Assembly (NCBI GenBank): GCA_000182565.2 | Contig: KQ257469.1 | From: Spizellomyces punctatus DAOM BR117 | Lineage: Eukaryota | Reading direction: 5' to 3' (one strand) | Length of the DNA: 64,000 nucleotides | Part shown: piece after piece, positions 1 through 64,000 of the stretch | How positions within the stretch are numbered: the stretch's first letter is position 1 | Layout: each line of letters begins with the position of its first letter | Notes under the pieces: model-generated | What the model was told of the DNA's origin: nothing | The model's input: the letters and a program-made list of their open reading frames with translations, nothing else | Database searches by the model: none | Translations under genes and position numbers: made by a program

Positions 1-1089
1 CACGATCACCACCTCGAAGAAGACGACGCTCACCATCAGAGGATCGCGCTCCCCGGCGAAACAGGAGCCGAAGCCGGAGCCCGGACGATGGGAGAAGGAG
101 ACGTGGTACTCTATAGATCTGAAGCTTCTTTTTGTCGACCTTGTATTAACGCTCCTCCACACCTGCTTTAGATGATGGGAATCGTCGTGACCGGAGAAAT
201 GAAGGGCGTTTCGAAGGCGTGCCAGAATCGCAACGATATGGGTAAGAGGAGATCACATTGCACTGTCCCAAAGTGCCCTGTTTAAATGATTGCTACAACA
301 GAAAACAGGAACAAACAGAAAACAAGGAGGCCGTACCTACTATTCCAAAAGAGCAACCTAATTTTGAAGTTTCCGGCGCTTTAGCGGCCGAGCAGAATAC
401 GTATAAAGGTGTCGTACTGAAATACAGGTAAGATATGGACGTTTGATAGCTCGCTGTCTGTATACACAGCGTTAATCTTTGTACGGTATCCTCTCTTCAG
501 TGAACCTCCCGAGGCGCGGAAACCAAAGGGACGATATAGGCTGTATGTTTTCAAAGGAAAAGACCAAATAGGTTGGTGTATTTCTATTTCTTCAACTCGG
601 ATTCGATCGTGTCTCCTCATATCGATATAACCTTTTGTACAGATATGCTGCACATCCATCGTCAAAGCGCGTTTCTCATAGGGCGCGACCGACTGGTAAG
701 CCTGCAAGCTGGTTCTCTGAAGCCCATTGATAGTAACAGTGCGATGTCTCCAGGTTGCAGATATTCCCATAGATCACCCGTCCTGCTCCAAACAGCATGC
801 AGTGTTACAGTACCGTCAAATTGTTGACACAGATGCAATAGGACAAGGCACGCGGACAGTAAAGTGAGTCTAATTACGCCATTTCACCCCGACCAGTGTA
901 TTTACTTACAATAACCGTAGGCCTTACATCATTGATCTGGATGCGACAAACGGTACCTATATCAATGGTGATCGGATACCTGCATCACGATACGTGGAGC
1001 TCAAATTGGGAGATACATTAAAGTTTGGATTTAGCACTAGGGAATATGTGTTGATGAGCGAGGACCTAGTTGACGAGAAGGGAGCATAG
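1..1089 (+). CDS. SNIP1: FHA-domain RES-complex splicing factor, SNIP1/Pml1-like (5'-truncated, multi-exon)
   Basis: Spliced translation gives an RS-rich N-terminus, then EQPNFEVSGALAAEQNTYKGVVLKYSEPPEARKP, RLYVFKG, LIGRDR, DHPSCSKQHAVLQYR, PYIIDLDATNGTYING and KFGFSTREYVL; TAG at 1087-1089. Confidence 0.92.
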
Positions 1090-1333
1090 TCCGCGCGATC
1101 TACATTTATTTTGGGCGTTCCTGTAAATATGAGCTCGTTCGACGTGGTTCCACGGGCGCCATCATGTTCGCTTATCTTTCTCGGTACAGCGGGAAAGATC
1201 ATGTCAGTGTCATTGTCAGGTTAAAAACTGATCGACAAGGTATATTAGTTTATTAAATCAAAGTCCCAAATTACTACGATCGTTACAGCCGCACGCTCTC
1301 TTCGTCTTGTTGAGCGGTAAATTCCCGTCACAG

Positions 1334-2116
1334 TCATAGCTCCACTCCTGTGGGCGAGAACCTTCTCGCCACTCTCTTCATCGGTCGTTGCTCTTGCCGT
1401 CCCTGCCCCGTCCCCACTCCAGATCCAGCCGCACCTTCAACTAATCCATTCTTTGTTATGAACGCATTGGCCATGGCAGTAACCAACTCTACTCCACACT
1501 CTGATGCTTTACGTCGCATTTCCCAAACAGTTGATTCATTCAGTCGACCCACCATATCTTTCGCCACAAGATTCTTCAGTTCTTCTACATCAAATTCTTG
1601 TGCCAACCGATAAAGCTCCACCAGTAAACTTGGTGAAGTTGGTGGTATCTTTGGTCTTGTTACAGAATAGAGCAGTGTTTCCTCTCTAGGAGGGTCCTTT
1701 GGAAGGTCCGGTGGTGTTCCTGGTGGTAATGGTGGGACGTATTTATTGGTATAAAGATAGCCGAGGAAGGCTTCGAAAGAAGGGGGTGTGATAAAGGGCG
1801 GGAGGGACAGAGTTATGGGTCTAGGTGGTGGTGGTTCGGATACTGACAAGTGTGCGAATTGCCGTAACTGTCCGGCCAGGACCTGGCTGTGAAGAGAATT
1901 GTTACTTCCACGCTGACATGATGCAAAAAAGTGGAAGTTGAATTTCGCTCTCCACCATTCCCGCACACATGTTTTCTAGAAGCCAGCAGTGCAAAACACA
2001 TACTTTCCATACCTATGGGCAGTGAATATTTGTGGTCCAACCACAAAAACAACGTCCGTGTCTTCGCGAAAGCCTTCTCTTGTTCCGCCCAGTGCAGGCG
2101 GTGGTTGCGTCGTCAT
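1334..2116 (-). CDS. BTB/POZ-domain protein (2 exons)
   Basis: Exon 1 MTTQ...DTDVVFVVGPQIFTAH, then exon 2 QVLAGQLRQF...PPSFEAFLGYLYTNKY...LLVELYRLAQEFDVEELKNLV, a BTB-like pattern. Confidence 0.75.
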
Positions 2117-2337
2117 GCTCCCAAAGCACAATTTCCGAAGTGTGCGACACAACACCTGGCTAACGCGTCCAAGATATTCCAGAACGCGCGCAGTTTACCA
2201 ACTAGAACAAGAACGCCAACCTTGGAATACGTTATTGTTCACCAGTGCTACCAGTGCTGTTTCACGCAGCCAAAATGCCACGTCGACCTACGTACAGTAA
2301 GTTATCTTCAATGGTAAACTATTTATTTTAGATAATA

Positions 2338-4133
<1,796 letters not shown>

Positions 4134-4744
4134 TCGGACAAACTGGAGCAACGAGCGCTGGTGATGCAAATGCTACAAACCACACTGCTGACTGTCCGAG
4201 CTGACTCACAGACTGAGTGATGAGTCACGTAATGGAGGGCAAGGTCGATCGACCATATATTGGAATGCATAATGCTCCAAGGCTTCATATGAAAACTACA
4301 CAAATGTCTTTGGAATCATCTCAATGCTGACTGTCAGCAAATATTCAGTATCTTCATTTGGTTGGCAATCAGTCAGCCTGTATGGCAAAGAAAGCATTCA
4401 ACGGTTGTCAATGGGGTGGACACATTATCTTATTCTATTCAAGTACGCCATTATAGTAACTGGTGTGCTGAAGGCTCTCAGAATCGCAGCAGTTCTCAAA
4501 TAAGTCTCTGGCTCGCTGAAAGTAACAGCTGCCAACAGCGGCTGGTCGAACGGCGGGCGCGTCGCCCATCGCCTGATCCAACCAAAGAAACCCGCATGTT
4601 CAGCGCGTCGCACGATATGCCTCGCCCCGAGATCTGCAAACCACACATTCACAAAAACAGAACACTTGAGCCGCTTCTTGATCCACCTCCATTTTTAACA
4701 AACGACTCCAAGAACCCACACCCACACCACCGGCATTCGTAGAT

Positions 4745-6025
4745 ATGCTTTCAACGAACCCCCATGCGTTCGAAGTAACGGTCTCAGCACCCGTAAACAT
4801 CGCCGTCGTAAAGTACTGGGGAAAGCGAGACACATCCCTCCTACTTCCCACCAACTCTTCGCTGTCTCTTACGCTTTCTCAAGATGACCTCCGCTCGACG
4901 ACAACAGTACGAGCCGACCCGTCGTTCGAAAGAGATCGTTTATGGTTGAACGGGAAAGAAGAGGATGTAACAAAGAATAAGCGTATGGTGAATGTTGTAC
5001 GAGAGCTACGCGCCTTGAGACAGCGGATGGAACAAGACGATGCGTCATTAGAAAAACTCTCTGCCCAAAAACTTCACGTGTGTTCCCAAAACAACTTTCC
5101 AACGGCCGCAGGACTAGCTTCCAGCGCAAGCGGTTTCGCAGCTCTGACATTCGGTATCGCCCACGCAATAGGCGTAGCCGACAAGGTATCCAGATCCGAC
5201 CTATCCCGTCTCGCACGACTCGGATCCGGATCTGCCTGCAGGAGTTTATTTGGCGGGTTCGTCGCCTGGGAAATGGGTTCAAGACCAGATGGTGTCGACT
5301 CTGTCGCCGTCCAAGTAGCCGATGAATCCCATTGGCCAGATATGGAAGCCCTCGTTCTCGTAGCATCAGACGCCCGAAAGGACACTCCATCGACAGCAGG
5401 AATGCAATTAACCGTGGAGACCTCTGAACTACTCCAAGAGCGCATCCGTCAAGTGCCACAACGCATGCAAGATATGAAACAAGCAATCGCCAACAAAGAT
5501 TACGATGCATTCGCTGAGCTGACCATGATGGATTCGAATCAATTCCATGCAGTTTGTTTGGACACTTTTCCCCCAATTACGTACCTCAACGACGTCTCTC
5601 GAGCTGTCATCCACCTCATTACAGCCTACAACGCATTGTTCACTGGCGACGGAAGGAGTGGTCGTGGAAAGAAGGGGTATCGCGCGGCATATACATTTGA
5701 CGCAGGACCAAATGCTGTCTTGTACATTTTGAAGGAGCATGTTCCAGAGGTATTGGCCCTTGTCAACAGATTCTTTCCTCCACCAGAGGGGGAAGGTGAG
5801 AGGAAAGAGTACTTTGGACGGGCTGCAAATTTTATGGGATCCGAGAACGTCAAAGCTGTCGATGACATGGTTTCCAGAATTGGTATGAAACCGCTTGAAA
5901 GGGGGAGCTTGAGGAGAATCATAAGCACAAGTGTTGGTGATGGGCCAAGGATATTAGCTAGAGGATGGAACGCCCATGTTTCGCTTCTTGGCGAAGATGG
6001 ACTTCCCAAGACAGAGATTGCATAG
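4745..6025 (+). CDS. MVD1: Diphosphomevalonate decarboxylase (intronless)
   Basis: APVNIAVVKYWGKRD, NNFPTAAGLASSASG, GSGSACRSLFGG, AYTFDAGPNAV. Confidence 0.97.
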   Translation: MLSTNPHAFEVTVSAPVNIAVVKYWGKRDTSLLLPTNSSLSLTLSQDDLRSTTTVRADPSFERDRLWLNGKEEDVTKNKRMVNVVRELRALRQRMEQDDASLEKLSAQKLHVCSQNNFPTAAGLASSASGFAALTFGIAHAIGVADKVSRSDLSRLARLGSGSACRSLFGGFVAWEMGSRPDGVDSVAVQVADESHWPDMEALVLVASDARKDTPSTAGMQLTVETSELLQERIRQVPQRMQDMKQAIANKDYDAFAELTMMDSNQFHAVCLDTFPPITYLNDVSRAVIHLITAYNALFTGDGRSGRGKKGYRAAYTFDAGPNAVLYILKEHVPEVLALVNRFFPPPEGEGERKEYFGRAANFMGSENVKAVDDMVSRIGMKPLERGSLRRIISTSVGDGPRILARGWNAHVSLLGEDGLPKTEIA

Positions 6026-6281
6026 AACACCACAACGCAACCTAGAAATATGATTTAACGCTAGTTATTTCCACTTAATTCTGGCTGGTCGAGGTAGAAA
6101 GACAAACAAAAAGTATATATATAGTGAACGCTAGTGACAGCAATTACAAAGAGAAAAGGGTCCACAGAATCTGGACTATCAACAGATCACTACGGCAGAT
6201 TACGAGTATCGTACAAAATAAGGCAGCCACATGAAAGGCCCTTTTCCTCTCATTCATAGTCCCAGTCCCGAAACACTGGTC

Positions 6282-9200
6282 CTACTTTCGAGCTACAATG
6301 GCAATGATGATATTGGATACGCTGATGCCCCCTGTTATGACCAATAACGTCCAGGCCACCACGCGACCCCGGACAGGAAACCATGTAGGTATACTTCTGA
6401 ACGTGGGACTAATGTACTGGGGATGTACTGGAAGAGTGGCCTTGCGAAGTAAATCTGCTCCATCTGAAATATCTGTTGCATTGCTGCCCGTTGTTTCACG
6501 CCGTGAAGGCGCCGGACCAGGCTCCTCTCCTCCGTGGATAGGCTCCAGTGGAACATCCTGCGGTGCCATCATATCGCGCCCGTCCGCCGATTCTGCAACT
6601 CGAGTTAACGTATCCTTCCCCGGTCTTGTGTAGGATGCACCGGCTCTTGAGGGACTCGCGGCTCTCATGCTTTTCATCGCCCGTTTCAATGTTCCTCGTA
6701 CACCTCCCCCACCCTCCATGTCCCAGGATGGATGATGTGTTTCCCGTCTCGCAATTTTGTGTTCCAGATCGGGATCCGGAACATCATCTTTTAAATATTC
6801 TTCTGCACCGCCCACCTGCACCTGCTCAGTCGATAATCGCACGGCCGTCCATGGCCCTGCTGTGGATGCTGTGACGCCTCTCTGAATCTCCGAGGACGGG
6901 CGCATACCCTCCCCTGTTGGTGCGGTGGAAGCCGTAGTCACTGAGGCATCATCCATCGCTTCATAGTGAATGTTAGATGCTCTTGGAAGAGTCGCCGAGT
7001 CCTCATGTTCCTCCACTGGGTGCTCGTCAGGTAACGCCATCATCACCGACTTTTTCCGTCCAGAAGTCGTTCCTTTACTTCCTAGAGGGTTCTTGAGAAT
7101 TGAGCCGCTCGGTGATGGCATTGGTACTTGGACTGCAGCGGCATCTTCAGAGAGCGTTACAGCTATTGGTGGTGGTATGCTCAATGTTGGCAATACAATA
7201 TCGGAAGGTGCGGCGGTCTCAATTTCCAAGGGAGGAATGGCTCCACGCATTGATAGTTCCGACCGATCTCGAGGCAGTCGCCGTTCGCCGCCAGGGGCGA
7301 CAAGAGAGTCACGGACGGACTTTTCATCAATAAACTTGTGGATGGTTCTCGATGACCAGTGTATCTCTTTCAACAGCAGTTTTTGCTTTTCAGTGAGGAC
7401 TGAAAATATAAGATGTGAATAGCTTATCCCAGGCATGCATCCTTGCGTATCACATACTTCGACTTTCGTTGTACTCTCTTCGGAATCTTAGGCATTTCAG
7501 ATAAATAACAAAGGGGATAATGAAATTGGCAGTAGAGACGAAGAACAGGGAAGTCCAGTTAATGAAAGCCTGCATGGAATTTCCTGTTTGCAGCGGAATA
7601 CAGAGAAACCACGGAAGAACGTGCGCCAAAAAGATAGCCGTCCCTACAGGTAAACGGAGATTAGCGCATAGCTTATCCAAACACAAAAACCCTGAATCCA
7701 CTCACGTTTTCCGGCGACTTTGTTCTGCACCATGTTATTTTGAGCAACAATGAAATTTACCGGAATGGCAGGTAAAAGCATAACAATCGAAAAAAGGTAG
7801 GCGGACGCCTTGTTTAGCTTGCCGGATTTCATTAAAGTTGGAAGGATGTTTCCCGAACTATCAAGTTGGAATCCGAGAGCGGCTAGAGAGGTGCAAAAAA
7901 GTATCAGTTACGTGCTCGCGCGCATCCGAGATCTCGCAACTTACGGATGAGTCCAACCAGCATATAGAAAGCAGTTGCAATGGCGATTGCAGTCCATACA
8001 ACGCTCTGAGCGCTCACTGTTCGTTTCTATATGATGCCATCATCGTCAAAGCCCAACAAAGTGATGTTTGTTAATCGTGGAACCATACCTTAATATTCAC
8101 CCACGATGGAACGACCGTCGTACACGCCAAATTCAGCATGATAGTACCGACTACAGTGGCATAGTCGCTTCCAAATGCTGGAACTCTCGAGGGTTCTAAA
8201 CCCTGGTGAAAAGAGGCACCAATCCACTCAAGTCCAATCGCAATGGATAACCAAAAGGCAACTATCGCAAAGGACATTCTGTTAGGTATATCCATTTGTT
8301 CACGATAATTACCACTACCTATAACCTACTTATTTGGGCAATGATGTTATCGTCAAGGTTGACGATCCCCAGCGGAAAGGCAAATATGAGGACGAGCTGC
8401 AAATAAGGCAAAAGATGGTGAATGACAAAAAAAAAACTCAATTGTCACACTGACAAGGGTTAACCTACCAACAGTCCCACAGTAAAGAGCATCCAAGTAT
8501 CTCCAAATGGAGAAGGAAACTCTGTCGAATTACTCACCACGCAGAACCATCCACGATTTGGCCCACTTAAAGCCAATCCACAGGTCTTGCCGAATATATC
8601 GATTATCATGCTATCAAATGCCTACCATACAAACAAAGTTATGGGATTGGTCATAAAGCGTTTGGTATTAGGCTGTACCTCACCTGAGCCATAATCACAA
8701 TACCAGACATGGCATTCGATTGGAGTGCGCCGTAAAGCAGGAATTGTCCCAGATAATGGGCTAGATCTCCAAAATAAAAGTTGATCAGAGTCGCAAACTC
8801 TACAGTTCCCTACAAACCGTACGTTAGCATTTACAGTCCCTCAAGAGCTTTACAATAATAAGAATTCGGCGTACCTGAAAGTGTTTATTTCCCGGCACCG
8901 CTTGCATGGCCTCAATAATAAAGAGGATACTCAAAGCGGAGACCAGTCCAAATATTATAAAGAGGATCGTAGGGAAAAACCAGCCAGATTGTTGGAATGT
9001 AGCCGGAGTGAAAGGCACACCTTTGATATAAAATACAGGAGCGTCAACACATGCCAGCAATGCCAATGCATGTCTGCCGAGCTCTCACCAGGGCCAGTCA
9101 TTCCGTTGATAAGAAGACACACTCCGCCAAAGAAAGATATTGTTTTGGCCTTGAGGAGCTGTTTAGAGGGAAATATTGTGAGTTTCACTGCTGATCTTTC

Positions 9201-9306
9201 TTTGGTGATCTCGCCTTGCGGCCCAGTCGGATCTTACCTTCGAGATAGTAGTACGTCTGGCGGTCATCCCGCCAAGGGAAGCCAGCGTTCGCGACACAGT
9301 AGGCAT
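6282..9306 (-). CDS. Amino-acid transporter (AAAP/Aa_trans-like, multi-exon) with a long hydrophilic insertion before the last TM
   Basis: ISFFGGVCLLINGMTGPG, PATFQQSGWF, several hydrophobic exons, FINWTSLFFVSTANFIIPF, and a C-terminal TM VVAWTLLVITGGISVSNIIIAIV. Confidence 0.8.
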
Positions 9307-9872
9307 GGTCGCCGGGTATCCCCGTACGGGGAGGGCAAGTCGTTCAAAAAATAATGTGGAGATAAAAAGCAAACTCCAAAAGATCTTTCCTTTCGATACC
9401 AGCCGAAAGCTGGCAAGTGAGAGCGTATGAACTGCTAAGCCTCGTGTGGCAGAGTAGAGTAATCAACCGAACTTTAATCCTGCCGGGGCTTGTGGCTATG
9501 GTCGCCGTGAAAGTTTCAGAGGTCTTGCTGGTTGATTCAAGTGATGAAGATATGGATATTAAACGGTCTTCCCAAAGGCTATGCATCACGCAGGATACTT
9601 GATGTTGGACATGTAGTGTATTGTCATTGGAAACAGCAGGACAGGGACGCCCAACAGCTAGTAGTGCTTTCAACAATCAAAGGATTTGCATACTGAGTCC
9701 ACCTGCTTGTTGGTTAGCCAATATGAAAGAAAGCTTTGCTACAGATACAGGAATGCTTCAAACATGAACCGAATCACAATATTGACATACCAACACAAAA
9801 ATACGGATTTATATACCGAAAAGAAAAAACTGAACACAAAATATTTGTCCCAAAATGCACTTTTGCATGAAC

Positions 9873-10737
9873 TCAATCGACCAAATCCTCCACCCTGTTC
9901 CTAAAAACCTTCATACAACCCGCACACGGCTCTTTGTCAGCATCCAAAACAGCTGCACAGCACTCTGCCAAAACGTCCAACCCAATCACATGTTTACCGT
10001 GCGAAACAACATGCTCTTCAAGAGCCAACAAGTCCTTCTCAATATCCCTTCTGCATACCGCAGTGTGAACCAAGCTAGTGTGCTCCGGGTCCTCACTACG
10101 CTTATCCAAGTTCATATGAGTCGTTGCGTGCCTGCTTTCGACTCGTTCATCGCACCCCTTGATGGGGCAGGCCAGGTATGCTTTGCCAGCCTTGGTATCT
10201 TGTATAATTTTGAGGGTTGCTTCTTGTGCAAGGCGGGTAAAATTGTCTGGGACGACCGGGGCGGATTCTGGTTCGGCCGATTTAGCAGCAGCATTCGTAA
10301 GGTCCTCAGGCGTTTTTGTGCTGGTATCGTAGTAGTGAAAAATATGTTTGGTGCGGGGTTTGCGCACAGGTTTGCGACGAGGCCTTTTGGGACGGGGATG
10401 GTTTCTGTGGATTTTTGAGTGACGCTGAAGAGCATCAAAGCGGTTGAATCTGCCCATAAATACTCATGTTGTCAGACACGCAAATCGAGACAAAAACCTC
10501 ACCGGTCCGATAAGCTTACCCTCTGTCGCAAACAGTACACACAAACGGCTTCTCTCCAGAATGCACTAAGGCATGCCTCTGCAAATGCTCCAGCCTCCTG
10601 AACCACAGTCCGCAGTCTGAGCAGTGAAAGTGCCGGTCGGGTTCTTGCACCATACTACCCCGTCGAATGGTCTTGTCCCGTTCCTCTTCTTCATCAATCT
10701 CCTCGTAGTCCATCACCTTGTTGCTGAACGTAACCAT
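9873..10737 (-). CDS. C2H2 zinc-finger transcription factor (2 exons)
   Basis: FHCSDCGLWFRRLEHLQRHALVH, the SGEKPF linker, CTVCD...FNRFDALQRHSKIH, followed by a basic NLS-like stretch. Confidence 0.85.
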
Positions 10738-11312
10738 GTTTTTGTTCTGTGCTCTTTCTGGTCGCAGCCTAGTGCACCTGGCACTTCCCTCGACAGAAAG
10801 GTAAAAAAAAAAAAGATGTAACCACGAAGGTACTCGCTCCCCCCACTTGGAAGGTACACGAAGCTTTGTTACACAAAAGAACTCAGGAGCCAAATCACGT
10901 GAAAGGTTAGGTAATGGTGCGTGTGGAAGGACCGCCGAGGACTACAAGTGCGGGGAACTACCAACGTGCAGCCAAAATATTTTTAGAGTTGGGGAACCGA
11001 TCTTTATTTTTGCTTATCGCTCAAGAAATTCTTTGAACGTCGGAAGGGTGCACGGTAGTAGTCCCCAGAGATACGCTAACGCGCGATCTCATGCGGTCCC
11101 TTGCCGCGAATTTCAATAGCTAGTCGTCCATCAGTCAGTTCAAAGAATTGGAAACCTTTAGTCAATCATCTAATGGCATCAAAGATTCATTATGAATGTC
11201 CATCGGCCACAATAACCTCAACTATAAATTGGGCCATCCACATGAAAATAAGTAAAATATTGTTCAGTCACAGTCCGCTATCAAAGAATGCTATCATACT
11301 TGCTCTAAATGT

Positions 11313-13959
11313 CTATGTCGCTCCTTGGCCTAAATCTTGCAACTCAACTTTAAATTTCCCTTCCCTTTCTCCTTCCTTTACCACACCCAATTTTTCCAAT
11401 CCTATCCACGGATCCCGTCCCCCACCCCACCCTAGTAACTCCTTTCTAACAAGCTCACCACCCTCCTTCCAAGCCTGCTCATCGCGATCCGCGAACCACC
11501 TCCTCCAAATTCGATTCACCCATCGTCGGCTCCAAAAGTAACTGTAATAGGTGGCGCCGTAACTGAAGAGATGGGTAAATTGTACTTGCCAGGCTGAATT
11601 GGGTACGGGAGGGAAGACGTTGAAACGCTTTTGAGATTCAATTAATAGGGAAGTAGAGTCAAACGACGGCTCGAGGGCATGGGGGGAATGATACATCTGA
11701 TCTAATAGTGCCAGTTGGAGCTGATGTTGAGTTTCGAAGGCATCAGCCGAGGATGAGGTGGCTTGGGCAGAGCGTAGAAGGTCTGGTGGAAGGGGTGCGC
11801 CCGTTTTATGATGTCGACCAAATGTTGCTAAAACTTTTGGTGAACGAGCAAAGTTTTCCATAAAGATGGAAGGCACTTCTACAAAGTCCATAGGGACTCG
11901 TGTCCCTGCAATGTGCTGGAACTCTGTCCGGGCTAGCATGGCTGGAGGTAATAAAGTAGATGAGAATCATTGCCAAGCAACAATACGAGGGTCGACTCGC
12001 ATACTTACAATGCATGGCATGGCCCATTTCATGAAACAAAGTCTCCACCTCCCAAAGGCTCAACAGACTTGGATGATCGACGCCTAAAGGCTTTTTGAAT
12101 GCCGTGACAAGAACCACAATAGGTAACTGGTATCGCTTGACAAGTCCATCCTCCTGAATATCCTTTTCCGAATCACGAACCCGCATGATCCCGGACCGAA
12201 ACTCCGGGCCAAAATGTTCTTCATCATCAATCCGCCGCGAACATCTCACCGTGAAATGCGCCGCACTCTCATACTTGCGGCCTTCACCGGGACCTCGGCG
12301 AAAAAGGTCGCAATAGATTGTTCCAATTTTGCCTTCAGTCTCATGGACCACTTCCAGCTTCCGCACATCCTCGTGCCATACTTCACCCGGTGCTAACATC
12401 ACCGGTTCAAACGTCACCCCATACAGGGATTTGAACAGTCTCGATAATCCATCAAATGTTGACCCAACAGTGAAATAAGCAGATAAACCGTCAGTGCCGC
12501 CGCCAGCCACGGTCACTGGTGGCGAAGCATGGAAGGGATCAGCGCTACCAGGCTGGGCAGCAACTACGGCACTAGGAGATATGAACCGTGAATAGAAAAA
12601 GCGGTCCCATGGTTGAACCTCATGTGACGCATTGGGTCCCAAATGCACGCTTTTTAACTTGCGGAGCCGATCGAGATCGCTCTGAGCCTTTGGCTTGTGA
12701 AGATTGGATAGTGATTCCAGGAAAGCCATGACGTTCTCTGGCAGATGCTCAGTTACAAAGATAGTTTCAGGATACTCGATAGAGTCGCTGCATACCTGGA
12801 GTTTCAGCCATCTTGTCCACCAAATACATTTGAGCATAACTCTCTTTACCCAACAATCGCGCCAGTTCGCCTCGCTTTACCAACATCTCCTCAAGTACAT
12901 CCACTTGATACTTGCTCCCAGAATTCATTGCCAGATACATTCTCCTTCGGACATCCTCGTCGCGGGCCATTCGTAAAACTGCCAACGCAGCTGCCGATGA
13001 CGTTGGTATAATCGCGCGAGAGCCAGCGGTGACTGATGCAATGATGTTTTCTGGGACTCCTTGTAGTTTCTTCCCAGGGTCCTCAACCTCTATGCTGTCT
13101 ACTACCGGAAAAGCATTCATGACAACAGCTTGGCCGAGTTCGAGGATCCGATCTTGCAACTCGACAAAGCGTTTCCGGGTTGCAAATGGCATATGGATTC
13201 CCGACTTTTCAAAGTCGACAAGAAGGAGGTTGGCGACTCTTAATTCTTGTTCGGAGAACTGGGTGGATATCGTCGCATCTTGCACGACGCGCTTGAGAGT
13301 CTATACAGTCCTAGGATGAGACCACACCTCTAGATATCTCAGAAACCATTCGAGCAACCAACCTCATACAACCCCTGATGAGTATTCAGTTGATTCATAA
13401 AGTTGCTCAATATTCCGTGTGCATCATTTGCTGACCGGACAAAGCGGCCATCTGGATGCACATGCCGAATCAACTCTGCAGTGTCCACCACCGAGCACAA
13501 AATGTCAGACAACCGATCCAGCCTTTTGACCGTCTTTTTCATTTCGCTGATATTACCCTCCCGGGCAGCAGCGCACACTCTCTCTACAATTTGATTGACT
13601 TCATCGATTGCTGCCCGAGCGGCTCGAATGAAGCCCTCTGGACGGTCGAGAGCGGCGAATCCAAAGAGGCCGACATGGCGGTGCCGGCCTTGCGTTGGGC
13701 GCAAACGATTTTTGTGCCAGTACGATGGATCATCAAATATGAGCCGCAAAGAATCGTTGGTTTTGTTGGTACTGTGAGTGCTTGAAGTAGTTGTATAGGC
13801 ACTGGCAGGTTCGGGTGAGGAAGATGCAGATCTAGGATGATATTGCAATCGCCGCCTGTAGGATCTCAAAGCCGTGAATCTTGAAAGTGGACGACCTACA
13901 GTAGGAAGATGTCGGGCCCTTGCAAAGCAGCATAAGCCGCATATAAAGGGAGATCCCAT
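11313..13959 (-). CDS. OCT1: Mitochondrial intermediate peptidase (M3 family)
   Basis: Arg-rich presequence, LDRLSDILCSVVDTAELIRHVHPD, FEKSGIH, TLFHEMGHAMH (HExxH), DFVEVPS, QFTHLFSYGATYYSY. Confidence 0.95.
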
Positions 13960-14148
13960 CGCTGTTGCGTTCGTTCTAGAGTAAAGTGATGCGTCGGCAT
14001 GAATTAGAAATGCCTCGGCTGGGGGACGTTCTCGCCAGGTTAGATGGTTTGAAAGGTTGGAACCGCTGACTGACCTTGTCGGAGATTTCTGTAATCATTG
14101 GCGTGCGGGAGATCATTTGTATAGTATCGGTTATACTTCGCACCAAAA

Positions 14149-14696
14149 ATGCCAGACGACTGGAATTATCCTTCCCCCGGCGACTGGTTTGAGCCCGCTG
14201 CTATGAAGCGAGTGCATGATGAGATTAACAGCATCGTAGTGGAATTCCGTAAAGGTACCATCTGTTGTTGTTTGCTGTGGGCTATGAAAATGAAATCGTG
14301 TTCTATCGTGGAGGCAAGTCTAATGTATCTCATGTTAATCTAGATGTAACTGGCACGTTTGACCCGACGCGCCGCGAGACTTGGCTTAACAACCGTTCCA
14401 ACAAACGACAATTGTACCATATGTTGATATGTATCGGACAGCTTGTTAAATTTATAGAATGGGACCGTGATTTTTTGAATGATGCTGATAAGCATTGGGC
14501 ACGACGAGATTGGGTAGTTTGGTCGAGATGGTATAGACTAGTGAGAGATGAGATCTGTCATAATCCAGTCAAGGCATTCAGCAGTCCCGACTCAATCCAC
14601 ATGGAACGGCTGGGAACAACGCTCACCTCTGCAATCGAAAGTTGTGTCGAATGTCTACAGGAATTACTCGACCGCTTGAAATGTCTAAAAATATAG
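14149..14696 (+). CDS. Putative HEPN-domain (DUF86/HepT-like) ribonuclease, 152 aa, 2 exons
   Basis: Intron 14255-14343 joins two ORFs in frame. The product has LICIGQLVK and WSRWYRLVRDEICH (Rx4H at 14544-14561) in DUF86-like spacing. Confidence 0.55.
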
Positions 14697-14705
14697 TGTG
14701 ATACT

Positions 14706-15170
14706 TTCACAATGTAACGTTTCAACAATATTACTTGGATATATGGCCCTCAACCTCGCGCACCCCACGAACTCCAAATTCGGCTGACTCTCATCCAACT
14801 ACCCCGCAAATATCACCGCCGCGGATAACACGTGGAATGTCTGCCAACAAGGACATGTACGTACATTGGTCGCATGGCAATGGTGGAGTCCATACTCAGC
14901 TCACAGATAGTGGATCGTTGTGTTCAGCTCTGTATGGGCGGAAACACGAGCCTTGCTGCGCGAAATGTGTACAGACGACGCATTGGCAGTAAGTCCAGGA
15001 ACCTTCTTAGACGCCATATGGAAGAATGTGCCGATAATAAGAGATTGTGCCAAGCTCACCCTTATCCTTCATGCAATACTGGGCGCTTCTTGTGAACTTG
15101 CCAGTTTAGAGGCTACCAGCAGCAAGATGCGCAGGAGTTCATTCGATATCTACTTGATCGGAGAGCGTAG
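14706..15170 (+). pseudogene. Decayed internal fragment of a ubiquitin-specific protease (USP3/44/49-like)
   Basis: SVWAETRALLREMC...VSPGTFLDAIWKNVPI joined to FRGYQQQDAQEFIRYLLDR, then a premature TAG. The second intron donor reads ATAAGA rather than GTAAGA. No Cys or His box found nearby. Confidence 0.7.
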
Positions 15171-15263
15171 AGTCCCCTGCCCGCGATACAATGATTTGCA
15201 GTTTAGTTTTCTTTTCGAGCTCTGAAGATTTGGAATACGATAGTATTTGCGCATATGCTCGCT

Positions 15264-15647
15264 TTACAGAGACTGTTCCTTTGGATACCATTTCTCCCAA
15301 CCCCATCCTCTTCCGATCAATTTCCACGAATTTTCATCACCGACAGCCACTCCTGCTCCCAGAGCCTCTAATGCATGCATAACATAGTCCCAAAACTTGT
15401 CCGTCTCATCATTTTCGAACACGTATCGTCCGGGAACACGAAAGAAGACGTCCGGCTCAGGCGTTACCCGTCGTACTTGTATTTCGATCAAAGCATGAGA
15501 TGTCATATTGCTCATATTTTGACTAATGAACTCATCAACTAAAAGAAAATTAATCTCAGTCATTTGGAGCAACGCACAACAATAGTATCCACCTTTCTTG
15601 AACACTCCAAAAGGTGCAGTTGCATCTGCGAATACATAATTCGACAC
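15264..15647 (-). CDS. Small hypothetical protein (start unresolved)
   Basis: Open frame with globular-looking composition (...PEPDVFFRVPGRYVFENDETDKFWDYVMHALEALG...) and plausible short introns; the ORF-track start is GTG. Confidence 0.3.
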   Translation of the reverse strand: MSNYVFADATAPFGVFKKGGYYCCALLQMTEINFLLVDEFISQNMSNMTSHALIEIQVRRVTPEPDVFFRVPGRYVFENDETDKFWDYVMHALEALGAGVAVGDENSWKLIGRGWGWEKWYPKEQSL

Positions 15648-16618
15648 AACAGTAAGTCTTTAGTAAGTATCAAAAAGACCGTACACCATGCATACTGCTC
15701 TGAGGCATCTCTTGGCAGTGGTTTATGTTGTGTAAAAAAAGAACTTGCTGTGGGATAAAAACACGAAGCGAGCCCGGGTGGACGCCATTTGAAAAGAGGA
15801 TGGTCCCCATTAGAGTGGACTAGCGTGATCCCACATGACCAAACGTGTCGATGATTTAACGACCTGCGATGTCCATCCACTTTTCTACATAGCATATACT
15901 AGTTGAACATGCTTTAAAAATGTAAGAGAAAACAGGCGGAGTATGCATCAGATAATAATTTCTGTATATGTACTCTGTGATATACCCAGCAAAATGTGTG
16001 AATCTAATGGGTCAAAACATCGGGCATGTCCAATTGAGATTTGGGGCTAGTATACACTACAGTACTGTGTAATGGGGAGTACCCAATTGATGATAATGGT
16101 TGTTTTTTATTTACTGAACGTTTTCCCAGACTAGGATAACCGTCTCCCAAATACTAGCGGGGACGTTGGCATATGCTCAGAGTATTGAGGTTGTGCTGTG
16201 AAAGATAATCCACATCCAGGTTGAAAGTTTGTCTACAAGCCGGTCCATTCCAAGCCATATGTACAGCAATCTTCTTGTAGTAGAGTCACCCATGTCCTGC
16301 GAGAGCTTTGTTAGCAAAAGCATATCCCATGCATCGTGAAGAGAAACACATTCGCGAGTTTTCAACAGGACAGTTCATCTGAGGGTCTGTTCCTCCTTGG
16401 AATAGCCTTCAGTGTGATCGCACTGTCATGTCTTTTGTGCCTAATACAGACGCCCACATGTCATGCAAACCAGCAGTGTGTATCTGCAGGTTGCCATCCA
16501 TCACATGCGTCGTTTCTGGCGCTAAAGGAGTGAAAAATACTCTGTAAGGGGTTTCAAGTAACTGCAAGTCCAAGAACAACAGACAGCTCTATCATTATGT
16601 ACAACCAGCAATCACCTG

Positions 16619-17380
16619 CTAGCTAACAATCTTCCAACAAACCCGCCATAAAACAACATAAGAAAACCCTACGACCCAAATGGCCCCTACAAAAGCCGCA
16701 ACAACTGCCAGTAGAACAATTCCACACAGACAAGCCGCACATGCATCGCCTCCACCAGCCATCCCGGCGTCTCTAAACCATAGTGCACCTGGCCCTTGTG
16801 TGCATGGGCAACAAGGTCCACAGCCAGCATCTCCACGTTGAGAGTCGTCATCAGAATCTTCATTCTCAACGTCGTCCTCGCGCTGTATCTTGCCATATAA
16901 AGCCCAATCCCACCACTCGTACTTTAGACACCCTGTCGCAACCATCGTGAAAAGGAAAGCAAGGAACAAGAGACCCATCAAGGAGAAGAGGACAAACCCA
17001 GTCAGGACAACCATAGAATAGGGTGGCCTGCCGTGGTACACGACCCTTCTCAGGAATTGGTAACCGATAAACCCACTAAACGCCAACAAGACCGCCAGAT
17101 GGAGTGTAAACAGCAAAATGGCTGATATCACCGTTTTGGTGTCATTTTTGGGTCGACGGGATTTGATTGTTGTTGTTGTTGGGAGGGGAAGAGTTGTGTA
17201 TGGCGGAGGAGGTTGGGATGGATTACTGGGAGTAGGCGGGGCTGTTGGGGGGTACACATGACTGCCTCCATACGGCGGCGGTGGTAATCCATCACTCACA
17301 AGGGTGGTGGTGGGTGATAATGTGGACGATGAACCTAGCGTAACGATAGGCTCACCAGCAATGTTCACCGATGCTGACAT
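16619..17380 (-). CDS. Membrane protein with N-terminal PPxY motifs, about 3 TM segments and a Cys-rich stretch
   Basis: Single 253-aa ORF with PPPPYG, PPPPYT, hydrophobic helices and CGPCCPC...CAACLC. Confidence 0.7.
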   Translation of the reverse strand: MSASVNIAGEPIVTLGSSSTLSPTTTLVSDGLPPPPYGGSHVYPPTAPPTPSNPSQPPPPYTTLPLPTTTTIKSRRPKNDTKTVISAILLFTLHLAVLLAFSGFIGYQFLRRVVYHGRPPYSMVVLTGFVLFSLMGLLFLAFLFTMVATGCLKYEWWDWALYGKIQREDDVENEDSDDDSQRGDAGCGPCCPCTQGPGALWFRDAGMAGGGDACAACLCGIVLLAVVAAFVGAIWVVGFSYVVLWRVCWKIVS

Positions 17381-18176
17381 GAAAAGGGAAACATGGTCAA
17401 GTGCGGCAAGTTCCTTTTATTTAAAAATCAAAAAAAAAAAAAGAAATCGTGGCTGTTCAGTCTAATTAGAAAAGACTGCCGTAGCACGAGAAAAAATGGG
17501 ATACGGTTTTGGGAACACTCCAAAGCATTGCGCAGCAAAAGACAACAAAAACGACGACTTGCAGCAGCAGCAGCAGCAAGCGAACAATCCATCACTCAGT
17601 CCCTGTTTTTTTACTTGTAATCTCTGCATTGTCGTTTCTCGCTCATTGGAACACTAGCACACTATTGAATGGATAAAGAACAACCAGCAATGCTGAGCAC
17701 ACATAAAAAAATAATGCTGTAAACCATCTCTTTTTAAACAAAACCCTCAGGGCTATCAAGACATTTTTGGTCACAACCGTTTTCAGGAAACGAACGATCC
17801 GGACCATTGCTTTTGTGAAATGATAAGGTAGGAATGTCGTAAGTTAAAACGGCAACTTGAGTTATTGCTCCCCCCGTCACGCGACATTCAAAAAGATATT
17901 TATTCTTTTGGCACACTTGTCCATTCTACGCCCTTGCATCCCTTGTTCCCTTGTCCTGCTGATCCTTTAAGCACCCTGTAAGAGACTCAACGCCGCCACG
18001 GTCAGCAAAAGATCCGATTCTGCAAAATAGTATTTTTATATGGAACTTTTTATTATTATCCTACTACTGCTTCATATGAGGTCGTCAAGCAGTTTAATGA
18101 TATGAAATAGTCTTTATTAGATAATGATTCTATATAAGTATCCCTTCCCACTCCATGACTTGTCAAGAAAAAGCCC

Positions 18177-21100
18177 TTATCGCTTGGGCTTCCTGAAAAG
18201 ATAGGTGAAGAAGACCGTCACGACAATGTTAAATATCCAATAGCAGATGAAAATGCCCAAATTCCTCCACCGGTTTCCAAAATCCCAATCATACACATCA
18301 ATGTACTGATTGCCGTCTGCAAATTGACAATAGTCGCAAGTAGTGGTACTGTTGGGATTCGCAATGTAGCCGGGTGCACCGATGGAAAAGAACTCTTTTG
18401 TATAGTCGTAACAAGTTGTGTTTGGCGGTGCAGAGAAGCGAATGAAATCTTCGTCCGTGCATTGTACAGGCACGTCATGAAGAACGTTGACCACAAAGCC
18501 TTCCAGGAGATAATGGTATGGATCCAGTGGATACATCCATGCCTTCCAGAACTCGGCGAGCGCTTGTGGGGGGATAAGGACACCACAGAAGAGAATGAGG
18601 AAGGAGAAAANNNNNNNNNNNNNNNNNNNNNNNNNNNNNNNNNNNNNNNNNNNNNNNNNNNNNNNNNNNNNNNNNNNNNNNNNNNNNNNNNNNNNNNNNN
18701 NNNNNNNNNNNNNNATGTTGGCGCAGAAAGCACTGTGGATACAAACCAGTGGTTAGATATTTGTATCAAAAGAAAGATGATTTACGACACACAGATACAT
18801 ACGCAACGGCCTGTCCCAGCGACACAGCGTAGAACAAGTAGAACGTGAGCAGCAAGAAGAAATAGAATCCTCGTTCCGCCGAGGTTCCGAGTCCAGCAGT
18901 CCAGTACGAGACGATGAAACAGAAAGCAGACGTGATGACCAGGTATGGGAGCTCAGTGAGCACAATCGAAATCGCAAACGGTACAAATCCATAAAACTTG
19001 CTAGCGTATTCGCGTCGGAAATAGGCTCTTTGCTGCATGAACTGAGGTTGGGCGAGAATGATAACTGAATTTCCCAAAACGAGCAACTGGAAAATGAAAA
19101 AGATACGGGATGCAAGGTCGGAAGTGGAATTGCCGAGTTGGTAAAACGTAAAACCGTTGAAAAGACCAACGAAAAGGGCGTTGAGGAATCGACCAAAGTT
19201 GTACGTGGTATCACGCCAGAATACAAGGTTCATTCTTTTGTAGACCTGAGCGAGTTGGTAACCCATCGATGTCGAGAATTCACGGGCATTGGGGTCCTTG
19301 GGTTGTGATCCAGCGCCTTTGGAAATGGTGTTGAGTTCCTCAGTGACAGACTTCTTTTCCGGACTGTTCTTCCAGACGTCCGCCCAGTCAATTGCAGATT
19401 TGCCACCAGAGACACCGGCACCGATCACCTGCAGAATGTACTCTGCAGGATTCTCCTCGGTTGAGGCCTTGCGTGCACCGTTGCGCTCAAAGTAATCCAA
19501 CATAACCTTTGAATCCTTTCCAATATCGCCAAAGTATACAGTTTTACCACCGCGAGCCAACAAGAGCAATCGGTCAAAGTGTTCAAACAAGATCGAGGAA
19601 GGTTGATGGATGGTACAAACGAGGGGCATGCCGTGATCCGCGAGTTTCCGAATAAACTTGATGATATTGTAGGAAGACTGGGCGTCGAGACCAGAGGTGG
19701 GTTCATCCAAGAACATGAGTCGGGGTTTACCAACAAGTTCCATTCCAATAGTCAGACGCTTGCGTTCCTCCACAGAAATACCACGACCAGTGTCCAAACT
19801 ACCAATGAGGGCATCACCAAGTTGAGTCATTTCCATCATGTCCAAAACTTTCTCGACGTAGGCGTATTTTTCTTCGATGGGTACCGAGGGGTCTTGACGC
19901 ATCATGGCAGAGAACCGGAGAGCTTCACGCACGGTTTGGTTGGGGTTATGGATATCCATTTGTTCAACATATCCAGTGATACGCTCAAAGTCAATGCCGA
20001 GTTCTTTACCGTCGAGGAAAACCTTTCCGTCAATGCGACCGATAGTCTTACGCTTCGCCAATACATCAAGAAGTGTTGTCTTTCCAGCACCAGAGGATCC
20101 CATGAGGGCGGTCATCTGTCCAGGCTTGATCCAGCCTTCGACGGCGTCCAAGAGCTGTCTTTCGCCGCCCTTTACGGGAACAGTGTAATTGACATCTTGC
20201 CATGTAAATGTAGTATCGCTCGCAAATCCGGTATCGCTCTCCTCTGTTGCAACCTCAGAGACTTTGAGTTCGCTCGTGTCGTTTTGTTTGGGAGCTTTTC
20301 CCTTTTTGTAGACTTGACGCGTGTATCCTCCTTCGATCAAATCAATGTATTCCATGGCAATACAGTTGAGGAGAATGAACAGGAACCAGAAGAGCACGAT
20401 GGCGATAATGCTAATGTTCATTTGACTTTCTTTGTAGCCAAAAGTTTCGCGGACGTAGTCTTCACCTCGGACGAATAGCTCGTTACCAGATTGTCCTTTG
20501 AGCGTGCACGTTCGGTAGAGGTCATTGGTATATGAGGGTCCAAAGGGTACAGCTTCGGTTCCAGTGCACGGGAAGATTAGACCTTTCATTTCGTTAAGGA
20601 GGAGAGCCTTGAAACCGTAGCCCAATGGGTTGATATAGTACAACTAGATAGAAATCAATGGATGGTGAGCTTCCTGCAATCGGCTACCGTCGCATAAAGA
20701 GATAAAGCATACCCAAATGAACCATCCGTGCATCTTATCCGTAGTAATCAAAAATCCGTTATACGACAGGGCCGCAATCAAAATGATGTTTGCAAGTTGT
20801 GATGCGCTGAAATACGATTTGCAGACACTTCCACAAAGCCTAAACACCTCTGTCATGCAGAGACCAGTGACAAAGATTGTAAACACAAACACAAAGAAAG
20901 CGCCAGCGTCCGTTCTGAGTCCTTCTATAAAGTAGGCACAGATCGAAAACGCAAACACTTGCAACAGGGTATTTGGTATATCTGCTACGACGGCGGCGAT
21001 GTGATAGGCGGAGGGGTAGTACATTGCGTAAGATTTGTGCTTGGCGAGAATCCGACGACCACGCATGGCATTGGGAAGTTCAGAGAGAGACTGTATTCAA

Positions 21101-23094
21101 GGTATTATATTAGTACGAGCCATGAATGAAACGTAATGCAGGCCAAGACTCACCATCAGGGCGTTAAACATGAGGGAAGAAAACAAGGCTGCACCACGAA
21201 CGAAAGCACCGTTGGCATTGAGCGGTAGGTTGACATAGATTGTCGCGTAAATAAAGGCTTTGATAATCGTGAGGATAAGCTTGCCGATCAACGAGGCCTT
21301 GTCACCCGTCATGAGTTGTAGCTCACGAGCAACAAGGGCCTTGACTTGCTCATAAAAGTTGTTGGTATAAATGGTAGAGGCACGAGTACCCTTTGTCTTG
21401 GCTTGGAGAACCGTATCGTGGAATTCACGGTACGGTTGTTCCTTCTCAACAAAGGATTCATATTCGGAAATATCCATTTTCAAGCGCCTGTAGTCGTCTG
21501 AATTTTTAAAGTAGGCTTCCATGTCAACGGGATTACTGGGTACTTTGGCCCGGTCAACACCAGGCTGGTACAAGCGCTCGTTGGGGTTGGTGATACCGGT
21601 CAAGAAATCAGGCGTACTCTTCCGAGGCTCACAAGCGTATCCCATTTCCTGGAAGTACTTTTTGGCCCGGTTGACGGGACCAAAGAAGATCATGCGTCCT
21701 TTGTCAAGGACCATGACCTTGTCAAAGAGTTGGTACATGTCCTCGGACGCTTGGTAGAATGAGGCGATGGTTGTCTTGTTAAGAGTGTCACTCATGATCC
21801 GGAGACCACGGGTATAATCCAGAGCCGAAGCAGCGTCCAAGCCACGAGTACTGCAATCCCAGCAGTTGACGGCTGCACGAGCAGTCTAGCAATGGCAGCA
21901 ACCGAGTTAGCAACATGAGCTTCCATTTCAGACGTAAAAAAAAACAAAATACCCACCATGGCTTCTGTAATGGTCATACGCTTTCGCTCACCACCAGACA
22001 ATCCACGAACCCATTCGTTACCCACCAACGTGTTGATTTGCTTTGTGAGACCAAACATGTTGGTGAGCATGTATACAACCTTTTGTCTGAACTCGCGGCG
22101 GGTCAAATCGGGAAGTCGCTTGCCAGGTGTTTTGGTCTTTAGGGCAAAGTGGAGGGTTTCTTTGACAGTGAGAGTAGGAAAGTGGCTGCAATAGGCGACG
22201 ACAAATAAGAAACGTGATGCTTGTTAACAGTTAATGTCAATTCTTGACTTACGTGTCTTCCTCAGCAGTGTAAATGGCCTCTCCTGCAAATCTCCCGAAT
22301 TCGGATGCAGGAACACCACCGTAAGTGATGACACCTTGGATATCCTTGTAGGTTTTGGTATCATTCGCCATAACGCGCAGGAACGAAGAACAGCCGGAAC
22401 CCGGACGTCCAAGAACCAAAAGCATTTCTCCATCCTTGACCACACCGTTGAGTTCGTGTAGGATATCAAAGTCTGTTCCCTTCTGTTCTTTGCGGAACCT
22501 GTTTATTTTTCGATAATCGGTTAATCGGGGAGGAATGATCGGCACGTGTCGCGTTATCTGAATGGTAAATGAGACTTACCAAGAGAGTGGATTCAAGGCT
22601 TTCAAGCCATCAACGATGACGTCTCCCACATTGGAAATGCTGCTGGCATCAGCACCTTCACCAACGACGGTCAAGCCCTTGAAGACGACACCCATTCGCT
22701 TTCTCCCAATACCCTGCTCTGACGCTGCACGAACACTAGACTCTAAAAAGTCTTTCAGGTCAAATTGCTGCCCTTCTTCCACGATTACGTCAGCACCGCC
22801 TTCCAAGTCGGTAAGACCGATTTTCATGTCATCGGCCCCAACTTTGTTCGTCTTGTTCGTCTTGCTGCTTTTCATAGAGGGATCACGGGTAAGGGTTCGT
22901 CGCAATTCCAGCTCTGCACGGTGGAATTCTGACACTCCCTCGTCGACATTGACCTGTTGACCTTGCTGGTCATCATCTTCGATTGGTCGTGCGCCGTCAT
23001 TGACATCACCGAAAGCGTCACGGAGAGTGGGAACACCTCCAGTAGAGACTGCGTCTGCAGCGTTATAGCGAGGAGGACCGCTAACGCTCTCCAT
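18177..23094 (-). CDS. Full-size PDR/ABCG multidrug ABC transporter (multi-exon, spans an assembly gap)
   Basis: NBD1 [22 protein letters not shown] and [17 protein letters not shown]2 [33 protein letters not shown] and CTIHQPS. Confidence 0.95.
18611..18714. other. Assembly gap (104 N)
   Basis: Run of N inside the 3' part of the ABC transporter. Confidence 1.
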
Positions 23095-24264
23095 TTAATA
23101 CAGTGTTTGAGGTCGTATAAGTGTAATGTGTGTATATGAGGAGTAGTGTTTTTCCACTCTGAACGAGGGACAGGTAGAGGACACTAGCAGTGTTCCTACG
23201 AGTCTACCAACTACAAAATGCTAGCCAACGACGTAGACCGAGCACAATAAAAAATAAAAGTCCAATATGAAAATACAGTTGAAACAAAAAACCGGAGGGG
23301 AGCAAGAAGGAGATGTCCCTTTATATAGCTATCGTTTATTAATACAGATTGTGAAATAAAAGCCCGAGACCTTTAGAAAGTCAAAAGTAAGAAAATGGAT
23401 GAAATCCACAACCGAACGATCGGCTAAAATCAAATGGAAGAACGCGCGCAAGTGATGAGGTAATCAACTTTTGAACACTCGGCAGATTTCGCACGCCTTG
23501 CTTTTGTTATCCGCCATTTGTTGGTGAAAAGCCCAACTACAAGATCACAATAGCAACAAACTGCAAAGCATGCAAAAAAAAGATTTCTTTTATCGACAGC
23601 TAAACACAATTTGAAAGTCATATCTCTACCAATGGCACAACTATACTAGTGTGTGTGTGTATGTGTATGTGTGTGTGGCGGTTGCCCCCCAGCTGTAGGT
23701 CATTAATGACATGCTCCGGTCCAACGCTCGTGTTCTTGAATGCATATCCATAAAGCATTGTATTTGGCCGGAGAGACACCCCACCCTTCAAGTTCCAACA
23801 GAACATTCGTCCCTAAAGTCCAAGGGAACTGTCGCGCACGCCTTTAAGGATCAAGTGGCGTTGCAGGGTAGCAAATCACGTGGACAAGTGTGCAAAAATC
23901 CTTCCGTCGGCTGGTGAGCTTTTTGAAGAGCTTTTTGATATGGGCGCAGTACGAAGAAAGAAACCAAGACTCCAAAAACCGCTTTTTGCTTTTGCAACTT
24001 GGCGGCAGTTTTTCTTTTGGCTGTCAACCCTTTTTACGGGGGGATTTGCAACAATCAACAAGACTTAACGAATCACAACAACGTGGCGAACAAAAGCTTT
24101 TTGCGTATGGAACGGCCAACGCTAAATGGGTATCTTTTGCAAAACGAAAAACATGCAAATCCGCCGTTGACCATCGTTATACAGCAAAAGTAGTATGGCA
24201 AAAGGTTAAAAAAAGAGGTCTACAGTTATCCAACAGCACCTAAAAAAAAATGCCACGCCTCGCA

Positions 24265-27056
24265 TCATCGCTGCGGTTCGTACTTTTTTGTCTGCGCTTT
24301 GATGGACGGCAACTGCATTGGGACCCGATCTTCGCTCCCTCCGCCGCCTCCTGCTCCGGGACCGGTCGTCCCGACATGTTTAGGTTTGCTCGATAGGGAG
24401 GGAAGAACAAAAGTGTCCTGAAATTGTTGGGTTTTAATATGGTACGATCGCATTTTTTCTTTGTTTGTTATCGACGAAAGACAAGTACCTTTTGTCCCAT
24501 TATCCCATGCTTCGCACGCATTTTTTCAGCATCTGGTTTGGCGACTGTGAGGGAGGGGAGGGTTGTCGGCTGTGATGGATGATGGTATTGCTGCGGTTGT
24601 TGTGACACACCGGCAATGGACGGAAGCTATTCAAAAAAAACCAACGTTGGCATATACAAATTACAGTGGTTTGATAATTCGACAGTACGAGACCCACCTT
24701 GTGTACAGTTGTCATATTCTTTGCCACCAGACTATGCCCCCATTGTCCTGCTCCCCTAGCATCCCCTCCTGGCACATTCTGCCGTCGTCCAGCACTAGGC
24801 CCACCCCCTCTCTTCCTGCCAGATGGAGCTCGTATTCGCCTTGCCCTCGCCAAAACACTCTCTGCTGCCTTCTTATCATCCATCTGCTGCTTGAATTTCG
24901 CATAGAAAGATGACGTTGAAAGTGACGAGGTTGTGGAATGCGTGTCGCTGGTATCTGGTTGACGGACATGAAGAGGTGGGACGCTCAGGATAGGAGGGAG
25001 AGTCGAGGTTGCAGTGGGTGGTGAAGGAGGATGGGCCTGCGGAGCGTGGCGAGCGGTAATGTGCTGGGGCACTGCATGGAGAGTTTCGCTTTGTGGTTCA
25101 GGAACTGGGTGATTGATGGGTTGGAGGGGAGGTCGCGTCGTGTCTTGGGGTTTGGGCACTGCATGCTTTGGCTCATGCTTTCGCTCGTGCTGTTGTTCAT
25201 GCTTTTGTTCATGCTTTGATTCATGCTTTGATTCATGTGGCTGTGACGGTTGTCCCCCGCCAGCGGCTTCCGTCTTCTTTACAGGATCATGTCGTGTGTC
25301 TGCTGGTGCATGATGAACAGGCTCAACTGCGACAGGTGCGGATTCTGCCACGGCTTTCTGGGGCAATGTGGGGAGCGATGGCGCCTGAGCAACTGGTTTC
25401 GGTGCTTTGATATATGTATATGAAGGCGCTGGTTTCTCCTCTACAGGTGCTGCATCCAGCTAAGAGGGAACGAAAGCATATTGAGCTCCCGAGGTCACCA
25501 GTCCATGGGGCCTCACTAGGCAACCTACCTCGTTGCTACTCTTCTTTTTTATTGGAACCGATGGTAGCGACCCTTGTTGAGCAAGTGAGGCGATCCTTTT
25601 GGCAGATCGCAAAGCAGCGGCTGATCGTGAACTTTTACTTCTCTCCATTTCCGGCTGGAGATCTCGAAAGTAAGCATGCTTGAGCGCCTCTCGCGATGTT
25701 ATTCTAGAGCGATAGACAGACGTTAAATCGCTTGCCAAGTCGAGTGTTTACAAAAGCAACTTGTGGCATACCGCTCCTCTGGGTTGTACGCAAGAAGGGC
25801 ATTAATCAAATCGACACAGTCTTGACTAATATGTGGAATCAGTGGTCGAATCCCCGTTCCCTCCTTTTGGGGGAAATTGTACTTTAGCGAGTTCATTTTC
25901 GGCCTGCCATCACAAAAATCAAAGGTATGAGGACATCATGCAGTTTCTGGCCAAAACCACATCGCTCTAGTATCAAGCATCACCTACCCAAGCATGTGCT
26001 TCAAAAGGTCCTTGCTGGGCGTGCCCATCACTGCATGAATCCTATGCAGCTGATCCAACTCGTTTGTCCCGGGGAAAAGTGGAACCCTCGACACGATTTC
26101 AAACAAGACACAACCCGCCCCCCATATGTCCATTTTATACGAGTAAATGCCTTCGGTGAGGAGGCATTCCGGGGACCGGTACCATCTTGTGGCAATGTAT
26201 TCGGTGTAGGGTTGCTTGGAGTGAATGCCACGGCAAGATCCAAAGTCGGCGATTTTGATGTTGTTGTCTTTGACGAGGATGTTCTAGGTGTAGGAGGGAA
26301 GCGTTGAATTTCCACACAAAGGTGAACTTGGGGAACTGCCAGAATGACTTACCTCAGGCTTAATGTCACGATGAAAAATCCCCTTTCTACAATATGTAAC
26401 AGATGTTAATACCCCATTGTCCAGCTTATATTCTCCATCGCTCTCAAAACGCTCACCCTACCCATGAATATACTCCAGAGCCTTACAAATCTGGTACATG
26501 AACAGCTTGGCCTTTCCCTCCGTTATGCTTGCCGATGTCTTCCGCTGAGAGATGAGCTCATACAGATTACATTCCATCAGTTCAAAGTTGAGGCTGAGAA
26601 TTCCATGTTTGGGGTCGCTGGGAAGGACACGGTCACAAGATGAGAAACGACCCAGCCGAACAAACAAGTATCGGAAACTTACAAGATGATGTCCTCAAGA
26701 TCAATGATATGTTGGTGAGGGTTGAGACGACGAAGTGCTTGGATTTCGCGCAGGTTTTCAATTTCGTCGTAGCTTTGCGAATGGCAATGGATATCAATGT
26801 ATGTCAGTGATGAGGCAATACGGATTGTATTTACCTGTTGAAGTGCTTTCGGAACCGCTTCATGGCAGAGATCTTCCCAGACTTTTTTTGCTTTACTTTC
26901 AGGACTTCCGAGAATGTGCCTTCTCCCAGCTTGCACATTAGGCGGTAGTCTGATGTAGGGTGTTAGATAAGGGAGGAGGGCAACACAAGAGTATTCGCTG
27001 ATCGTACCTTCCAACTTGCTCGTTGTCCCGCGATCCTCTGTCTCCTCTTTACCCAT
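24265..27056 (-). CDS. MOK: MAPK/MAK/MRK-overlapping kinase (RCK family) with a long low-complexity C-terminal tail
   Basis: LGEGTFSEV, NLREIQALRRLNPH, IFHRDIKPE, ADFGSCRGIHSKQPYTEYIATRWYRSPECLLTEG. The 3' exon boundaries are less certain. Confidence 0.88.
25165..25237 (-). repeat. Coding 12-bp tandem repeat (HESK/HEQK units) in the MOK tail
   Basis: Translates as HESKHESKHEQKHEQQHERKHEPKH. Confidence 0.8.
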
Positions 27057-28873
27057 TGTTGAAACCGGGCGGTGGATGGTGGGTGATTGGAAGGGCAAAG
27101 TCTTTTGTGGATGGCAGTAGATCTTTGTCTACCGCTTTGCTCACAATTGCTTTCACAGGGTCTCCACCGCCGGTTCAGAGGTCAACAAGTACCCAGATAC
27201 TCTTGATGGACGATCGCGAAGGCCCTAGGGCTTTTCCTTTTGCAGGGTACATGAATGCACTGGCCAGTCATCAAACAGAAATCCTCATGAACCGACCTCA
27301 TCCAACAAGAACAGAACACGCTCAATCCACCACCTTTACGAGCCCCATACAACAAAGCCCCCCAGAAAAAAAGAAACACTCAAAATAATACCAAAAACAG
27401 TTATTTTGAACAGAGCCAAAGACAATCAGAATAAAACAAAAGGAACAAGAAAATGGTATACTGGCTAGACCCCAACAAGTCGTGCACCACAAATTCTATA
27501 CAAAGATTACACTCATCCGACCCGCATCCTCAAAACTTGTGTGTTATCCCCAATCACTTTTCGGCCCCCTCCAACTACCCAAATCTGAGGCATCATTACC
27601 TAGGCAGGAGGGGTACCAAACGAACGCGGTAGTATTTTGACAATGGTTAGTTTTGTGTTATTTTAGATACGGAGACTTTTTGGTTAGACTCGGAGAATTA
27701 TGTAAAAAGTGGTGTGACCCTTCCATATGTTATGGGCTATTTTTAGAGATATGTTCATGTATAGCATGGAGGGGGATACCAAGCATAGGTGGACCATCAC
27801 AGCCGAAATGCGATCATTGCAACGCAGCTACAGCGTTTGACCATTTCCATTCTGTCCATCATCTCGCATGCCATTTTCCCATCTCATCCCGTTCATCATC
27901 TCCCCAAGCAAAGTGAAGGCCAACCTTCATTCACTTTACCCGATAAGGTTTAAGCATGGCACAGCAACTTTGCCATTCAATCAATCAACAACACTGTGAC
28001 CTAAATCACGTGATTAGCGGTTATATCATGACAATGCTCACACCACCCACCACTTTTTTCACTGTGTATTTCTTGATTAAAACGCTCGATTGGATTCGGG
28101 GTGAGGACGACGACACGAAATATTCTTCATTTACGATTAACGTGGCATTGGATTCTTGCGGTACGTGAAATGTCGGATGATGTGGGAATGCGGCGGTGTC
28201 ATGGAGTGAGGGCTGTGTCGCTGAGTTTTGGCCTCATCCGTGTGGATTGGGCGGTGAATGTTTTGCACTTGGGTAGGCTTCCTACTTTGACCTAGTCGAA
28301 TTTGTCGAGGACGGCTAGCTAGTAGGAGAATTTTGGTGTGTTTTGTGACGATGGTGGATTTTCGGGTGAAGGTGGTTGCGGTGGGCTTGCGCATGGCGGC
28401 TTTGATTGGCATTGATTTGGCGATTCGCGGAATAGCACAGTGCATGCTGTGTTTTGAGTGCGCGGTGCTATGTGGATGATGAATAAGAACGCTACGCTTT
28501 GCGAACTTGGATTGATTCTGCTGCAATGTCGCGTTCAAAGGCGTGTCGTGGCGCACCAATGGGGCATTATGAATTGCGATGCGTTCGCCGTACCAGTTTC
28601 AATGGCTCATTCAGTTGGGATTCCTCAATTAGGCTTCCTTTGTGGATAACTATATACGACTCTCGGTTTGACTTCCCCCCAGTCAACCAGCACTTCCGGT
28701 ACGTTGACCCGCGTTTACGACGCGACAATTCGGTCTCTCTCACGCAGATACCTGCACCAGCTCCCCGCCAAGCGACTGTCACGTCTCGTGCGGTCGTACC
28801 CCTAATAAGGCTTTTGCAAAACCTCTGCACTTTCCTGCCACAGTATATCCGCCACCTTTCGACAACAATAATT

Positions 28874-30300
28874 ATGGGTCAAACATTGTCTGAGCCCGTC
28901 AAAGACAAGCATACGACGTCTGACAATGATCAGCGTTTGGCGTATGGCGCAAGTGCAATGCAAGGATGGAGGATAAGTGCGTTTATTTCTTTATTCTTCT
29001 CGAATTATCGGCGCCAGTTTAGCTGATGCTCCGATTCTTTAAAGGCATGGAAGACGCACACACAACCATTCTAAAGTTGGAGGACAAAACAGGAAAACAT
29101 GTATCATTCTTTGCAGTGTATGATGGACATGGAGGCCAGAGTGTGGCAAAATACAGTGGAGCGCAACTACACGAACGAATAACAAAGGATGAAGGATATG
29201 CAAAGGGAAATTATGCGCAGGCTATAAAGCAGGGTTTCTTGGGAACTGATGTTGACTTGCGTGCAGGTATGTTATCGAGCATGTGGGAAGCTTCCATCCG
29301 CTCGCTTGTTCTAGTTTGCCATCATCTTTAATGAGATGACCTTGGTTCTCACACTGTGTTTCTCATTGGCTTTTTTGTAGACCCGGACTTTCAACATGAC
29401 CCCTCCGGTTGCACCGCTGTTGCTGCCTTAATCACTGATGACTGGCGCATCTTGGTAGGAAACGCTGGTGATTCTCGTGCTGTTCTGAGCGCAAATGGTG
29501 TCGCCGTGCCGCTGTCTTTTGACCACAAGCCTGTGAATCCTGGTGCGTTTGTTGTTGCCGGATGTTGCAACTGGTGGGAACAGGATGCTCACTGTCTTCT
29601 TAGATGAGTCACAGCGTATCATTGCTGCTGGTGGTTACGTTGAGTTTGGGCGTGTCAATGGTGCGTCTTGTCATTCTTCTTTTTCGCATCAGATTATTGA
29701 AGCTCATCGGGGATACAATAAATAGGAAACCTGGCATTGTCTCGAGCCATTGGTGACTTTGAATTCAAGCAAAACACCGACCTTCCCGCCGAACAGCAGA
29801 TTGTGACTGCAAATCCCGACATCACCGAACGAAAGCTGCAAGATACGGATGAGTTTGTGGTTATTGCCTGTGATGGTAATCTGAACCATGCTTGCCAAAT
29901 GTCGCATTGCATTACATATTTATAATCCTGAAAAACAAAAATTACAGGTATCTGGGACTGCATGACGAACCAAGACGTCGTCGACTTTGTTCGCCAAAAG
30001 ATTGCGGAAGACATGAGTTTGCCCGAAATTTGCGAAGCCATGATGGACCGCTGCCTAGCCCCTGACAGTGAGTTGGGCGGAGTCGGCTGCGATAACATGA
30101 CTGTCATCATAGTCGGATTGTTGAATAACAAACCCAAAGAAGAATGGGCGGCATCAATCAAGCAGAAAGTTGGTCCCACGAAAAAGGAAGAGAGCCCTAT
30201 TGTTAATGGTGTGCCAGAGGACGGTACCGAACCGGTGGAGGTAGAGGAGGAGAGTACCAAGCTGGTGGGAACTGAAAACGCTGGTGGTCAGGCCGAGTAA
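28874..30300 (+). CDS. PTC2: Protein phosphatase 2C, Ptc2/Ptc3-like
   Basis: [67 protein letters not shown]. Confidence 0.95.
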
Positions 30301-30856
30301 AAGGGATGATATGTGGAGGAGGGGGGGTTTTTCCTAGCGTGTTTTGTTTTCTTGTGTGTGGCTTCTCTTGGAATATTTCTGATGAGCTGTTGGACGAACT
30401 CGGTGTGCGCGTTTTACTCTCGTTGCTCATTTTTTTGTTTTTTATCTAAGTGTACGGGCAGGTATTCCTTTTATTTTCTTTTTCTTGATTCAAAAGTCTC
30501 CTAGAGATGTTTGGGAATACCCAGGGGGTGCGCATTACCTACGTCCTTATATTTTGTGGCAGCGCATGCCATAATTTAATTATTGCAGTGTTTACCTTCC
30601 CGTTGTGAGTTGGGTGTTTCCGCGGTGGGGATGTGAGTTCTTTGGTCCCCTGTGTTGGCTTGGAGTAGAGATGGTGGGCTTGCCTTTAAAGCACTGTTTT
30701 TTTCCATGGTATAAAACATGTGGTTCCAGTTTCCATACATGAGGGGTGCATTATGCGAGTATTTGAACTCTGCATTCTGACATGATTATGAGAGTCCCCG
30801 TCCACGTCAATCCGTTCATGGCCTCCATAGTAAGGTCCCAATCTAGTTTTAAATAA

Positions 30857-32279
30857 TTACGCTTGAGTCTCTCTATAACTGAGCTTTTTAACGGTCTCGT
30901 ATGTGACAATCATCAACACCTAGAAGGACTAGGTCAACATTGCCGCACATACAAAGAGATGGACCTAAGAAACTACAACTCACCGATGTCATACCCATAT
31001 TTACCATCCGCGCCCCCATACCTCTTGTGAACCCCTTCCACCCTTGTGTTTGCCACAGCGTGCGGCATGTATTAGTAAGGAGATCCAGTTCGGACCGATG
31101 CGAGGGAGTGACCGTTTGGATACGGGTTTTTATAACGTCCTGTTGGAAAGAAAGTCATGATACACATCAAGAAAATCAAAAAAAAAATTTAAAGATGGAA
31201 CATACCAAAGGAGTCGTAAATGAAGCGGCAACAAACCCGGCTACGAGGCCACTAGCAGCTGACACTGCCACAAAAGCAGCGTTCCGGTCCGGCACGAGCG
31301 GCCCCAGCACGGATTTACAGAGGGACTGGGTGCCCCACCATATTGCAGAGGACGGAGCATATGTGAGAATAGAGGTTAGAAAGCCTTTGTAAAGGCCTCT
31401 TGGACCTTCTGTCTGGAGAATGTGTAGGAAGAGTGCTGCACGGTCCCTTTGTTCAGCTCAGCAGTTGAAATGGGTGGTGAATCCATGAAGGACGTACCGC
31501 GGCCAGTTGTTAATGGGGGTGATGGGTGAGAGGTAGAGGTAGAGGATGGTACGTCCATTTTGTGATGATGACGTTTTTGTATCATCAATCTGGAATTTTC
31601 CAACCGCTTCAAATCAATCGTGTTTTGATCGTTATAAAATGACCAGGATAGTTACCGTTGCGACACGACATCAACAGGTACCATCACAATCTGCGTCGAC
31701 AAACTTGCCACTCCACCTCCCAGCAACCCACTCACGAGTGCTGGAATCGTATCATTAACCCTTCATCCTCCCATTCCTGTACTCTTACAAGCATTGACAA
31801 ACCGGTTCGGTTCTCGTCCCAGCCTAGCATCTTTCGACATGTTGTGGACACTACAAGTTTTGTTGATTCCATGGCAGAGAGATAAATCATTTGGCCCGGG
31901 AGTGTTCCTAGAGCTGTTACGGTGAACCCTTGATACAGTGCTACATGCCCGGCCAAGATGAGCATTCCATCGCGATCATGACAAACACGGAACACGCTAA
32001 ACAAACCTCTCACTCCCTCCAATCTGACAATCTTTGAAAGCATTTTAATGCTCTGGAATCGTTGTCTCTATAGCCAAAAACAACAAATCTCAACAGGAGC
32101 CATCATTTTGTCAGAGGGACGAAAAACCCAACCTTATTTCCAACTTGTACCCTCGTTTTCACGAGGGATACCGGATAGGTCAAGGACCTCACTGCCAAAA
32201 AGCATACCGTCCCCCATGCAAAGAACCGAGGTTTGTCCAGCCGATCCCATGAAATATCTGTAGGCCGGGAATCACCCAT
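30857..32279 (-). CDS. Mitochondrial carrier, SLC25A44-like (multi-exon)
   Basis: DISWDRLDKPRFF...YPVSLVKTRVQ carrier signature, EGVRGL, PLDLLRTRIQ-like repeats, and a C-terminal YETVKKLS. Confidence 0.85.
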
Positions 32280-33557
32280 CCTCAAACCCGTCGTTCAAAT
32301 CCCATCCATGGTAATCAACACACTGCACAACCTGAGGAATGAGTCATACTGCACGTGACATGTGTGTTACGTCAGCAAGCTGTGGAAGTGTTAAAGTGTT
32401 CCAGAAGCCGCAGGTTGGAATGACCGTTGAAGGGAAACGGGAGGTGAACCAATGGACGAGCATCGGTAGGAATACAAAGTAATACATGGGAGTGTAACAT
32501 TAAAAACGCTAATCCAAGCGCTGAATAACGAAATGTGAAAGATAGTTGCAGTGTGTGTGATGTGTGTGAGGTGTGTGAGGTGTGAGGTGTGATCGTCGGG
32601 TGGTGGGGCGGAGGGCGGGGGTGGTGATAAAGTCGGCCGACAACACACCGGACGCGGGCATCGTTGGGTGTTTTGGCGTGTTGTTGTTTCGCCCCATGGG
32701 TTTTTTGTAGGATTTATATTTCTTTTTTTCATGGTCTTTTTCACCCGACCATTCAATAGCACACTAAAAGTGAGCTTTCCGGCGCTTTGGGCCGTTCATT
32801 TGCAAGTAGTTCTTGCTTGCTGCTGGTGATCTTGAACACAACAAAAAAGAAACAAATGGTCCAAACTTGGTTTCCCTTCTGCCGTTTGTTCGCTTACTCT
32901 TCTTGTAACTCGCCCGTTCCCTCGTGTCTGTTCACGCACAACCCCCGTACAAAGCCGCATTTCATATTTTTTTACTATTCATTCTCCAATGTGTTCTTCT
33001 TTTACGTTTGCACATTCCTAAAAATAGTGACGGACCGTTTATTTTTTTTGGATTTCGTACTTTTTGCATACTAGCCCCCCCCTTCCCCTCCCCCTATTCT
33101 CTCGAGTAAAATCGCTCCGCCCCAGGTCTGGTAACCGCACAAACAACCGACGAGAAAAAACGTCTCAAGCATTTTTGGGGGTTAGGCCAACAAGCAGCTA
33201 TTCGATTAACGAAAACTGTTGCAATCTTTTGTTTTCTCGTGTGTGTGTGTGTGTGGCGGTTTACACTTTGAGTTCCTTTTTGGATTTCAACATACATCCA
33301 AGTACTGGGACACACACAGACACACATACACACATACAGAGCGATACATACACACTCTACCTGCAAACCGTTGACCAACAATAATAATAGCGCACATACA
33401 GGCGTCTATCCGATCGGAGCCTGGGTCGGTTGTGCAGAACTGTTGAGAGGCCACACGTCTTTTGTTGTCACTGGAAAACTCGGGCACGACACCACCTTCC
33501 GCAGTTCATTGCCTAAATCATTCCTTCCCGTTGGTTCCCTGAATCCTAGTTGCCGCT

Positions 33558-36500
33558 ATGGACGAGGTCATTGACGTCGTCCAAGCGCTGCACGAATACA
33601 AGAGTTCCGTTCCGACCTGTTTGTCCTTTCGAAAAGGGGATATACTTTATGTACACATAAAGGATAAGACGGGTTGGTGGGATGGTACACTGGGATCAAA
33701 GCGAGGTAAATGTCCGAACCGGTGTGCGGGGGAGGTTCCAAATGGTGGGCATTAATCCAATTTTCATTTGACAAACAGGATGGTTCCCTTCCAATTATGT
33801 CGAATCTATACCAGACGAACAACATATGCAGTTCAAACCACTTCCCTCCCTTCCCGAGTTCCCCTCCCCAACCTCCTCTGCCTCCGCCCCAATGTCTGCC
33901 GTCTCACCTACCAGCACATCTTCTCCACAAGTCCGACCACCGTCCAGCAGGCAGCAGCTGGAACAAACACTGTCCGCACTCATGGAGGAAGCCAAAGCGT
34001 TGGAACACGAGGACTCCCCTAGCGCTGGCGATGCAAGTCCTGTGCCGTCGGGAACGACAGCCGAGGCAGGGATGAAAGCGAGAGTGCTGGATGTGCCAAA
34101 GCCGGACGGTGGTAGTCTGCCAGCCGAAGATGGTGATTCGAATGAGTTGCCACCATTTTGGGGGCGGAAGACCACACCGCAAGGCGACGTTTACTATTAC
34201 AATACCCAAACAAACCAGACGACTTACAGTTTGCAGGAGGTCAAGAAAGCAGTATGTGCTAGAATTGGCAGTATTAAAGTCTTGGGTTTGTCTTTGACTA
34301 ACAGGATATCCTGTAGGCAAAAACCACAAAACGCTCTACCCTGATATTACTGGATGCCACCAAAGAGTTGATCTCAAAGGACATCATCACAGAAGCTCCA
34401 CCACGCTTTGACTCCATCGACTCCTTCGGCGACGCCTCACCACCAGAAGTGCGGCGCCCAATGCGTGGACGAACAGAGTCGGCCTCGTCTACGTCAAGTT
34501 GGATCCCCGGGCCCCAATCGCTTCTTCCCTCCAACGCCAAACCTACATGGGAGATTCTCATCAACAACATCCTCCGCGCAATCTCCGAACTCAACCGCGC
34601 TGCTAAAGATGACCAAAAGGCTCGCTATGTTGCGTTAGCCAACCAGGTCGTTCGAGCCATACGGGACATGTTGGCCAGTTCTGGGACGAGCTCAAAAGAG
34701 ACACCCGCAATGCAAAATAACAAACAATTGAGAGGCCACTACCACCACATAATGTCATCGTTGTCCAAGCTGGTCTTGGCGGCAAAGGTTTCGGCAGGAC
34801 TCTGGCCGCCGCCGGATGCGGTCAATAAAATGAGGTATCAGGCGGGACAGGTTCTACTGGCCATTCGACATTTTGTTTCCATTGCGCAGGACATACCCTT
34901 GGAGCTCAAACCTGTGTCTCCAACCTCGCCAAACGAAATATCGCTCTCAGTGGATGAATTTGACATGAAGGGCGCTGAATTGTCTGATATCGAATTTGCA
35001 GCGCGACTGGATTCTCATTCGGACGCCATCATTGCTTCCATTGCCAAACTCGTCAATCTAATAACCCAGGACCGACGAATATCAGGAGTTCTGATTGACC
35101 AAACACGGGTGACCGTGACAGAGATTGGTCAACTATTGTCGTTGATCGAGGAGATTCCTTTGCAAAGCATGGACGGAACCCAGGATTCCCGGGCCAAGGA
35201 GCTTTTGACCGAATTCCAGACCAAGAAGGATGTCCTGTATTCTGTCGTCAATGATCTTGTCACAGCTGCACGCACTACCATGGACGAATTCGCTCCTCCT
35301 AATGCCCTTGGCACATTGTTGGAAACAACCACATCTGTCCTTCAAGCTGTGGAAGACGTCTTGATGATTACAAAATTGGTCATAGACCAAAAAGACTTGA
35401 TGGAACAGCGCACACTGCAGGAAGAAGCGGAAAGCTACGATGACGAGCGAAGGCGGGACTCGGAATTGAGCATTCTGCAGCGACGGGCCATGAGCTTGAC
35501 CTTTTTGCATGGCGAAGGTGGTTCATTATCTGGAGTCCCTGGTTCCTTGACACCCGATGGCCACATGGGTAGAGATCGTACCGTTTCATCCCCAGTAATG
35601 CTCCGATCTACATCATCTACTAATGTCGGCCTTGTCAAAACTGTTTCCGCACCTGCAGCATCAGGCATGCGACGGCCAAGTATAGATGGTTCCGCGGCTT
35701 CTGTGGCTGCATCTAGCGACGGGATGTCGAGATCGGGTTCTATGGTGAATTTACCGGCAGGTGGTGATCACTCCCACCCACAGCACCAGCAACAAGCGCA
35801 CATGATGCGGTCGCGAACGGAATCTATGGAGAGATTTTCCGCGCGTACTTCAGCTAGTGCGACAGGTTCGCCAAGTTCAAGTACAAAACTGACCAAGTTT
35901 TTTGGAGAGGAGTCGCCAAAGTTGAAGAGAGCCAGCTCAGAGGTACGCTGTGAATTTCTCGCAATGATGTTTATCGGATCATTGATGTTTTTGCATGTTT
36001 TTTACTTTCTAGGGGCACAAACGACCATGGTACCTTGGATACGATTATTTACCAGATGACATTTCTTTCAACATGGAGGGACAAGTCAACGGAGGGACAT
36101 TCCCAGCATTGGTGGAACGGTTAACATTGCATGATCAACCTGTTGGTCGGTACTGGTTTGGATATAACCGCTGATGGTCTTCGAAACATTGACATTTTCT
36201 TTGGCTCGACCAGATCCCGTCTTCTTCACCGCCTTCATGATGCTTTTCCACCAATTCGGCACTGCCGCAGAGTTTTTCAACCTGCTTAGAAAACGCTATA
36301 TGATGTCACCTCCACTACAGTTAAACCCAGAGGAAGTTAAAATATGGCAAGAAAAGAAGCAGACCCCTGCCCGACTGCGCGTATACAACGCCTTTCGATC
36401 ATGGCTGGAAAACTACTGGATAGATGAACTCGACGATGAATGCCTGGATCGCATACATGAGTTTGCTTCGGGAGAGATGATGGAAGCTACCTCCACGCTT

Positions 36501-37622
36501 GCACTACGGTTAATGGAACTTGTGCAAAGAAAGGTCAATGGAAGTATTGCAGGTGTAGGAACTCCAAAGCCCTCTCGTAGAACCGTCGGAAACGTCATAT
36601 CAACCAACGGAGGAACAACCGGTCCCAGTAGCAACGAATTCCTCCCACCACCACCCGTTCTTCCCAAATCCCTCAAAAAGCTCGTCCTTCTCGATATTGA
36701 CCCATTGGAACTCGCCCGTCAATTAACGTTGATTGAGAGCAAGCTCTTCAATGCAATACAGCCTCTTGAATTGGTGGGGCAAGAGTGGGCAAAGAAGAAT
36801 GAAAGGAGTCTGGCAGTCAATGTGCGTGCCATGACACGACTGGCTAATGAGATCACGAGTTGGGTTGCTGGGTCCATACTGGCAGAAGTGGATGTCAAAC
36901 GACGTGCAGCGATGGTGAAGCATTTCATCAAAGTTGGAGAGGTATGCACTTTTATCAATGTGCTAATGGTCAATGCATCGAACTAATATCTCGTTAACAC
37001 AGCGCTGCCTTTCTCTCAATAATTTCAACACTCTGATGGCAATCCTCTCTGCTCTCAACTCTTCCACCATCAGTCGTCTTAAGCGCACGTGGGAACATGT
37101 CTCTAGTAAAATCCGCATCTCATTGGAAACCCTCAAGAAGGCAACAGATCACAGCAGAAACTATGCAGAGTATCGGGCATATTTGAAGAGAGTCCAGGGA
37201 CCTTGTTTGCCATTTTTGGGTACGTATCCGGTGTCATTGTTGCCTCGAATTGTGTGACAATTATTAACAAACGATTGTGCTGGGTTATTTCAGGTGTTTA
37301 CCTTACGGATTTGACTTTCACTGAAGACGGCAACCCCTCCACACGTCCGACTCCTTCAGCACACCTCATCAATTTCGACAAATACATCAAAATCTCCCGC
37401 ATCATCCAAGAGGTCCAACGCTTTCAGATACCTTACGCTTTAACCGAAGTCCCCGATATCCGCGATTTCATTCATAAAGAGATCGAAGCCGCATCCAAGC
37501 AAAGTGCAAATGAGCTTTATGGCGTCAGTCTGATGTTGGAACCGAGAGAAAATGAAATGGAAGAAGCACAACGGGAAATGGAAGCCAAAATTAAGATGCT
37601 AGAGAAAGCAGGGTTTTTGTAG
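33558..37622 (+). CDS. CDC25: Ras guanine-nucleotide exchange factor (SH3-WW-helical-REM-RasGEF), Cdc25/Ste6-like
   Basis: SH3 VQALHEY...LSFRKGD...GWWDG...GWFPSNYV; WW LPPFWGRKTTPQGDVYYYNTQT; DPLELARQLTL, LNNFNTLMAI, PCLPFLGVYLTDLTF, INFDK. Confidence 0.92.
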
Positions 37623-37831
37623 TGGTTTTGTGGGATTTGTAGGGAAGGTTTGGGTTTGTCAGGCAGTTTTTGGAATTTTTTTTTAAGTGTCGGTTTTTTT
37701 TTCTCTTTATGTGATCATAGTATACGCAATTACCCAAGGCACTCAAAAAGATTGCATATCTTCCATGAGCAACATATACCTCTGGCAAAAAGCCCGCTAT
37801 TATCACATGAAATGCATTCCGTATCGGTCAA

Positions 37832-39708
37832 CTAGCCATCCACACCCGGACTCCACACTTTCAAAACCCCACTCCGGGTTAACACGACAATCTGTGGTCC
37901 CCCGCACCCAACCTGACCAACCCTATGGACATTAAAAAACCCGAAAGGGCTCGACTGGCTCACCGCATCGAGATCCGCTACACCCTCCACAGAACATATC
38001 ATCTTGCCGGTTTGCAGATCATGCACGCCAAATCTGCCAAAATATGATAATGTGTACATAATCGGATGTATGACGTAAAAGGAGGAGATCACGTCGGAGG
38101 GAGTAGTGAGTTTTATCGTGTGGCGTGTGAGAATAGGGGGATTGAGATTTGGATGGGAGAGCACGCGATCAATGTCCCAGACGATGACTTCAGCCGTGTC
38201 GGAATCGGAACCCGTATCACCGACAGAAACAAGTGTGAGGGCCTGTGGACGGCGCCAGGCTCCCTTCTCGTCGCGATCGTCTGGCAATCAGTGTTACCTC
38301 TTGAACTGGTAGAAAACGACAGCGTCTCTTACCTGGCTCATCCATAAACGCAAAGCCCCATACTGGGCAATTGTGGCCAAGAAGGGTACCCTTCAAAGCA
38401 CCTGTCTCCAAATCCCATATACATATCCGATTATCACGGTGACCAGTCAAAACAACGCATGGAATGTAGGGATCGCCCTAAGCTAGAGTGAGTATGAACG
38501 TCTTTGAATAGCATGCACATCACAAGTGACTTACTTCAGCAATGCAGAGCACATCCTGCCCATAAGACACTCGCCTGATAACCTCTCGCCGCACCACATC
38601 AAAAAGCACTCCCACCCCCATCGTCAATCTCTCCTCCCCTACCTTCCATCCCAACACCAGCATCCGACCTGGTTCCTTTGCCAACGGATACGGTAATACC
38701 CTCTGCCCTTGCATCACACCCTCCACACTTGTTTCCCATATGAGCTCCTGGGTAGAATACTTGCGAAACTGTAACCGCTGCCACGTCCGTTCAGGATAAT
38801 CTTCATCCACCACCAAGAACACGTCGTTTTGAATGTCGAGGTGATGCAAGACGGGAACAGAGTCCAGACCAAGGGGAACTGCCAATGTGAGATGGCTTTG
38901 GAGGGATCGTGTTGCAATGTCGTAAAAGAGGATCGTGGAACGGAGGTCATCGTTTGAGCTTGAAAAGTGCAGAGTACTGATACCGAGCAGTGTAGTGGGT
39001 GACTGTGAGAGTTCAAAGGAGTGATCTGGGACCATGCTCGTAAATGTAGAAGCTAGCGTGTCCGTTGCATGTAGGTCTCTCAAAATCTGGGTGGCCTCGG
39101 CCTGTGAAAGGCAGTACTCCCAAGGCTTCTGAAGGCCGTTCGCCCAAGGAACATGACTAATACACACAACAGATGGTTTTGATGGGGTGCTTTCGGTCAG
39201 TTCGGCGTGGTCTGACGTCCCCTCGCTGTGCAGCAGTGGGGCGTCACCAGAGATCTCCCCTTCCTCGCCACCGAGATCCTCGCCCTTCATCCGATCACGA
39301 CCCGGATTGAGAACGGATTCCCTCTGCAAATAAAACTTTTCCAAGGCCTCTCCATACGCCTTCCAATTCTCCACCGACTTATAAGCTGTCAAAAACTTGC
39401 TTTTCCAGTCCGGTGGTGGTCCAGCTCTGTTCGACCGATACGTGTAGCATTCTCCATTTGTGAGCATTGCATACTGACATGTGTAGGCTGCGTACCAGCA
39501 TTGATTTGTATTGGCTAGACTGTTTCAATTTGAGCCGATTGATATGAAGTCGAGGTCCATATGCTTGTTGGACGTACCCATTGAAACGCCGACTAACCTC
39601 GGACACTCGCAAAAGGGATACAATGTCCTGAGCTGCTAAGTACTGCAATATGAGGAGCCAAATGTCGTCTGACAGCCCAGGAACCGCCAAGTTTGCTGTC
39701 GAGGACAT
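37832..39708 (-). CDS. F-box protein with WD40-like C-terminal repeats
   Basis: LSDDIWLLILQYL...LLRVSEVSRRF (F-box), DWKSKFL, TGHRDNRICIWDLETG, LLGHNCPVW. Confidence 0.8.
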
Positions 39709-40288
39709 GGTACACTTTGCATGGTACTGGAAACCTTTACAGATGTGTTCAAGCAGCAGCACCTTCGGAAAATCTACACTATCGAAATAGCGTGACACTA
39801 GCACACCGACTGTGCCACAGCGACCATCAGCCACGTTCGATTACGTAACTACTCTCCGACTTTGATGGAGATCAGATAGGTAACGGACAAGGCTTTCGCT
39901 GTGAATATTATGAAAGTTAGACACATATCTGCGTATGCCATGCCAAATGAGTGGTAATGTATTTCAGCGAAAGATATCAATGACTTTAGGGGGTTCTTCG
40001 TGCCTCTGGATCATTAAATGATTCGTCGAAAATGTCTGACCCGACAGGGATCATGATCTGATTAGAAAGAAATAAAATATTGGGAGAAACGTAAAGGGAC
40101 AGAGTTGCAGGAAGAAGGGTCATCTGATTTTGGATTCTGGGATCTGAAATAGTAACAAAAAGTCCACATTTTGTCTTTTCCCTTCTGGCTCATCTCTGCA
40201 TGTTCCTGTTGCACACACTTGCTTTGTCTTGCCATCCTTGCCACGTTAATTGCACCATACCCTATAGTCATCAAGTTAAACTTTCATC

Positions 40289-41890
40289 ATGGACAACCAT
40301 TCAAGTCTTCCTCCTTCTCCCGTATCCCGTTCCAAGATCTCCCGCAACGCTGTACTTCCACATGCTGCGATCAATACCCAACTCCCTCCCTCGCCTATCG
40401 ATGTCATGACCTTGGCTCCCTCAGCGGACCATGTCGCCTCAATGAAATACCACGATTTGCCTTCCGAGTTCCAATCCAAGTCACACATACCCGACCGACC
40501 GCCCGCTGCAAACGGACGATATTGGTGCAAGTGGCAAGGATGCTTCACGTTTCATGACTCGGAGGAAGACTTTGTCCATCATGTCGGCGGGCATGTGAAC
40601 ACCCTTCCCTGGAGTGAGAAGGCGAGGTAAACATAATGCACATTTCCCCATACCATGCATTGCAGATGCTTACGTTGTTATATGTAGCGTCACCGACAAG
40701 GCGGCCATCTTTGGATGCAAGTGGGAGGGATGCGGTAACCAGAAGCATTTTGAGTATCGACAAAGATTGATTGGTATGTGTGTATCCAACATATGGTATT
40801 GGTGAATCTCATTGTAAAAATGCATAAATGATCCACAGAGCACCTACGGACGCACACAGATGAGCGTCCATTCCTGGTGAGCACCTATAGACCCGACGCC
40901 ATCCCGGTTTGTGCTAAAACAGCCATTATCCCCACCAGTGTCCAGTCAGACAGTGTGCGCACAGGTTCACTGTTAGATCGAACTGCATGTCTCATGTCAT
41001 TAACGTCCACAGGCGGAAGCTGATACCCATCCAACTAAAGCCGGGATCCAGTATAGACAGTATTCTTAAAGAGAAGGGAATCGATATTCATCAGCTCAGT
41101 GAGATGGAACCGGTTGTGATAGAGGTAAAGCGATCGGAAGCTACCACAATCCCATCCGTATTTAGGAGGGATAGTCTGGTAGTTATTCCTCGTCCTGCAT
41201 CACGGAAGCGAAAGGCTCAGCAAGCGGAATTGTCAGAAACGTCAACCAATCCTGAACCCGAGCAGTTGCTCCCACTGCCCAGTCCATTAAACTTGTTACC
41301 CCCCTCGGCAACCCCCCTTTCGCCTCCGCCTTCATCATCCTCCGCCCCGCCCCCTACTCCGTCCCAAAAACCCAGCCGCCCAGCCAAAAGAAAGAAAAAG
41401 TCACAGGATCCCCCCAGAGTCGGGGATTACAAACTGAGAGTAGGCGTCATATTCTGTGTCCTTGCTCTGCCCATCCAAACTGACCGCTGATGCATCCCAG
41501 AGCCGAACACTGAATCCAAGACCAGCAACCAAGCCCGCACCCGAACCTATTACCCGTCACCTCTCATCATGGACATCATCCTTGCACTCTCTCCAAGCAC
41601 ATATCGACAGTCTAACCACCCAAACTGCAAATCCTGCCGAAGCTTTTGCCGAAGTTGATAGTTTCCCATCTCACATACAACCCAACCACATACAACCCAA
41701 TCAGTCTGCCCTCTCATTGGAGGCGGAAAAATTGATGGCTGATATCAGCAGTTTGCAGAACAGAATCTCTACCTGTGTCGATTCGTTAGTACGGTGTGGA
41801 TGGTCGGAAGAGGGTGTGCTAGAGGTTATGACCAGCATGACCCGACAAGCTACAAAAAAGGAGGTACAAGGACGTGCAAGACGTGGGTGA
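40289..41890 (+). CDS. C2H2 zinc-finger protein with tandem CxW fingers (GLI/ZIC/PacC-type)
   Basis: YWCKWQGC...HVGGH; FGCKWEGC...HLRTHTDERPF; CPVRQC...HVINVH. Confidence 0.82.
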
Positions 41891-41986
41891 ACATGGCTGT
41901 GGAATATTCACAGTACCCGATATTTAACAAATATGAATTCAGCCTATTAAGCTCTATACACTTTCTTGCGCCGTAAGAGGGTCTAT

Positions 41987-43460
41987 CTACAACTTACTAT
42001 GGCTAACCTGAAGTTGCTTCTCTCTGTCAAGGACTTGACCAAGTCTCTCTAATCCAAGGCTCAATAGCGGCCATGACACAGTGAAAACAATGCGAAACCA
42101 CCCTGTCTCGGAAATATTGAACGCTTCACCTGGCAGTATATAAATCCCGCCATCCAAAAGCTTGTACCATAATTTTCTCCAGGGCTCATCCCCACTCTTC
42201 CCAGGAGCTTCAAACCATTTTGATAAATTCACCCTATAACATTATGGAACAGGTATTAGCATCAGGTAGTGGGCAGCGCAATATGAGGGTACGTACAGCA
42301 CAAAAAACCCGCTATCGGCAGTCATGAAAGGTATTTCCATCTTATTCAACTCCCCAACCAACCTCCCGTACTGTTCCTTCATCCTTTTCTGATTCTCCTC
42401 TACAAACCATTCCACCCACTGCTCGTCTTGTAATAGATTAGCAACAGCCCGATCGGCGAGACTGGAAGTGTTCGTGAATAGCGCAAACATCTGCATCGCG
42501 GCCAGTACCTCTGGGTTCCTGGATACGCAAGCACCAACACGCACGCCATTGATGCAAAAATCTTTTGACATGCTCCAAAGAACATGCGTATGCTCCGGAT
42601 CTGGGAGATCTGGGATGGATAAAACGGAGACAAAAGGGTTGGGGTTGATAAAGGTAGACAGAGCATAGATTTCATCAGAAATGACGTGGAGGTTGTGCTC
42701 TTTGGCCCAACGTAGTAAAGGCATAATTTCGGAAATCGAAAGAGCACGACCATGTGGATTTTGAGGATTGGTGAGTAGAAGTGCCCGTACTGTGATGTTA
42801 TCTTCCAGTGCAGCTTGATACGCCCTTTCTAGAGCGCTAACCTCGATCTTGAACGCATTCGCTCCGCTGGTATGAACGTGAATAGGTCGTGCTTCCGCAT
42901 ACTGACATCGGGTAAGTTTAAGAGCGGCGTCGTGACAAAGCATCTTACATCCATACCAGTGTCAAGTCAAAGTCGAAACCCCCATAGTACGGCGTAGGCA
43001 CTAAAATTCCTTCCCCGGGATTGGCAATGGTCTGTGCGATATTATTCACCGTTGCGCCGCAACCAGCATGTATCGTAATCTCATCCGGTCTAATCGCTGT
43101 ACACGGTTTCAAGTACTTGTTGAAAAGGTTGGCAACGGCTTTCCGAAGTGGTTCCGACCCGTGCATTGTTCCGTATTTCAACATATCTTCTGTTACTTGC
43201 CGTATTGAAGAAGAATTGAGCTGTGGATGATGAAAGATAATGAGAAGCTCTCCTAACATCTCTATAGCTCTTGAACGAACCTTCTCCAACAATTCTGGAA
43301 ACATCAAATGGTTTTCCGCCGTTCCCAAATTTACAACACCATTGGGAGACGCAACGGCATCATAGGGATTCGCAAGTGCTCGCGAAAGACCTTCCAATAA
43401 TGGAGACTTGTGCGCTGCGGCCGCTTGTGCTAGCCGCGATGTGCAAGGTCCTTGAGTCAT
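41987..43460 (-). CDS. PLP-dependent class I aminotransferase, ACC-synthase-like
   Basis: NPYDAVASPNGVVNLGTAEN, LVPTPYYGGFDFD, LLTNPQNPHG, ISDEIYA, SMSKDFCINGVRVG (PLP lysine), GWFRIVF. Confidence 0.9.
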
Positions 43461-43795
43461 TTGGAGATAACAAGTATGTACGATCTCACAATGGGCAGAG
43501 CAGATCAATTTCCCAAGATTCAAACATGAGTAATCTGGTTAATTAACTGAGCTGTGCTTATGTAATGAACTTATCCCGTCATTTCCAAAGTTCGGTGCTG
43601 ACAGTCGAGTTTCAAAAAGGCCAAGCTATGGCGAAGTAAAGGGACTACCATCAAGTCAACTTGGCTATTAGATCCAAAGGGCACTGAGTGGACAAGTTCT
43701 ATTCTTTTATGAACTGTTCAAATGTTTCTTTTATATGAGTCCCCGCATACTAAAAACTTGCACTACTGTCAAGACCCAAAAAGTCTGACAAAATA

Positions 43796-46700
43796 TCAAG
43801 GTTTGCCTTTGTCTGTCTGGTTCACAGACGTGCTGGAGCGCATCCTCCACTTTGCTCCGTAAATCATCACGATAACTACGAGCGCTGCACCAGTAACATC
43901 CACCATCGCCACGGACAAGAAAGCGGGCCATAGGCCTACCTTGTTAGTAAAGGGACCAATGATGGCGGAACCAAGGGCTGCCGCTGGGTTACGGAATAAA
44001 CTGTTCAGTGCCACAACACTTGAAGCTGATCCTGGAAAGCTGTCTATGAGGTACGTAGTGTTGCATGAGAAGAGCCAGGTCATCCCAAAGACACCTATTG
44101 CAATATACAATAAGCAAGGGTAACATTTTGATATACACGCAAGATGAGGTACTCACTGATAAAGAGCGACACAAGTAATAGGCTGACATGCCAGTGGAAG
44201 TGTCCCGCAAATCCAAAAAGGGCCAATCCGACTGGAAAGAGGATGATTCCAACCCACTGAGAGCGGATGCGTGATTCTGGCACATGGTCCAATCCCGTAG
44301 CTGACATCGCTTGGTGCAGCTTCCAATCCGCATAGCGGCCGCCAATAGTGGAGCCGAGAATGAATCCCACCCCAGTTGGAATGTAGGAAATGCCCACACG
44401 TGATGCGTCGTATCCGTAAACGTCTTTGAGCACAGCTGGGATTTCGACATTGAGACAGTAAAAAGAACCTGATAATGTCCATGATGGGAGAATGAGAGAA
44501 GTGACTACAAGGTATTCAATAATAACACAAATAACCTACCAAAGATGATACCGATGTAGGTGACGCATAGAGTAATGGACCTGAAGCGGAGGAAACGAAG
44601 TGGTGCAAGGGGATTATACTTTGTAGCAGACTTGGCGGCCTTGGTCTCCTCAAGGATATGCGGGCCAGGGAAGACCAACAGGCCATGGTCGGCGTACACC
44701 TGACCATTGCCAACCTTTGCTCGAAGAGTTTCCGGAAGAAACAACAAAAAGAGTATCCAAGTGACCGCTCCAAGGCCTGCCAGAAAGAAAAAGATCCATC
44801 TCCAACTGGCGTATTCAGTCAGGAAACCACCCAGAACAGGTCCAATGAGAGGTCCCATCTGCGGGCCAAGAAGGAATATCCCCATGGCTCGGCCGCGTTC
44901 GGTAGGTTTAAACAAGTCCGCAATGGTGCCAGCACCAAGAGATTGGACGGATGATGCTCCAATAGCTTGCACAATACGCAGTACGAGAAGGAGAGCATAA
45001 GATTGACTGAATCCAAGAGCAATGCTTGCGGCAACATAGATGGCAAACGATATGAGATACACGTTGCGGCGACCTGCCGAGTCCGCCAAGGTTCCCCATC
45101 CCATTGGCTGTTTGAAACAAGAAAATGCTGTAGTCACAAATGCGAAAAGGATAGAACATTCATGTAGACATTACCGCCACTGCAAAGGTCAACATAAACA
45201 TGGAAACTGTCAAGTTAATCATCGACACGCTGGTACCAAAGGCGGTTCTAATGCTCTCCATGGCAGGTAACTAAAAAGAAATGTCCATCAATGTCCCTTC
45301 GAAACTGTATGCAAAAGACGCATTACTTACATAGATATTACCAGCCAGCGGCCCAAAACCACCCGCCAATGCAATCAAAAATAGCAGGAATCTCCTGCGA
45401 GCAGGGGAATATGCACAATAAGGTTCTGATGCAGCGACTGAAGTAACCGAAAATTTTGTTGGTTCAGAAGACAGTACGATTTCCTTGACCTCGGCAGCGG
45501 GTGCGATTTCAGACCCGGGATCGGGGAGTTTGCTTTGGGTTCCTGCACCCTGTGGTATTTATTAATGGGAGAACCTTTCTTTATCTTTGGAGCAGAGAGA
45601 GATGCCAGACTTACTTTATACAAGCTGGCAAATGGTTGTTCAATGAGTAAATGGCTCGGCCTTCCATCTTCGTAGAACATAAGTTTGGGCTCTTTTTCGC
45701 CCCCGAGTTTAAGCGCATCCTTCTTCTTTGTTACAATACAGAGACCGTTACTGTCAGAGACGACAAGGTTGTGCCATGGAGTGGGTATATGAAACAATGA
45801 AATCTCTGTAGCGTCGCCTCTCTGACCGTCGAGAGTGCCAGCTTGGAAAACAAAATCTTTGTGTATGAGGTTCACTCCAAATTTGGGCCCAGCACAGTTA
45901 TATCTGTATCAATTCGAATCTTTCCGAATCAGATATGCTTCAATTTCTTGATGCTGTCATCTTCTTACTTACGGATGAATGGATATGCGAACATGAATCG
46001 GAAAAAGACGGCCAACAATTGTAGAATAAGCTTGGTTTCGCTAAGTAGGACAGAAGAAATCTTATTATCTGCATCGAATCACATATACAGAGGCTACAGA
46101 GACACTTACTATCAACATCTCCATCGCAATCTTGGAGCATAACTGCTTACGTGCATTTTTGGATGGTAACGCAAGCATTTCCGGCTGTTGCTGGAGATCT
46201 TCCAGTAAGAACCGAGAGAAGCCGCGATAAAGTCCTGTTACAGATGTATTCTGCTTGATTTCCTCATAAAGTGATTTCTCGTCTCTTCCAGCAAGAAGAC
46301 ACAATAGACGACGGGCGTCGTCAGCCGCCGGCAGCACGGACGCAGATGTGTAACGTGGAATGACATAGCAAGATAGACAAGGCAATTGCTCGGGGAAATG
46401 ACCCGGTTCTTCAGTAAATGTGGCGCGACTCGCATCAAGAGAGAGGAGATCATCAAGACCATGGAAGGTGAATATATCTGGCCTCCCTGACATGCTAGCG
46501 ACCGCAGTCCTTAACGTGCGGCCGTACTCGTTGACGCTGACATCCGGAACACCAACTGAGAGCGTAGTGATAAGTAATAAGAGACAATGTAGCTCCTCCA
46601 AATGACTACACACTTACGCAAGTCACTAAAGACATGACCATCAGAAACAATGGCGAATCGAACGCCAGGGACATACACTACTTCAATCATCTCCGCTACT

Positions 46701-47413
46701 TTGACCATAGTCTTGAAAGCGAGCTCTTCTCCTTTATCGGGAAGAGTTCCCAACACCTTGGACTCCTTGTTAGGTGACTTGCAGGGAAACCCGGGAAGGA
46801 TGAACTGAATGGGTAGGCTGCGATCGATGAAGTACTCAATCTTGTAGATGAAAAAGTCTCGCCCGCCCCCAGAGATCCATTGATCGTCGTGCGCCTTGAA
46901 ACGGAAATGACTGTCCAAGATTTCCGCAATGACAGCGGAGAGTTTTTTATTGTTTTCAGACCGCACTGGATGCAGAGACCAAGGCGTCACACGGCATTTA
47001 ATGGTGAGAAGACTCGAGAGGTAATGGATAATATCCGGCATGTTATCATTGTCAGCATCGTCGAGGTGACTGAGCGCTGCAACGCCTTGTATTGCCATAG
47101 ATGAATCCCGGGGAAGTGCCCTCTCATAGAATGTGACCGATTGTGCCGTCGTGAATTGGTCATCAAGTTCGACATTATACTTGTTGAGCTCTCCGTGAAG
47201 TCGAAGCGTAACAGCTCTGTGGCGTGCCGCTTCTTCAATAAAACTTGGTTTCACAAGCGCGGAAATGCTCGTGGGGAGCTGTCTGTCATCATCGGGACTG
47301 ACGGATTTCTCATAGGAAGAAGAAAGAAAATGAAGCTTCCCGTCCGCGTCGCATACATATACGAATAAAATAGCCTCTGTCGGCGATCTTGGCAAAGAGA
47401 TCTTGGTGTTCAT
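43796..47413 (-). CDS. DIT1: Predicted fusion of a Dit1/PvcA-type isocyanide synthase (about 533 aa) and a Dtr1/Qdr-like DHA1 MFS exporter (about 497 aa), 9 exons
   Basis: Exons 47413-46618, 46555-46110, 46040-45973, 45903-45615, 45549-45331, 45270-45175, 45107-44540, 44468-44157 and 44094-43796 give one open frame. Dit1 motifs: LPGFPCKSPN, LPDKGEELA, VSDGHVFSD, LYRGFSRF, RISIH, GPKFGV, HIPTPWHN. MFS motifs: GPLAGNIYLPA, WGTLADSAGRR, WRWIF, PETLRAKVGNG. Confidence 0.85.
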
Positions 47414-47577
47414 CGTGGTGCAGCAAAGCAGGAAGGTCGGACAAGGAAAACCGGACATGGCCGGGTCTGTTTTTATGCAACCTATTGTGCAAACAGAGCA
47501 TTAGAGCCAGCACACTGATGTGGCTTAGCGGGGCCACGCGCCGTTTATGCCATTGGGCAATGCAGTGCTTCACGTCT

Positions 47578-47697
47578 ACACGGGGGTTGTATTTCTGATT
47601 GGGAAGTCTCCCTCAATCTCCCCGATCAGGTCTCAGCCAATCAGAGACAGGAGATTCCACAGCCAATTGCATTAACACCGCGCGTCAACCCCCGTGT
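47578..47697. promoter_or_regulatory. Divergent promoter with nested inverted repeats and CCAAT boxes
   Basis: ACACGGGGGTTG (47578-47589) / CAACCCCCGTGT (47686-47697); TCTGATTGG (47594-47602) / CCAATCAGA (47637-47645). Confidence 0.5.
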
Positions 47698-47834
47698 GCA
47701 TAGTTCCGCAAGAACACCCCCAACACTGCCCAGACGGCCAACAACCGATCAGCTCTTTCTTCTCTCTCGTCTCTCTCCTCAACTTGGTTTTTTTTTTTGC
47801 TTGCTTTCCATCTCTTCTTTGCGTCTCATCCACC

Positions 47835-50054
47835 ATGGCAAACTCGACATCTGACTGCAATATTCTTATCGAAAATCCGCTTCCCAGTGGGGAGAAGCGC
47901 GAGTACACTATCGCTGAGGTGGACCGTAACGCTCCGAAAACCTCTTACGCAAGCCTCAGCAGAACGCGTGCTAGGGTGACCCTGGCTTGGTAGGCCGTCT
48001 TCTCTTTGGAACATGTCGTCGTTGTCTAACGTCACTGCTAGCGTCACTCTTGCGTACCTCATTGTCAACCTGGACGGGTCTTCCCCGTCCCTTATGACGA
48101 TTGGCAAAGACCTTGGCGCTTCTTCCCAAGAGCTTCCTTGGATTTTCAATGCATTCACGCTCGTTTCTACCCCTCTCATTCCGCTTTGGAGCCGTTTGGC
48201 TGTTGCATTTGGAGAGAGGACTTGCGTTAGCATTGGATTGCTGACGTTTGTCGCCGGTTCAATTGGCGCTGGTGCATCTAAAAGCATGGAGTCCCTTGCC
48301 ACCTTTCGTGGTTTGCAGGGACTCGGAAATTCCGCAATCACCGCCATGTCTCTCATTGTTTTCACTGGTGAGCGCTTAAGTTTTATTTCTGTTAAACTCG
48401 TGAAAATCGGTACCAATGATATCGTTCTTCAGATCTCTACCCGATTCATAAGCGTGGATTTGCATTCAATATTATTGGTGCTGCCATGGGCCTCGCAATG
48501 GTGATGATACACTTCATGGTTTTCACTCTTTGGCAGTTCAAGATGTTGATGCCGGTTCTTTTATTCACTTAGATTTTGGGCCCTGTTGTTGGCGGCTCGG
48601 TATGTAGCACGGTGCTCCAGGTAGTTTAAACCTTGCCGTCATTTAACCAATTCACTGCGCAGATTACGGACAATACTTCCATGGGCTGGAGATGGATCTA
48701 TTATATTCTCGTTCCGTTGTCTGTTTTCCTCTTGCCGCTTCCAGTATTGGTACAAAACTCTGGTGATCGAAAAACCAGTCGCGGAGCCCTGAAGGATATT
48801 GATTTCATTGGCTTCTTCCTCCTGGTTGCTACCGCAGTGTGTCTTCTATTGGCACTTCAATGGGGTGGATCCCAGTATGAATGGTCTTCTGGTGTCATTA
48901 TCGGACTGTTCTGTGCTGCTGGTGTTGCATTGGCAACCTTTGTATACGTAAGCTGATACTTGGGTTTCCTCCTCTGCAAATCGCATTTGACTAATTCTAT
49001 TGCGCCAGGTGGAAATATATGTTGCAGTGCAACCTGTGATGCCCCCGCATATGTTTAAATCTGTCAACGCCAATGCAGTCTTTCGTAAGTATACAAGTCT
49101 GCTTTTGTTATATTGATTAGCCAGCTAACCATTTGCCTGCAGTTCTGAACTTTTTCCAAGCAGGCGCTTCGATGGCTTTTATGATGTACGGGCCCATGTT
49201 CTATAAGGGCGACAAGGGTGATACAGCTCTACAATCTGCTGTTGATGTCTCTCTTCCCCTGAACTTGTCTTGGTAATTAGAGTCTGCTTTAGCAATTGAG
49301 TTCCAGCTGATCTAAAGTTGCAACACTAGGATGGTGTTTGGTATCGCTTCCTCCCGACTTTTGCCTTATGTTCGCGCCAATCACCTGGTGATCTTGGGTA
49401 CCGCACTTACAACACTAGGGACAGGTCTCTTCTCCCTAGCAGTTTCCCAAGGAGTGCCAAACAAGGGGGTTGCAGCGCTTTACCTCATGATTTTTGGTGC
49501 TGGACAAGGGTTCTCCACGCAGAACAGCTTTCTGGTAGCCCAAGCACATTTACCCGAAGGAGGTGACGCCAAGGTCATGTCCAATTTGCCCGCATACTTT
49601 CACCGCATTGGAGGAAGCATCCTAGTCGCGGTTCTTTCTAGCATCTACAAGCACGCCAATGGTAACGGAGGAATGAGTATGGGTAGCGGAGGTGGTATGA
49701 ACATGAGCGGGGGAACGAGCGGTGGAACGAGCGGTGGAATGGGCGGTGGAATGCAGGTATGTGTCTTGTGTCAGGTATTCGATACACGCATCAAACTCAA
49801 ACCTTTTATGAAAGGCACGAGACTCTATGACAATGACAATGCCAATGCCGAACAGTTCCGGCTCACAAGGAGGCATGAACATGGGCGGCAGCAATTCTAC
49901 GTCAATGGGCGGGTCGAGCATGCACATGGGTTCTACTATTGACGGTACCACTGCTGCATTCCGATGGTCCATTCTGTTTGCCGGGCTCTCGTTTCTTCTT
50001 GCATTTGGCCTCAAAAACACTTGGGTAAAACTCGGTCAAAGGATGGCTCATTAG
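47835..50054 (+). CDS. 14-TM MFS (DHA2-type) transporter with a Met/Gly-rich loop before the last TM
   Basis: LPWIFNAFTLVST...WSRLAVAFG, FRGLQGLG, GWRWIYYI, DFIG, LLLALQWGGSQYEWSS; several short introns. Confidence 0.88.
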
Positions 50055-50819
50055 CTAGTTTACTTCGTCTAGCAGTTTCTGTAGCAAGTTTTCATTTTGT
50101 TTGTTCACGCGAATTCTTATTGTCCAAGTTTAAATACAAATGTGCAACTAGCTTTGAGCTTTACTGCATGCATGCTTGTAGTGAAAAATACCCAATGCCT
50201 TATTGCTTTCATCCTTTAAGTTTCTTCCTTTATATTGTAAAAAGTATCGGGCCCTTCCTCTGAGAGGAGCGCTCGTCATCGCTACAAATGCAGCTCGGAG
50301 CACGTCCGCGCTCCTACCACTTACGTCCCGCGCGGCAAAATCCCTGACACTCCAACAGGAGCAACACCGTCGCTTTTCAACGACGGACCATTAAACGTAT
50401 TTCCGGTATCCGTTTTCGACCGAGTCGAGTTTAACGCCGATCCCGAGGCGATCTTCCCCCCTCTCTCCAACCATAGAAAGAAAACAAGAACACCAAAGAA
50501 AGAGAGAATGTTGGAGAGGTCGGCGAGGAGTATAGAAGTGCGGGGGGAAGAGGAAAGGTCGCCTTTTTATAACCCTGGAGGACTGCGCTTCGCTCAAGTC
50601 TTTTTGCCAATGTCATCCTTCTTCTCCAATAAGAACTCGTCCCTTTCACCTCCTGGCGGAATTCCTCGGGTGCTGACCTCTCTCCTTGATGACAGCGTAA
50701 GATTATGTAAACGCGTAAAGTCATTTTGTTTATATTTTCCCACGGTCCCATTTTGACATCGTTTTGACATGTTCCTACCAAGATTCTACATGCAGCGAGC
50801 TTAATTCTGCAAATACACC

Positions 50820-52761
50820 TTACTCTAACCGCTCAAACTGTAGCCGCAGTCCAACAGGAGCCAGCAATCCACCCGGCGTCATCTTGACTTTTGCATCCCC
50901 AGTCAGGTCCCAAGTGTATTGGTGCAGCAAGACAGCTGCAATGGTTTGCATTTCTGTAAGCGCAAGTTTCATTCCTAGACCTTTACAAAGAACGCAGAAC
51001 GGTTAGATTCCGAAATGGGATAAACAGTTATGATCTTACTGAGCACTTACACTTTCGCTCCCCTTCGGAAAACGGAACCCACTCATACCTTCCCACTCCA
51101 TCTCCGAACCTTTCCGGATCAAATACCTCTGGATCCTTCCATACACGCCGATCATGGTGCGCTCCAAAAGCGTGCCAGCCTACATATGTTTGGGCAGGGA
51201 TAATGAACCGCCCGAGAAACGTGGGACGAGTCGTGCAGCGATTGATGAGCATTGGAATGGGTGGGTACATTCGTAGAGTTTCTTTTACAACTCTTTGGAG
51301 ATAAGGGAGCGAAGGCATGCGTTCTGCCGTGGTTAGCTCTTCTAACGAGTATGCCTGAACTTCAGCTCGAGCTTTGTCTTGAACGTCCTAGAGGGTGAGT
51401 GAATTTAGAATAACCTAACGTCGATGGCAGTCGATCACGTTTTACCTGGTGTTTGGCAAGAAGGTAAAGCAACGACGTTAAAGCCTGCTGAACATTCTCG
51501 TGCCCCGCAACAAAGATGACCATCAAATTGTCCTAATCATTGCAAGTTATCGCTGTGATTTGCATACATAGACCAAGACTCGCATACCAACCCTGAATTC
51601 CTTCTTCGTCAATATTCCACTCTCATACGCCTTCACCAACCTGGCGATAATTGTTAGAACTTGGTTATCCTCTTCAACGGCCTTTTCAGCTGCTTCAAAC
51701 AGCACGCTCTCCATCCAATCAATGCGACGTCGGGCATCAATGCGACTTTTTATAGGCAGCCGATCAAGAACTGGAAAGAAAAGAAAGAGGGGCTTGAAGA
51801 TGCTCTTCTTAACTATCGAATGCGCAACGGAAATTGCTGTATTGGGGTTTTTGATGGCCTTTGCAATTTCGTGTGAGATGAGACATTTCCAATCATGAAG
51901 GAATTGCAGCCCACATTGAATTTTTTGCCAAACGCGGCCATTCCAATACCATCCATTGAGAGTCTAAAAGCCAAGTGTTCGACGATGAGCGGTTCTCATG
52001 TTAGGGGCGCCACTAGTTGGTGGGTAGGGGCCTCACTCACCGTTGCATTAGATTGTTTGTTTCAACTACTTCCGCATTTTTGCACTTCTTGTCTATTTCC
52101 TCAATCATGTCCTTCACGCATTCTTGAAAGACGGCAGGCTTCCAATGCTGTCGAAACCCAGGTGCAAGAACTGTGCGGAAGCGTTGCCATGCCTGTTGAC
52201 ATCCAACAAAACCATAAGTCGGATGGCAAAGAATTGAATCGGCAAGCACTTTCACTTACTTCCTCACGGGTTGAAATGATATTGGCACCCAAGAAGTATG
52301 CCAAAACAGAATGGGGAATCTTTTCATTGTTGCCAGATTTCACAAAGTCATCTGGTATGGAAGCACACATGTAAGCGATGTCCGTACGCCGTCCTCCCAA
52401 CTCGGATACTTGCCGGTTCTACTATAGATTTCTCTCGACATGTCTGGATGCCCGGCAACAATGTTCCAGCGCCCTCCAAACCACATCTACAGCAGATACC
52501 CAGGGCCATGAGCACGTCGCTGTCAGTCGCAATCACAGGAGATCCTACCGCGACAACGCCTTCTTTTTCCATCAAAGGGCGTATGTATCTCATGTATATC
52601 TCATCTTGTCCAAGCTTTGTGACAAACCCTAGTGTGGAGACCCAAAAAGGCACCACCGGAATGTCTTTTGGAAACGAGGACGGAGGAAAGAGGATGCTAC
52701 GTAAGAAGCGTAGTAAGACTAGGGCAAGGAAGAACAGTAGAAGGGCTATGAGGTCGGACAT
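50820..52761 (-). CDS. DIT2: Cytochrome P450, Dit2/CYP56-like (multi-exon, one GC-AG intron)
   Basis: N-terminal anchor plus FPPSSFPKDIPVVPFWV, GQDEIY, FGGRWNI, KSGNNEKIPHSVLA (CYP56-like), IFVAGHEN, KETLRMYPP, FDPERF and the heme motif PFSEGERKCLG. Confidence 0.88.
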
Positions 52762-53511
52762 TCTCGATGAGATCTGTCTGACTACGTGTTAGTACATGAA
52801 AGCGAAACCCCGCTGTCCGAAGGGTAGGACTAACGGCTAACGAAATCTGACTTCCTGGGCTGCTTACGCGAAACCGTTATACCGAACGTTCTGTGTTTTT
52901 GGGTGTACCTTGGCAACCAGGAGGCAGTACACGGAGGAATGTAAGTCTCCTTTCGTGTTCTGATTGAGATCAAAAACACGAGATCGTGGGAGACGTCAAA
53001 TATGTGCGGGAACCGTAGGGGCACTGCGACGGGCGTCACAATATTGGATGACTTCCGATCTCTCTCCGAGCGCCTATTCTTACAACCGGCCAAAATGTAT
53101 GTCCTTTGAGGACTCTCTCCGTTGTGTTGAAACTGACTGCCTACGATCACATCGAATGCTCATGCAAAAATCTCGAACACTTGCGCGTGTTGTTCACTGC
53201 AGTGCTGTGCCATCCGTTCCACCAATCGCAATAGGGGCGCGTGTTATTCCAAGCATACCAGGAAACTCAGGCTCGGCAAGCGACTGGCAGGTCGACAGGG
53301 GGGGTTACCGGAAGTCTCCTTCATGACATTGTTTTGTCTTGCGTAATTTATAAAATAAGGAAGTCGTCTTGCATGCTTTGGACATCTCCCGCAATCTACA
53401 CCAACGGGGAGGATTAAGCTCTCGCGTGACAACCATCCTGCGCCACTCCAATGGCAATAAAAGCGCGCGTTTCGCCGGCAGTCGTCTATTCTTGCTTGTT
53501 TGCAGCTAACA

Positions 53512-55811
53512 ATGACGTTGACGGATCTCATTACATTTAACAAGAAGAAGGAAACTGAAGCACGCACTGACGTGGAGGTGGAAGGTGACTTTTAGCAGGC
53601 GTTTTCCAGCTCATCGTTGCTTTTGCTAACAAAGGGCATAGTGGTTGTGTCCGACGAGGAGAACCAGAATGCACCCTTGTACAAGCACCTTCCTCTTCGA
53701 GAACTCATCATCACATACCTTGGGTAATAAATACATTCTGCATATCCTTCCTTAATACTTTCAGCTCACACATTTTCCACAAGTCTGACAAGTATTCAAG
53801 CCGTGATATCTCTCGAACGGAACGCCTTCCGTCCCATCAGTCCCAACGTGGCGTCAGACTTTGACAGTCTGAATGATCTCTCTTGGCTGGCTACCACAAC
53901 CTTTGCAGTATGGCTTGCCATCGAACCCATATGGGGAAAACTATCGGATTTGTTTGGGAGGAAGCCGCCGTTCATGATTGCCATTGTTGTCTATGTGCTT
54001 GGATTGATACTCTGTAGTGTGAGTCCATCGTGGACCGCGTTCATTGTGCGTATATCGTTGCTGTCAGATTCAAATGGCAGACCGTGTTTCGACATACCAT
54101 CTTTTGTTTTGCAATTCAGATTTTCAGAGCTATTTCCAGTATTGGATCTGGGGGCATCAACAATGCTGTCAACATCATCATATCTGGTAAGTACATAAAA
54201 TACCCTAGAACCCAAAAGGTTATTTGAACGTGACAATGGTCCACTTGCTTTTACTTTAGATATTGTTCCCCTGCGTCACCGTGGAAAATATCAATCTTAC
54301 TACGAAGTAGTGTTCCTCGGTACCAACGTCCTCGGCCCTGTCATGGGCGCAGCATTTGCGAACAACGACAAATGGCGTGGCAATTTTTATGTCTCTGCAG
54401 CATGTGCCACGTTTGTAGGGATTCTCCTCGCCTGGAAATTAAAGTTACCCAGTGCCTTTCGAAGCAAAGAATCGAGTGTAGCTAGAAGAGTTTACGGTCG
54501 GTTGAGAAGAGTTGATTATATTGGGACATTGATGGTTTCGGTGGGAGCTTTTGCTGTTGCTTGTGGCCTTCAACTTGGGAATCGAAAGGAATTCGGATGG
54601 AGCTCCGGTTGGTCTACGCATTTGATCACTATGCCTAACATAGAAGACTAAAATTTCCTTAACTTTCAAGCCAACGTTATAGCTCTTCTCACCTGCGGTT
54701 CGCTGCTTTCAGCTTTATTTGTCGTATATGAATGGAAATACGCTCGTGAACCTCTTCTCCCTCTGCGCCTATTCCGTTATCGAAACGTTGCTGTTGCATT
54801 TTTATTGTCGTTTATCCTCATGATTGGAACAAGCGGGCACGAGCTGTACCAGACCACCTTCTATCAGGTATAATACTGACATTGCACCATTCGGGAAAAC
54901 GTTCCTAGACACTGACAAGTGTCACATGGTTGGACTAGAATATCGTTAACCTGACTCCCTTCAAAGTCGGGCTCATCGAATGGGCCGAAACCATTGGCCA
55001 GACCGTCGGTGGAATTGCGTTTGGGTGGGCCATGGCCTTAACGGGACGGTACCGGCCTTTTCTCTGGTTGAGCATCGCACTAGTGTGTTGCGGCGTTGGG
55101 ATGATGGTGCAGATAAACCCAGATATACCTCATGCTTTATTGGTTGTCCAACGAGCGATATTCGGGATTGGGTTTGGAGCTGTATCCCATGTATTGCTCA
55201 TTGCAGCGCAGGTTGCTGTTGAGCATGTTGGTCGGTTCTTGGCAATGCATTTGAATTTTTTTTTTTTGCATCAGACTAACTCAATACCGCTTATATTCTA
55301 GACATTGCCATCGTAACATCCATGTTCTTTTTCTTTCGCGCGTTGGGGGGTCTCCTCGGTAATGCAATGTATGGCGCATTGTACGATTTTTGGGTCACCC
55401 AAGCATTGCGGAACAGGGCGCCGCCGAATACACCCCAAAGCGCGATCGATGCTGCCAAAAACTCTCTGCGCGGTGGTCGGACTGGAGGTGGACGGTCTAG
55501 TCCAACCTTGGATCGATCCATCGTGGCGAATGCGTACGCTGACACCTCTAGACAGATTATGTGGACTGAATTTGGTATTCTGGTATTTGCGCTTCTCGCC
55601 TCTTTGACGATAGAGCATTTTCCTTTGCCAAAAACTTTGGTGAGTATTAAATTGGATTCGCATTGGGACGGAATGGTGATTGATGATCTCAATTGGGTTT
55701 CCATAATAGGGACGTCGTGGAGTAAAAAGTCATGAAGAGATATCTACTGAGACCCGCTGCGAAACGAAACCAGGATCCGAGGACGAAAGCGCGCCGCCCA
55801 AACCGGCATAG
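53512..55811 (+). CDS. 14-TM MFS (DHA2-type) efflux transporter
   Basis: DLSWLATT, PIWGKLSDLFGRKP, ISDIVPLRHRGKYQ, GPVMG, RRVDYIG, EPLLPLRLF, FFRALGG. Confidence 0.9.
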
Positions 55812-56084
55812 TCCATTCTGTGTCCAGCTAGTTTCTGCAATTTTAAGAAAGCCAATGTTATGTTGCTATCACTCCCGTTCCATATGAAATGTTCACAAAA
55901 TACCATAGATTGTATTTTAGCACCAAATTCAACTAAATTTTCGACGAAAGTCCAGCAAGTTTGGTTCGAACATGAACTCGGACAGTTCAAGATGGGCAAG
56001 TTCACGATATTTAGCCAAACAGATATGTGTATGTACTATCTCAAATCCGAGTCCTTTAACCAAGTATCTACCTAATATTTATAC

Positions 56085-56108
56085 AAAAAAAAAAAAAAAA
56101 AAAAAAAA
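56085..56108 (+). repeat. Poly(A)24 tract between convergent genes
   Basis: Direct observation. Confidence 0.9.
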
Positions 56109-56131
56109 TAGAGAAACCCTTCACTATTGTC

Positions 56132-56727
56132 CTATTTCGCAAACAAGTACCGAGCAGCGTACTCTTTTCTGTATTCCTTTCCATCAGCCTCCCAATGACA
56201 CCACTCATTAGGTGGTGCAACACCACCTTCAGTATCAATCCTTGCAACAAAGTTGATTTCGCTCATTTTGCCAGACTGGGACGACCAGGCTTTTTGGGTC
56301 ATGACCCAAGGAATGTTTTCGGTCGGTCCATGGGGTGAGGGAATGGGGATGACGGCTTTGGTAGCAATGAAGCTAGAGTCAGAGTGGAGTTGCCAATGTG
56401 GGACGGCTAAATGTAAACTAGATGAGTACATTGTGCTCACAAAGACAAAACTAGAGAAACACAAAAAAAAGAAAGAAAATACTCACCATCAACGAAAAAA
56501 TGTCTGCCAACTTCGTTTCCGTGTTGATCCCACAATGGGGCATCCGCACCCAACAAGAGCCACTTGCCCTGCGATGCATCGCAAATGTAATTTTGGGTAC
56601 CGCGGGCGAATAAATTCAATTCAGGCTGAGATGGGGGTGTAACAGTTTTTGGACGAGGCCAGGGTGCTGCCGAAGCAAGGAGTGGTGCGGCGAGGAGGAC
56701 AAGGATTTTTGTAATTGTCAAGGTCAT
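56132..56727 (-). CDS. Secreted DUF3455-family protein (2 exons)
   Basis: Signal peptide MTLTITKILVLLAAPLLASA, ARGTQNYIC, VGRHFF, NIPW, VARIDTEGGVAP, EYAARYLF. Confidence 0.8.
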
Positions 56728-57474
56728 TCTTGATTTCGATATGGGATGATATGTGTTGGAATGTCGTACGAAAGAATGGTATGCCACTAGGTAGTTTCTT
56801 GTCACTATTCAGTTGGAATGTGTTCTGTTGATGTTAGGAAGGCAGATGCTGGCAAGCCCTCCTTTTTAAATCCCTGCATTCTGGCTGGAGAGAAAGTCAT
56901 CGCAAAAAGCCCACTCTCCGGCCCTCACAGCCTCTCTACGGTAAATAGACGCACAAGTACGGTTCATGCTTGAACAAAATTGTTGGGTGAAAGGACATGC
57001 CCCCTCTTACCCCTCTCCAGCCAAAGTTGAACAAAATGCAAAAGTCAACGGCTCTTGTCGACCCCGATAGCCGGTGAACCATTTTTTTTCGGCCAGCTTC
57101 CGACCGCGGATAAGTGGCGAAGTAGCACCGCGCGACGCGACGCGCGACTCAGCCCAGTCTTTATTTAAACTTTGCTGGTAAATGGCTAGTCCAAGCAACC
57201 GGACGCTAGAAGCTCGTAATATAGATGGACATTAGCACTTGCGGATCTTTACCACCCAACCTAATGGTGCATTGACCAGAGTTGTCGAAATGGTGATGAA
57301 GTATTAAAAAGTCCATGCAAAGAGAACAGGAAAAGTAGAAAGCAAGAATTTTTGTATTTACATCATCTTACAGCGCAAAAAATAGCAAGCAATGACAAAC
57401 TGATATATGTTTCCCTATCATCAACACCACCATGCCCTGACAAAGGCGACTGGTATATATGCCCGGTCTACACC

Positions 57475-60317
57475 CTACTTCCTCCTTGAGCCAGGCTCGG
57501 CTTCCGCAGCACCAGGCACTTGGTGATGAGAGTCATGTGAAATATGGTCGCGATGGAATATCTTGTCAACTCCACTTTCAATTTTAGTCTTTACTTTCTC
57601 CATGATCGAAGCATGATGCTTCGATTTCGTGTCATTGGTCGACAAATTGGTCGTTGAACTCTCCTTTGAGCGAGGACGGGGAACAGGTTCAGCACGTTGA
57701 TCCTCAAAGGTCGACTGAGGTGTCTGTTCTTGATCCAGTTCGGACAACCGCTCTTTCAAAGATCCACCGGGGGGAATGGAGCGGGTCGAAGCGTCATCGC
57801 GGGGTGGTTTAGAGAGGTCAGAAGGAGTTAGGTCTGAAGGGAGGACACTGCCTTTTGGAGTGTAAGAAGAGAGGATGTCCAATGTGGCATTACTCGGGGT
57901 AGAGTCCGCAAGAGCATATTCGGTCGCTAGAGGGGCGTCGAGCCCGAGTTCTGATTCCGGGACTGGGGCATCCACGCAAGTAATAGCAGTAATCTCAGTC
58001 ACTTCTGTCAACGGAATGTCGTCATCAGCAGGAGACTCAATTTCTGAGGGTGTGGTACCACGTAGCGCATTATCAATGGCTGCCTGTTGAGCTGGGGTAC
58101 GCTGATCGTATGGAACAGCCAACGCAGAGATCGCAGAGTCGGTAGATAGACCGATTTCGGACCGGGTAGGAGCGGATGAACCATATGCACCGGCAATACC
58201 CGCTGGAGAACCGAGGTGGCCTTCAGAGGTGATGGGAGTAGTGGATTGAGTGGGTCCACTGGTTACATCGCGAGCCTTCTCGGCAGTGGTGTTGGCAGCG
58301 CTCTTGGCATATTCGGTAGCTGCTCCGGTGGTAGCAGCTGCTTTGTCGTAGGTAGCAGACGCAGCGTTCTTGGCGGTCTCTGTAGCAGCCTTGGTAGTAG
58401 AAGCAGCTGTGTTGTAGGTCGCAGCTGCAGCATTCTTCGCAGTGTCCGTCACAGCCTGAGTGGTAGAGGCAGCGGTGTTGTAGGTTGCAGCTGCAGCATT
58501 CTTCGCAGTGTCCGTCACAGCCTTGGTCGTAACCGCGGCCTTATCGTAAGTAGCGGAGGCGACGTCCTTGGCAGTGTCCGTAGCAGCCTTGGTGGTAGAG
58601 GCGGCCGTGTTGTAGGTTGCAGCTGCAGCATTCTTCGCTGTGTCCGTTACAGCCTTGGTCGTATCAGCTGCCTTATTATAAGTAGCAGCGGCAGCATCGA
58701 CAGCTACGTGACCAGCAGTCTTTGCAGCCTGAGCAGCCGTGTTCCCAGCACTGGCAGCAACATCACGAGTTGCAGCGGCTGCCTGCGCCGTCTTATCGTA
58801 AGCGACGTGGGCAGTGTCACCCGCAATCGTACCAGCAGCGTAGACAGTCTCCGCAGCACGATCATAAGCCTGCGCAGTAGCAGCGGTGGTAGCTTGCACA
58901 GGTTGAGATTGAACGATCGTATCGGCGGCATTCTTGGCGGCAGCGACGGCCTGGTCCTTCTTTTCCACCACAGCTTCTGTGGTCTGGTTGTAAATCTCAC
59001 CAGCCTTGTTCTCAATGTCGCGGGCTCGCTGTTCGCCACGTTCTTTGGCAGTGCTCTCGTGAGCAGGCTGGACGTAGAGGGTTTCGCCCACGTCTCCCTT
59101 TGGCTTCCATTCAAAATCGGAAACCACTTGAGACTCTTTTGATCCGCCGAGTGCCATCGAGGCTGCGTGAGTAGCCATGCTTGTGGCAGCAGCGACAGTG
59201 CCTGCTACGGAGCCAATGACAGTTCCGGTCACCGAGCCAACTTTGGAAAGAACCGACGTTGTCGCTTCCTTTGGGTTTTCTTTCGCGTACTGTACTGATT
59301 CCTGCGCGGACTGTTTAACGCCTTGCGCGGTGCCTTGAATAGAGTTACCAAGATTCGTTGCCTTTTCCGCTGCAGCTCCCTTAATGTCTTGTGCCGTACT
59401 CTGGATGGAGGTACCGAGATTTTGCGCCCCGGCTTCAGTGGACAGTTTTGCGCTTTCAGCAGTTTCCTTGGCAGACTCTTTTACGCTCTCGGCAGTAGCT
59501 TCCGTCGACTGCTTGGCACCGGTCGCCTTGTCCGCCACGTAATTTTCGGCATTTTCGACGGATTCACTCACTTGCTCGGTAGTACCGGCTCCAAAGACCT
59601 TGTTGGTCGCTGCTGTTGCTGCATTCTTGGCCATACCAGCAGCGGTTGCCAATGTTCCTGCTACAGTTCCTGCAATGCTACCCGCAGTCGCACCTGCAGA
59701 TTTTGCGCCGGATACGACATCTGGTGCACCTGTGGATGGACTGGCAGCTGATAGCTCGGCTTCGTCTACTGTCCGCGTCTTCAAGGTGGTGCCAGCAGGA
59801 ACCTCGACAATTACCACTCCGCGCTGAGGAGCTTCAGTAGTTGCTGGAGTCACTTCTGCGGAGGGAGCTGTGGCTGCATTGACGGCTTGAGAGACTGCAC
59901 TGCCGGTTGCGCGCGCGCCTGATGCTAGTGTGCTTCCAAGAGATGCTGCAACTTCTTTGGCTTTTGGAATGGCTCCAGATCGATTCACGGCGTCAGTGAC
60001 TGATTGTGCGGTGCTCTTGACTGTGTCGACGAGGGAGGTTTGGGCTGCTTCGGTTTGTGCGTCGCGTACTGGACAACGTGACAATAGTGAGCTTTTAATT
60101 TCAAATGGTAAAAACAATGCATTCGTATGTTACATCACTACGTACCAGGAACGGGTCTTGGAATTTCTTGCTCGCCTACTCCTGTAACGATGGGACGAGA
60201 AGATAGAGAATCTGCACCGAGAAAGACATCACCAGCGCTGGATGTGTTGACAACATCTACTTCGCCAGGTTCCGAGGCCGAAGGACGCAGAGAAAGAGAC
60301 TCGGTGTTTGCAGACAT
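57475..60317 (-). CDS. Large Ala/Thr-rich LEA(group 3)-like repeat protein (2 exons)
   Basis: Exon 1 MSANTESLSL...; long exon with 11/22-aa amphipathic repeats such as AKNAAAATYNTAASTTKAVTDT. Confidence 0.75.
58310..58690 (-). repeat. Coding tandem repeat, 66-bp unit, about 5-6 copies
   Basis: GCAGCTGCAGCATTCTTCGC recurs at about 58421, 58487 and 58619 (66-bp periodicity). Confidence 0.9.
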
Positions 60318-61752
60318 TTTACTAATATACGTGGGGTGGGGTATTTGATTTGATGTGAAAAGGATGAATGAGTCGTGTGTTCAAAAGAGTTGAGTATGGA
60401 TTCGATATCGTTGGTGCCTTGTAATAGAGATGTTACAAGGTTCTACTAGTGTTGGTTGAGTCCCAAGAGAGGATAGTTGTGTGTGTCAAAGTGTGTTAAA
60501 AGTCTAAAGGTGTTGTTAAAGGGAAAAGGAAGGGCCAGCAATCATTCCTTTTTATGCATGTCCCCAAACAGTAGTCTTCTTTCCTACGTATTCCCCCAAC
60601 CCTCAAGAAATGACGTAGGATGATGACAACACACTGCCCTTTTTTTCAAATAGTGGCTTTTCTCTTTAACGACTGGCCCTAAAGAATGCAACTCATTATT
60701 TGGTTTTTTTTGACCATAGCCTCGTTTCCCCCTCCTTGTCTTTCAATTGCAGTAAACTGTTTTTGATGTCATTTTGAACACTTTGTTCGACCAGCCTCCT
60801 CGATGCGTTCGGACAAGCAAGTGATGACATGCACGGTGATGACGTCAATAGAATGGGGGCAGACGCGCGCGTGTTTTTCGTTCGTCATTTCCTTCTCATG
60901 TGCTTGTGTTTTATTCGCTTTTAACGAATGGTTTTGGTTTGCAACAAGAGCGAGCAGATGGCGATATAGATGCCATATCGTTTTGTAGATGCTTTTATTG
61001 TAATTGAGTTATTATCATTTTCAGTAGGCAAGACCATCCTGCTTATAAGTCTTTCGTCTGTTGCTGTTCCTCATTGCGTACCGTCTCGACCTTGTCACTT
61101 TCCTTAACGCATCCTTGGGTCTCCGTCCTTTGGTCTCAAAATGACAGACATGGTTGCAAGGAAGCCAATCTTACAATACAATAGAATAACTCGGCGTGAC
61201 CTGGAAAACACATCACCGCGCACGTGACCAGGATGCGTGTTACCAGTTTCTTACTTGCTTTTAACAATGCAACCACCAAAAACAAAGACCAAAGCTTGAA
61301 TTATATAAGATATACTTACCTGAGTGGGTGAGAGATGTGCTACGACAAGCAAGTTACGCACAGTAATGCGATAATGCATTTATGTACTCGGCATGCGTGA
61401 AGGACTGAATGAAATGTAATATAATTTACGATATGGTGCAATCAAAGACGTTTTACCGCATAAATGCATAATATAAAATATAGAGAAGCGCTTCCATAGG
61501 ATATAAGGAACACTACGATGTATCTTATGTATTTCCTAGCCTTCTGCCAAGGGCGTTGTGTGCACGCCTTCCCAAACACTCAACGATGCGTTACGTAAGT
61601 GCTATGCTAACACGTGAGCGGCGCAAGCGCGCTGTGCACACTATAAAACTGGATTTTCCCACACGCCATCTTGGGTTCATCTCTCGAGTCCAGTGTTCCG
61701 CAACGCAGATACATCCCGTGGTATACCCTTGTATCCTTTAACAAGAACAGAA

Positions 61753-62689
61753 ATGAGTTCCAGAGAGCGCAGGACGACTCTGTTTGTTAGAGGGTTCGGC
61801 CCGAATGTCCGTGCGCGTGATCTCGCGTATGAATTTGAAAGGTGAGCTTCCACAAAAGAAGGCTAGCAAAGTTGCAAGTTGGGAAAATGAGCACCGACTG
61901 TTTGGTGACGACGGGTCAGAAAACAGTCCAAACATAATATAAACGTTCTCGACCGACGCGTGGTACCCGCGAGAGAACCTCGCTCGCTTGGCAGTCGTCC
62001 AAATATCCTCGTGCCCCGAACATCATGACCGTTATCCTTCATAAAATGTTTCGAGAAACACTTCGGCCCGGACTGGACGAAACCTTTCCTCCGTTTTAGG
62101 TTCGGCAGGCTGGTTCGTTGCGATATTCCTGCTCCCAAGTCAGCTAGGAGTCTGCCATTTGCGTTTGTCGAGTTTGAGGATTATCGCGATGCAGACGATG
62201 CTTACAATAGCATGCATGGAAAGATGATTGATGGTGATCGAATTGATGTTGAGGTGCGTGTCTCTACGCACGTTCTGTGCTTATTTTGCTATTGCTTCGT
62301 TTTATTGATTGTGATTTCGTATCCAGTTTGCAAGGAATCGACCCCTAACTACATGGCGGTACGAAGGGCGTGCTCGTTCCCGCTCACGCAGTCCCCCTCG
62401 GAAACGTTCTCGCACTCCACCTCGTAGGCGGTCCCGTACTCCGCCGAAGCGCAAACGATCTCCGTCGCCTCGCAGGCGGTCCCCCTTGCGCAATTACAAA
62501 GAAAGATCGCCGCCACGCACGAGGCATGGGTCCCCTCGCCATCAAAGCTCATCCCCGCCCAATTGGGCCGATAGCAGTGCCTGGAGTGACAAAGCTACCA
62601 AGGACGAGGACAACAATCTTGCTGGTGGATGGGGCTCCCCCGGTGGCGAACACCCGCGTACTCCTCCACCGGAAAGTGGGGGCTGGTAG
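61753..62689 (+). CDS. SR-family splicing factor (RRM plus RS domain), Srp1-like, 3 exons
   Basis: TLFVRGF...RARDLAYEFER / FGRLVRCDIPAP...FAFVEFED.RDADDA...GDRIDVE / RSRSRSPPRKRSRTPP. Confidence 0.92.
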
Positions 62690-64000
62690 CCGGTTGTGGA
62701 TACGAGTCCAGGCTGTCAGTCATATACTCATGCGATGGAATATGACCGCAGTTTAGCATTGCTATTTATCATGGTTTGTAATCTACTCACGGCGTGATTC
62801 CGGTTGGTGTTGTGTTGGTATCCTTTTACTGGTAGCAATCATGTGACGTGGGTTAACTGGGGGCACGTATGAAGAGCGAATTATCATGTGGGCTACTGGA
62901 AGGCGCTGTGAATGTGGTCTATTAGCGAAAAAAGTCGTGCGTGATTGGTCCGCTGGTTATTAATTGCATTTATCGATACAATATATGTCTTGGTTTTCCT
63001 CGTGCAAATGTTTGCCCTTTTCTTACAGATAGTGACTTGGTGTTCCTTGGAGCTGTTTTTTGGGGAGCTTTGAAATGTCGACGTGTTCTGATTACGTAAC
63101 GCGTCGTGTCATCAATTTGACGTAAGGAGAAGTGATTTCCGAATCTCACCTGGTTTCGTTTTTCAGTTTCCATTTGTGTGAACCTTCAAACTCCCCGTCA
63201 ACTTGCTCTTTTAAGTTTTTAAAAAAGATCAAAACAAGATGATGTGTTTTGGTTTCCTCCAAGAGCCAAAGAGATCGATTGACCGAAAGTCCGACCAGGA
63301 CACTTCCACTTATTAGGAATTTGCGTAATGGGCAATTACTAACATTACATGCTGCGCAGGAAGGAATGCCATCCGATTTCCTGGCAACGGACCTGATGGA
63401 AGGCAGCAGGGAACCCGCATGACTCGCATGACGGCATTAGGATTTCTCATGTTCTTTTGGAAAGACTCCACGTTTTTGTCAGGAATATGACACACAATGA
63501 TGAGATTTCTGGTTTCGTCATGTGTTTTTTTCCCAATGGAGAGAATATATGGAGAAACGAGCAAGCATAAAAAGGGGGGCCTGGACAGGTCTTCCATCCA
63601 TCGCCAGACTCCCAATTTCGAACAGATAACATCTGACAACTTTAAACCTTCATTGCTCCTTTCTTACGTGGTTGTTCCCGCCAACCAGCATTTTCTACAC
63701 CTCCTTTCACCTTGATCCCGCGCATCCACATTTAACGTCTCCCAAACCACAACGTCCTAGCTACCTATAACCTATTCATAAAAATGTAAGTCGCCTTGCT
63801 GAGACCACTCACCGAAAAACACCACTCACTCACACCATGTTCATCACATAGGGCCGTCTTTACTTCCTACCGCAAACAAATGTGGTCAGCTGTCTACACC
63901 CTCTTCTGCCTATGGGGTGTAGCATGGCTCATCGCCTACTTGTTCCGCTCACTCGTGTCAAACCGGAAAGGAACGGGCACCGCTGGAACGTTGGGCCAAA

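Follow-up and report, generated by a model that had tools for sequence, protein, structure and literature searches.

What explains a set of homologues of the yeast dityrosine genes, gathered at one locus, in a chytrid? Dit1, Dit2 (CYP56) and Dtr1 build the dityrosine layer of the yeast ascospore wall; in S. cerevisiae, DTR1 is unlinked to DIT1 and DIT2. A first-pass annotation, made from the DNA letters alone, had placed homologues of all three side by side in an early-diverging lineage, with extra transporter and enzyme genes, and had judged the organism to be apparently a zoosporic fungus. We analysed the whole stretch, 64,000 nucleotides of contig KQ257469.1 (hereafter the window). The source is not an ascomycete but a chytrid, Spizellomyces punctatus DAOM BR117 (order Spizellomycetales), and the Dit1, Dit2 and Dtr1-like homologues do lie together with further genes. 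Judging from sequence comparisons, we consider it reasonably probable that the cluster represents the fungal dit pathway in a vertically inherited chytrid version, with a protein fusion that couples synthesis to export.

A block of five genes

Positions 41987-55811 contain five contiguous intron-bearing genes in the order and at the coordinates first described (Table 1), the outer limits being the stop codons of genes 1 and 5. The two head-to-head enzyme/transporter pairs that had been proposed are also present, as genes 2/3 and genes 4/5. The flanks encode a RasGEF, an F-box protein, unknowns and a DUF3455 protein, and thus the five genes stand out as a block. All five carried RNA 3'-end reads in one RNA run of unspecified growth stage.

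Table 1. Positions of the cluster genes and their parts in the window.
Feature	Position	Strand	Basis
Gene 1: ACC-synthase-like PLP enzyme	41987..43460	-	Pfam Aminotran_1_2 and solved ACC synthase matches
Gene 2: Dit1::DHA1 MFS fusion	43796..47413	-	100% NCBI protein match, exact exon map
Gene 2, linker of ~40 aa and DHA1 MFS, residues 534-1030	exons 5-9, 43796..45549	-	Qdr2 match
Gene 2, intron 4, 65 nt, GTAAGT..CAG	45550..45614	-	Exon map
Gene 2, Dit1 domain, residues 1-533	exons 1-4, 45615..47413	-	Pfam and solved isonitrile synthases
Gene 2/3 divergent intergenic region	47414..47834	.	Exon map and gene 3 model
Gene 3: DHA2/TRI12-type MFS	about 47835..50054 (start inferred, middle exons approximate)	+	Pfam MFS_1, TRI12
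Gene 3, Met-rich loop	49652..49946	+	Translation after removal of intron 49757-49814
Gene 4: Dit2-type P450	50820..52761	-	Pfam p450, trees
Gene 5: second DHA2/TRI12-type MFS	about 53300-53323..55811 (5' end and middle exons approximate)	+	Pfam MFS_1, TRI12

Fusion of a Dit1 domain to a DHA1 transporter

Gene 2 is a single reading frame of 1030 aa in nine exons. Its exon map is exact, and every intron is of the GT..AG type and 60-71 nt long. An NCBI protein of S. punctatus DAOM BR117 (P0001, 1030 aa), which carries PF05141 and PF07690 and is named "multidrug resistance protein", matches the product with 100% identity. Pfam placed DIT1_PvcA on three exon pieces (1.6e-29, 1.2e-16 and 8.2e-05) and MFS_1 on two. 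The end of the Dit1 domain at residue 533 coincides with the natural C-terminus of stand-alone Dit1 proteins, and splicing out intron 4 joins the domain in frame to the linker and transporter. Read in the frame of exon 5, the sequence just upstream of the acceptor contains a stop, and no ATG precedes the first transmembrane helix.

The RNA reads include three that span the spliced intron 2 (joint 46040/46110), while the joint of intron 4 had no covering read in this run (depth 0.64). After the transporter, a 3'-end peak reached a depth of 72.7, and 27 reads terminate near 43683 in a loose poly(A) tail; after the Dit1 domain, no 3' end was detected in the same 3'-biased run (depth 0.64). The architecture recurs in two protein models of Cladochytrium tenue, with transporter halves 51% identical to that of gene 2 over 415 aa; both models are automatic annotations in which helix 1 is seemingly missing. 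According to the text of a 2023 fungal survey (PMC10153163), three isocyanide synthase (ICS) architectures cover all of the enzymes surveyed there, and the ICS-MFS fusion is new with respect to these three.

The best solved match of the fused transporter was yeast Qdr2 (32pz, 1.3e-39), a DHA1 protein, in two stretches that span residues 574-1011, whereas the match to the DHA2 protein EmrB was weaker (5e-20). Residues 574-880 align to Qdr2 49-365; since residue 574 pairs with Qdr2 residue 49, the match starts at the first helix. The transporter half is thus a predicted DHA1 protein of the Dtr1/Qdr/Aqr group, Qdr2/Dtr1-like. The Dtr1-like exporter of the first-pass annotation is thereby recovered, and homologues lie beside Dit1 and a P450 in 16 of 80 environmental loci. 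The nearest Atlas clusters of this transporter are named "CTB4" and, in second place (0.99), "DTR1", a lead only.

The Dit1 domain, the P450 and their descent

The Dit1 domain matched solved isonitrile synthases (9dhm/9dh4, 2e-31; PvcA 3e59, 9e-25) and retains 69 of 72 family-conserved columns in an alignment of 126 sequences. Two of the three non-conserved positions, H438Y and N440C, fall within an otherwise conserved block near residue 438, and the blocks FPCKSPN and SDGHVFSD are invariant in nine chytrid Dit1 sequences. Neither Pfam nor the tree indicated a TauD-type dioxygenase domain in the window protein, and its Dit1 is therefore of the single-domain type. In a 52-row tree rooted on five ICS-TauD proteins, the window protein belongs to the Dit1-type clade (100 SH-aLRT), apart from the ICS-TauD enzymes, as its original assignment to Dit1 implied. 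Identity to S. kudriavzevii Dit1p is 35% over 83% of the query.

The ten best matches of the window Dit1 are all chytrid proteins, which come from at least nine other chytrid species in three named orders plus Blyttiomyces (order unplaced). Chytrid Dit1 proteins lie outside the Dikarya Dit1 clade (97 SH-aLRT), where their lineages form an unresolved grade. The AU test rejected grouping of the window Dit1 with Ascomycota (p-AU 0.0093); placement next to Dikarya was not rejected (p 0.074). The position outside the Dikarya clade, together with the AU rejection, argues that the cluster is old in fungi and not a recent transfer.

Gene 4 gave a p450 match of 3.7e-31 on one exon (Pfam) and carries the heme-cysteine motif FSEGERKCLG, ETLR (ExxR) and DPERF. 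NCBI model SPPG_08253 (413 aa) is 100% identical to it but lacks about 65 aa at the N-terminus; translation probably starts at 52761, which adds a membrane anchor, and the stretch 52698-52546 matches residues 23-73 of the Fimicolochytrium orthologue P0130 (76%). One intron was backed by seven reads, and the RNA 3' peak on the - strand reached 24.9. Among 1.84 billion representative proteins, the best full-length match from outside the chytrids was Coccidioides Dit2 (1.4e-73). A 42-row tree, with outgroups taken from the best 150 matches, separated five chytrid P450s, one unnamed protein and 19 Dikarya Dit2-type proteins from 18 other fungal and amoebal P450s at 100/100. The Dit2 names in this clade come from Coccidioides, Aspergillus, Diutina and Tilletia, and a protein named xanG nests within it. 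The P450 of the locus, first likened to CYP56, is therefore a member of the Dit2 clade. Compared with Dit2-type proteins, none of them formally CYP56A1, it is 36% identical to Coccidioides Dit2, likewise 36% to the Lachancea protein and 39% to that of Ascobolus; under the 40% identity rule for families, the window P450 would probably not bear the CYP56 name. The chytrid P450s fall just outside the Dikarya Dit2 group (100/99), whose internal branching of basidiomycetes and ascomycetes follows the species tree.

These trees bear on whether Spizellomyces recently acquired an ascomycete dit cluster by horizontal transfer, which we regard as very improbable. The text of PMC10153163 describes the family only from Ascomycota and discusses incongruences in the dit phylogeny as possible transfers. 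Yet the cluster genes bear the host's short GTAAGT introns, Dit1 relatives and Dit2-type P450s (the latter in four other chytrid species) are spread among chytrids, and both trees put chytrids outside the Dikarya clade, in line with the AU rejection. Between the two origins that the first-pass annotation had left side by side, ancestral or horizontally acquired, the sequence evidence favours the former.

DHA2 transporters and a methionine-rich loop

Gene 3 gave Pfam matches to MFS_1 and TRI12 only, with no Ctr domain. Its RNA 3' peaks on the + strand reached 74.1 and 29, and intron 49757-49814 was backed by five reads. Just ahead of the last hydrophobic helix lies a loop of 79 aa with 15 Met, 25 Gly, 15 Ser and seven M-x-M motifs, more Met than a 2.5% background predicts (binomial p about 1e-9). 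This M-x-M loop of a DHA2 transporter is a new feature of the cluster. We infer that it faces outward. Gene 3 is about 42% identical to the transporter half of an Irineochytrium annulatum model named "P450-dit2" (P0141), which has a loop of 90 aa with 16 Met in the same place; the composition is kept but the sequence is not. When P0141 is aligned to EfpA, a 14-helix transporter, the match stops just before the loop. Gene 5, with MFS_1 and TRI12 on three exon pieces (Pfam), is only 21% identical to the gene-3-type transporter; its stop codon is at 55809-55811, its + strand RNA 3' peaks reached 43.1 and 27.6, and 13 reads back the intron joint 55638/55709.

The loop raises the possibility, which we hold tentatively, of a copper-linked system: a secreted tyrosine-derived formamide or isocyanide would bind copper in the manner of a chalkophore, or a wall product would require copper, with the Met-loop DHA2 protein handling Cu(I) or a copper-ligand complex and the fused DHA1 half exporting the ligand. 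The recurrence of a similar Irineochytrium loop adjoining a Dit2-type P450 is consistent with this. In the text of PMC3376043, which describes Mfc1 as an MFS copper transporter of the S. pombe forespore membrane active in spore formation, Mfc1 is proposed to bind copper through Met-X-Met and Met-X2-Met pairs. An independent line comes from environmental DNA, where 9 of 80 loci carry, 1.4-2 kb downstream of Dit1 and in its orientation, a gene for a Ctr copper transporter; among loci with the P450 on the Dit1 strand, Ctr occurs in eight of nine, the ninth being only 3.1 kb long. Ctr is also merged with Dit1 in a Collariella model. Furthermore, the Aspergillus xan and crm isocyanide clusters are described as copper-responsive, and XanG as a Dit2 homologue, in the text of PMC5974471; the xanG-named protein nests in the Dit2 clade, as noted above.

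Against these points, neither a Ctr gene nor a DJ-1/PfpI hydratase was found in the window, where the Collariella Ctr segment (PF04145) had no tblastn match at E <= 0.01, and the locus has no TauD-type dioxygenase of the kind used by the xanthocillin-type vinyl isocyanide pathway. Met-rich low-complexity loops may arise otherwise, and the membrane side of the loop is itself a prediction. A copper-response motif was not enriched and was absent from the cluster promoters. The 2023 survey, in its text (PMC10153163), gives the dit cluster no known metal association.

An ACC-synthase-like enzyme and linkage in other genomes

The product of gene 1, of about 455 aa, has a class I/II aminotransferase fold; the gene model, with two introns (42902-42956 and 42234-42296), comes from heuristic gene prediction. 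Pfam placed Aminotran_1_2 on two exon pieces (1e-09 and 1.2e-39). Its best solved relatives are plant ACC synthases (7dlw, ACS7, 3.7e-32; also 1b8g and 1m4n), while ordinary and aromatic aminotransferases match more weakly (5e-11). An SMSKD block, presumably the site of the PLP-binding lysine, was found in the exon translation. Gene 1 is closer to ACC synthases than to aminotransferases, and its product is a putative ACC synthase. RNA 3'-end reads on the - strand reached depths of 7.5 and 3.3.

Pieces of the layout recur in other chytrid genomes. The Dit1-transporter fusion recurs in Cladochytrium; a Dit2-type P450 and a gene-3-type transporter are merged in one model in Irineochytrium (Chytridiales); and Dit1 and the P450 of Fimicolochytrium are probably on one contig, as both entries list a longest contig of 591,245 bases.

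Another reading is that the pathway comprises only two or three genes (Dit1, the P450 and the fused DHA1 transporter), gene 1 and one or both DHA2 genes being unrelated neighbours, e.g. general drug pumps. We regard this as unlikely. The 80 environmental Dit1 loci contained neither an ACC-synthase-like gene nor a gene-3-type transporter at 1e-8, the RNA signal of gene 1 was the lowest of the five (7.5, the other four reaching 25-74), MFS genes are widespread in general, and promoter words are not in common, k-mers that the gene 2/3 intergenic region shares with the gene 4/5 or gene 1 promoters being no more frequent than in shuffles. On the other hand, a second chytrid order also has a gene-3-type transporter beside its Dit2-type P450, the five window genes are closely packed and bordered by regulatory genes of unrelated kinds, and an MFS gene accompanies about 60% of fungal ICS clusters according to the text of PMC10153163.

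Proposed pathway and comparison with known systems

In the dit pathway that we favour, whose steps are deduced from protein families, the Dit1 domain, attached as it is to the N-terminus of the DHA1 transporter, would face the cytosol and convert L-tyrosine to N-formyl-tyrosine or its isocyanide precursor. The membrane-anchored Dit2-type P450 may then couple two units to a bisformyl-dityrosine-like dimer, and the Dtr1/Qdr2-like half of the fusion would carry the product through a membrane in the direction of the cell surface or wall. By this fusion, synthesis is probably held beside export, as a membrane-bound assembly that includes the P450, with the Met-loop DHA2 transporter as a conserved accessory, probably tied to copper. 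The chemistry of these steps follows that of the yeast dityrosine pathway as given in the text of PMC7345447 and PMC5974471.

If the P450 acts between synthesis and export, fusing the first enzyme to the exporter is an odd arrangement. Unlike the adjacent, divergent ascomycete pair, Dit1 and the P450 also share a strand and are separated by gene 3.

Compared with DIT1-DIT2 and DTR1 of S. cerevisiae, the Spizellomyces cluster encodes the same three kinds of protein (single-domain Dit1, Dit2-clade P450 and Qdr2/Dtr1-like DHA1). It differs in that Dit1 is fused to the transporter, the P450 is only 36-39% identical to named Dit2 proteins, three extra genes are present, and the organism is without ascospores. 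The dit1 and dit2 start codons (47413 and 52761) are 5.3 kb apart, a co-location typical of the dit family. The adjacent, divergent layout of Saccharomycotina, described in the text of PMC10153163 and PMC5974471, was not found, since both genes are on the - strand and are not neighbours. Clans 1-3 of the dit superfamily in Ascomycota (Nickles et al. 2023, text of PMC10153163) likewise combine a Dit1-clade ICS with a Dit2-clade P450, and an MFS gene accompanies them in some clans (Onygenales, clan 3), as in the 16 environmental loci above. The Spizellomyces cluster lies outside Ascomycota, and its gene order and orientation differ. Chytrids are not mentioned in the text sections of PMC10153163 covered here; its figures and supplements may list the Spizellomyces locus.

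The gene 3 loop resembles the Ctr family and S. pombe Mfc1 in its clustered M-x-M motifs in a Gly/Ser-rich segment of a membrane transporter. Its Met motifs, in contrast, lie in a late loop of a DHA2-type protein, and copper binding is putative. The A. fumigatus xan system (XanB, an ICS-TauD; XanG, a Dit2-like P450) has a tyrosine-derived isocyanide or formamide unit dimerised by a Dit2-type P450, as is proposed for Spizellomyces, and a possible copper link. Spizellomyces differs in the absence of a TauD domain, and xanthocillin vinyl isocyanide chemistry is therefore not expected. According to the text of PMC5974471, xan has no transporter gene, whereas the Spizellomyces cluster has three.

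Results

Gene content of the locus

The window consists of eukaryotic sequence with short introns. A 1030-aa NCBI protein of S. punctatus DAOM BR117 (P0001; PF05141 and PF07690) matches the largest Dit1 exon at 100% identity, and SPPG_08253 of that strain matches the P450 exon at 100%; the contig given for both proteins is one of 405,129 bases. Spizellomyces punctatus belongs to the chytrid order Spizellomycetales, so the first-pass annotation was right to see a zoosporic fungus. Pfam scans of exon-sized reading frames bore out the five genes it had described, in the order given in the table, and the limits it had drawn (41987 and 55811) are the stop codons of genes 1 and 5. Gene 1 has an aminotransferase fold; its match with plant ACC synthases (3.7e-32) is far better than that with aminotransferases (5e-11). 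The cluster is flanked by genes for a RasGEF, an F-box protein, unknowns and a DUF3455 protein, and a mevalonate-diphosphate decarboxylase, an M3 peptidase and a PDR-type ABC transporter lie farther out; the five genes therefore form a distinct block. The ABC transporter and the decarboxylase, 20-37 kb upstream of the cluster, are apparently ordinary genes with no evident link to it.

Intron-chaining models of genes 3, 4 and 5 were overfitted, and only start codons and RNA-confirmed introns were retained. All transcript evidence comes from one sense-stranded, 3'-biased RNA run (X7); three other candidates (X1, X4 and X6) were dropped as expression evidence, as they are low-coverage DNA contigs that run through introns. 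Promoter words common to three upstream regions were no commoner than in shuffled sequences.

Features of the cluster, its surroundings and the environmental loci with a Ctr gene
Feature	Position	Strand	Remark
Mevalonate-diphosphate decarboxylase	4682-6025	+	upstream of cluster
PDR/CDR-type ABC transporter	18766-21885	-	upstream of cluster
Gene 1			Pfam Aminotran_1_2
Poly(A) site of gene 2	near 43683		27 reads with poly(A) tail
Gene 2			Pfam DIT1_PvcA + MFS_1
Intron 4 of gene 2	45550-45614		between Dit1 C-terminus and linker
H438Y/N440C block	45900-45973 region		residues 436-444 of P0001
Gene 3			Pfam MFS_1/TRI12
Gene 4			Pfam p450
Membrane-anchor exon of gene 4	52546-52761	-	missed in SPPG_08253
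Gene 5			Pfam MFS_1/TRI12
Ctr gene, environmental locus L075	12576-13073		example
Ctr gene, environmental locus L005	10413-10760		example
Ctr-bearing environmental loci			L003, L005, L006, L008, L019, L021, L027, L034, L075

The P450 belongs to the Dit2-type clade

A full HMMER search against 1.84 billion representative proteins returned, as the best matches of the gene 4 P450, an unnamed ENA protein and then the chytrids Borealophlyctis, Irineochytrium and Zopfochytrium. The next full-length match was a Coccidioides protein named Dit2 (36% identity, 1.4e-73), followed by Ascobolus, Fusarium and Lachancea. Names were obtained for 30 matches: those of the near clade were Dit2, P450-dit2, Dit2p and xanG, and outside it stood other fungal and amoebal P450s, CYP509A1 among them. 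Three trees concur, namely a FastTree tree (85 rows), a quick IQ-TREE tree and a careful IQ-TREE tree (42 rows). In the last, five chytrid P450s, one unnamed protein and 19 Dikarya Dit2-type proteins were separated from 18 others with 100/100 support, the outgroups being drawn only from the 150 best matches with long multi-domain matches left out. The phylogeny thus upholds the Dit2-type assignment first proposed for this gene. The Dikarya Dit2-type proteins formed a group of their own (100/99), in which the basidiomycetes Tilletia and Tilletiaria stood beside ascomycetes (100/97). The P450 tree mirrors the species tree.

The NCBI model SPPG_08253 (413 aa) starts approximately 65 aa too late and misses a membrane-anchor exon; this upstream exon gave a 76% match with the Fimicolochytrium orthologue. 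P450 matches of approximately 1000 aa were considered as Dit1-Dit2 fusions and rejected, since seven of the eight scanned were tandem P450 models. The only P450 + MFS model among these eight was P0141, from Irineochytrium annulatum.

The Dit1 domain branches outside the Ascomycota

Among the best 120 of 362 significant Dit1 matches, the first ten were all chytrid (Fimicolochytrium, Blyttiomyces, Zopfochytrium, two from Cladochytrium, Phlyctochytrium, three from Geranomyces, and Powellomyces); five Selaginella paralogues came next and then, among the matches listed, ascomycetes and one basidiomycete. In a tree of 52 rows rooted on ICS-TauD proteins, where ICS denotes isocyanide synthase, the Dit1-type clade received an SH-aLRT support of 100 and the Dikarya group one of 97, and the chytrid lineages and Selaginella formed an unresolved grade. 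The window Dit1 falls within this clade, as the first reading had supposed. In AU tests, forcing it together with Ascomycota was rejected (p-AU 0.0093), and a position next to all Dikarya was not rejected (p 0.074).

The domain retains 69 of the 72 columns conserved family-wide across 126 sequences, the exceptions being A208G, H438Y and N440C. The latter two positions are kept in at least 93% of the 126 Dit1/ICS sequences and lie within an otherwise conserved block.

Gene 2 joins Dit1 to a transporter

For gene 2, the NCBI protein corresponds exactly to nine exons, and the introns between them are 60-71 nt long with GT..AG borders. Intron 4 links the natural C-terminus of Dit1 to a linker of approximately 40 aa, which leads into the transporter. 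The exon 5 frame has a stop codon immediately before the acceptor and no ATG ahead of the first helix, and the alignment with yeast Qdr2 (1.3e-39) begins exactly at this helix. In run X7, a strong 3' end follows the transporter (depth 72.7; tailed reads in the table), and after the Dit1 domain there is no 3' end (depth 0.64); no reads crossed the fusion joint in this single 3'-biased run at that depth. The same architecture is found in two models of Cladochytrium tenue, a member of a different order, where the transporter half is 51% identical over 415 aa versus 38% for the Dit1 half; these models are automatic annotations in which helix 1 is seemingly absent. The reading frame and the missing ATG, the start of the Qdr2 alignment, the single 3' end, and the architecture and identity of the Cladochytrium models argue that gene 2 encodes a single Dit1-transporter protein.

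The poly(A) site lies approximately 110 nt past the stop codon of gene 2 and only approximately 220 nt ahead of the start codon of gene 1, so that the two stand very close together, tail to head.

Linkage in other fungi

The longest contig listed is 591,245 bases for the Dit1 as well as for the P450 of Fimicolochytrium, and the two are therefore probably on one contig. In Irineochytrium (Chytridiales), a Dit2-type P450 and a transporter are merged in one model, and this transporter is approximately 42% identical to that of gene 3, 31% to the fused transporter and 21% to that of gene 5.

We retrieved 80 environmental Dit1 loci with an alignment of chytrid Dit1 proteins. In 16 of them, Dit1 is accompanied both by a P450 and by a DHA1 gene homologous to the fused transporter, with 33-47% best-segment identity to the latter in most of the 16; eight more carry Dit1 with a P450. 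The DHA1 gene lies upstream of Dit1 on the opposite strand in all 16. In none of the 80 was Dit1 seen to be followed by a DHA1 transporter gene in the same orientation, so these loci yielded no second fusion. From the 16 loci and the linkage in chytrids, it follows that the three-part set is widespread and that the chytrid fusion is one arrangement thereof. The claim that a Dit1/Dit2/exporter-type set is co-located in an early-diverging fungus is thus supported by the gene identities, the trees and the linkage elsewhere.

Smut-type basidiomycetes also carry the Dit1/Dit2-type P450 pair (P0206, P0298, P0299, P0160 and P0113). In Tilletia horrida the two proteins have consecutive accession numbers, and a 1131-aa model from one isolate merges both; a P450 was found in Tilletiaria and a Dit1 in Violaceomyces.

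A copper lead

Directly before its last helix, the gene 3 transporter carries a loop of 79 aa with 15 Met, 25 Gly, 15 Ser and seven M-x-M motifs, and the intron inside it is backed by five RNA reads. At the corresponding position, the Irineochytrium orthologue has a loop of similar composition (16 Met in 90 aa), the sequence of which is not conserved. The alignment to 14-helix DHA2 transporters stops just ahead of the loop, which, judging from the transporter family, should face outward between helices 13 and 14. In fission yeast, Mfc1, an MFS protein that transports copper at the forespore membrane, has been proposed to bind the metal through Met-X-Met and Met-X2-Met pairs (PMC3376043). An Atlas look-up placed the gene-3-type transporter only in generic MFS/TRI12 clusters. 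We regard this transporter as a conserved accessory whose connection to copper is probable.

A Collariella model (P0038) joins Dit1 with a Ctr copper transporter. In nine of the 80 environmental loci, Dit1 is followed at a distance of 1.4-2 kb by a Ctr gene in the same orientation. Among them are eight of the nine loci whose P450 lies on the Dit1 strand, the remaining one of the latter being only 3.1 kb long. Pfam confirmed Ctr in both loci scanned. The recurring order is DHA1-MFS(-), P450(+), Dit1(+), Ctr(+). A DJ-1/PfpI gene, of the isocyanide hydratase family, is present in three environmental loci, and in L027 and L034 a DJ-1/PfpI(+) gene extends this layout. With a GC content of 0.51-0.60 and intron-split matches, the Ctr loci look like those of filamentous ascomycetes. 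The copper lead reaches ascomycete dit loci too. In the window, neither a Ctr nor a DJ-1 gene was found, and matches to a copper-response element consensus numbered six against 11.5 expected, with none in the cluster promoters.

Discussion

The locus is a dit-type cluster from a fungus that does not belong to Dikarya; it features a novel fusion of enzyme and transporter and offers a copper lead. So far, the dityrosine pathway has been regarded as a yeast trait and, of late, as an ascomycete one. In the text of a survey of fungal ICS clusters, the dit superfamily is described as ascomycete, all ICS enzymes are assigned to three architectures (single-domain, ICS-TauD and ICS-NRPS-like), and the dit cluster has no known metal association (Nickles et al., 2023; PMC10153163). 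A Dit1-transporter fusion is not among the architectures listed in that text, from which the words chytrid, Ctr and "copper transport" are also absent; its figures and supplements may list such loci. Literature searches on Spizellomyces with isocyanide synthase and on Spizellomyces with dityrosine found nothing; one on dityrosine with Chytridiomycota returned only unrelated Aspergillus work, and one on DIT1, DIT2 and copper transporter only Aspergillus xan work and plant papers. Chytrid homologues carry automatic NCBI names such as "dityrosine synthesis enzyme" and "cytochrome P450-dit2", and are therefore already recognised by annotation pipelines. Taken with its relatives in approximately ten chytrid species and in smut-type basidiomycetes, this locus puts the origin of a linked Dit1/Dit2/transporter set at the root of the fungal tree.

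By homology with the yeast dit pathway, as outlined in two accounts of it (PMC7345447; PMC5974471), the cytosolic Dit1 domain would convert tyrosine to N-formyl-tyrosine or its isocyanide precursor, the anchored P450 would join two such units, and the DHA1 half would export the product. Tethering of Dit1 to the exporter may keep synthesis, coupling and export at one membrane. The locus also predicts a formyl-tyrosine or dityrosine-type compound in organisms without ascospores.

The Met-rich loop of gene 3 and the Dit1-Ctr neighbours are two independent physical links from dit-type clusters to copper transport. It has also to be asked whether the dit pathway was copper-linked at its root, with the metal-free dityrosine of the yeast spore wall as a derived use; we consider this unlikely. 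If true, an older metal-handling pathway would date to the common ancestor of chytrids and Dikarya. In chytrids, the Dit1-exporter fusion would be membrane-tethered and the DHA2 transporter of gene 3 would present its methionine-rich loop outward as a Cu(I) loop; together they would sustain a cycle, built on a formyl- or isocyano-tyrosine dimer, of export and either re-uptake or copper delivery. A Ctr transporter would take the corresponding place in filamentous ascomycetes. Spizellomyces punctatus can be cultured and transformed, which makes the product, its location and the copper idea directly testable.

Two observations concern Dit1 proteins elsewhere. At least five Dit1 paralogues (P0018-P0022) occur in the lycophyte Selaginella moellendorffii, on scaffolds of 0.6-4.1 Mb; aligned with 84-97% of the chytrid Dit1, they are 33-35% identical to it. 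They form one clade amid the chytrid lineages and outside the Dikarya group, and could be the result of an old fungus-to-plant transfer; a literature search on DIT1 and Selaginella returned only plant-transporter papers. In an 810-aa protein of Magnusiomyces paraingens (P0034), Dit1 is followed at the C-terminus by a DJ-1/PfpI domain, which has the isocyanide hydratase fold, and this combination fits a scheme in which the Dit1 isocyanide would later be hydrated to a formamide.

What the first reader, a model, noticed from the sequence alone, without database searches (positions are those of the whole stretch)
43796..47413. Dit1-type isocyanide synthase fused in frame to a Dtr1-like exporter
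Seen: the complete Dit1-like domain ends ...FASLYK at a perfect GTAAGT donor (45614). A 65-nt intron ends in CAG (45550), and phase-0 splicing continues GAGTQSKLPDPG...YSPARRRFLLFLIALAGGFGPLAGNIY/LPA, which is TM1 of the MFS. The MFS frame has no ATG before TM1, has an in-frame TAA inside the intron, and has no promoter space, so it appears unable to start on its own. Known: in S. cerevisiae Dit1 makes the formyltyrosine precursor and Dtr1, a separate unlinked gene, exports bisformyl-dityrosine. Inference: a single membrane-anchored synthase-exporter of about 1,030 aa that may channel a reactive or toxic isocyanide/formyl product. I do not know whether this architecture has been described.
Basis: partly seen in the sequence, partly recalled or inferred. 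Interest (0 to 1): 0.92.

Follow-up and report, generated by a model that had tools for sequence, protein, structure and literature searches.

The report
Chytrid Dit1–Dtr1 enzyme-exporter fusion gene
In this chytrid fungus the enzyme that starts the dityrosine (spore-wall) pathway and the membrane pump that ends it are encoded as one protein, next to the pathway's P450 gene, an arrangement that fungal isocyanide-synthase surveys do not list but that has not yet been confirmed at the RNA level.

Summary
A nine-exon minus-strand gene (47413–43796) gives one open 1,030-codon frame. It is identical to the deposited Spizellomyces punctatus protein P0001, which is named only "multidrug resistance protein". 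It carries a complete DIT1_PvcA domain (192–501) and a complete 12-helix MFS_1 domain (593–973), joined by a disordered tether (535–572) that starts at the intron-4 junction.

Fused relatives occur in four chytrid orders and in one unnamed lineage. The fused proteins group together in trees of both halves. The transporter half is sister to the ascomycete Dtr1 clade (98/99 support). In that clade the transporter is a separate gene inside dit1–P450–MFS clusters.

The window therefore holds a whole dit-like cluster, and direct Dit1-to-pump channelling is not the simplest reading.

The junction itself is untested by RNA. The only usable run is a 3′-tag library. It maps the poly(A) site (43683) and confirms intron 2, but leaves intron 4 uncovered.

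Two ICS surveys list three architectures, none with a transporter. Verdict: probably a real fusion, a new variant of a known kind, of moderate interest.

The parts
43796..47413 (-). Complete coding region of the Dit1-Dtr1 fusion gene: 9 exons, 8 introns, 1,030 aa plus stop
   Evidence: Exon model built. Identical to public protein P0001. Pfam finds DIT1_PvcA plus MFS_1.
45615..47413 (-). Exons 1-4 (47413-46618, 46555-46110, 46040-45973, 45903-45615): Dit1-type enzyme half, residues 1-533
   Evidence: Pfam DIT1_PvcA on exons 1, 2 and 4 and on P0001 residues 192-501. Intron 2 (46109-46041) is confirmed by 3 spliced RNA reads. The model is confidently folded.
45550..45614 (-). Intron 4, the fusion intron: 65 nt, GTAAGT...CAG, phase 0. 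It contains the in-frame TAA (45561-45559) of the transporter frame and an AATAAA at 45563.
   Evidence: No RNA read covers it: bin depth 0.14.
45331..45549 (-). Exon 5: disordered tether (residues 534-572), the conserved pre-TM1 motif PYCAYS..RRR, and TM1
   Evidence: pLDDT is below 50 for residues 535-572, and the helix starts at 582. The motif is shared with fused relatives and with stand-alone Candida and Eremothecium Dtr1.
43796..45270 (-). Exons 6-9 (45270-45175, 45107-44540, 44468-44157, 44094-43796): TM2-TM12 of the Dtr1-type MFS exporter and the stop codon
   Evidence: Pfam MFS_1 on exons 7 and 8. Twelve helices in the model. Dtr1-sister placement in the tree.
43683..43795 (-). 3' UTR ending at the poly(A) site (43682/43683)
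   Evidence: 46 reads carry untemplated T-runs at 43682/43683. Sense depth is 97-136 in 43644-43931 and 0 in 43500-43643.
50820..52761 (-). Dit2-type cytochrome P450 gene, multi-exon. Bounds are approximate: ATG at 52761, stop at 50822-50820.
   Evidence: tblastn with 4 of 4 dit-cluster P450s gives E 3e-25 to 6e-20. Pfam p450 scores 108.8 bits on exon 51387-51028. The N-terminal exon scores 40-50 bits against dit-cluster P450s but has 0 hits in the whole PDB at E<=10.

Best explanation
This is a real fused gene that encodes one polypeptide.

Architecture. An N-terminal cytosolic Dit1-type enzyme (residues 1-533) is joined by a disordered tether of about 38 residues to the cytosolic N-terminus of a 12-helix Dtr1-type MFS (DHA1) exporter. 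The tether sits where ordinary Dtr1 proteins have their own N-terminal tail.

Pathway. Together with the Dit2-type P450 encoded 3.4 kb upstream, it forms a chytrid version of the yeast dityrosine pathway:
1. The Dit1 domain modifies the amino group of L-tyrosine. The product is N-formyl by analogy with yeast; an isocyanide is not excluded.
2. The membrane-anchored P450 couples two such molecules.
3. The Dtr1 domain exports the product to the wall.

What the fusion probably does. It fixes a 1:1 ratio and co-expression of the first and last steps, and it places synthesis of an unstable intermediate at the membrane.

Shown: gene structure, domains, conservation, phylogenetic placement, the neighbouring P450 and the mRNA 3' end.
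Inferred: splicing of intron 4, chemistry, substrate and localisation.
For: Gene structure:
- One open 1,030-codon frame through 8 uniform introns of 60-71 nt.
- The frame is identical to deposited P0001.
- A full Dtr1-type N-terminus cannot start on its own. There is a TAA in the intron and no ATG before TM1.

Domains and fold:
- Both Pfam domains are complete.
- The AF2 model has mean pLDDT 88.2. It shows two folded domains, a linker (535-572) with pLDDT below 50 that starts at the exon 4/5 junction, and 12 TM helices.

Fused relatives:
- Borealophlyctis (1,058 aa), Cladochytrium tenue (923 and 881 aa), Irineochytrium (1,108 aa) and the unnamed P0005/P0172 (1,059/1,064 aa).
- Including the window's own Spizellomycetales, the named fused proteins come from four orders of Chytridiomycetes.
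- P0005's contig is 3,325 bp for at least 3,177 coding nt. That fused frame must therefore be essentially uninterrupted, which does not depend on splice prediction. This is arithmetic; the DNA was not seen.
- 7 of 188 candidate sequences match both halves.

Trees:
- Dit1 tree: the 7 fused rows plus one partial model form one group, SH-aLRT 90.
- MFS tree: the fused rows plus P0029 form a clade at 100/99. P0001 and P0002 pair in both trees.
- The transporter half is sister (98/99) to a 100/100 clade. That clade holds proteins named DTR1 from Candida and 'Dtr1p' from Eremothecium, plus the MFS genes of four dit1-P450-MFS clusters.

Other:
- The pre-TM1 motif is shared with stand-alone Dtr1 proteins.
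- A Dit2-type P450 lies 3.4 kb upstream.
- There is one strong poly(A) site, 113 nt past the transporter stop.
- A C-terminal GFP tag on yeast Dit1 leaves it functional (PMC7345447, passage). A C-terminal appendage is therefore tolerated.
Against: - No RNA read spans intron 4. The library is 3'-biased, and sense depth in the bin that holds the intron is 0.14.
- Sense depth shows a small bump of 1.4-5.0 over Dit1 exons 2-4 (45660-46235), against 1 or less across 44220-45659. Intron 4 holds an AATAAA. A Dit1-only transcript is therefore not excluded.
- Four of the six fused relatives are automated gene models. One of them (P0021) also swallows an Ist1 domain, which shows that such pipelines over-merge genes.
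- A stand-alone 478-aa transporter (P0029, Cladochytrium replicatum) nests inside the fused clade.
- 0 of 20 metagenomic Dit1 loci are fused.
- If the P450 acts between the two fused activities, the benefit of fusing steps 1 and 3 is not obvious.
- S. cerevisiae Dtr1 itself was not in any tree.
Confidence: 0.72

Rival explanations
1. The locus makes both a fused protein and a soluble Dit1-only protein. The second would arise by retention of intron 4 or by polyadenylation within it, so that the cell can switch between tethered and free enzyme.
For: Intron 4 has an AATAAA at 45563. In the 3'-tag library, sense depth is 1.4-5.0 over 45660-46235 but 1 or less across 44220-45659. A single 3' end does not predict that pattern.
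Against: The bump amounts to roughly a dozen reads. No poly(A) loose end near 45540-45560 is among the rows shown, although 115 rows were not shown. Read-through of the retained intron adds 79 unrelated codons before a stop.
Confidence: 0.15
2. These are two adjacent same-strand genes wrongly merged by gene prediction. Dit1 and the MFS would then be separate proteins, as in yeasts.
For: Over-merging does happen in this family's models: P0021 includes an Ist1 domain. A stand-alone relative, P0029, exists. The junction is not covered by RNA.
Against: The transporter frame has a stop 12 nt upstream of exon 5 and no ATG before TM1, so a separate protein would lack TM1. Only 65 nt separate the two halves. 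The Dit1 frame has no stop at its end unless it reads 79 junk codons. The fusion point is shared across orders. P0005's frame nearly fills its 3,325-bp contig.
Confidence: 0.07
3. The fused pump exports the monomeric Dit1 product (isocyano- or formyl-tyrosine) directly. Any coupling then happens outside the cell, and the nearby P450 is not part of the route between the two domains.
For: Fusing an enzyme to a pump suggests product hand-over. Formyl-tyrosine is reported to be unstable in lysate (PMC7345447, passages). Two further MFS genes in the cluster could carry the dimer.
Against: The transporter half belongs with Dtr1, which is described as exporting dityrosine made in the cytoplasm by Dit1 and Dit2 (PMC3744438, passages). 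A Dit2-type P450 is clustered with the gene. The 38-residue disordered tether gives no fixed geometry, and pTM is 0.60.
Confidence: 0.2

Closest known systems
S. cerevisiae Dit1 / Dit2 / Dtr1 dityrosine pathway
   Same: The same three protein types are present. The Dit1 family is met (Pfam). The P450 is Dit2-type. The exporter is sister to the Dtr1 clade. The pathway logic is cytoplasmic synthesis followed by export (PMC3744438, passages).
   Different: Here Dit1 and Dtr1 are one polypeptide, and the organism is a chytrid rather than an ascomycete. In yeast DTR1 is YBR180w and is unlinked to DIT1/DIT2; the unlinked status is recalled, not from a call. The product and wall role in chytrids are unknown.
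Ascomycete dit1-P450-MFS gene clusters (for example the locus whose MFS is 99% identical to a Candida albicans protein)
   Same: The same three genes lie within a few kb. The MFS of these clusters is the closest non-chytrid relative of the fused half, at 36-38% identity.
   Different: They are three separate genes, with Dit1 divergent from the P450 and MFS. None is fused: 0 of 20 loci.
Described multidomain isocyanide synthases: ICS-TauD/DOX (XanB) and ICS-NRPS-like (CrmA)
   Same: A PF05141 domain is fused to another pathway function.
   Different: The partner here is a transporter, not an enzyme. Both surveys state three architectures only (PMC5974471, passages; PMC10153163, section 18 read whole).
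Solved structures: yeast Qdr2 (32pz), Tyr/Trp isonitrile synthases (9dhm, 9dh4), PvcA (3e59)
   Same: These are the best PDB sequence matches: E 1.3e-39 for the transporter half, and 2e-31 and 9e-25 for the enzyme half.
   Different: All are single-function proteins. The bacterial enzymes lack the fungal N-terminal extension of about 190 residues.

Membership tests
DIT1_PvcA (PF05141) isocyanide-synthase / Dit1 family | Profile match above the curated cut-off over the whole domain | tested here: met
   259.3 bits against a cut-off of 26.4, profile positions 1-266 of 273.
DIT1_PvcA (PF05141) isocyanide-synthase / Dit1 family | Family-invariant residues retained | tested here: met
   P0001 carries all columns that are invariant across the 8 fused and unfused chytrid Dit1 proteins. 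Examples are FPCKSPN, IVSDGHVFSDL.GV, RGFS.FL, R.SIHP and FH.PTPWHN.
DIT1_PvcA (PF05141) isocyanide-synthase / Dit1 family | Catalytic activity, and whether the product is N-formyl or isocyanide | not testable with these tools
   Only literature on yeast Dit1 was seen (PMC7345447, passages).
Dtr1-type DHA1 MFS exporter | MFS_1 profile match and 12 transmembrane helices | tested here: met
   177 bits, profile positions 2-346 of 347. Twelve helices from residue 582 to 1028 in the model.
Dtr1-type DHA1 MFS exporter | Phylogenetic placement with proteins named Dtr1, apart from other DHA1 transporters | tested here: met
   The fused clade joins the Dtr1/dit-cluster clade at 98/99, excluding 20 other DHA1 rows and 2 outgroup rows. 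S. cerevisiae Dtr1 itself was not included. The Dtr1 names are those given by the sources.
Dtr1-type DHA1 MFS exporter | Export of bisformyl-dityrosine | not testable with these tools
dit gene cluster (Dit1 + Dit2 P450 + transporter) | A Dit2-type P450 next to Dit1 | tested here: met
   A P450 gene lies at about 52761-50820. Its N-terminal exon matches 4 of 4 dit-cluster P450s at 40-50 bits but has 0 PDB hits at E<=10. Its conserved C-terminal exon does not discriminate: 59-80 bits against 70.7 for the best PDB P450.
Single fused transcript / polypeptide | RNA molecules that join 45615 to 45549 | tested here: inconclusive
   The 3'-tag library gives depth 0.14 at the junction. No joint is listed there. 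Intron 2 and the poly(A) site are confirmed.

The most novel reading that the evidence does not exclude
The most novel reading has three linked claims.
- An ancient fourth isocyanide-synthase architecture (ICS-MFS) arose once, before at least four chytrid orders diverged. It may have arisen when the spacer between adjacent dit1 and DTR1 genes became intron 4.
- It nucleates a membrane-bound assembly with the anchored Dit2-type P450, which builds a dityrosine-like protective wall polymer in chytrids.
- Alternative 3' processing at intron 4 switches between a tethered enzyme and a free one.
Probability: 0.2. Interest if true: 0.7.

Novelty: new variant of a known kind. Interest (0 to 1): 0.52.

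Why it matters
It is a natural 'Rosetta-stone' fusion. It independently ties Dit1 to Dtr1, two proteins that are linked in yeast only by genetics.

It also indicates that a complete dit-type pathway (enzyme, P450 and exporter) exists in Chytridiomycota. The main ICS survey that I read does not mention chytrids.

It adds an enzyme-transporter architecture to the three ICS architectures listed in the literature.

It offers a tractable test of whether tethering a biosynthetic enzyme to its pathway's exporter matters, by splitting the fusion. It also raises the question of which chytrid cell type carries a dityrosine-like wall layer.

Tried and rejected
RNA evidence:
- The look-up of sequencing runs: no RNA holder listed.
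- Read laying: X7 and X8 laid 0 contigs. X6 is 3'-biased and gives no verdict on the junction. X1 is low-coverage DNA.

Whole genome:
- The genome search 'own': no genome is held, so paralogues elsewhere in the genome could not be sought.

P450 searches:
- A first P450 search with the P450 half of P0024 found nothing in the window. This was a false negative, corrected.
- The P450 part of P0024 also found nothing in the loci.
- Protein Atlas on the P450 N-terminal exon: best scores were 0.85, below the 0.9 lead threshold, so it was not used.

Related sequences:
- The metagenome scan gave 0 of 20 fused loci.
- Name look-up of ten neighbouring MFS representatives returned no yeast Dtr1. S. cerevisiae Dtr1 was never placed.

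Earlier findings of this scan: nothing.

Literature searches for a described ICS-MFS or Dit1-Dtr1 fusion, or for dityrosine or isocyanide in chytrids or Spizellomyces:
- Searches listed no paper whose title or abstract start mentions one. Of the listed papers I opened only PMC10153163, PMC7345447 and PMC5974471 (passages).
- Searches found 0 papers.
- Supplementary tables of PMC10153163 and PMC5974471 (domain lists) are closed. They might list such proteins.

Rows dropped before the final tree:
- near-duplicates P0173, P0175, P0182, P0172 and P0004;
- MFS hits ranked below 40 by bit score;
- outgroup rows P0027 and P0028, which filled under a third of the columns.
Full report
OBSERVATION.

The gene lies on the minus strand. 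Reading 47800-43500 and building the exons mechanically gives nine exons: 47413-46618, 46555-46110, 46040-45973, 45903-45615, 45549-45331, 45270-45175, 45107-44540, 44468-44157 and 44094-43796. They total 3,093 nt, that is 1,030 codons with one terminal stop.

The eight introns are 62, 69, 69, 65, 60, 67, 71 and 62 nt, and all are GT..AG.

In the transporter frame a TAA sits at 45561-45559, inside that intron. There is no Met until residue 77 of the transporter half, which is after TM1. If the intron is not spliced, the Dit1 frame runs on through 79 unrelated codons.

The translation of my model equals the public protein P0001 exactly. P0001 is named 'multidrug resistance protein [Spizellomyces punctatus DAOM BR117]'.

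DOMAINS AND FOLD.

P0001 has a complete DIT1_PvcA domain (259.3 bits, residues 192-501) and a complete MFS_1 domain (177 bits, residues 593-973). The single exons show the same domains.

The nearest solved structures by sequence are yeast Qdr2 for the transporter half (E 1.3e-39), and Tyr/Trp isonitrile synthases (E 2e-31) and PvcA (E 9e-25) for the enzyme half.

An AlphaFold2 model made with a 76-row alignment has mean pLDDT 88.2 and pTM 0.60. It shows two confident domains and an unstructured stretch at 535-572 with pLDDT below 50. That stretch begins right at the exon 4/5 junction (533/534). Twelve helices follow, from residue 582 to 1028.

Hydrophobic segments occur only after residue 586. 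Three arginines precede TM1.

It is established knowledge, not tested here, that both ends of a 12-helix MFS face the cytosol. An N-terminal enzyme would therefore sit on the cytosolic face.

RNA.

No run is on record as an RNA holder of this stretch. One RNA run with raw reads for the same species label could be laid. It is a 3'-tag type library.

- Sense depth is 97-136 in 43644-43931, then 1.4 or less from 44076 to 45659.
- 46 reads with untemplated T-runs mark a poly(A) site at 43682/43683, 113 nt past the stop.
- Three reads skip 46109-46041, which confirms intron 2.
- The bin that holds intron 4 has depth 0.14, and no joint is listed there.

The fusion junction is therefore neither confirmed nor refuted.

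One thing remains unexplained. Sense depth rises to 1.4-5.0 over 45660-46235, the 3' part of the Dit1 half. Intron 4 also holds the only AATAAA in 45300-46300. A minor Dit1-only isoform cannot be excluded.

RELATIVES.

A search with exon 1 among longer proteins found 20 hits. Five of them carry both Pfam domains. A whole-length search found 13 hits, of which six carry both.

The fused proteins, besides the window's own, are:
- Borealophlyctis nickersoniae, 1,058 aa;
- Cladochytrium tenue, 923 and 881 aa;
- Irineochytrium annulatum, 1,108 aa;
- the unnamed P0005 (1,059 aa) and its cluster mate P0172 (1,064 aa).

With Spizellomyces, these represent Spizellomycetales, Rhizophlyctidales, Cladochytriales and Chytridiales.

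An exhaustive phmmer scan of 1.84 billion representatives gave 55,134 hits at E<=0.001. Among all 188 candidate sequences I held (182 fetched proteins and 6 locus ORFs), 7 match both halves.

P0005 sits on a 3,325-bp contig. Its 1,059 codons need 3,177 nt, so that fused frame is essentially uninterrupted. This is arithmetic; I could not fetch the DNA.

There are cautions. The named fused relatives are automated models, and P0021 also includes an Ist1 domain, so it is over-merged. P0003 and P0004 lack TM1.

In the alignment, the end of Dit1 (DGRPSH), a variable linker, and a conserved motif (PY.AYS..RR) before TM1 line up in P0001, P0002 and P0005. The same motif precedes TM1 in stand-alone Candida albicans and Eremothecium Dtr1 proteins, which carry their own N-terminal tails. 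The tether thus corresponds in position to the normal Dtr1 tail.

TREES.

Dit1 half (45 rows, quick search):
- The seven fused rows, plus P0030, form one group with SH-aLRT 90. P0030 is a 332-aa model cut at both ends, so its fusion state is unknown.
- The unfused chytrid Dit1 proteins lie outside this group. They come from Geranomyces (two), Powellomyces, Blyttiomyces (partial) and Phlyctochytrium.
- The backbone is unresolved.

Transporter half (47 rows, careful search):
- Five fused rows plus the stand-alone P0029 form a clade at 100/99. P0029 is named 'dityrosine transporter A' and comes from Cladochytrium replicatum (478 aa).
- P0001 and P0002 pair at 100/98, as they do in the Dit1 tree.
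- A second clade at 100/100 holds the source-named DTR1 proteins of Candida, Cyberlindnera and Eremothecium ('Dtr1p Ecym_7063'), filamentous ascomycete relatives, and four MFS genes from dit clusters.
- The two clades join at 98/99, excluding 20 other DHA1 rows and the outgroup.
- The dropped rows are listed under Tried and rejected.

P0029's place inside the fused clade means either a later split or an incomplete gene model.

GENOMIC CONTEXT ELSEWHERE.

A metagenome scan returned 20 Dit1 loci, and none is fused. In 6 of the 20 (four distinct arrangements), Dit1 lies on one strand. A P450 (Pfam 138-181 bits) followed by an MFS lie on the other strand within 2-3 kb. That MFS is 36-38% identical to the fused half.

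One such MFS is 99% identical to a Candida albicans protein. The transporter type that is fused in chytrids is therefore the one that sits as a separate gene in ascomycete dit1-dit2 clusters.

CONTEXT IN THE WINDOW.

Using those cluster P450s as queries, I found a multi-exon P450 gene on the minus strand at about 52761-50820. E-values were 3e-25 to 6e-20 with 4 of 4 queries. An earlier search with a divergent P450 had missed it.

Its conserved C-terminal exon does not discriminate. It scores 59-80 bits against dit-cluster P450s and 70.7 bits against the best solved P450. Its N-terminal exon does discriminate. It scores 40-50 bits against all four dit-cluster P450s and has no hit in the whole PDB at E<=10. 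I read it as Dit2-type.

Two TRI12-like MFS genes lie on the plus strand at about 47835-50054 and 53731-55735. An ACC-synthase-like PLP enzyme lies just downstream at 43460-42242. Whether these three belong to the pathway is unknown.

MECHANISM.

[quoted passage not shown] Dit1's product is most likely formyl-tyrosine, which is unstable in lysate, and PvcA does not replace Dit1 (PMC7345447, passages).

The most economical reading is that the chytrid has the same three-step route, with steps 1 and 3 on one chain and step 2 encoded alongside. The fusion would give fixed stoichiometry, co-expression and membrane-proximal synthesis.

Chemistry, substrate and localisation are all inferred.

NOVELTY.

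The fused model is in public databases but is not named as a fusion. Two surveys of ICS architectures list three types only:
- PMC5974471 (passages) lists monodomain, ICS-DOX and ICS-NRPS.
- PMC10153163 (section 18 read whole) says all its ICS enzymes matched one of those three. The word 'chytrid' does not occur in its text.

Six literature searches were run. Five of them were aimed at such a fusion or at chytrid dityrosine and isocyanide. In their listings no title or abstract start mentions one, and searches found no paper at all. Of the listed papers I opened only four, and only as passages, plus section 18 of the preprint in full. Supplementary tables could not be seen.

I rate it a new variant of a known kind and moderately interesting. 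The decisive missing piece is a cDNA across the junction.

Noticed in passing
window 47835-50054 (+) and 53731-55735 (+), approximate: Two further MFS genes with TRI12-like (DHA2-type) matches. Each is divergently paired with a minus-strand gene: the first with the fusion gene, the second with the P450. They may be additional exporters of the cluster.
   Followed up: partly
window 42242-43460 (-): An ACC-synthase-like PLP enzyme (Aminotran_1_2; best PDB match ACC synthase, 115 bits). It starts about 220 nt beyond the fusion gene's poly(A) site. Any pathway link is unknown.
   Followed up: partly
window 45660-46235 (-) and 45563: 3'-tag RNA depth rises to 1.4-5.0 over Dit1 exons 2-4, while the transporter exons upstream of the 3' pile-up stay at 1 or less. 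Intron 4 holds an AATAAA. This may indicate a minor Dit1-only isoform.
   Followed up: no
window 47458-47456 (-): An in-frame ATG lies 15 codons upstream of the annotated start at 47413. The true start codon is not settled.
   Followed up: no
protein P0073 (Magnusiomyces, 810 aa): Dit1 domain fused to a DJ-1/PfpI domain. ThiJ/PfpI proteins in ICS clusters are described as isocyanide-hydratase homologues (PMC5974471, passage). This is another unlisted ICS architecture, and it bears on the formyl-versus-isocyanide question.
   Followed up: no
protein P0024 (unnamed, 709 aa): A P450 domain fused N-terminally to a Dit1 domain, that is, a possible Dit2-Dit1 fusion. It sits on a very long branch in the Dit1 tree.
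   Followed up: partly
protein P0045 (Acaulospora colombiana, 756 aa): A methyltransferase domain fused to the N-terminus of a related DHA1 MFS. This is another enzyme-exporter fusion model.
   Followed up: no
protein P0021 (Irineochytrium annulatum, 1,108 aa): The gene model contains Dit1 (N-terminally truncated), MFS and an Ist1 domain. It is almost certainly over-merged with the next gene.
   Followed up: partly
window 18611-18714: The only run of N in the window (104 bases).
   Followed up: no

Follow-up and report, generated by a model that had tools for sequence, protein, structure and literature searches.

A methionine-rich extracellular loop in a DHA2-type MFS transporter encoded next to an isocyanide synthase in Spizellomyces punctatus

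An isocyanide synthase gene and its divergent transporter

The window, a stretch of 64,000 nucleotides from Spizellomyces punctatus DAOM BR117 (contig KQ257469.1), carries an isocyanide synthase gene and, divergent from it, a DHA2-type major facilitator superfamily (MFS) transporter gene. Both identifications, proposed in the initial annotation, are borne out by Pfam (DIT1_PvcA for the synthase, MFS_1 for the transporter) and, for the transporter, by fold matches of a relative. The neighborhood is organized as follows.

42245..43538, minus strand: class I/II aminotransferase gene at the cluster edge (Pfam Aminotran_1_2)
44098..45170, minus strand: second MFS gene, from ORF pieces, extent approximate (Pfam MFS_1 and Sugar_tr)
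45375..47458, minus strand: single-domain isocyanide synthase gene (Pfam DIT1_PvcA), start at 47458 or 47413
47459..47834, no strand: promoter common to the isocyanide synthase and MFS genes, read directly
47835..50054, plus strand: DHA2-type MFS transporter gene, 577 aa, 14 helices, 9 exons and 8 introns of 52-72 nt
50820..52761, minus strand: cytochrome P450 gene, convergent with the MFS gene (Pfam p450)
53512..55811, plus strand: third MFS gene, TRI12-like/DHA2-like, ends taken from the initial annotation

The DIT1_PvcA matches fall in three ORF pieces (46514-47500, 46068-46613 and 45378-45908), and Pfam finds no fused dioxygenase or other domain in or between them. Bacterial relatives of the synthase were sought and none was confirmed. 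The third MFS gene is recognized by MFS_1 and TRI12 pieces within 53731-55298. Look-alikes of the P450 in the ESM Atlas belong to CYP52-type clusters, which serves as a lead only, and those of the pump comprise only generic ascomycete MFS/TRI12 clusters.

This gene content is reminiscent of yeast Dit1/Dit2/Dtr1 and the fungal dit superfamily, in which a single-domain DIT1_PvcA synthase is co-located with P450 and MFS genes. The yeast transporter Dtr1 is a 12-helix protein of the DHA1 type and has been described as an MFS multidrug-resistance protein. The yeast dit1 and dit2 genes are adjacent, whereas the window synthase and P450 genes, both on the minus strand and about 3.4 kb apart, have the MFS gene between them. 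The relative orientation of dit1 and dit2 and a Dit2-orthologous P450 are criteria for the superfamily in PMC10153163, which gives no known metal link for the yeast dityrosine clusters.

The splice model of the MFS gene joins exons 47835-47989, 48042-48367, 48433-48500, 48573-48599, 48663-48947, 49009-49084, 49143-49272, 49330-49756 and 49815-50054. Its 577-residue product aligns over the full length to two relatives, P0014 and P0015. The encoded transporter is a member of a small, divergent fungal DHA2-type subfamily. The exon-2 ORF matches MFS_1 at E 4.3e-12 (46 bits vs a cut-off of 33.4), and P0014 and P0015 do so at E 4.5e-30 and 5.1e-29. A word-indexed search matched exon 2 to 11 proteins at 35-39% identity; three with JGI names are EmrB/QacA-subfamily members, two with NCBI names are MDR/MFS transporters, and the two with organism names are both from Streptomyces. 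For exon 8, the same type of search among longer proteins returned 6834 candidates, none of them significant. Against PDB sequences, P0015 finds EfpA (1.1e-16) and EmrB (1.8e-16). Its AlphaFold model (pLDDT 90.9) has 14 helices and matches the folds of EfpA, EmrB, QacA and NorC with query-normalised TM-scores of 0.71-0.83. Hydropathy of the window protein gives 14 hydrophobic segments; in DHA2 proteins, two six-helix bundles have TM7-8 inserted between them (PMC10425836).

With these solved pumps the window protein shares the fold, the helix count, the TM5 GPxxGG motif and the insertion site between TM13 and TM14, which is functional in QacA. It differs from them in sequence (identity about 20-25%), in an altered TM1 motif, in a His that replaces the conserved TM13 Arg, and in a Met-rich insert that is predicted to be disordered and not to form a helical hairpin. 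The antiporter motif GPxxGG of TM5 is kept (MILGPVVGG in the window protein; GPLLGG in the consensus of 91 aligned relatives); the longer pattern G-x-x-x-G-P-x-x-G-G is known as motif C. The TM4 Arg is also kept, as in exporters. Motif A in the loop between TM2 and TM3 is not matched: SRLAVAFGERT in the window protein, ARLAHAFGNRA in P0014 and SRLSLAFGDRR in P0015 stand against a consensus of GKLxDxxGRxR, the Asp having been lost throughout the subfamily.

The loop between TM13 and TM14

The distinguishing feature of the transporter lies immediately before its last helix.

49580..49648, plus strand: TM13, residues 440-462, placed by hydropathy and alignment; holds His447
49658..49756, plus strand: first half of the Met-rich loop, residues 466-498, end of exon 8; contains the 12-bp tandem repeat
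49703..49753, plus strand: 12-bp tandem repeat, 4.2 copies, encoding GGTSGGTSGGMGGGM (Tandem Repeats Finder)
49757..49814, plus strand: intron 8, 58 nt, GTATGT...AAG, splitting the loop-coding region
49815..49931, plus strand: second half of the Met-rich loop, residues 499-537, start of exon 9
49827..49847, plus strand: 6-bp tandem repeat (ATGACA), 3.5 copies, encoding MTMTM (Tandem Repeats Finder)
49962..50024, plus strand: TM14, residues 548-568, matching helix 448-470 of the P0015 model

The 72 residues from 466 to 537 comprise 15 Met, 24 Gly, 14 Ser, a single His, no Cys and two acidic residues. The remaining 505 residues of the protein hold 17 Met (binomial P for the loop 1.5e-8). Spacing is also distinctive. 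Seven MxM pairs hold 12 of the 15 Met, against a shuffled mean of 2.9, and 0.5% of 20000 loop shuffles reach seven; adjacent Met (MM) are absent where 2.9 would be expected, as in 2.7% of the shuffles. The Met-rich peptide described in the initial annotation is thus present after splicing as written. In 126 of the 127 MFS proteins compared, no 70-residue stretch exceeds nine Met; P0014 is the exception with 16, and the window protein has 15. A six-frame scan found no other coding Met-rich stretch in the window. Reading of the matching loop of the third MFS protein, together with that scan, revealed no Met enrichment, in agreement with the annotation's statement that this other DHA2 pump lacks the feature. 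A Met-rich match at 25162-25251 was rejected as the wrong frame of a His/Glu/Lys repeat. A Pfam search with the loop exons, run to E 1, gave no family for the loop. The loop of the window protein and that of P0014 each contain three N-glycosylation sequons.

The Met-rich insert occupies the position of extracellular loop 7 and is placed outside the cell, as the annotation had suggested, by the solved DHA2 pumps and by charge bias (18 Lys and Arg inside vs 6 outside). For both P0015 and P0014, AlphaFold predicts the helix equivalent to TM13 with confidence. In QacA, the loop between TM13 and TM14 is extracellular loop 7, a variable insertion site that contacts extracellular loop 1, is needed for transport and can be swapped as a module (PMC10425836). 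The loop is probably disordered, judging from its counterpart in P0014, where model confidence is low although the flanking helices are confident.

The junction GGMQ/ARDS within the loop rests on the predicted 58-nt intron 8. Among seven AG sites examined, its acceptor AAG is the only one that keeps TM14 in frame. A different gene model, in which much of the Met-rich region is itself intron, can be drawn: by our own reading of frame positions, in-frame alternatives exist, such as a 208-nt intron from GTAACG at 49662 to AAG or GAG near 49869-49872. The unusual AAG end of the accepted intron and the lack of an insert in chytrid relatives would suit such a model. However, the other seven introns of the gene measure only 52-72 nt, and the alternatives, which depend on weak acceptors, would not remove GGMNMGGSNSTSMGGSSMHMG from the protein. 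The predicted protein P0014 has a homologous Met-rich loop whose second half keeps residue order. In P0012, an 85%-identical fragment, similarity stops at the point equivalent to intron 8, and Met-rich coding sequence reaches the same intron position. An artefact of the gene model is the least probable of the explanations considered here, and very unlikely.

Conservation of the loop, raised in the initial annotation, is partial: it holds in P0014 and, in shortened form, in P0012, and fails in three chytrid relatives. P0014, 46% identical over a 110-residue query, carries 20 Met in a loop of 97 residues and follows the same spacing rule. It contains seven MxM pairs where 3.9 are expected (5.6% of shuffles reach seven) and no MM, a result seen in only 0.8% of shuffles. 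P0014 is a predicted P450-MFS fusion whose P450 half aligns to 50826-52695, that is, to the P450 of the window, and the linkage of pump and P450 thus recurs. In P0012 the Met stretch is shortened to about 10 residues, compared with 33 in the window protein, so that loop length drifts quickly even at 85% identity. The extra length in the window protein over P0012 is the 12-bp tandem repeat. In the chytrid relatives P0013, P0015 and P0019 (about 40-45% identity; P0013 45% and P0015 40% over the query), the insert is absent and only a short loop is found, with six residues between the helices at this site in the P0015 model. The subfamily can therefore perform its basic function without the insert.

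Residue order across the whole loop is no more similar to that of P0014 than in random arrangements (732 of 2000 shuffles score as high). The second half alone scores 62 against 44.9 +/- 6.0 (21 of 2000 shuffles as high). Taken from sequence comparison, the loop appears to have evolved with its composition kept and its sequence not. The hexanucleotide repeat alone yields three of the seven MxM pairs.

These properties bear directly on the possibility that the protein is a plain exporter, which would expel a tyrosine-derived isocyanide or formamide by proton antiport while the Met stretch is repeat-driven neutral filler, perhaps a glycosylated spacer. The tandem DNA repeats within the loop, its variable length at 85% identity, its absence from chytrid relatives, its unconserved overall residue order and its location at a known variable site of DHA2 pumps are all consistent with such filler, and the DHA2 fold and the retained antiporter motif with export. 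A transporter is also a common companion, as about 60% of fungal isocyanide clusters have an MFS gene according to PMC10153163. Neutral filler, however, leaves unexplained why about 20% Met is kept in two lineages only 46% identical, why both loops avoid MM and favour MxM beyond their composition, and why nothing similar occurs in the remaining 125 MFS relatives compared. The cluster also has two other MFS pumps, of a more ordinary kind, that could serve for export. Plain export is a possible reading that deserves serious weight without being the expected one.

Methionines and histidines within the membrane

A second set of Met and His residues, newly described here, lies in the membrane helices.

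48486..48500, plus strand: TM5 motif M179-x-x-x-M183, just upstream of GPxxGG
49172..49198, plus strand: TM9 motif M323-x-x-M326-M327-x-x-x-M331 (MxxxMxxxM)
49382..49384, plus strand: His374, cytoplasmic start of TM11, subfamily-specific
49601-49603, plus strand: His447, TM13, subfamily-specific

The window protein, P0014 and P0015 all have the TM5 MxxxM, which is found in this helix in none of 114 outgroup DHA2 proteins. The TM9 MxxxMxxxM is invariant in all five subfamily members covering the site and likewise absent from the 114, in which TM9 carries zero to three Met, with a single MxxxM in 22 and a Met at a neighbouring column in 87; Met as such is thus no rarity in DHA2 TM9. The His374 column holds His in six of six subfamily rows and in 0 of 114 outgroup rows, and no outgroup sequence has His at the position of His447, where 94 of them carry Arg. 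Altogether, 38 positions carry a residue that does not vary within the subfamily and is rare in the outgroup. Eight of these are Met, His or Cys and nine are Asn; on sequence grounds, a polar organic substrate would suit the Asn positions no less than a metal would. Chytrid members without the loop have retained the membrane Met/His set as well. Conservation moments, calculated to see whether the membrane Met face the cavity, are only 0.06-0.18 bits per residue, which is weak.

This subfamily-specific set is a further point against plain export and appears to favour a soft-metal reading. It also bears on a metal-free function in which surface Met would scavenge oxidants from the P450 or from radical coupling, or act as a Met-sulfoxide switch. 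The dense, exposed Met and the neighbouring P450 are what such a sink has in its favour. Scavenging needs neither MxM spacing nor MM avoidance, however, the membrane MxxxM motifs would be left unexplained, and a domain search of the ORFs revealed no Met-sulfoxide reductase gene in the cluster. An oxidant sink or redox switch is accordingly highly improbable.

Possible copper handling by the cluster transporter

Fungal isocyanides such as xanthocillin bind copper. In Ctr copper transporters, MxM and MxxM motifs are found in the ectodomain and MxxxM in TM2. The window protein resembles Ctr1/Ctr3 (SLC31), whose extracellular region is Met- or Cys-rich (PMC6514546), in having an extracytoplasmic, Met-rich, Cys-poor, MxM-spaced stretch together with MxxxM in the membrane. 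The resemblance is one of function and not of homology: Ctr proteins are 3-helix trimeric channels with an N-terminal Met domain, in contrast to a 14-helix MFS protein with an internal Met loop, and Pfam gives no Ctr profile match on the loop exons or elsewhere in the window.

A precedent within the superfamily is CcoA (CcoA/CalT), a bacterial MFS copper importer with published motifs M233xxxM237 in TM7 and H261xxxM265 in TM8. DHA2 TM9 corresponds to TM7 of the 12-helix core (PMC10425836), and on that helix the window protein carries its MxxxMxxxM, the comparison being one of published motifs. HxxxM is absent from TM10, the helix after TM9. CcoA has 12 helices and no Met-rich loop, whereas the window protein has 14 helices and its nearest relatives are DHA2 antiporters. 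Import of a metal-ligand complex by fungal 14-helix MFS carriers is known from Sit1/MirB (SIT family), here likened by description. These are proton symporters for iron(III) siderophores and lack a Met-rich loop; fungal 14-helix siderophore importers depend on a residue of the terminal extracellular loop (PMC8470733).

Other isocyanide clusters encode transport functions as well. Two of three characterised fungal clusters are copper-responsive (PMC5974471 and PMC9381783). The crm cluster of Aspergillus fumigatus (crmA-D) includes the CtrA1 copper transporter (crmD) and a siderophore-type MFS (crmC), all induced by copper starvation (PMC9381783, PMC5974471). It is a fungal isocyanide cluster with metal-transport genes, but it has a separate Ctr protein and an ICS-NRPS hybrid, in contrast to the single-domain synthase beside an MFS with Ctr-like features in the window. 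A Pseudogymnoascus copper-responsive cluster was rejected as a parallel, the fungus being stated to have no isocyanide synthases (PMC12113139). In Streptomyces, the isonitrile copper chelator SF2768 (sfa cluster) also comes with its own transport, in which the MFS protein Orf12 carries the free ligand out of the cell and the copper complex is taken up by an ABC system (PMC13500777). There, the cluster MFS is an exporter, and the consulted part of that report describes no Met-rich loop for Orf12.

Several observations argue against a role in copper handling. The shared promoter (47459..47834) contains no copper-type site in a scan for TGCTCA (Mac1-type; PMC11563359), TTTGCKCR and TGTGCTCA, which is also as expected of a plain exporter. 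The promoter between the P450 and third MFS genes has a single TGCTCA, which is chance density (39 sites in 64 kb). A domain search of 123 window ORFs of at least 110 aa, and of 76 of the 186 shorter ORFs at 39.5-57.5 kb, turned up no domain of the Ctr, reductase or multicopper oxidase kind. The retained exporter motifs and the chytrid relatives without the insert point in the same direction.

The loop could also act on export without carrying metal through the membrane. Cu(I) bound to loop 7 would alter its contact with loop 1, and the copper level at the surface would switch ligand export. The insert sits exactly at the loop 7 site, and QacA needs the contact between loops 7 and 1 and tolerates exchange of loop 7 (PMC10425836). 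On the other hand, the P0014 model predicts a disordered insert and no folded hairpin, the chytrid members do without the insert, and the gating itself is hypothetical. Such copper-gated export is improbable.

A copper-capturing loop is nevertheless plausible from its sequence, and we infer copper binding, substrate and direction of transport from the features above. The preferred reading is that this cluster pump handles copper, in one direction or the other, a tentative position to which we give a little less than even confidence. The transporter would be dedicated to the isocyanide synthase and P450 cluster, and its extracellular loop 7 would have gained a 72-residue Gly/Ser/Thr/Met insert that grew by repeat slippage. 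The loop may serve as a Cu(I) antenna built from thioethers only, comparable to the Mets motifs in the Ctr1 ectodomain, and keep Cu(I) at the entrance to the outward-open cavity, where copper and the cluster isocyanide would meet. In the preferred sequence of events, the loop would bind Cu(I), either free or through the open coordination sites that it has in an isocyanide complex, and pass this cargo to a Met/His ladder (TM5 MxxxM, TM9 MxxxMxxxM, His374 and His447) for uptake. Export of the free ligand would fall to the other two MFS pumps of the cluster, which are more ordinary. Uptake of Cu(I)-isocyanide or Cu(I), taken alone, is doubtful. An extension of the same idea to the whole subfamily is similarly unlikely: it would be a eukaryotic MFS-type copper carrier, convergent on Ctr1 and CcoA, in which the TM5/TM9 thioether ladder and the two His move Cu(I) or an unsaturated Cu(I)-isocyanide, with loop 7 added in some lineages as a receptor for the metal and not for the ligand scaffold.

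The route by which fungal isocyanides leave the cell and copper returns is stated to be unknown in PMC6514546. The pump described here, with a Met antenna outside and MxxxM inside, is a concrete candidate for a copper-isocyanide transport route in fungi. If the loop is neutral, it would still caution that repeat slippage can create Met-rich low-complexity inserts at the tolerant loop between TM13 and TM14. If the reading of the whole subfamily as a copper carrier is true, the missing step of uptake or hand-off in a fungal isocyanide chalkophore system would lie here. After limited searches, we know of no earlier eukaryotic MFS protein that works on the CcoA principle, and this transporter would then be the first.

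The Met-loop MFS gene and its cluster

The Met-loop MFS, a DHA2-type pump gene divergent from an isocyanide synthase, lies in fungal DNA with short introns. Its predicted model was built from reading 47500-51500 together with six-frame ORFs.

Features of the isocyanide cluster
42245-43538 (-), aminotransferase (Pfam)
44098-45170 (-), MFS, second of the cluster (Pfam)
about 45375-47458 (-), DIT1_PvcA isocyanide synthase, single-domain (Pfam)
47459-47834, promoter shared by the synthase and the Met-loop MFS
47835-50054 (+), Met-loop MFS gene, predicted splice model of nine exons, 577-aa product
about 50820-52761 (-), P450 (Pfam)
53512-55811 (+), TRI12-like MFS (DHA2-like), third of the cluster (Pfam)

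The eight introns of the Met-loop MFS are 52-72 nt long with GT donors, and seven end in YAG. The last (49757-49814) ends in AAG; of the seven AG sites downstream of its donor, this is the sole acceptor to leave the reading frame of the final helix intact. The predicted protein aligns end to end with relatives found by searches whose queries were single exons. An artefact of the gene model is highly improbable.

The cluster (42245-55811) combines three different MFS genes with an aminotransferase. Three pumps in one cluster suggest a division of labour, such as export versus uptake. Fungal isocyanide clusters include an MFS gene in about 60% of cases and a P450 in 35%, and in the dit family a single-domain synthase is paired with a P450, its dityrosine product being described with no known metal link (PMC10153163). 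Look-alikes of the P450 are of CYP52 type, a lead only, and a search for bacterial relatives of the synthase found none. The Pfam scan covered all 123 ORFs of at least 110 aa plus 76 of the 186 shorter ORFs between 39.5 and 57.5 kb; among the scanned ORFs of the cluster stretch, no Ctr, dioxygenase, isocyanide hydratase, reductase or transcription factor domain was detected. A DUF3455 gene (56135-56808, -) sits just past the third MFS. A full-size PDR/CDR-type ABC transporter gene (18180-23094, -) with ABC_tran, ABC2_membrane, PDR_CDR and ABC_trans_N domains precedes the cluster by about 20 kb.

Fold, membrane side and composition of the insert

The Met-loop MFS matches Pfam MFS_1 and has the fold of 14-helix DHA2 transporters. 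Its exon 2 matched 11 proteins at 35-39% identity, three of them bearing the JGI name 'EmrB/QacA subfamily'. Comparison of P0015, a full-length relative, with PDB sequences gave EfpA and EmrB at E about 1e-16. The AlphaFold model of P0015 (input alignment of 91 sequences; mean pLDDT 90.9) has 14 helices, and its best fold matches, at query-normalised TM-scores of 0.71-0.83, are EfpA, EmrB, MHAS2168, QacA and NorC. The Met-loop MFS likewise has 14 hydrophobic segments, and with the N-terminus inside, the inside loops hold 18 Lys and Arg against 6 in the outside loops. In QacA, TM1-6 and TM9-14 make up the two bundles and TM7-8 are inserted; TM13 and TM14 are joined by extracellular loop 7, a site of variable insertions, and the hairpin it forms in QacA is required for transport (PMC10425836). 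Equivalence to this loop, together with the charge bias, places the Met-rich insert on the predicted extracytoplasmic side, as the initial annotation had proposed: the cell exterior, or the lumen if the pump is organellar.

Two conserved motifs of the family are altered. The motif A Asp in loop 2-3 (48139-48225) is lost throughout the subfamily formed by the Met-loop MFS and its nearest database relatives (SRLAVAFGERT in the window versus the consensus GKLxDxxGRxR), and the TM1 motif 'LDxTIV..ALP' is swapped for N-L/F-D-G. Taken together, the two changes point to a transport cycle or substrate out of the ordinary.

The loop peptide of the initial annotation was read identically as residues 466-537 (49658-49756 plus 49815-49931). 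Its 72 residues comprise 15 Met, 24 Gly, 14 Ser, 6 Asn, 5 Thr, 1 His and 0 Cys, against 17 Met in the 505 residues outside it (binomial P = 1.5e-8). The description of these Met as mostly MxM holds, since 12 of the 15 fall within seven MxM pairs; shuffled loops average 2.9 pairs and reach at least seven in 0.5% of 20000 cases. MM is absent, as in only 2.7% of shuffles. The richest 70-residue window contains at most 9 Met in 126 of 127 fetched MFS proteins, the exception being P0014, a relative with 16. The other DHA2-like pump (53512-55811) has an ordinary loop and, as the initial annotation stated, no Met-rich one. Such Met content would also fit an oxidant sink, a very unlikely reading of an insert with this spacing.

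A six-frame scan found no further coding Met-rich stretch in the window. A second hit at 25162-25251 was rejected because it is an out-of-frame reading of a His/Glu/Lys repeat, HESKHESKHEQKHEQQHERKHEPKH (about 25160-25240, -), inside a 319-residue ORF (24503-25459) with no Pfam match. A His-rich stretch of this sort could bind metal.

The loop DNA contains tandem repeats (12 bp x 4.2; 6 bp x 3.5), and the 6-bp repeat by itself yields three of the MxM pairs. These repeats bear on the main rival explanation, a plain exporter whose insert is neutral and slippage-driven, which is doubtful but a serious contender; the MxM excess and the lack of MM in the shuffle comparison count against it. Copies of the 12-bp repeat (49703-49753) vary between ACG (Thr) and ATG (Met), one transition apart, so simple C/T changes could raise or lower the Met content of a Thr-rich linker. 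Thr and Met are both abundant in the P0014 loop, as in the window loop.

Relatives and the subfamily Met/His set

Sampling of the family is thin: exhaustive searching of 1.84 billion representatives by HMMER, with exon 8 minus the loop as query, gave only 7 matches at E <= 1e-3, four of them at E <= 1e-10. P0012, a 133-aa fragment 85% identical to the Met-loop MFS, has GSGGMNMGGM in place of 33 residues of the window protein, after which similarity ends, probably through read-through into the counterpart of the last intron (49757-49814). P0014 (46% identical) is a predicted single 1120-aa protein, P450 then MFS, in which the MFS N-terminus is missing. Its P450 half aligns with the window P450 (50826-52695), so the pump-P450 linkage recurs, with differing orientation. 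The fusion probably arose when gene prediction merged two same-strand neighbours; the window genes are convergent.

The P0014 loop has 97 residues with 20 Met, seven MxM against 3.9 expected (5.6% of shuffles reach seven), four MxxM and no MM (0.8% of shuffles lack MM). Residue order over the whole loop is no closer between P0014 and the window than in shuffles (732 of 2000 as high), and that of the exon-9 half is (21 of 2000 as high). What is conserved is thus a Met-rich composition and spacing rule, not a sequence, and the insert is sometimes absent. Conservation in orthologues, proposed as a check in the initial annotation, is found in P0014 and, in shortened form, in P0012; it fails in P0013, P0015 and P0019, chytrid proteins (NCBI) from Cladochytrium tenue and Zopfochytrium polystomum that have only a short loop at the insert site (P0013 and P0015 being 45% and 40% identical over the query). 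Modelling of P0014 gives confident helices on both sides of the insert, and block pLDDT of 34-71 within it. No ascomycete orthologue occurs among the organism-assigned subfamily members (three of six recovered, all chytrid); either the distribution is patchy or sampling is poor.

The membrane domain carries a Met/His set of its own. The subfamily was aligned with 114 other DHA2 proteins (outgroup) using fast MAFFT settings. At 38 positions the residue never varies within the subfamily and is rare (<=5%) in the outgroup; among these are 5 Met, 2 His, 1 Cys and 9 Asn. M179xxxM183 in TM5 is subfamily-specific (MxxxM there in 0/114), as are M323, M326, M327 and M331 in TM9 (MxxxMxxxM in 0/114). 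The outgroup TM9 has 0-3 Met, with MxxxM in 22/114 and a conserved Met of its own at a neighbouring column in 87/114. H374 (TM11 start) and H447 (TM13) are also specific, the H447 column being Arg in 94 outgroup sequences. All these Met and His are retained in the chytrid members. In the general MFS scheme, TM5, TM9 and TM13 line the cavity. A conservation-moment test for cavity-facing of the membrane Met/His was too weak to tell. DHA2 TM9 corresponds to TM7 of 12-helix MFS proteins (PMC10425836). CcoA, a bacterial MFS copper importer, has an essential MxxxM in its TM7.

Possible copper handling by an isocyanide cluster carrier

Hazimycin is a biaryl-coupled tyrosine diisonitrile. It forms copper complexes (PMC13647977). 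The xan and crm clusters are copper-responsive; crm has, besides a Ctr gene, an MFS of the siderophore type, and xan is described without a transporter (PMC5974471, PMC9381783). The route by which xanthocillin-type isocyanides are released and come back with copper is described as unknown (PMC6514546). For Streptomyces SF2768, the cluster MFS is reported as the ligand exporter and an ABC system as the copper-complex importer (PMC13500777). For the Met-loop MFS, an exporter gated by copper is improbable. The Mac1 core site, TGCTCA (PMC11563359), is absent from the shared promoter (47459-47834) in a motif scan, and occurs once in the P450/third-MFS promoter, which equals chance density (39 sites per 64 kb). 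In fungal 14-helix siderophore importers, a residue in the terminal extracellular loop is required (PMC8470733). A limited term-based literature search, covering titles and abstract openings, found no earlier description of a Met-rich loop on the MFS pump of an isocyanide cluster.

The analysis establishes the fold and topology, the insert's composition and spacing, its partial conservation, and the Met/His set of the subfamily. The initial annotation is thus partly supported: its copper interpretation is plausible as to place and chemistry, and its chalkophore role stays a proposal. Uptake or hand-off of Cu(I) or a Cu-isocyanide complex would be favoured over export, since two more pumps of ordinary type in the cluster are available for exporting. 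We tentatively prefer, at somewhat less than even confidence, a reading in which the insert would act as an antenna that captures Cu(I) at the entrance of a carrier dedicated to the cluster, with copper or a copper-isocyanide complex as what the subfamily may handle.
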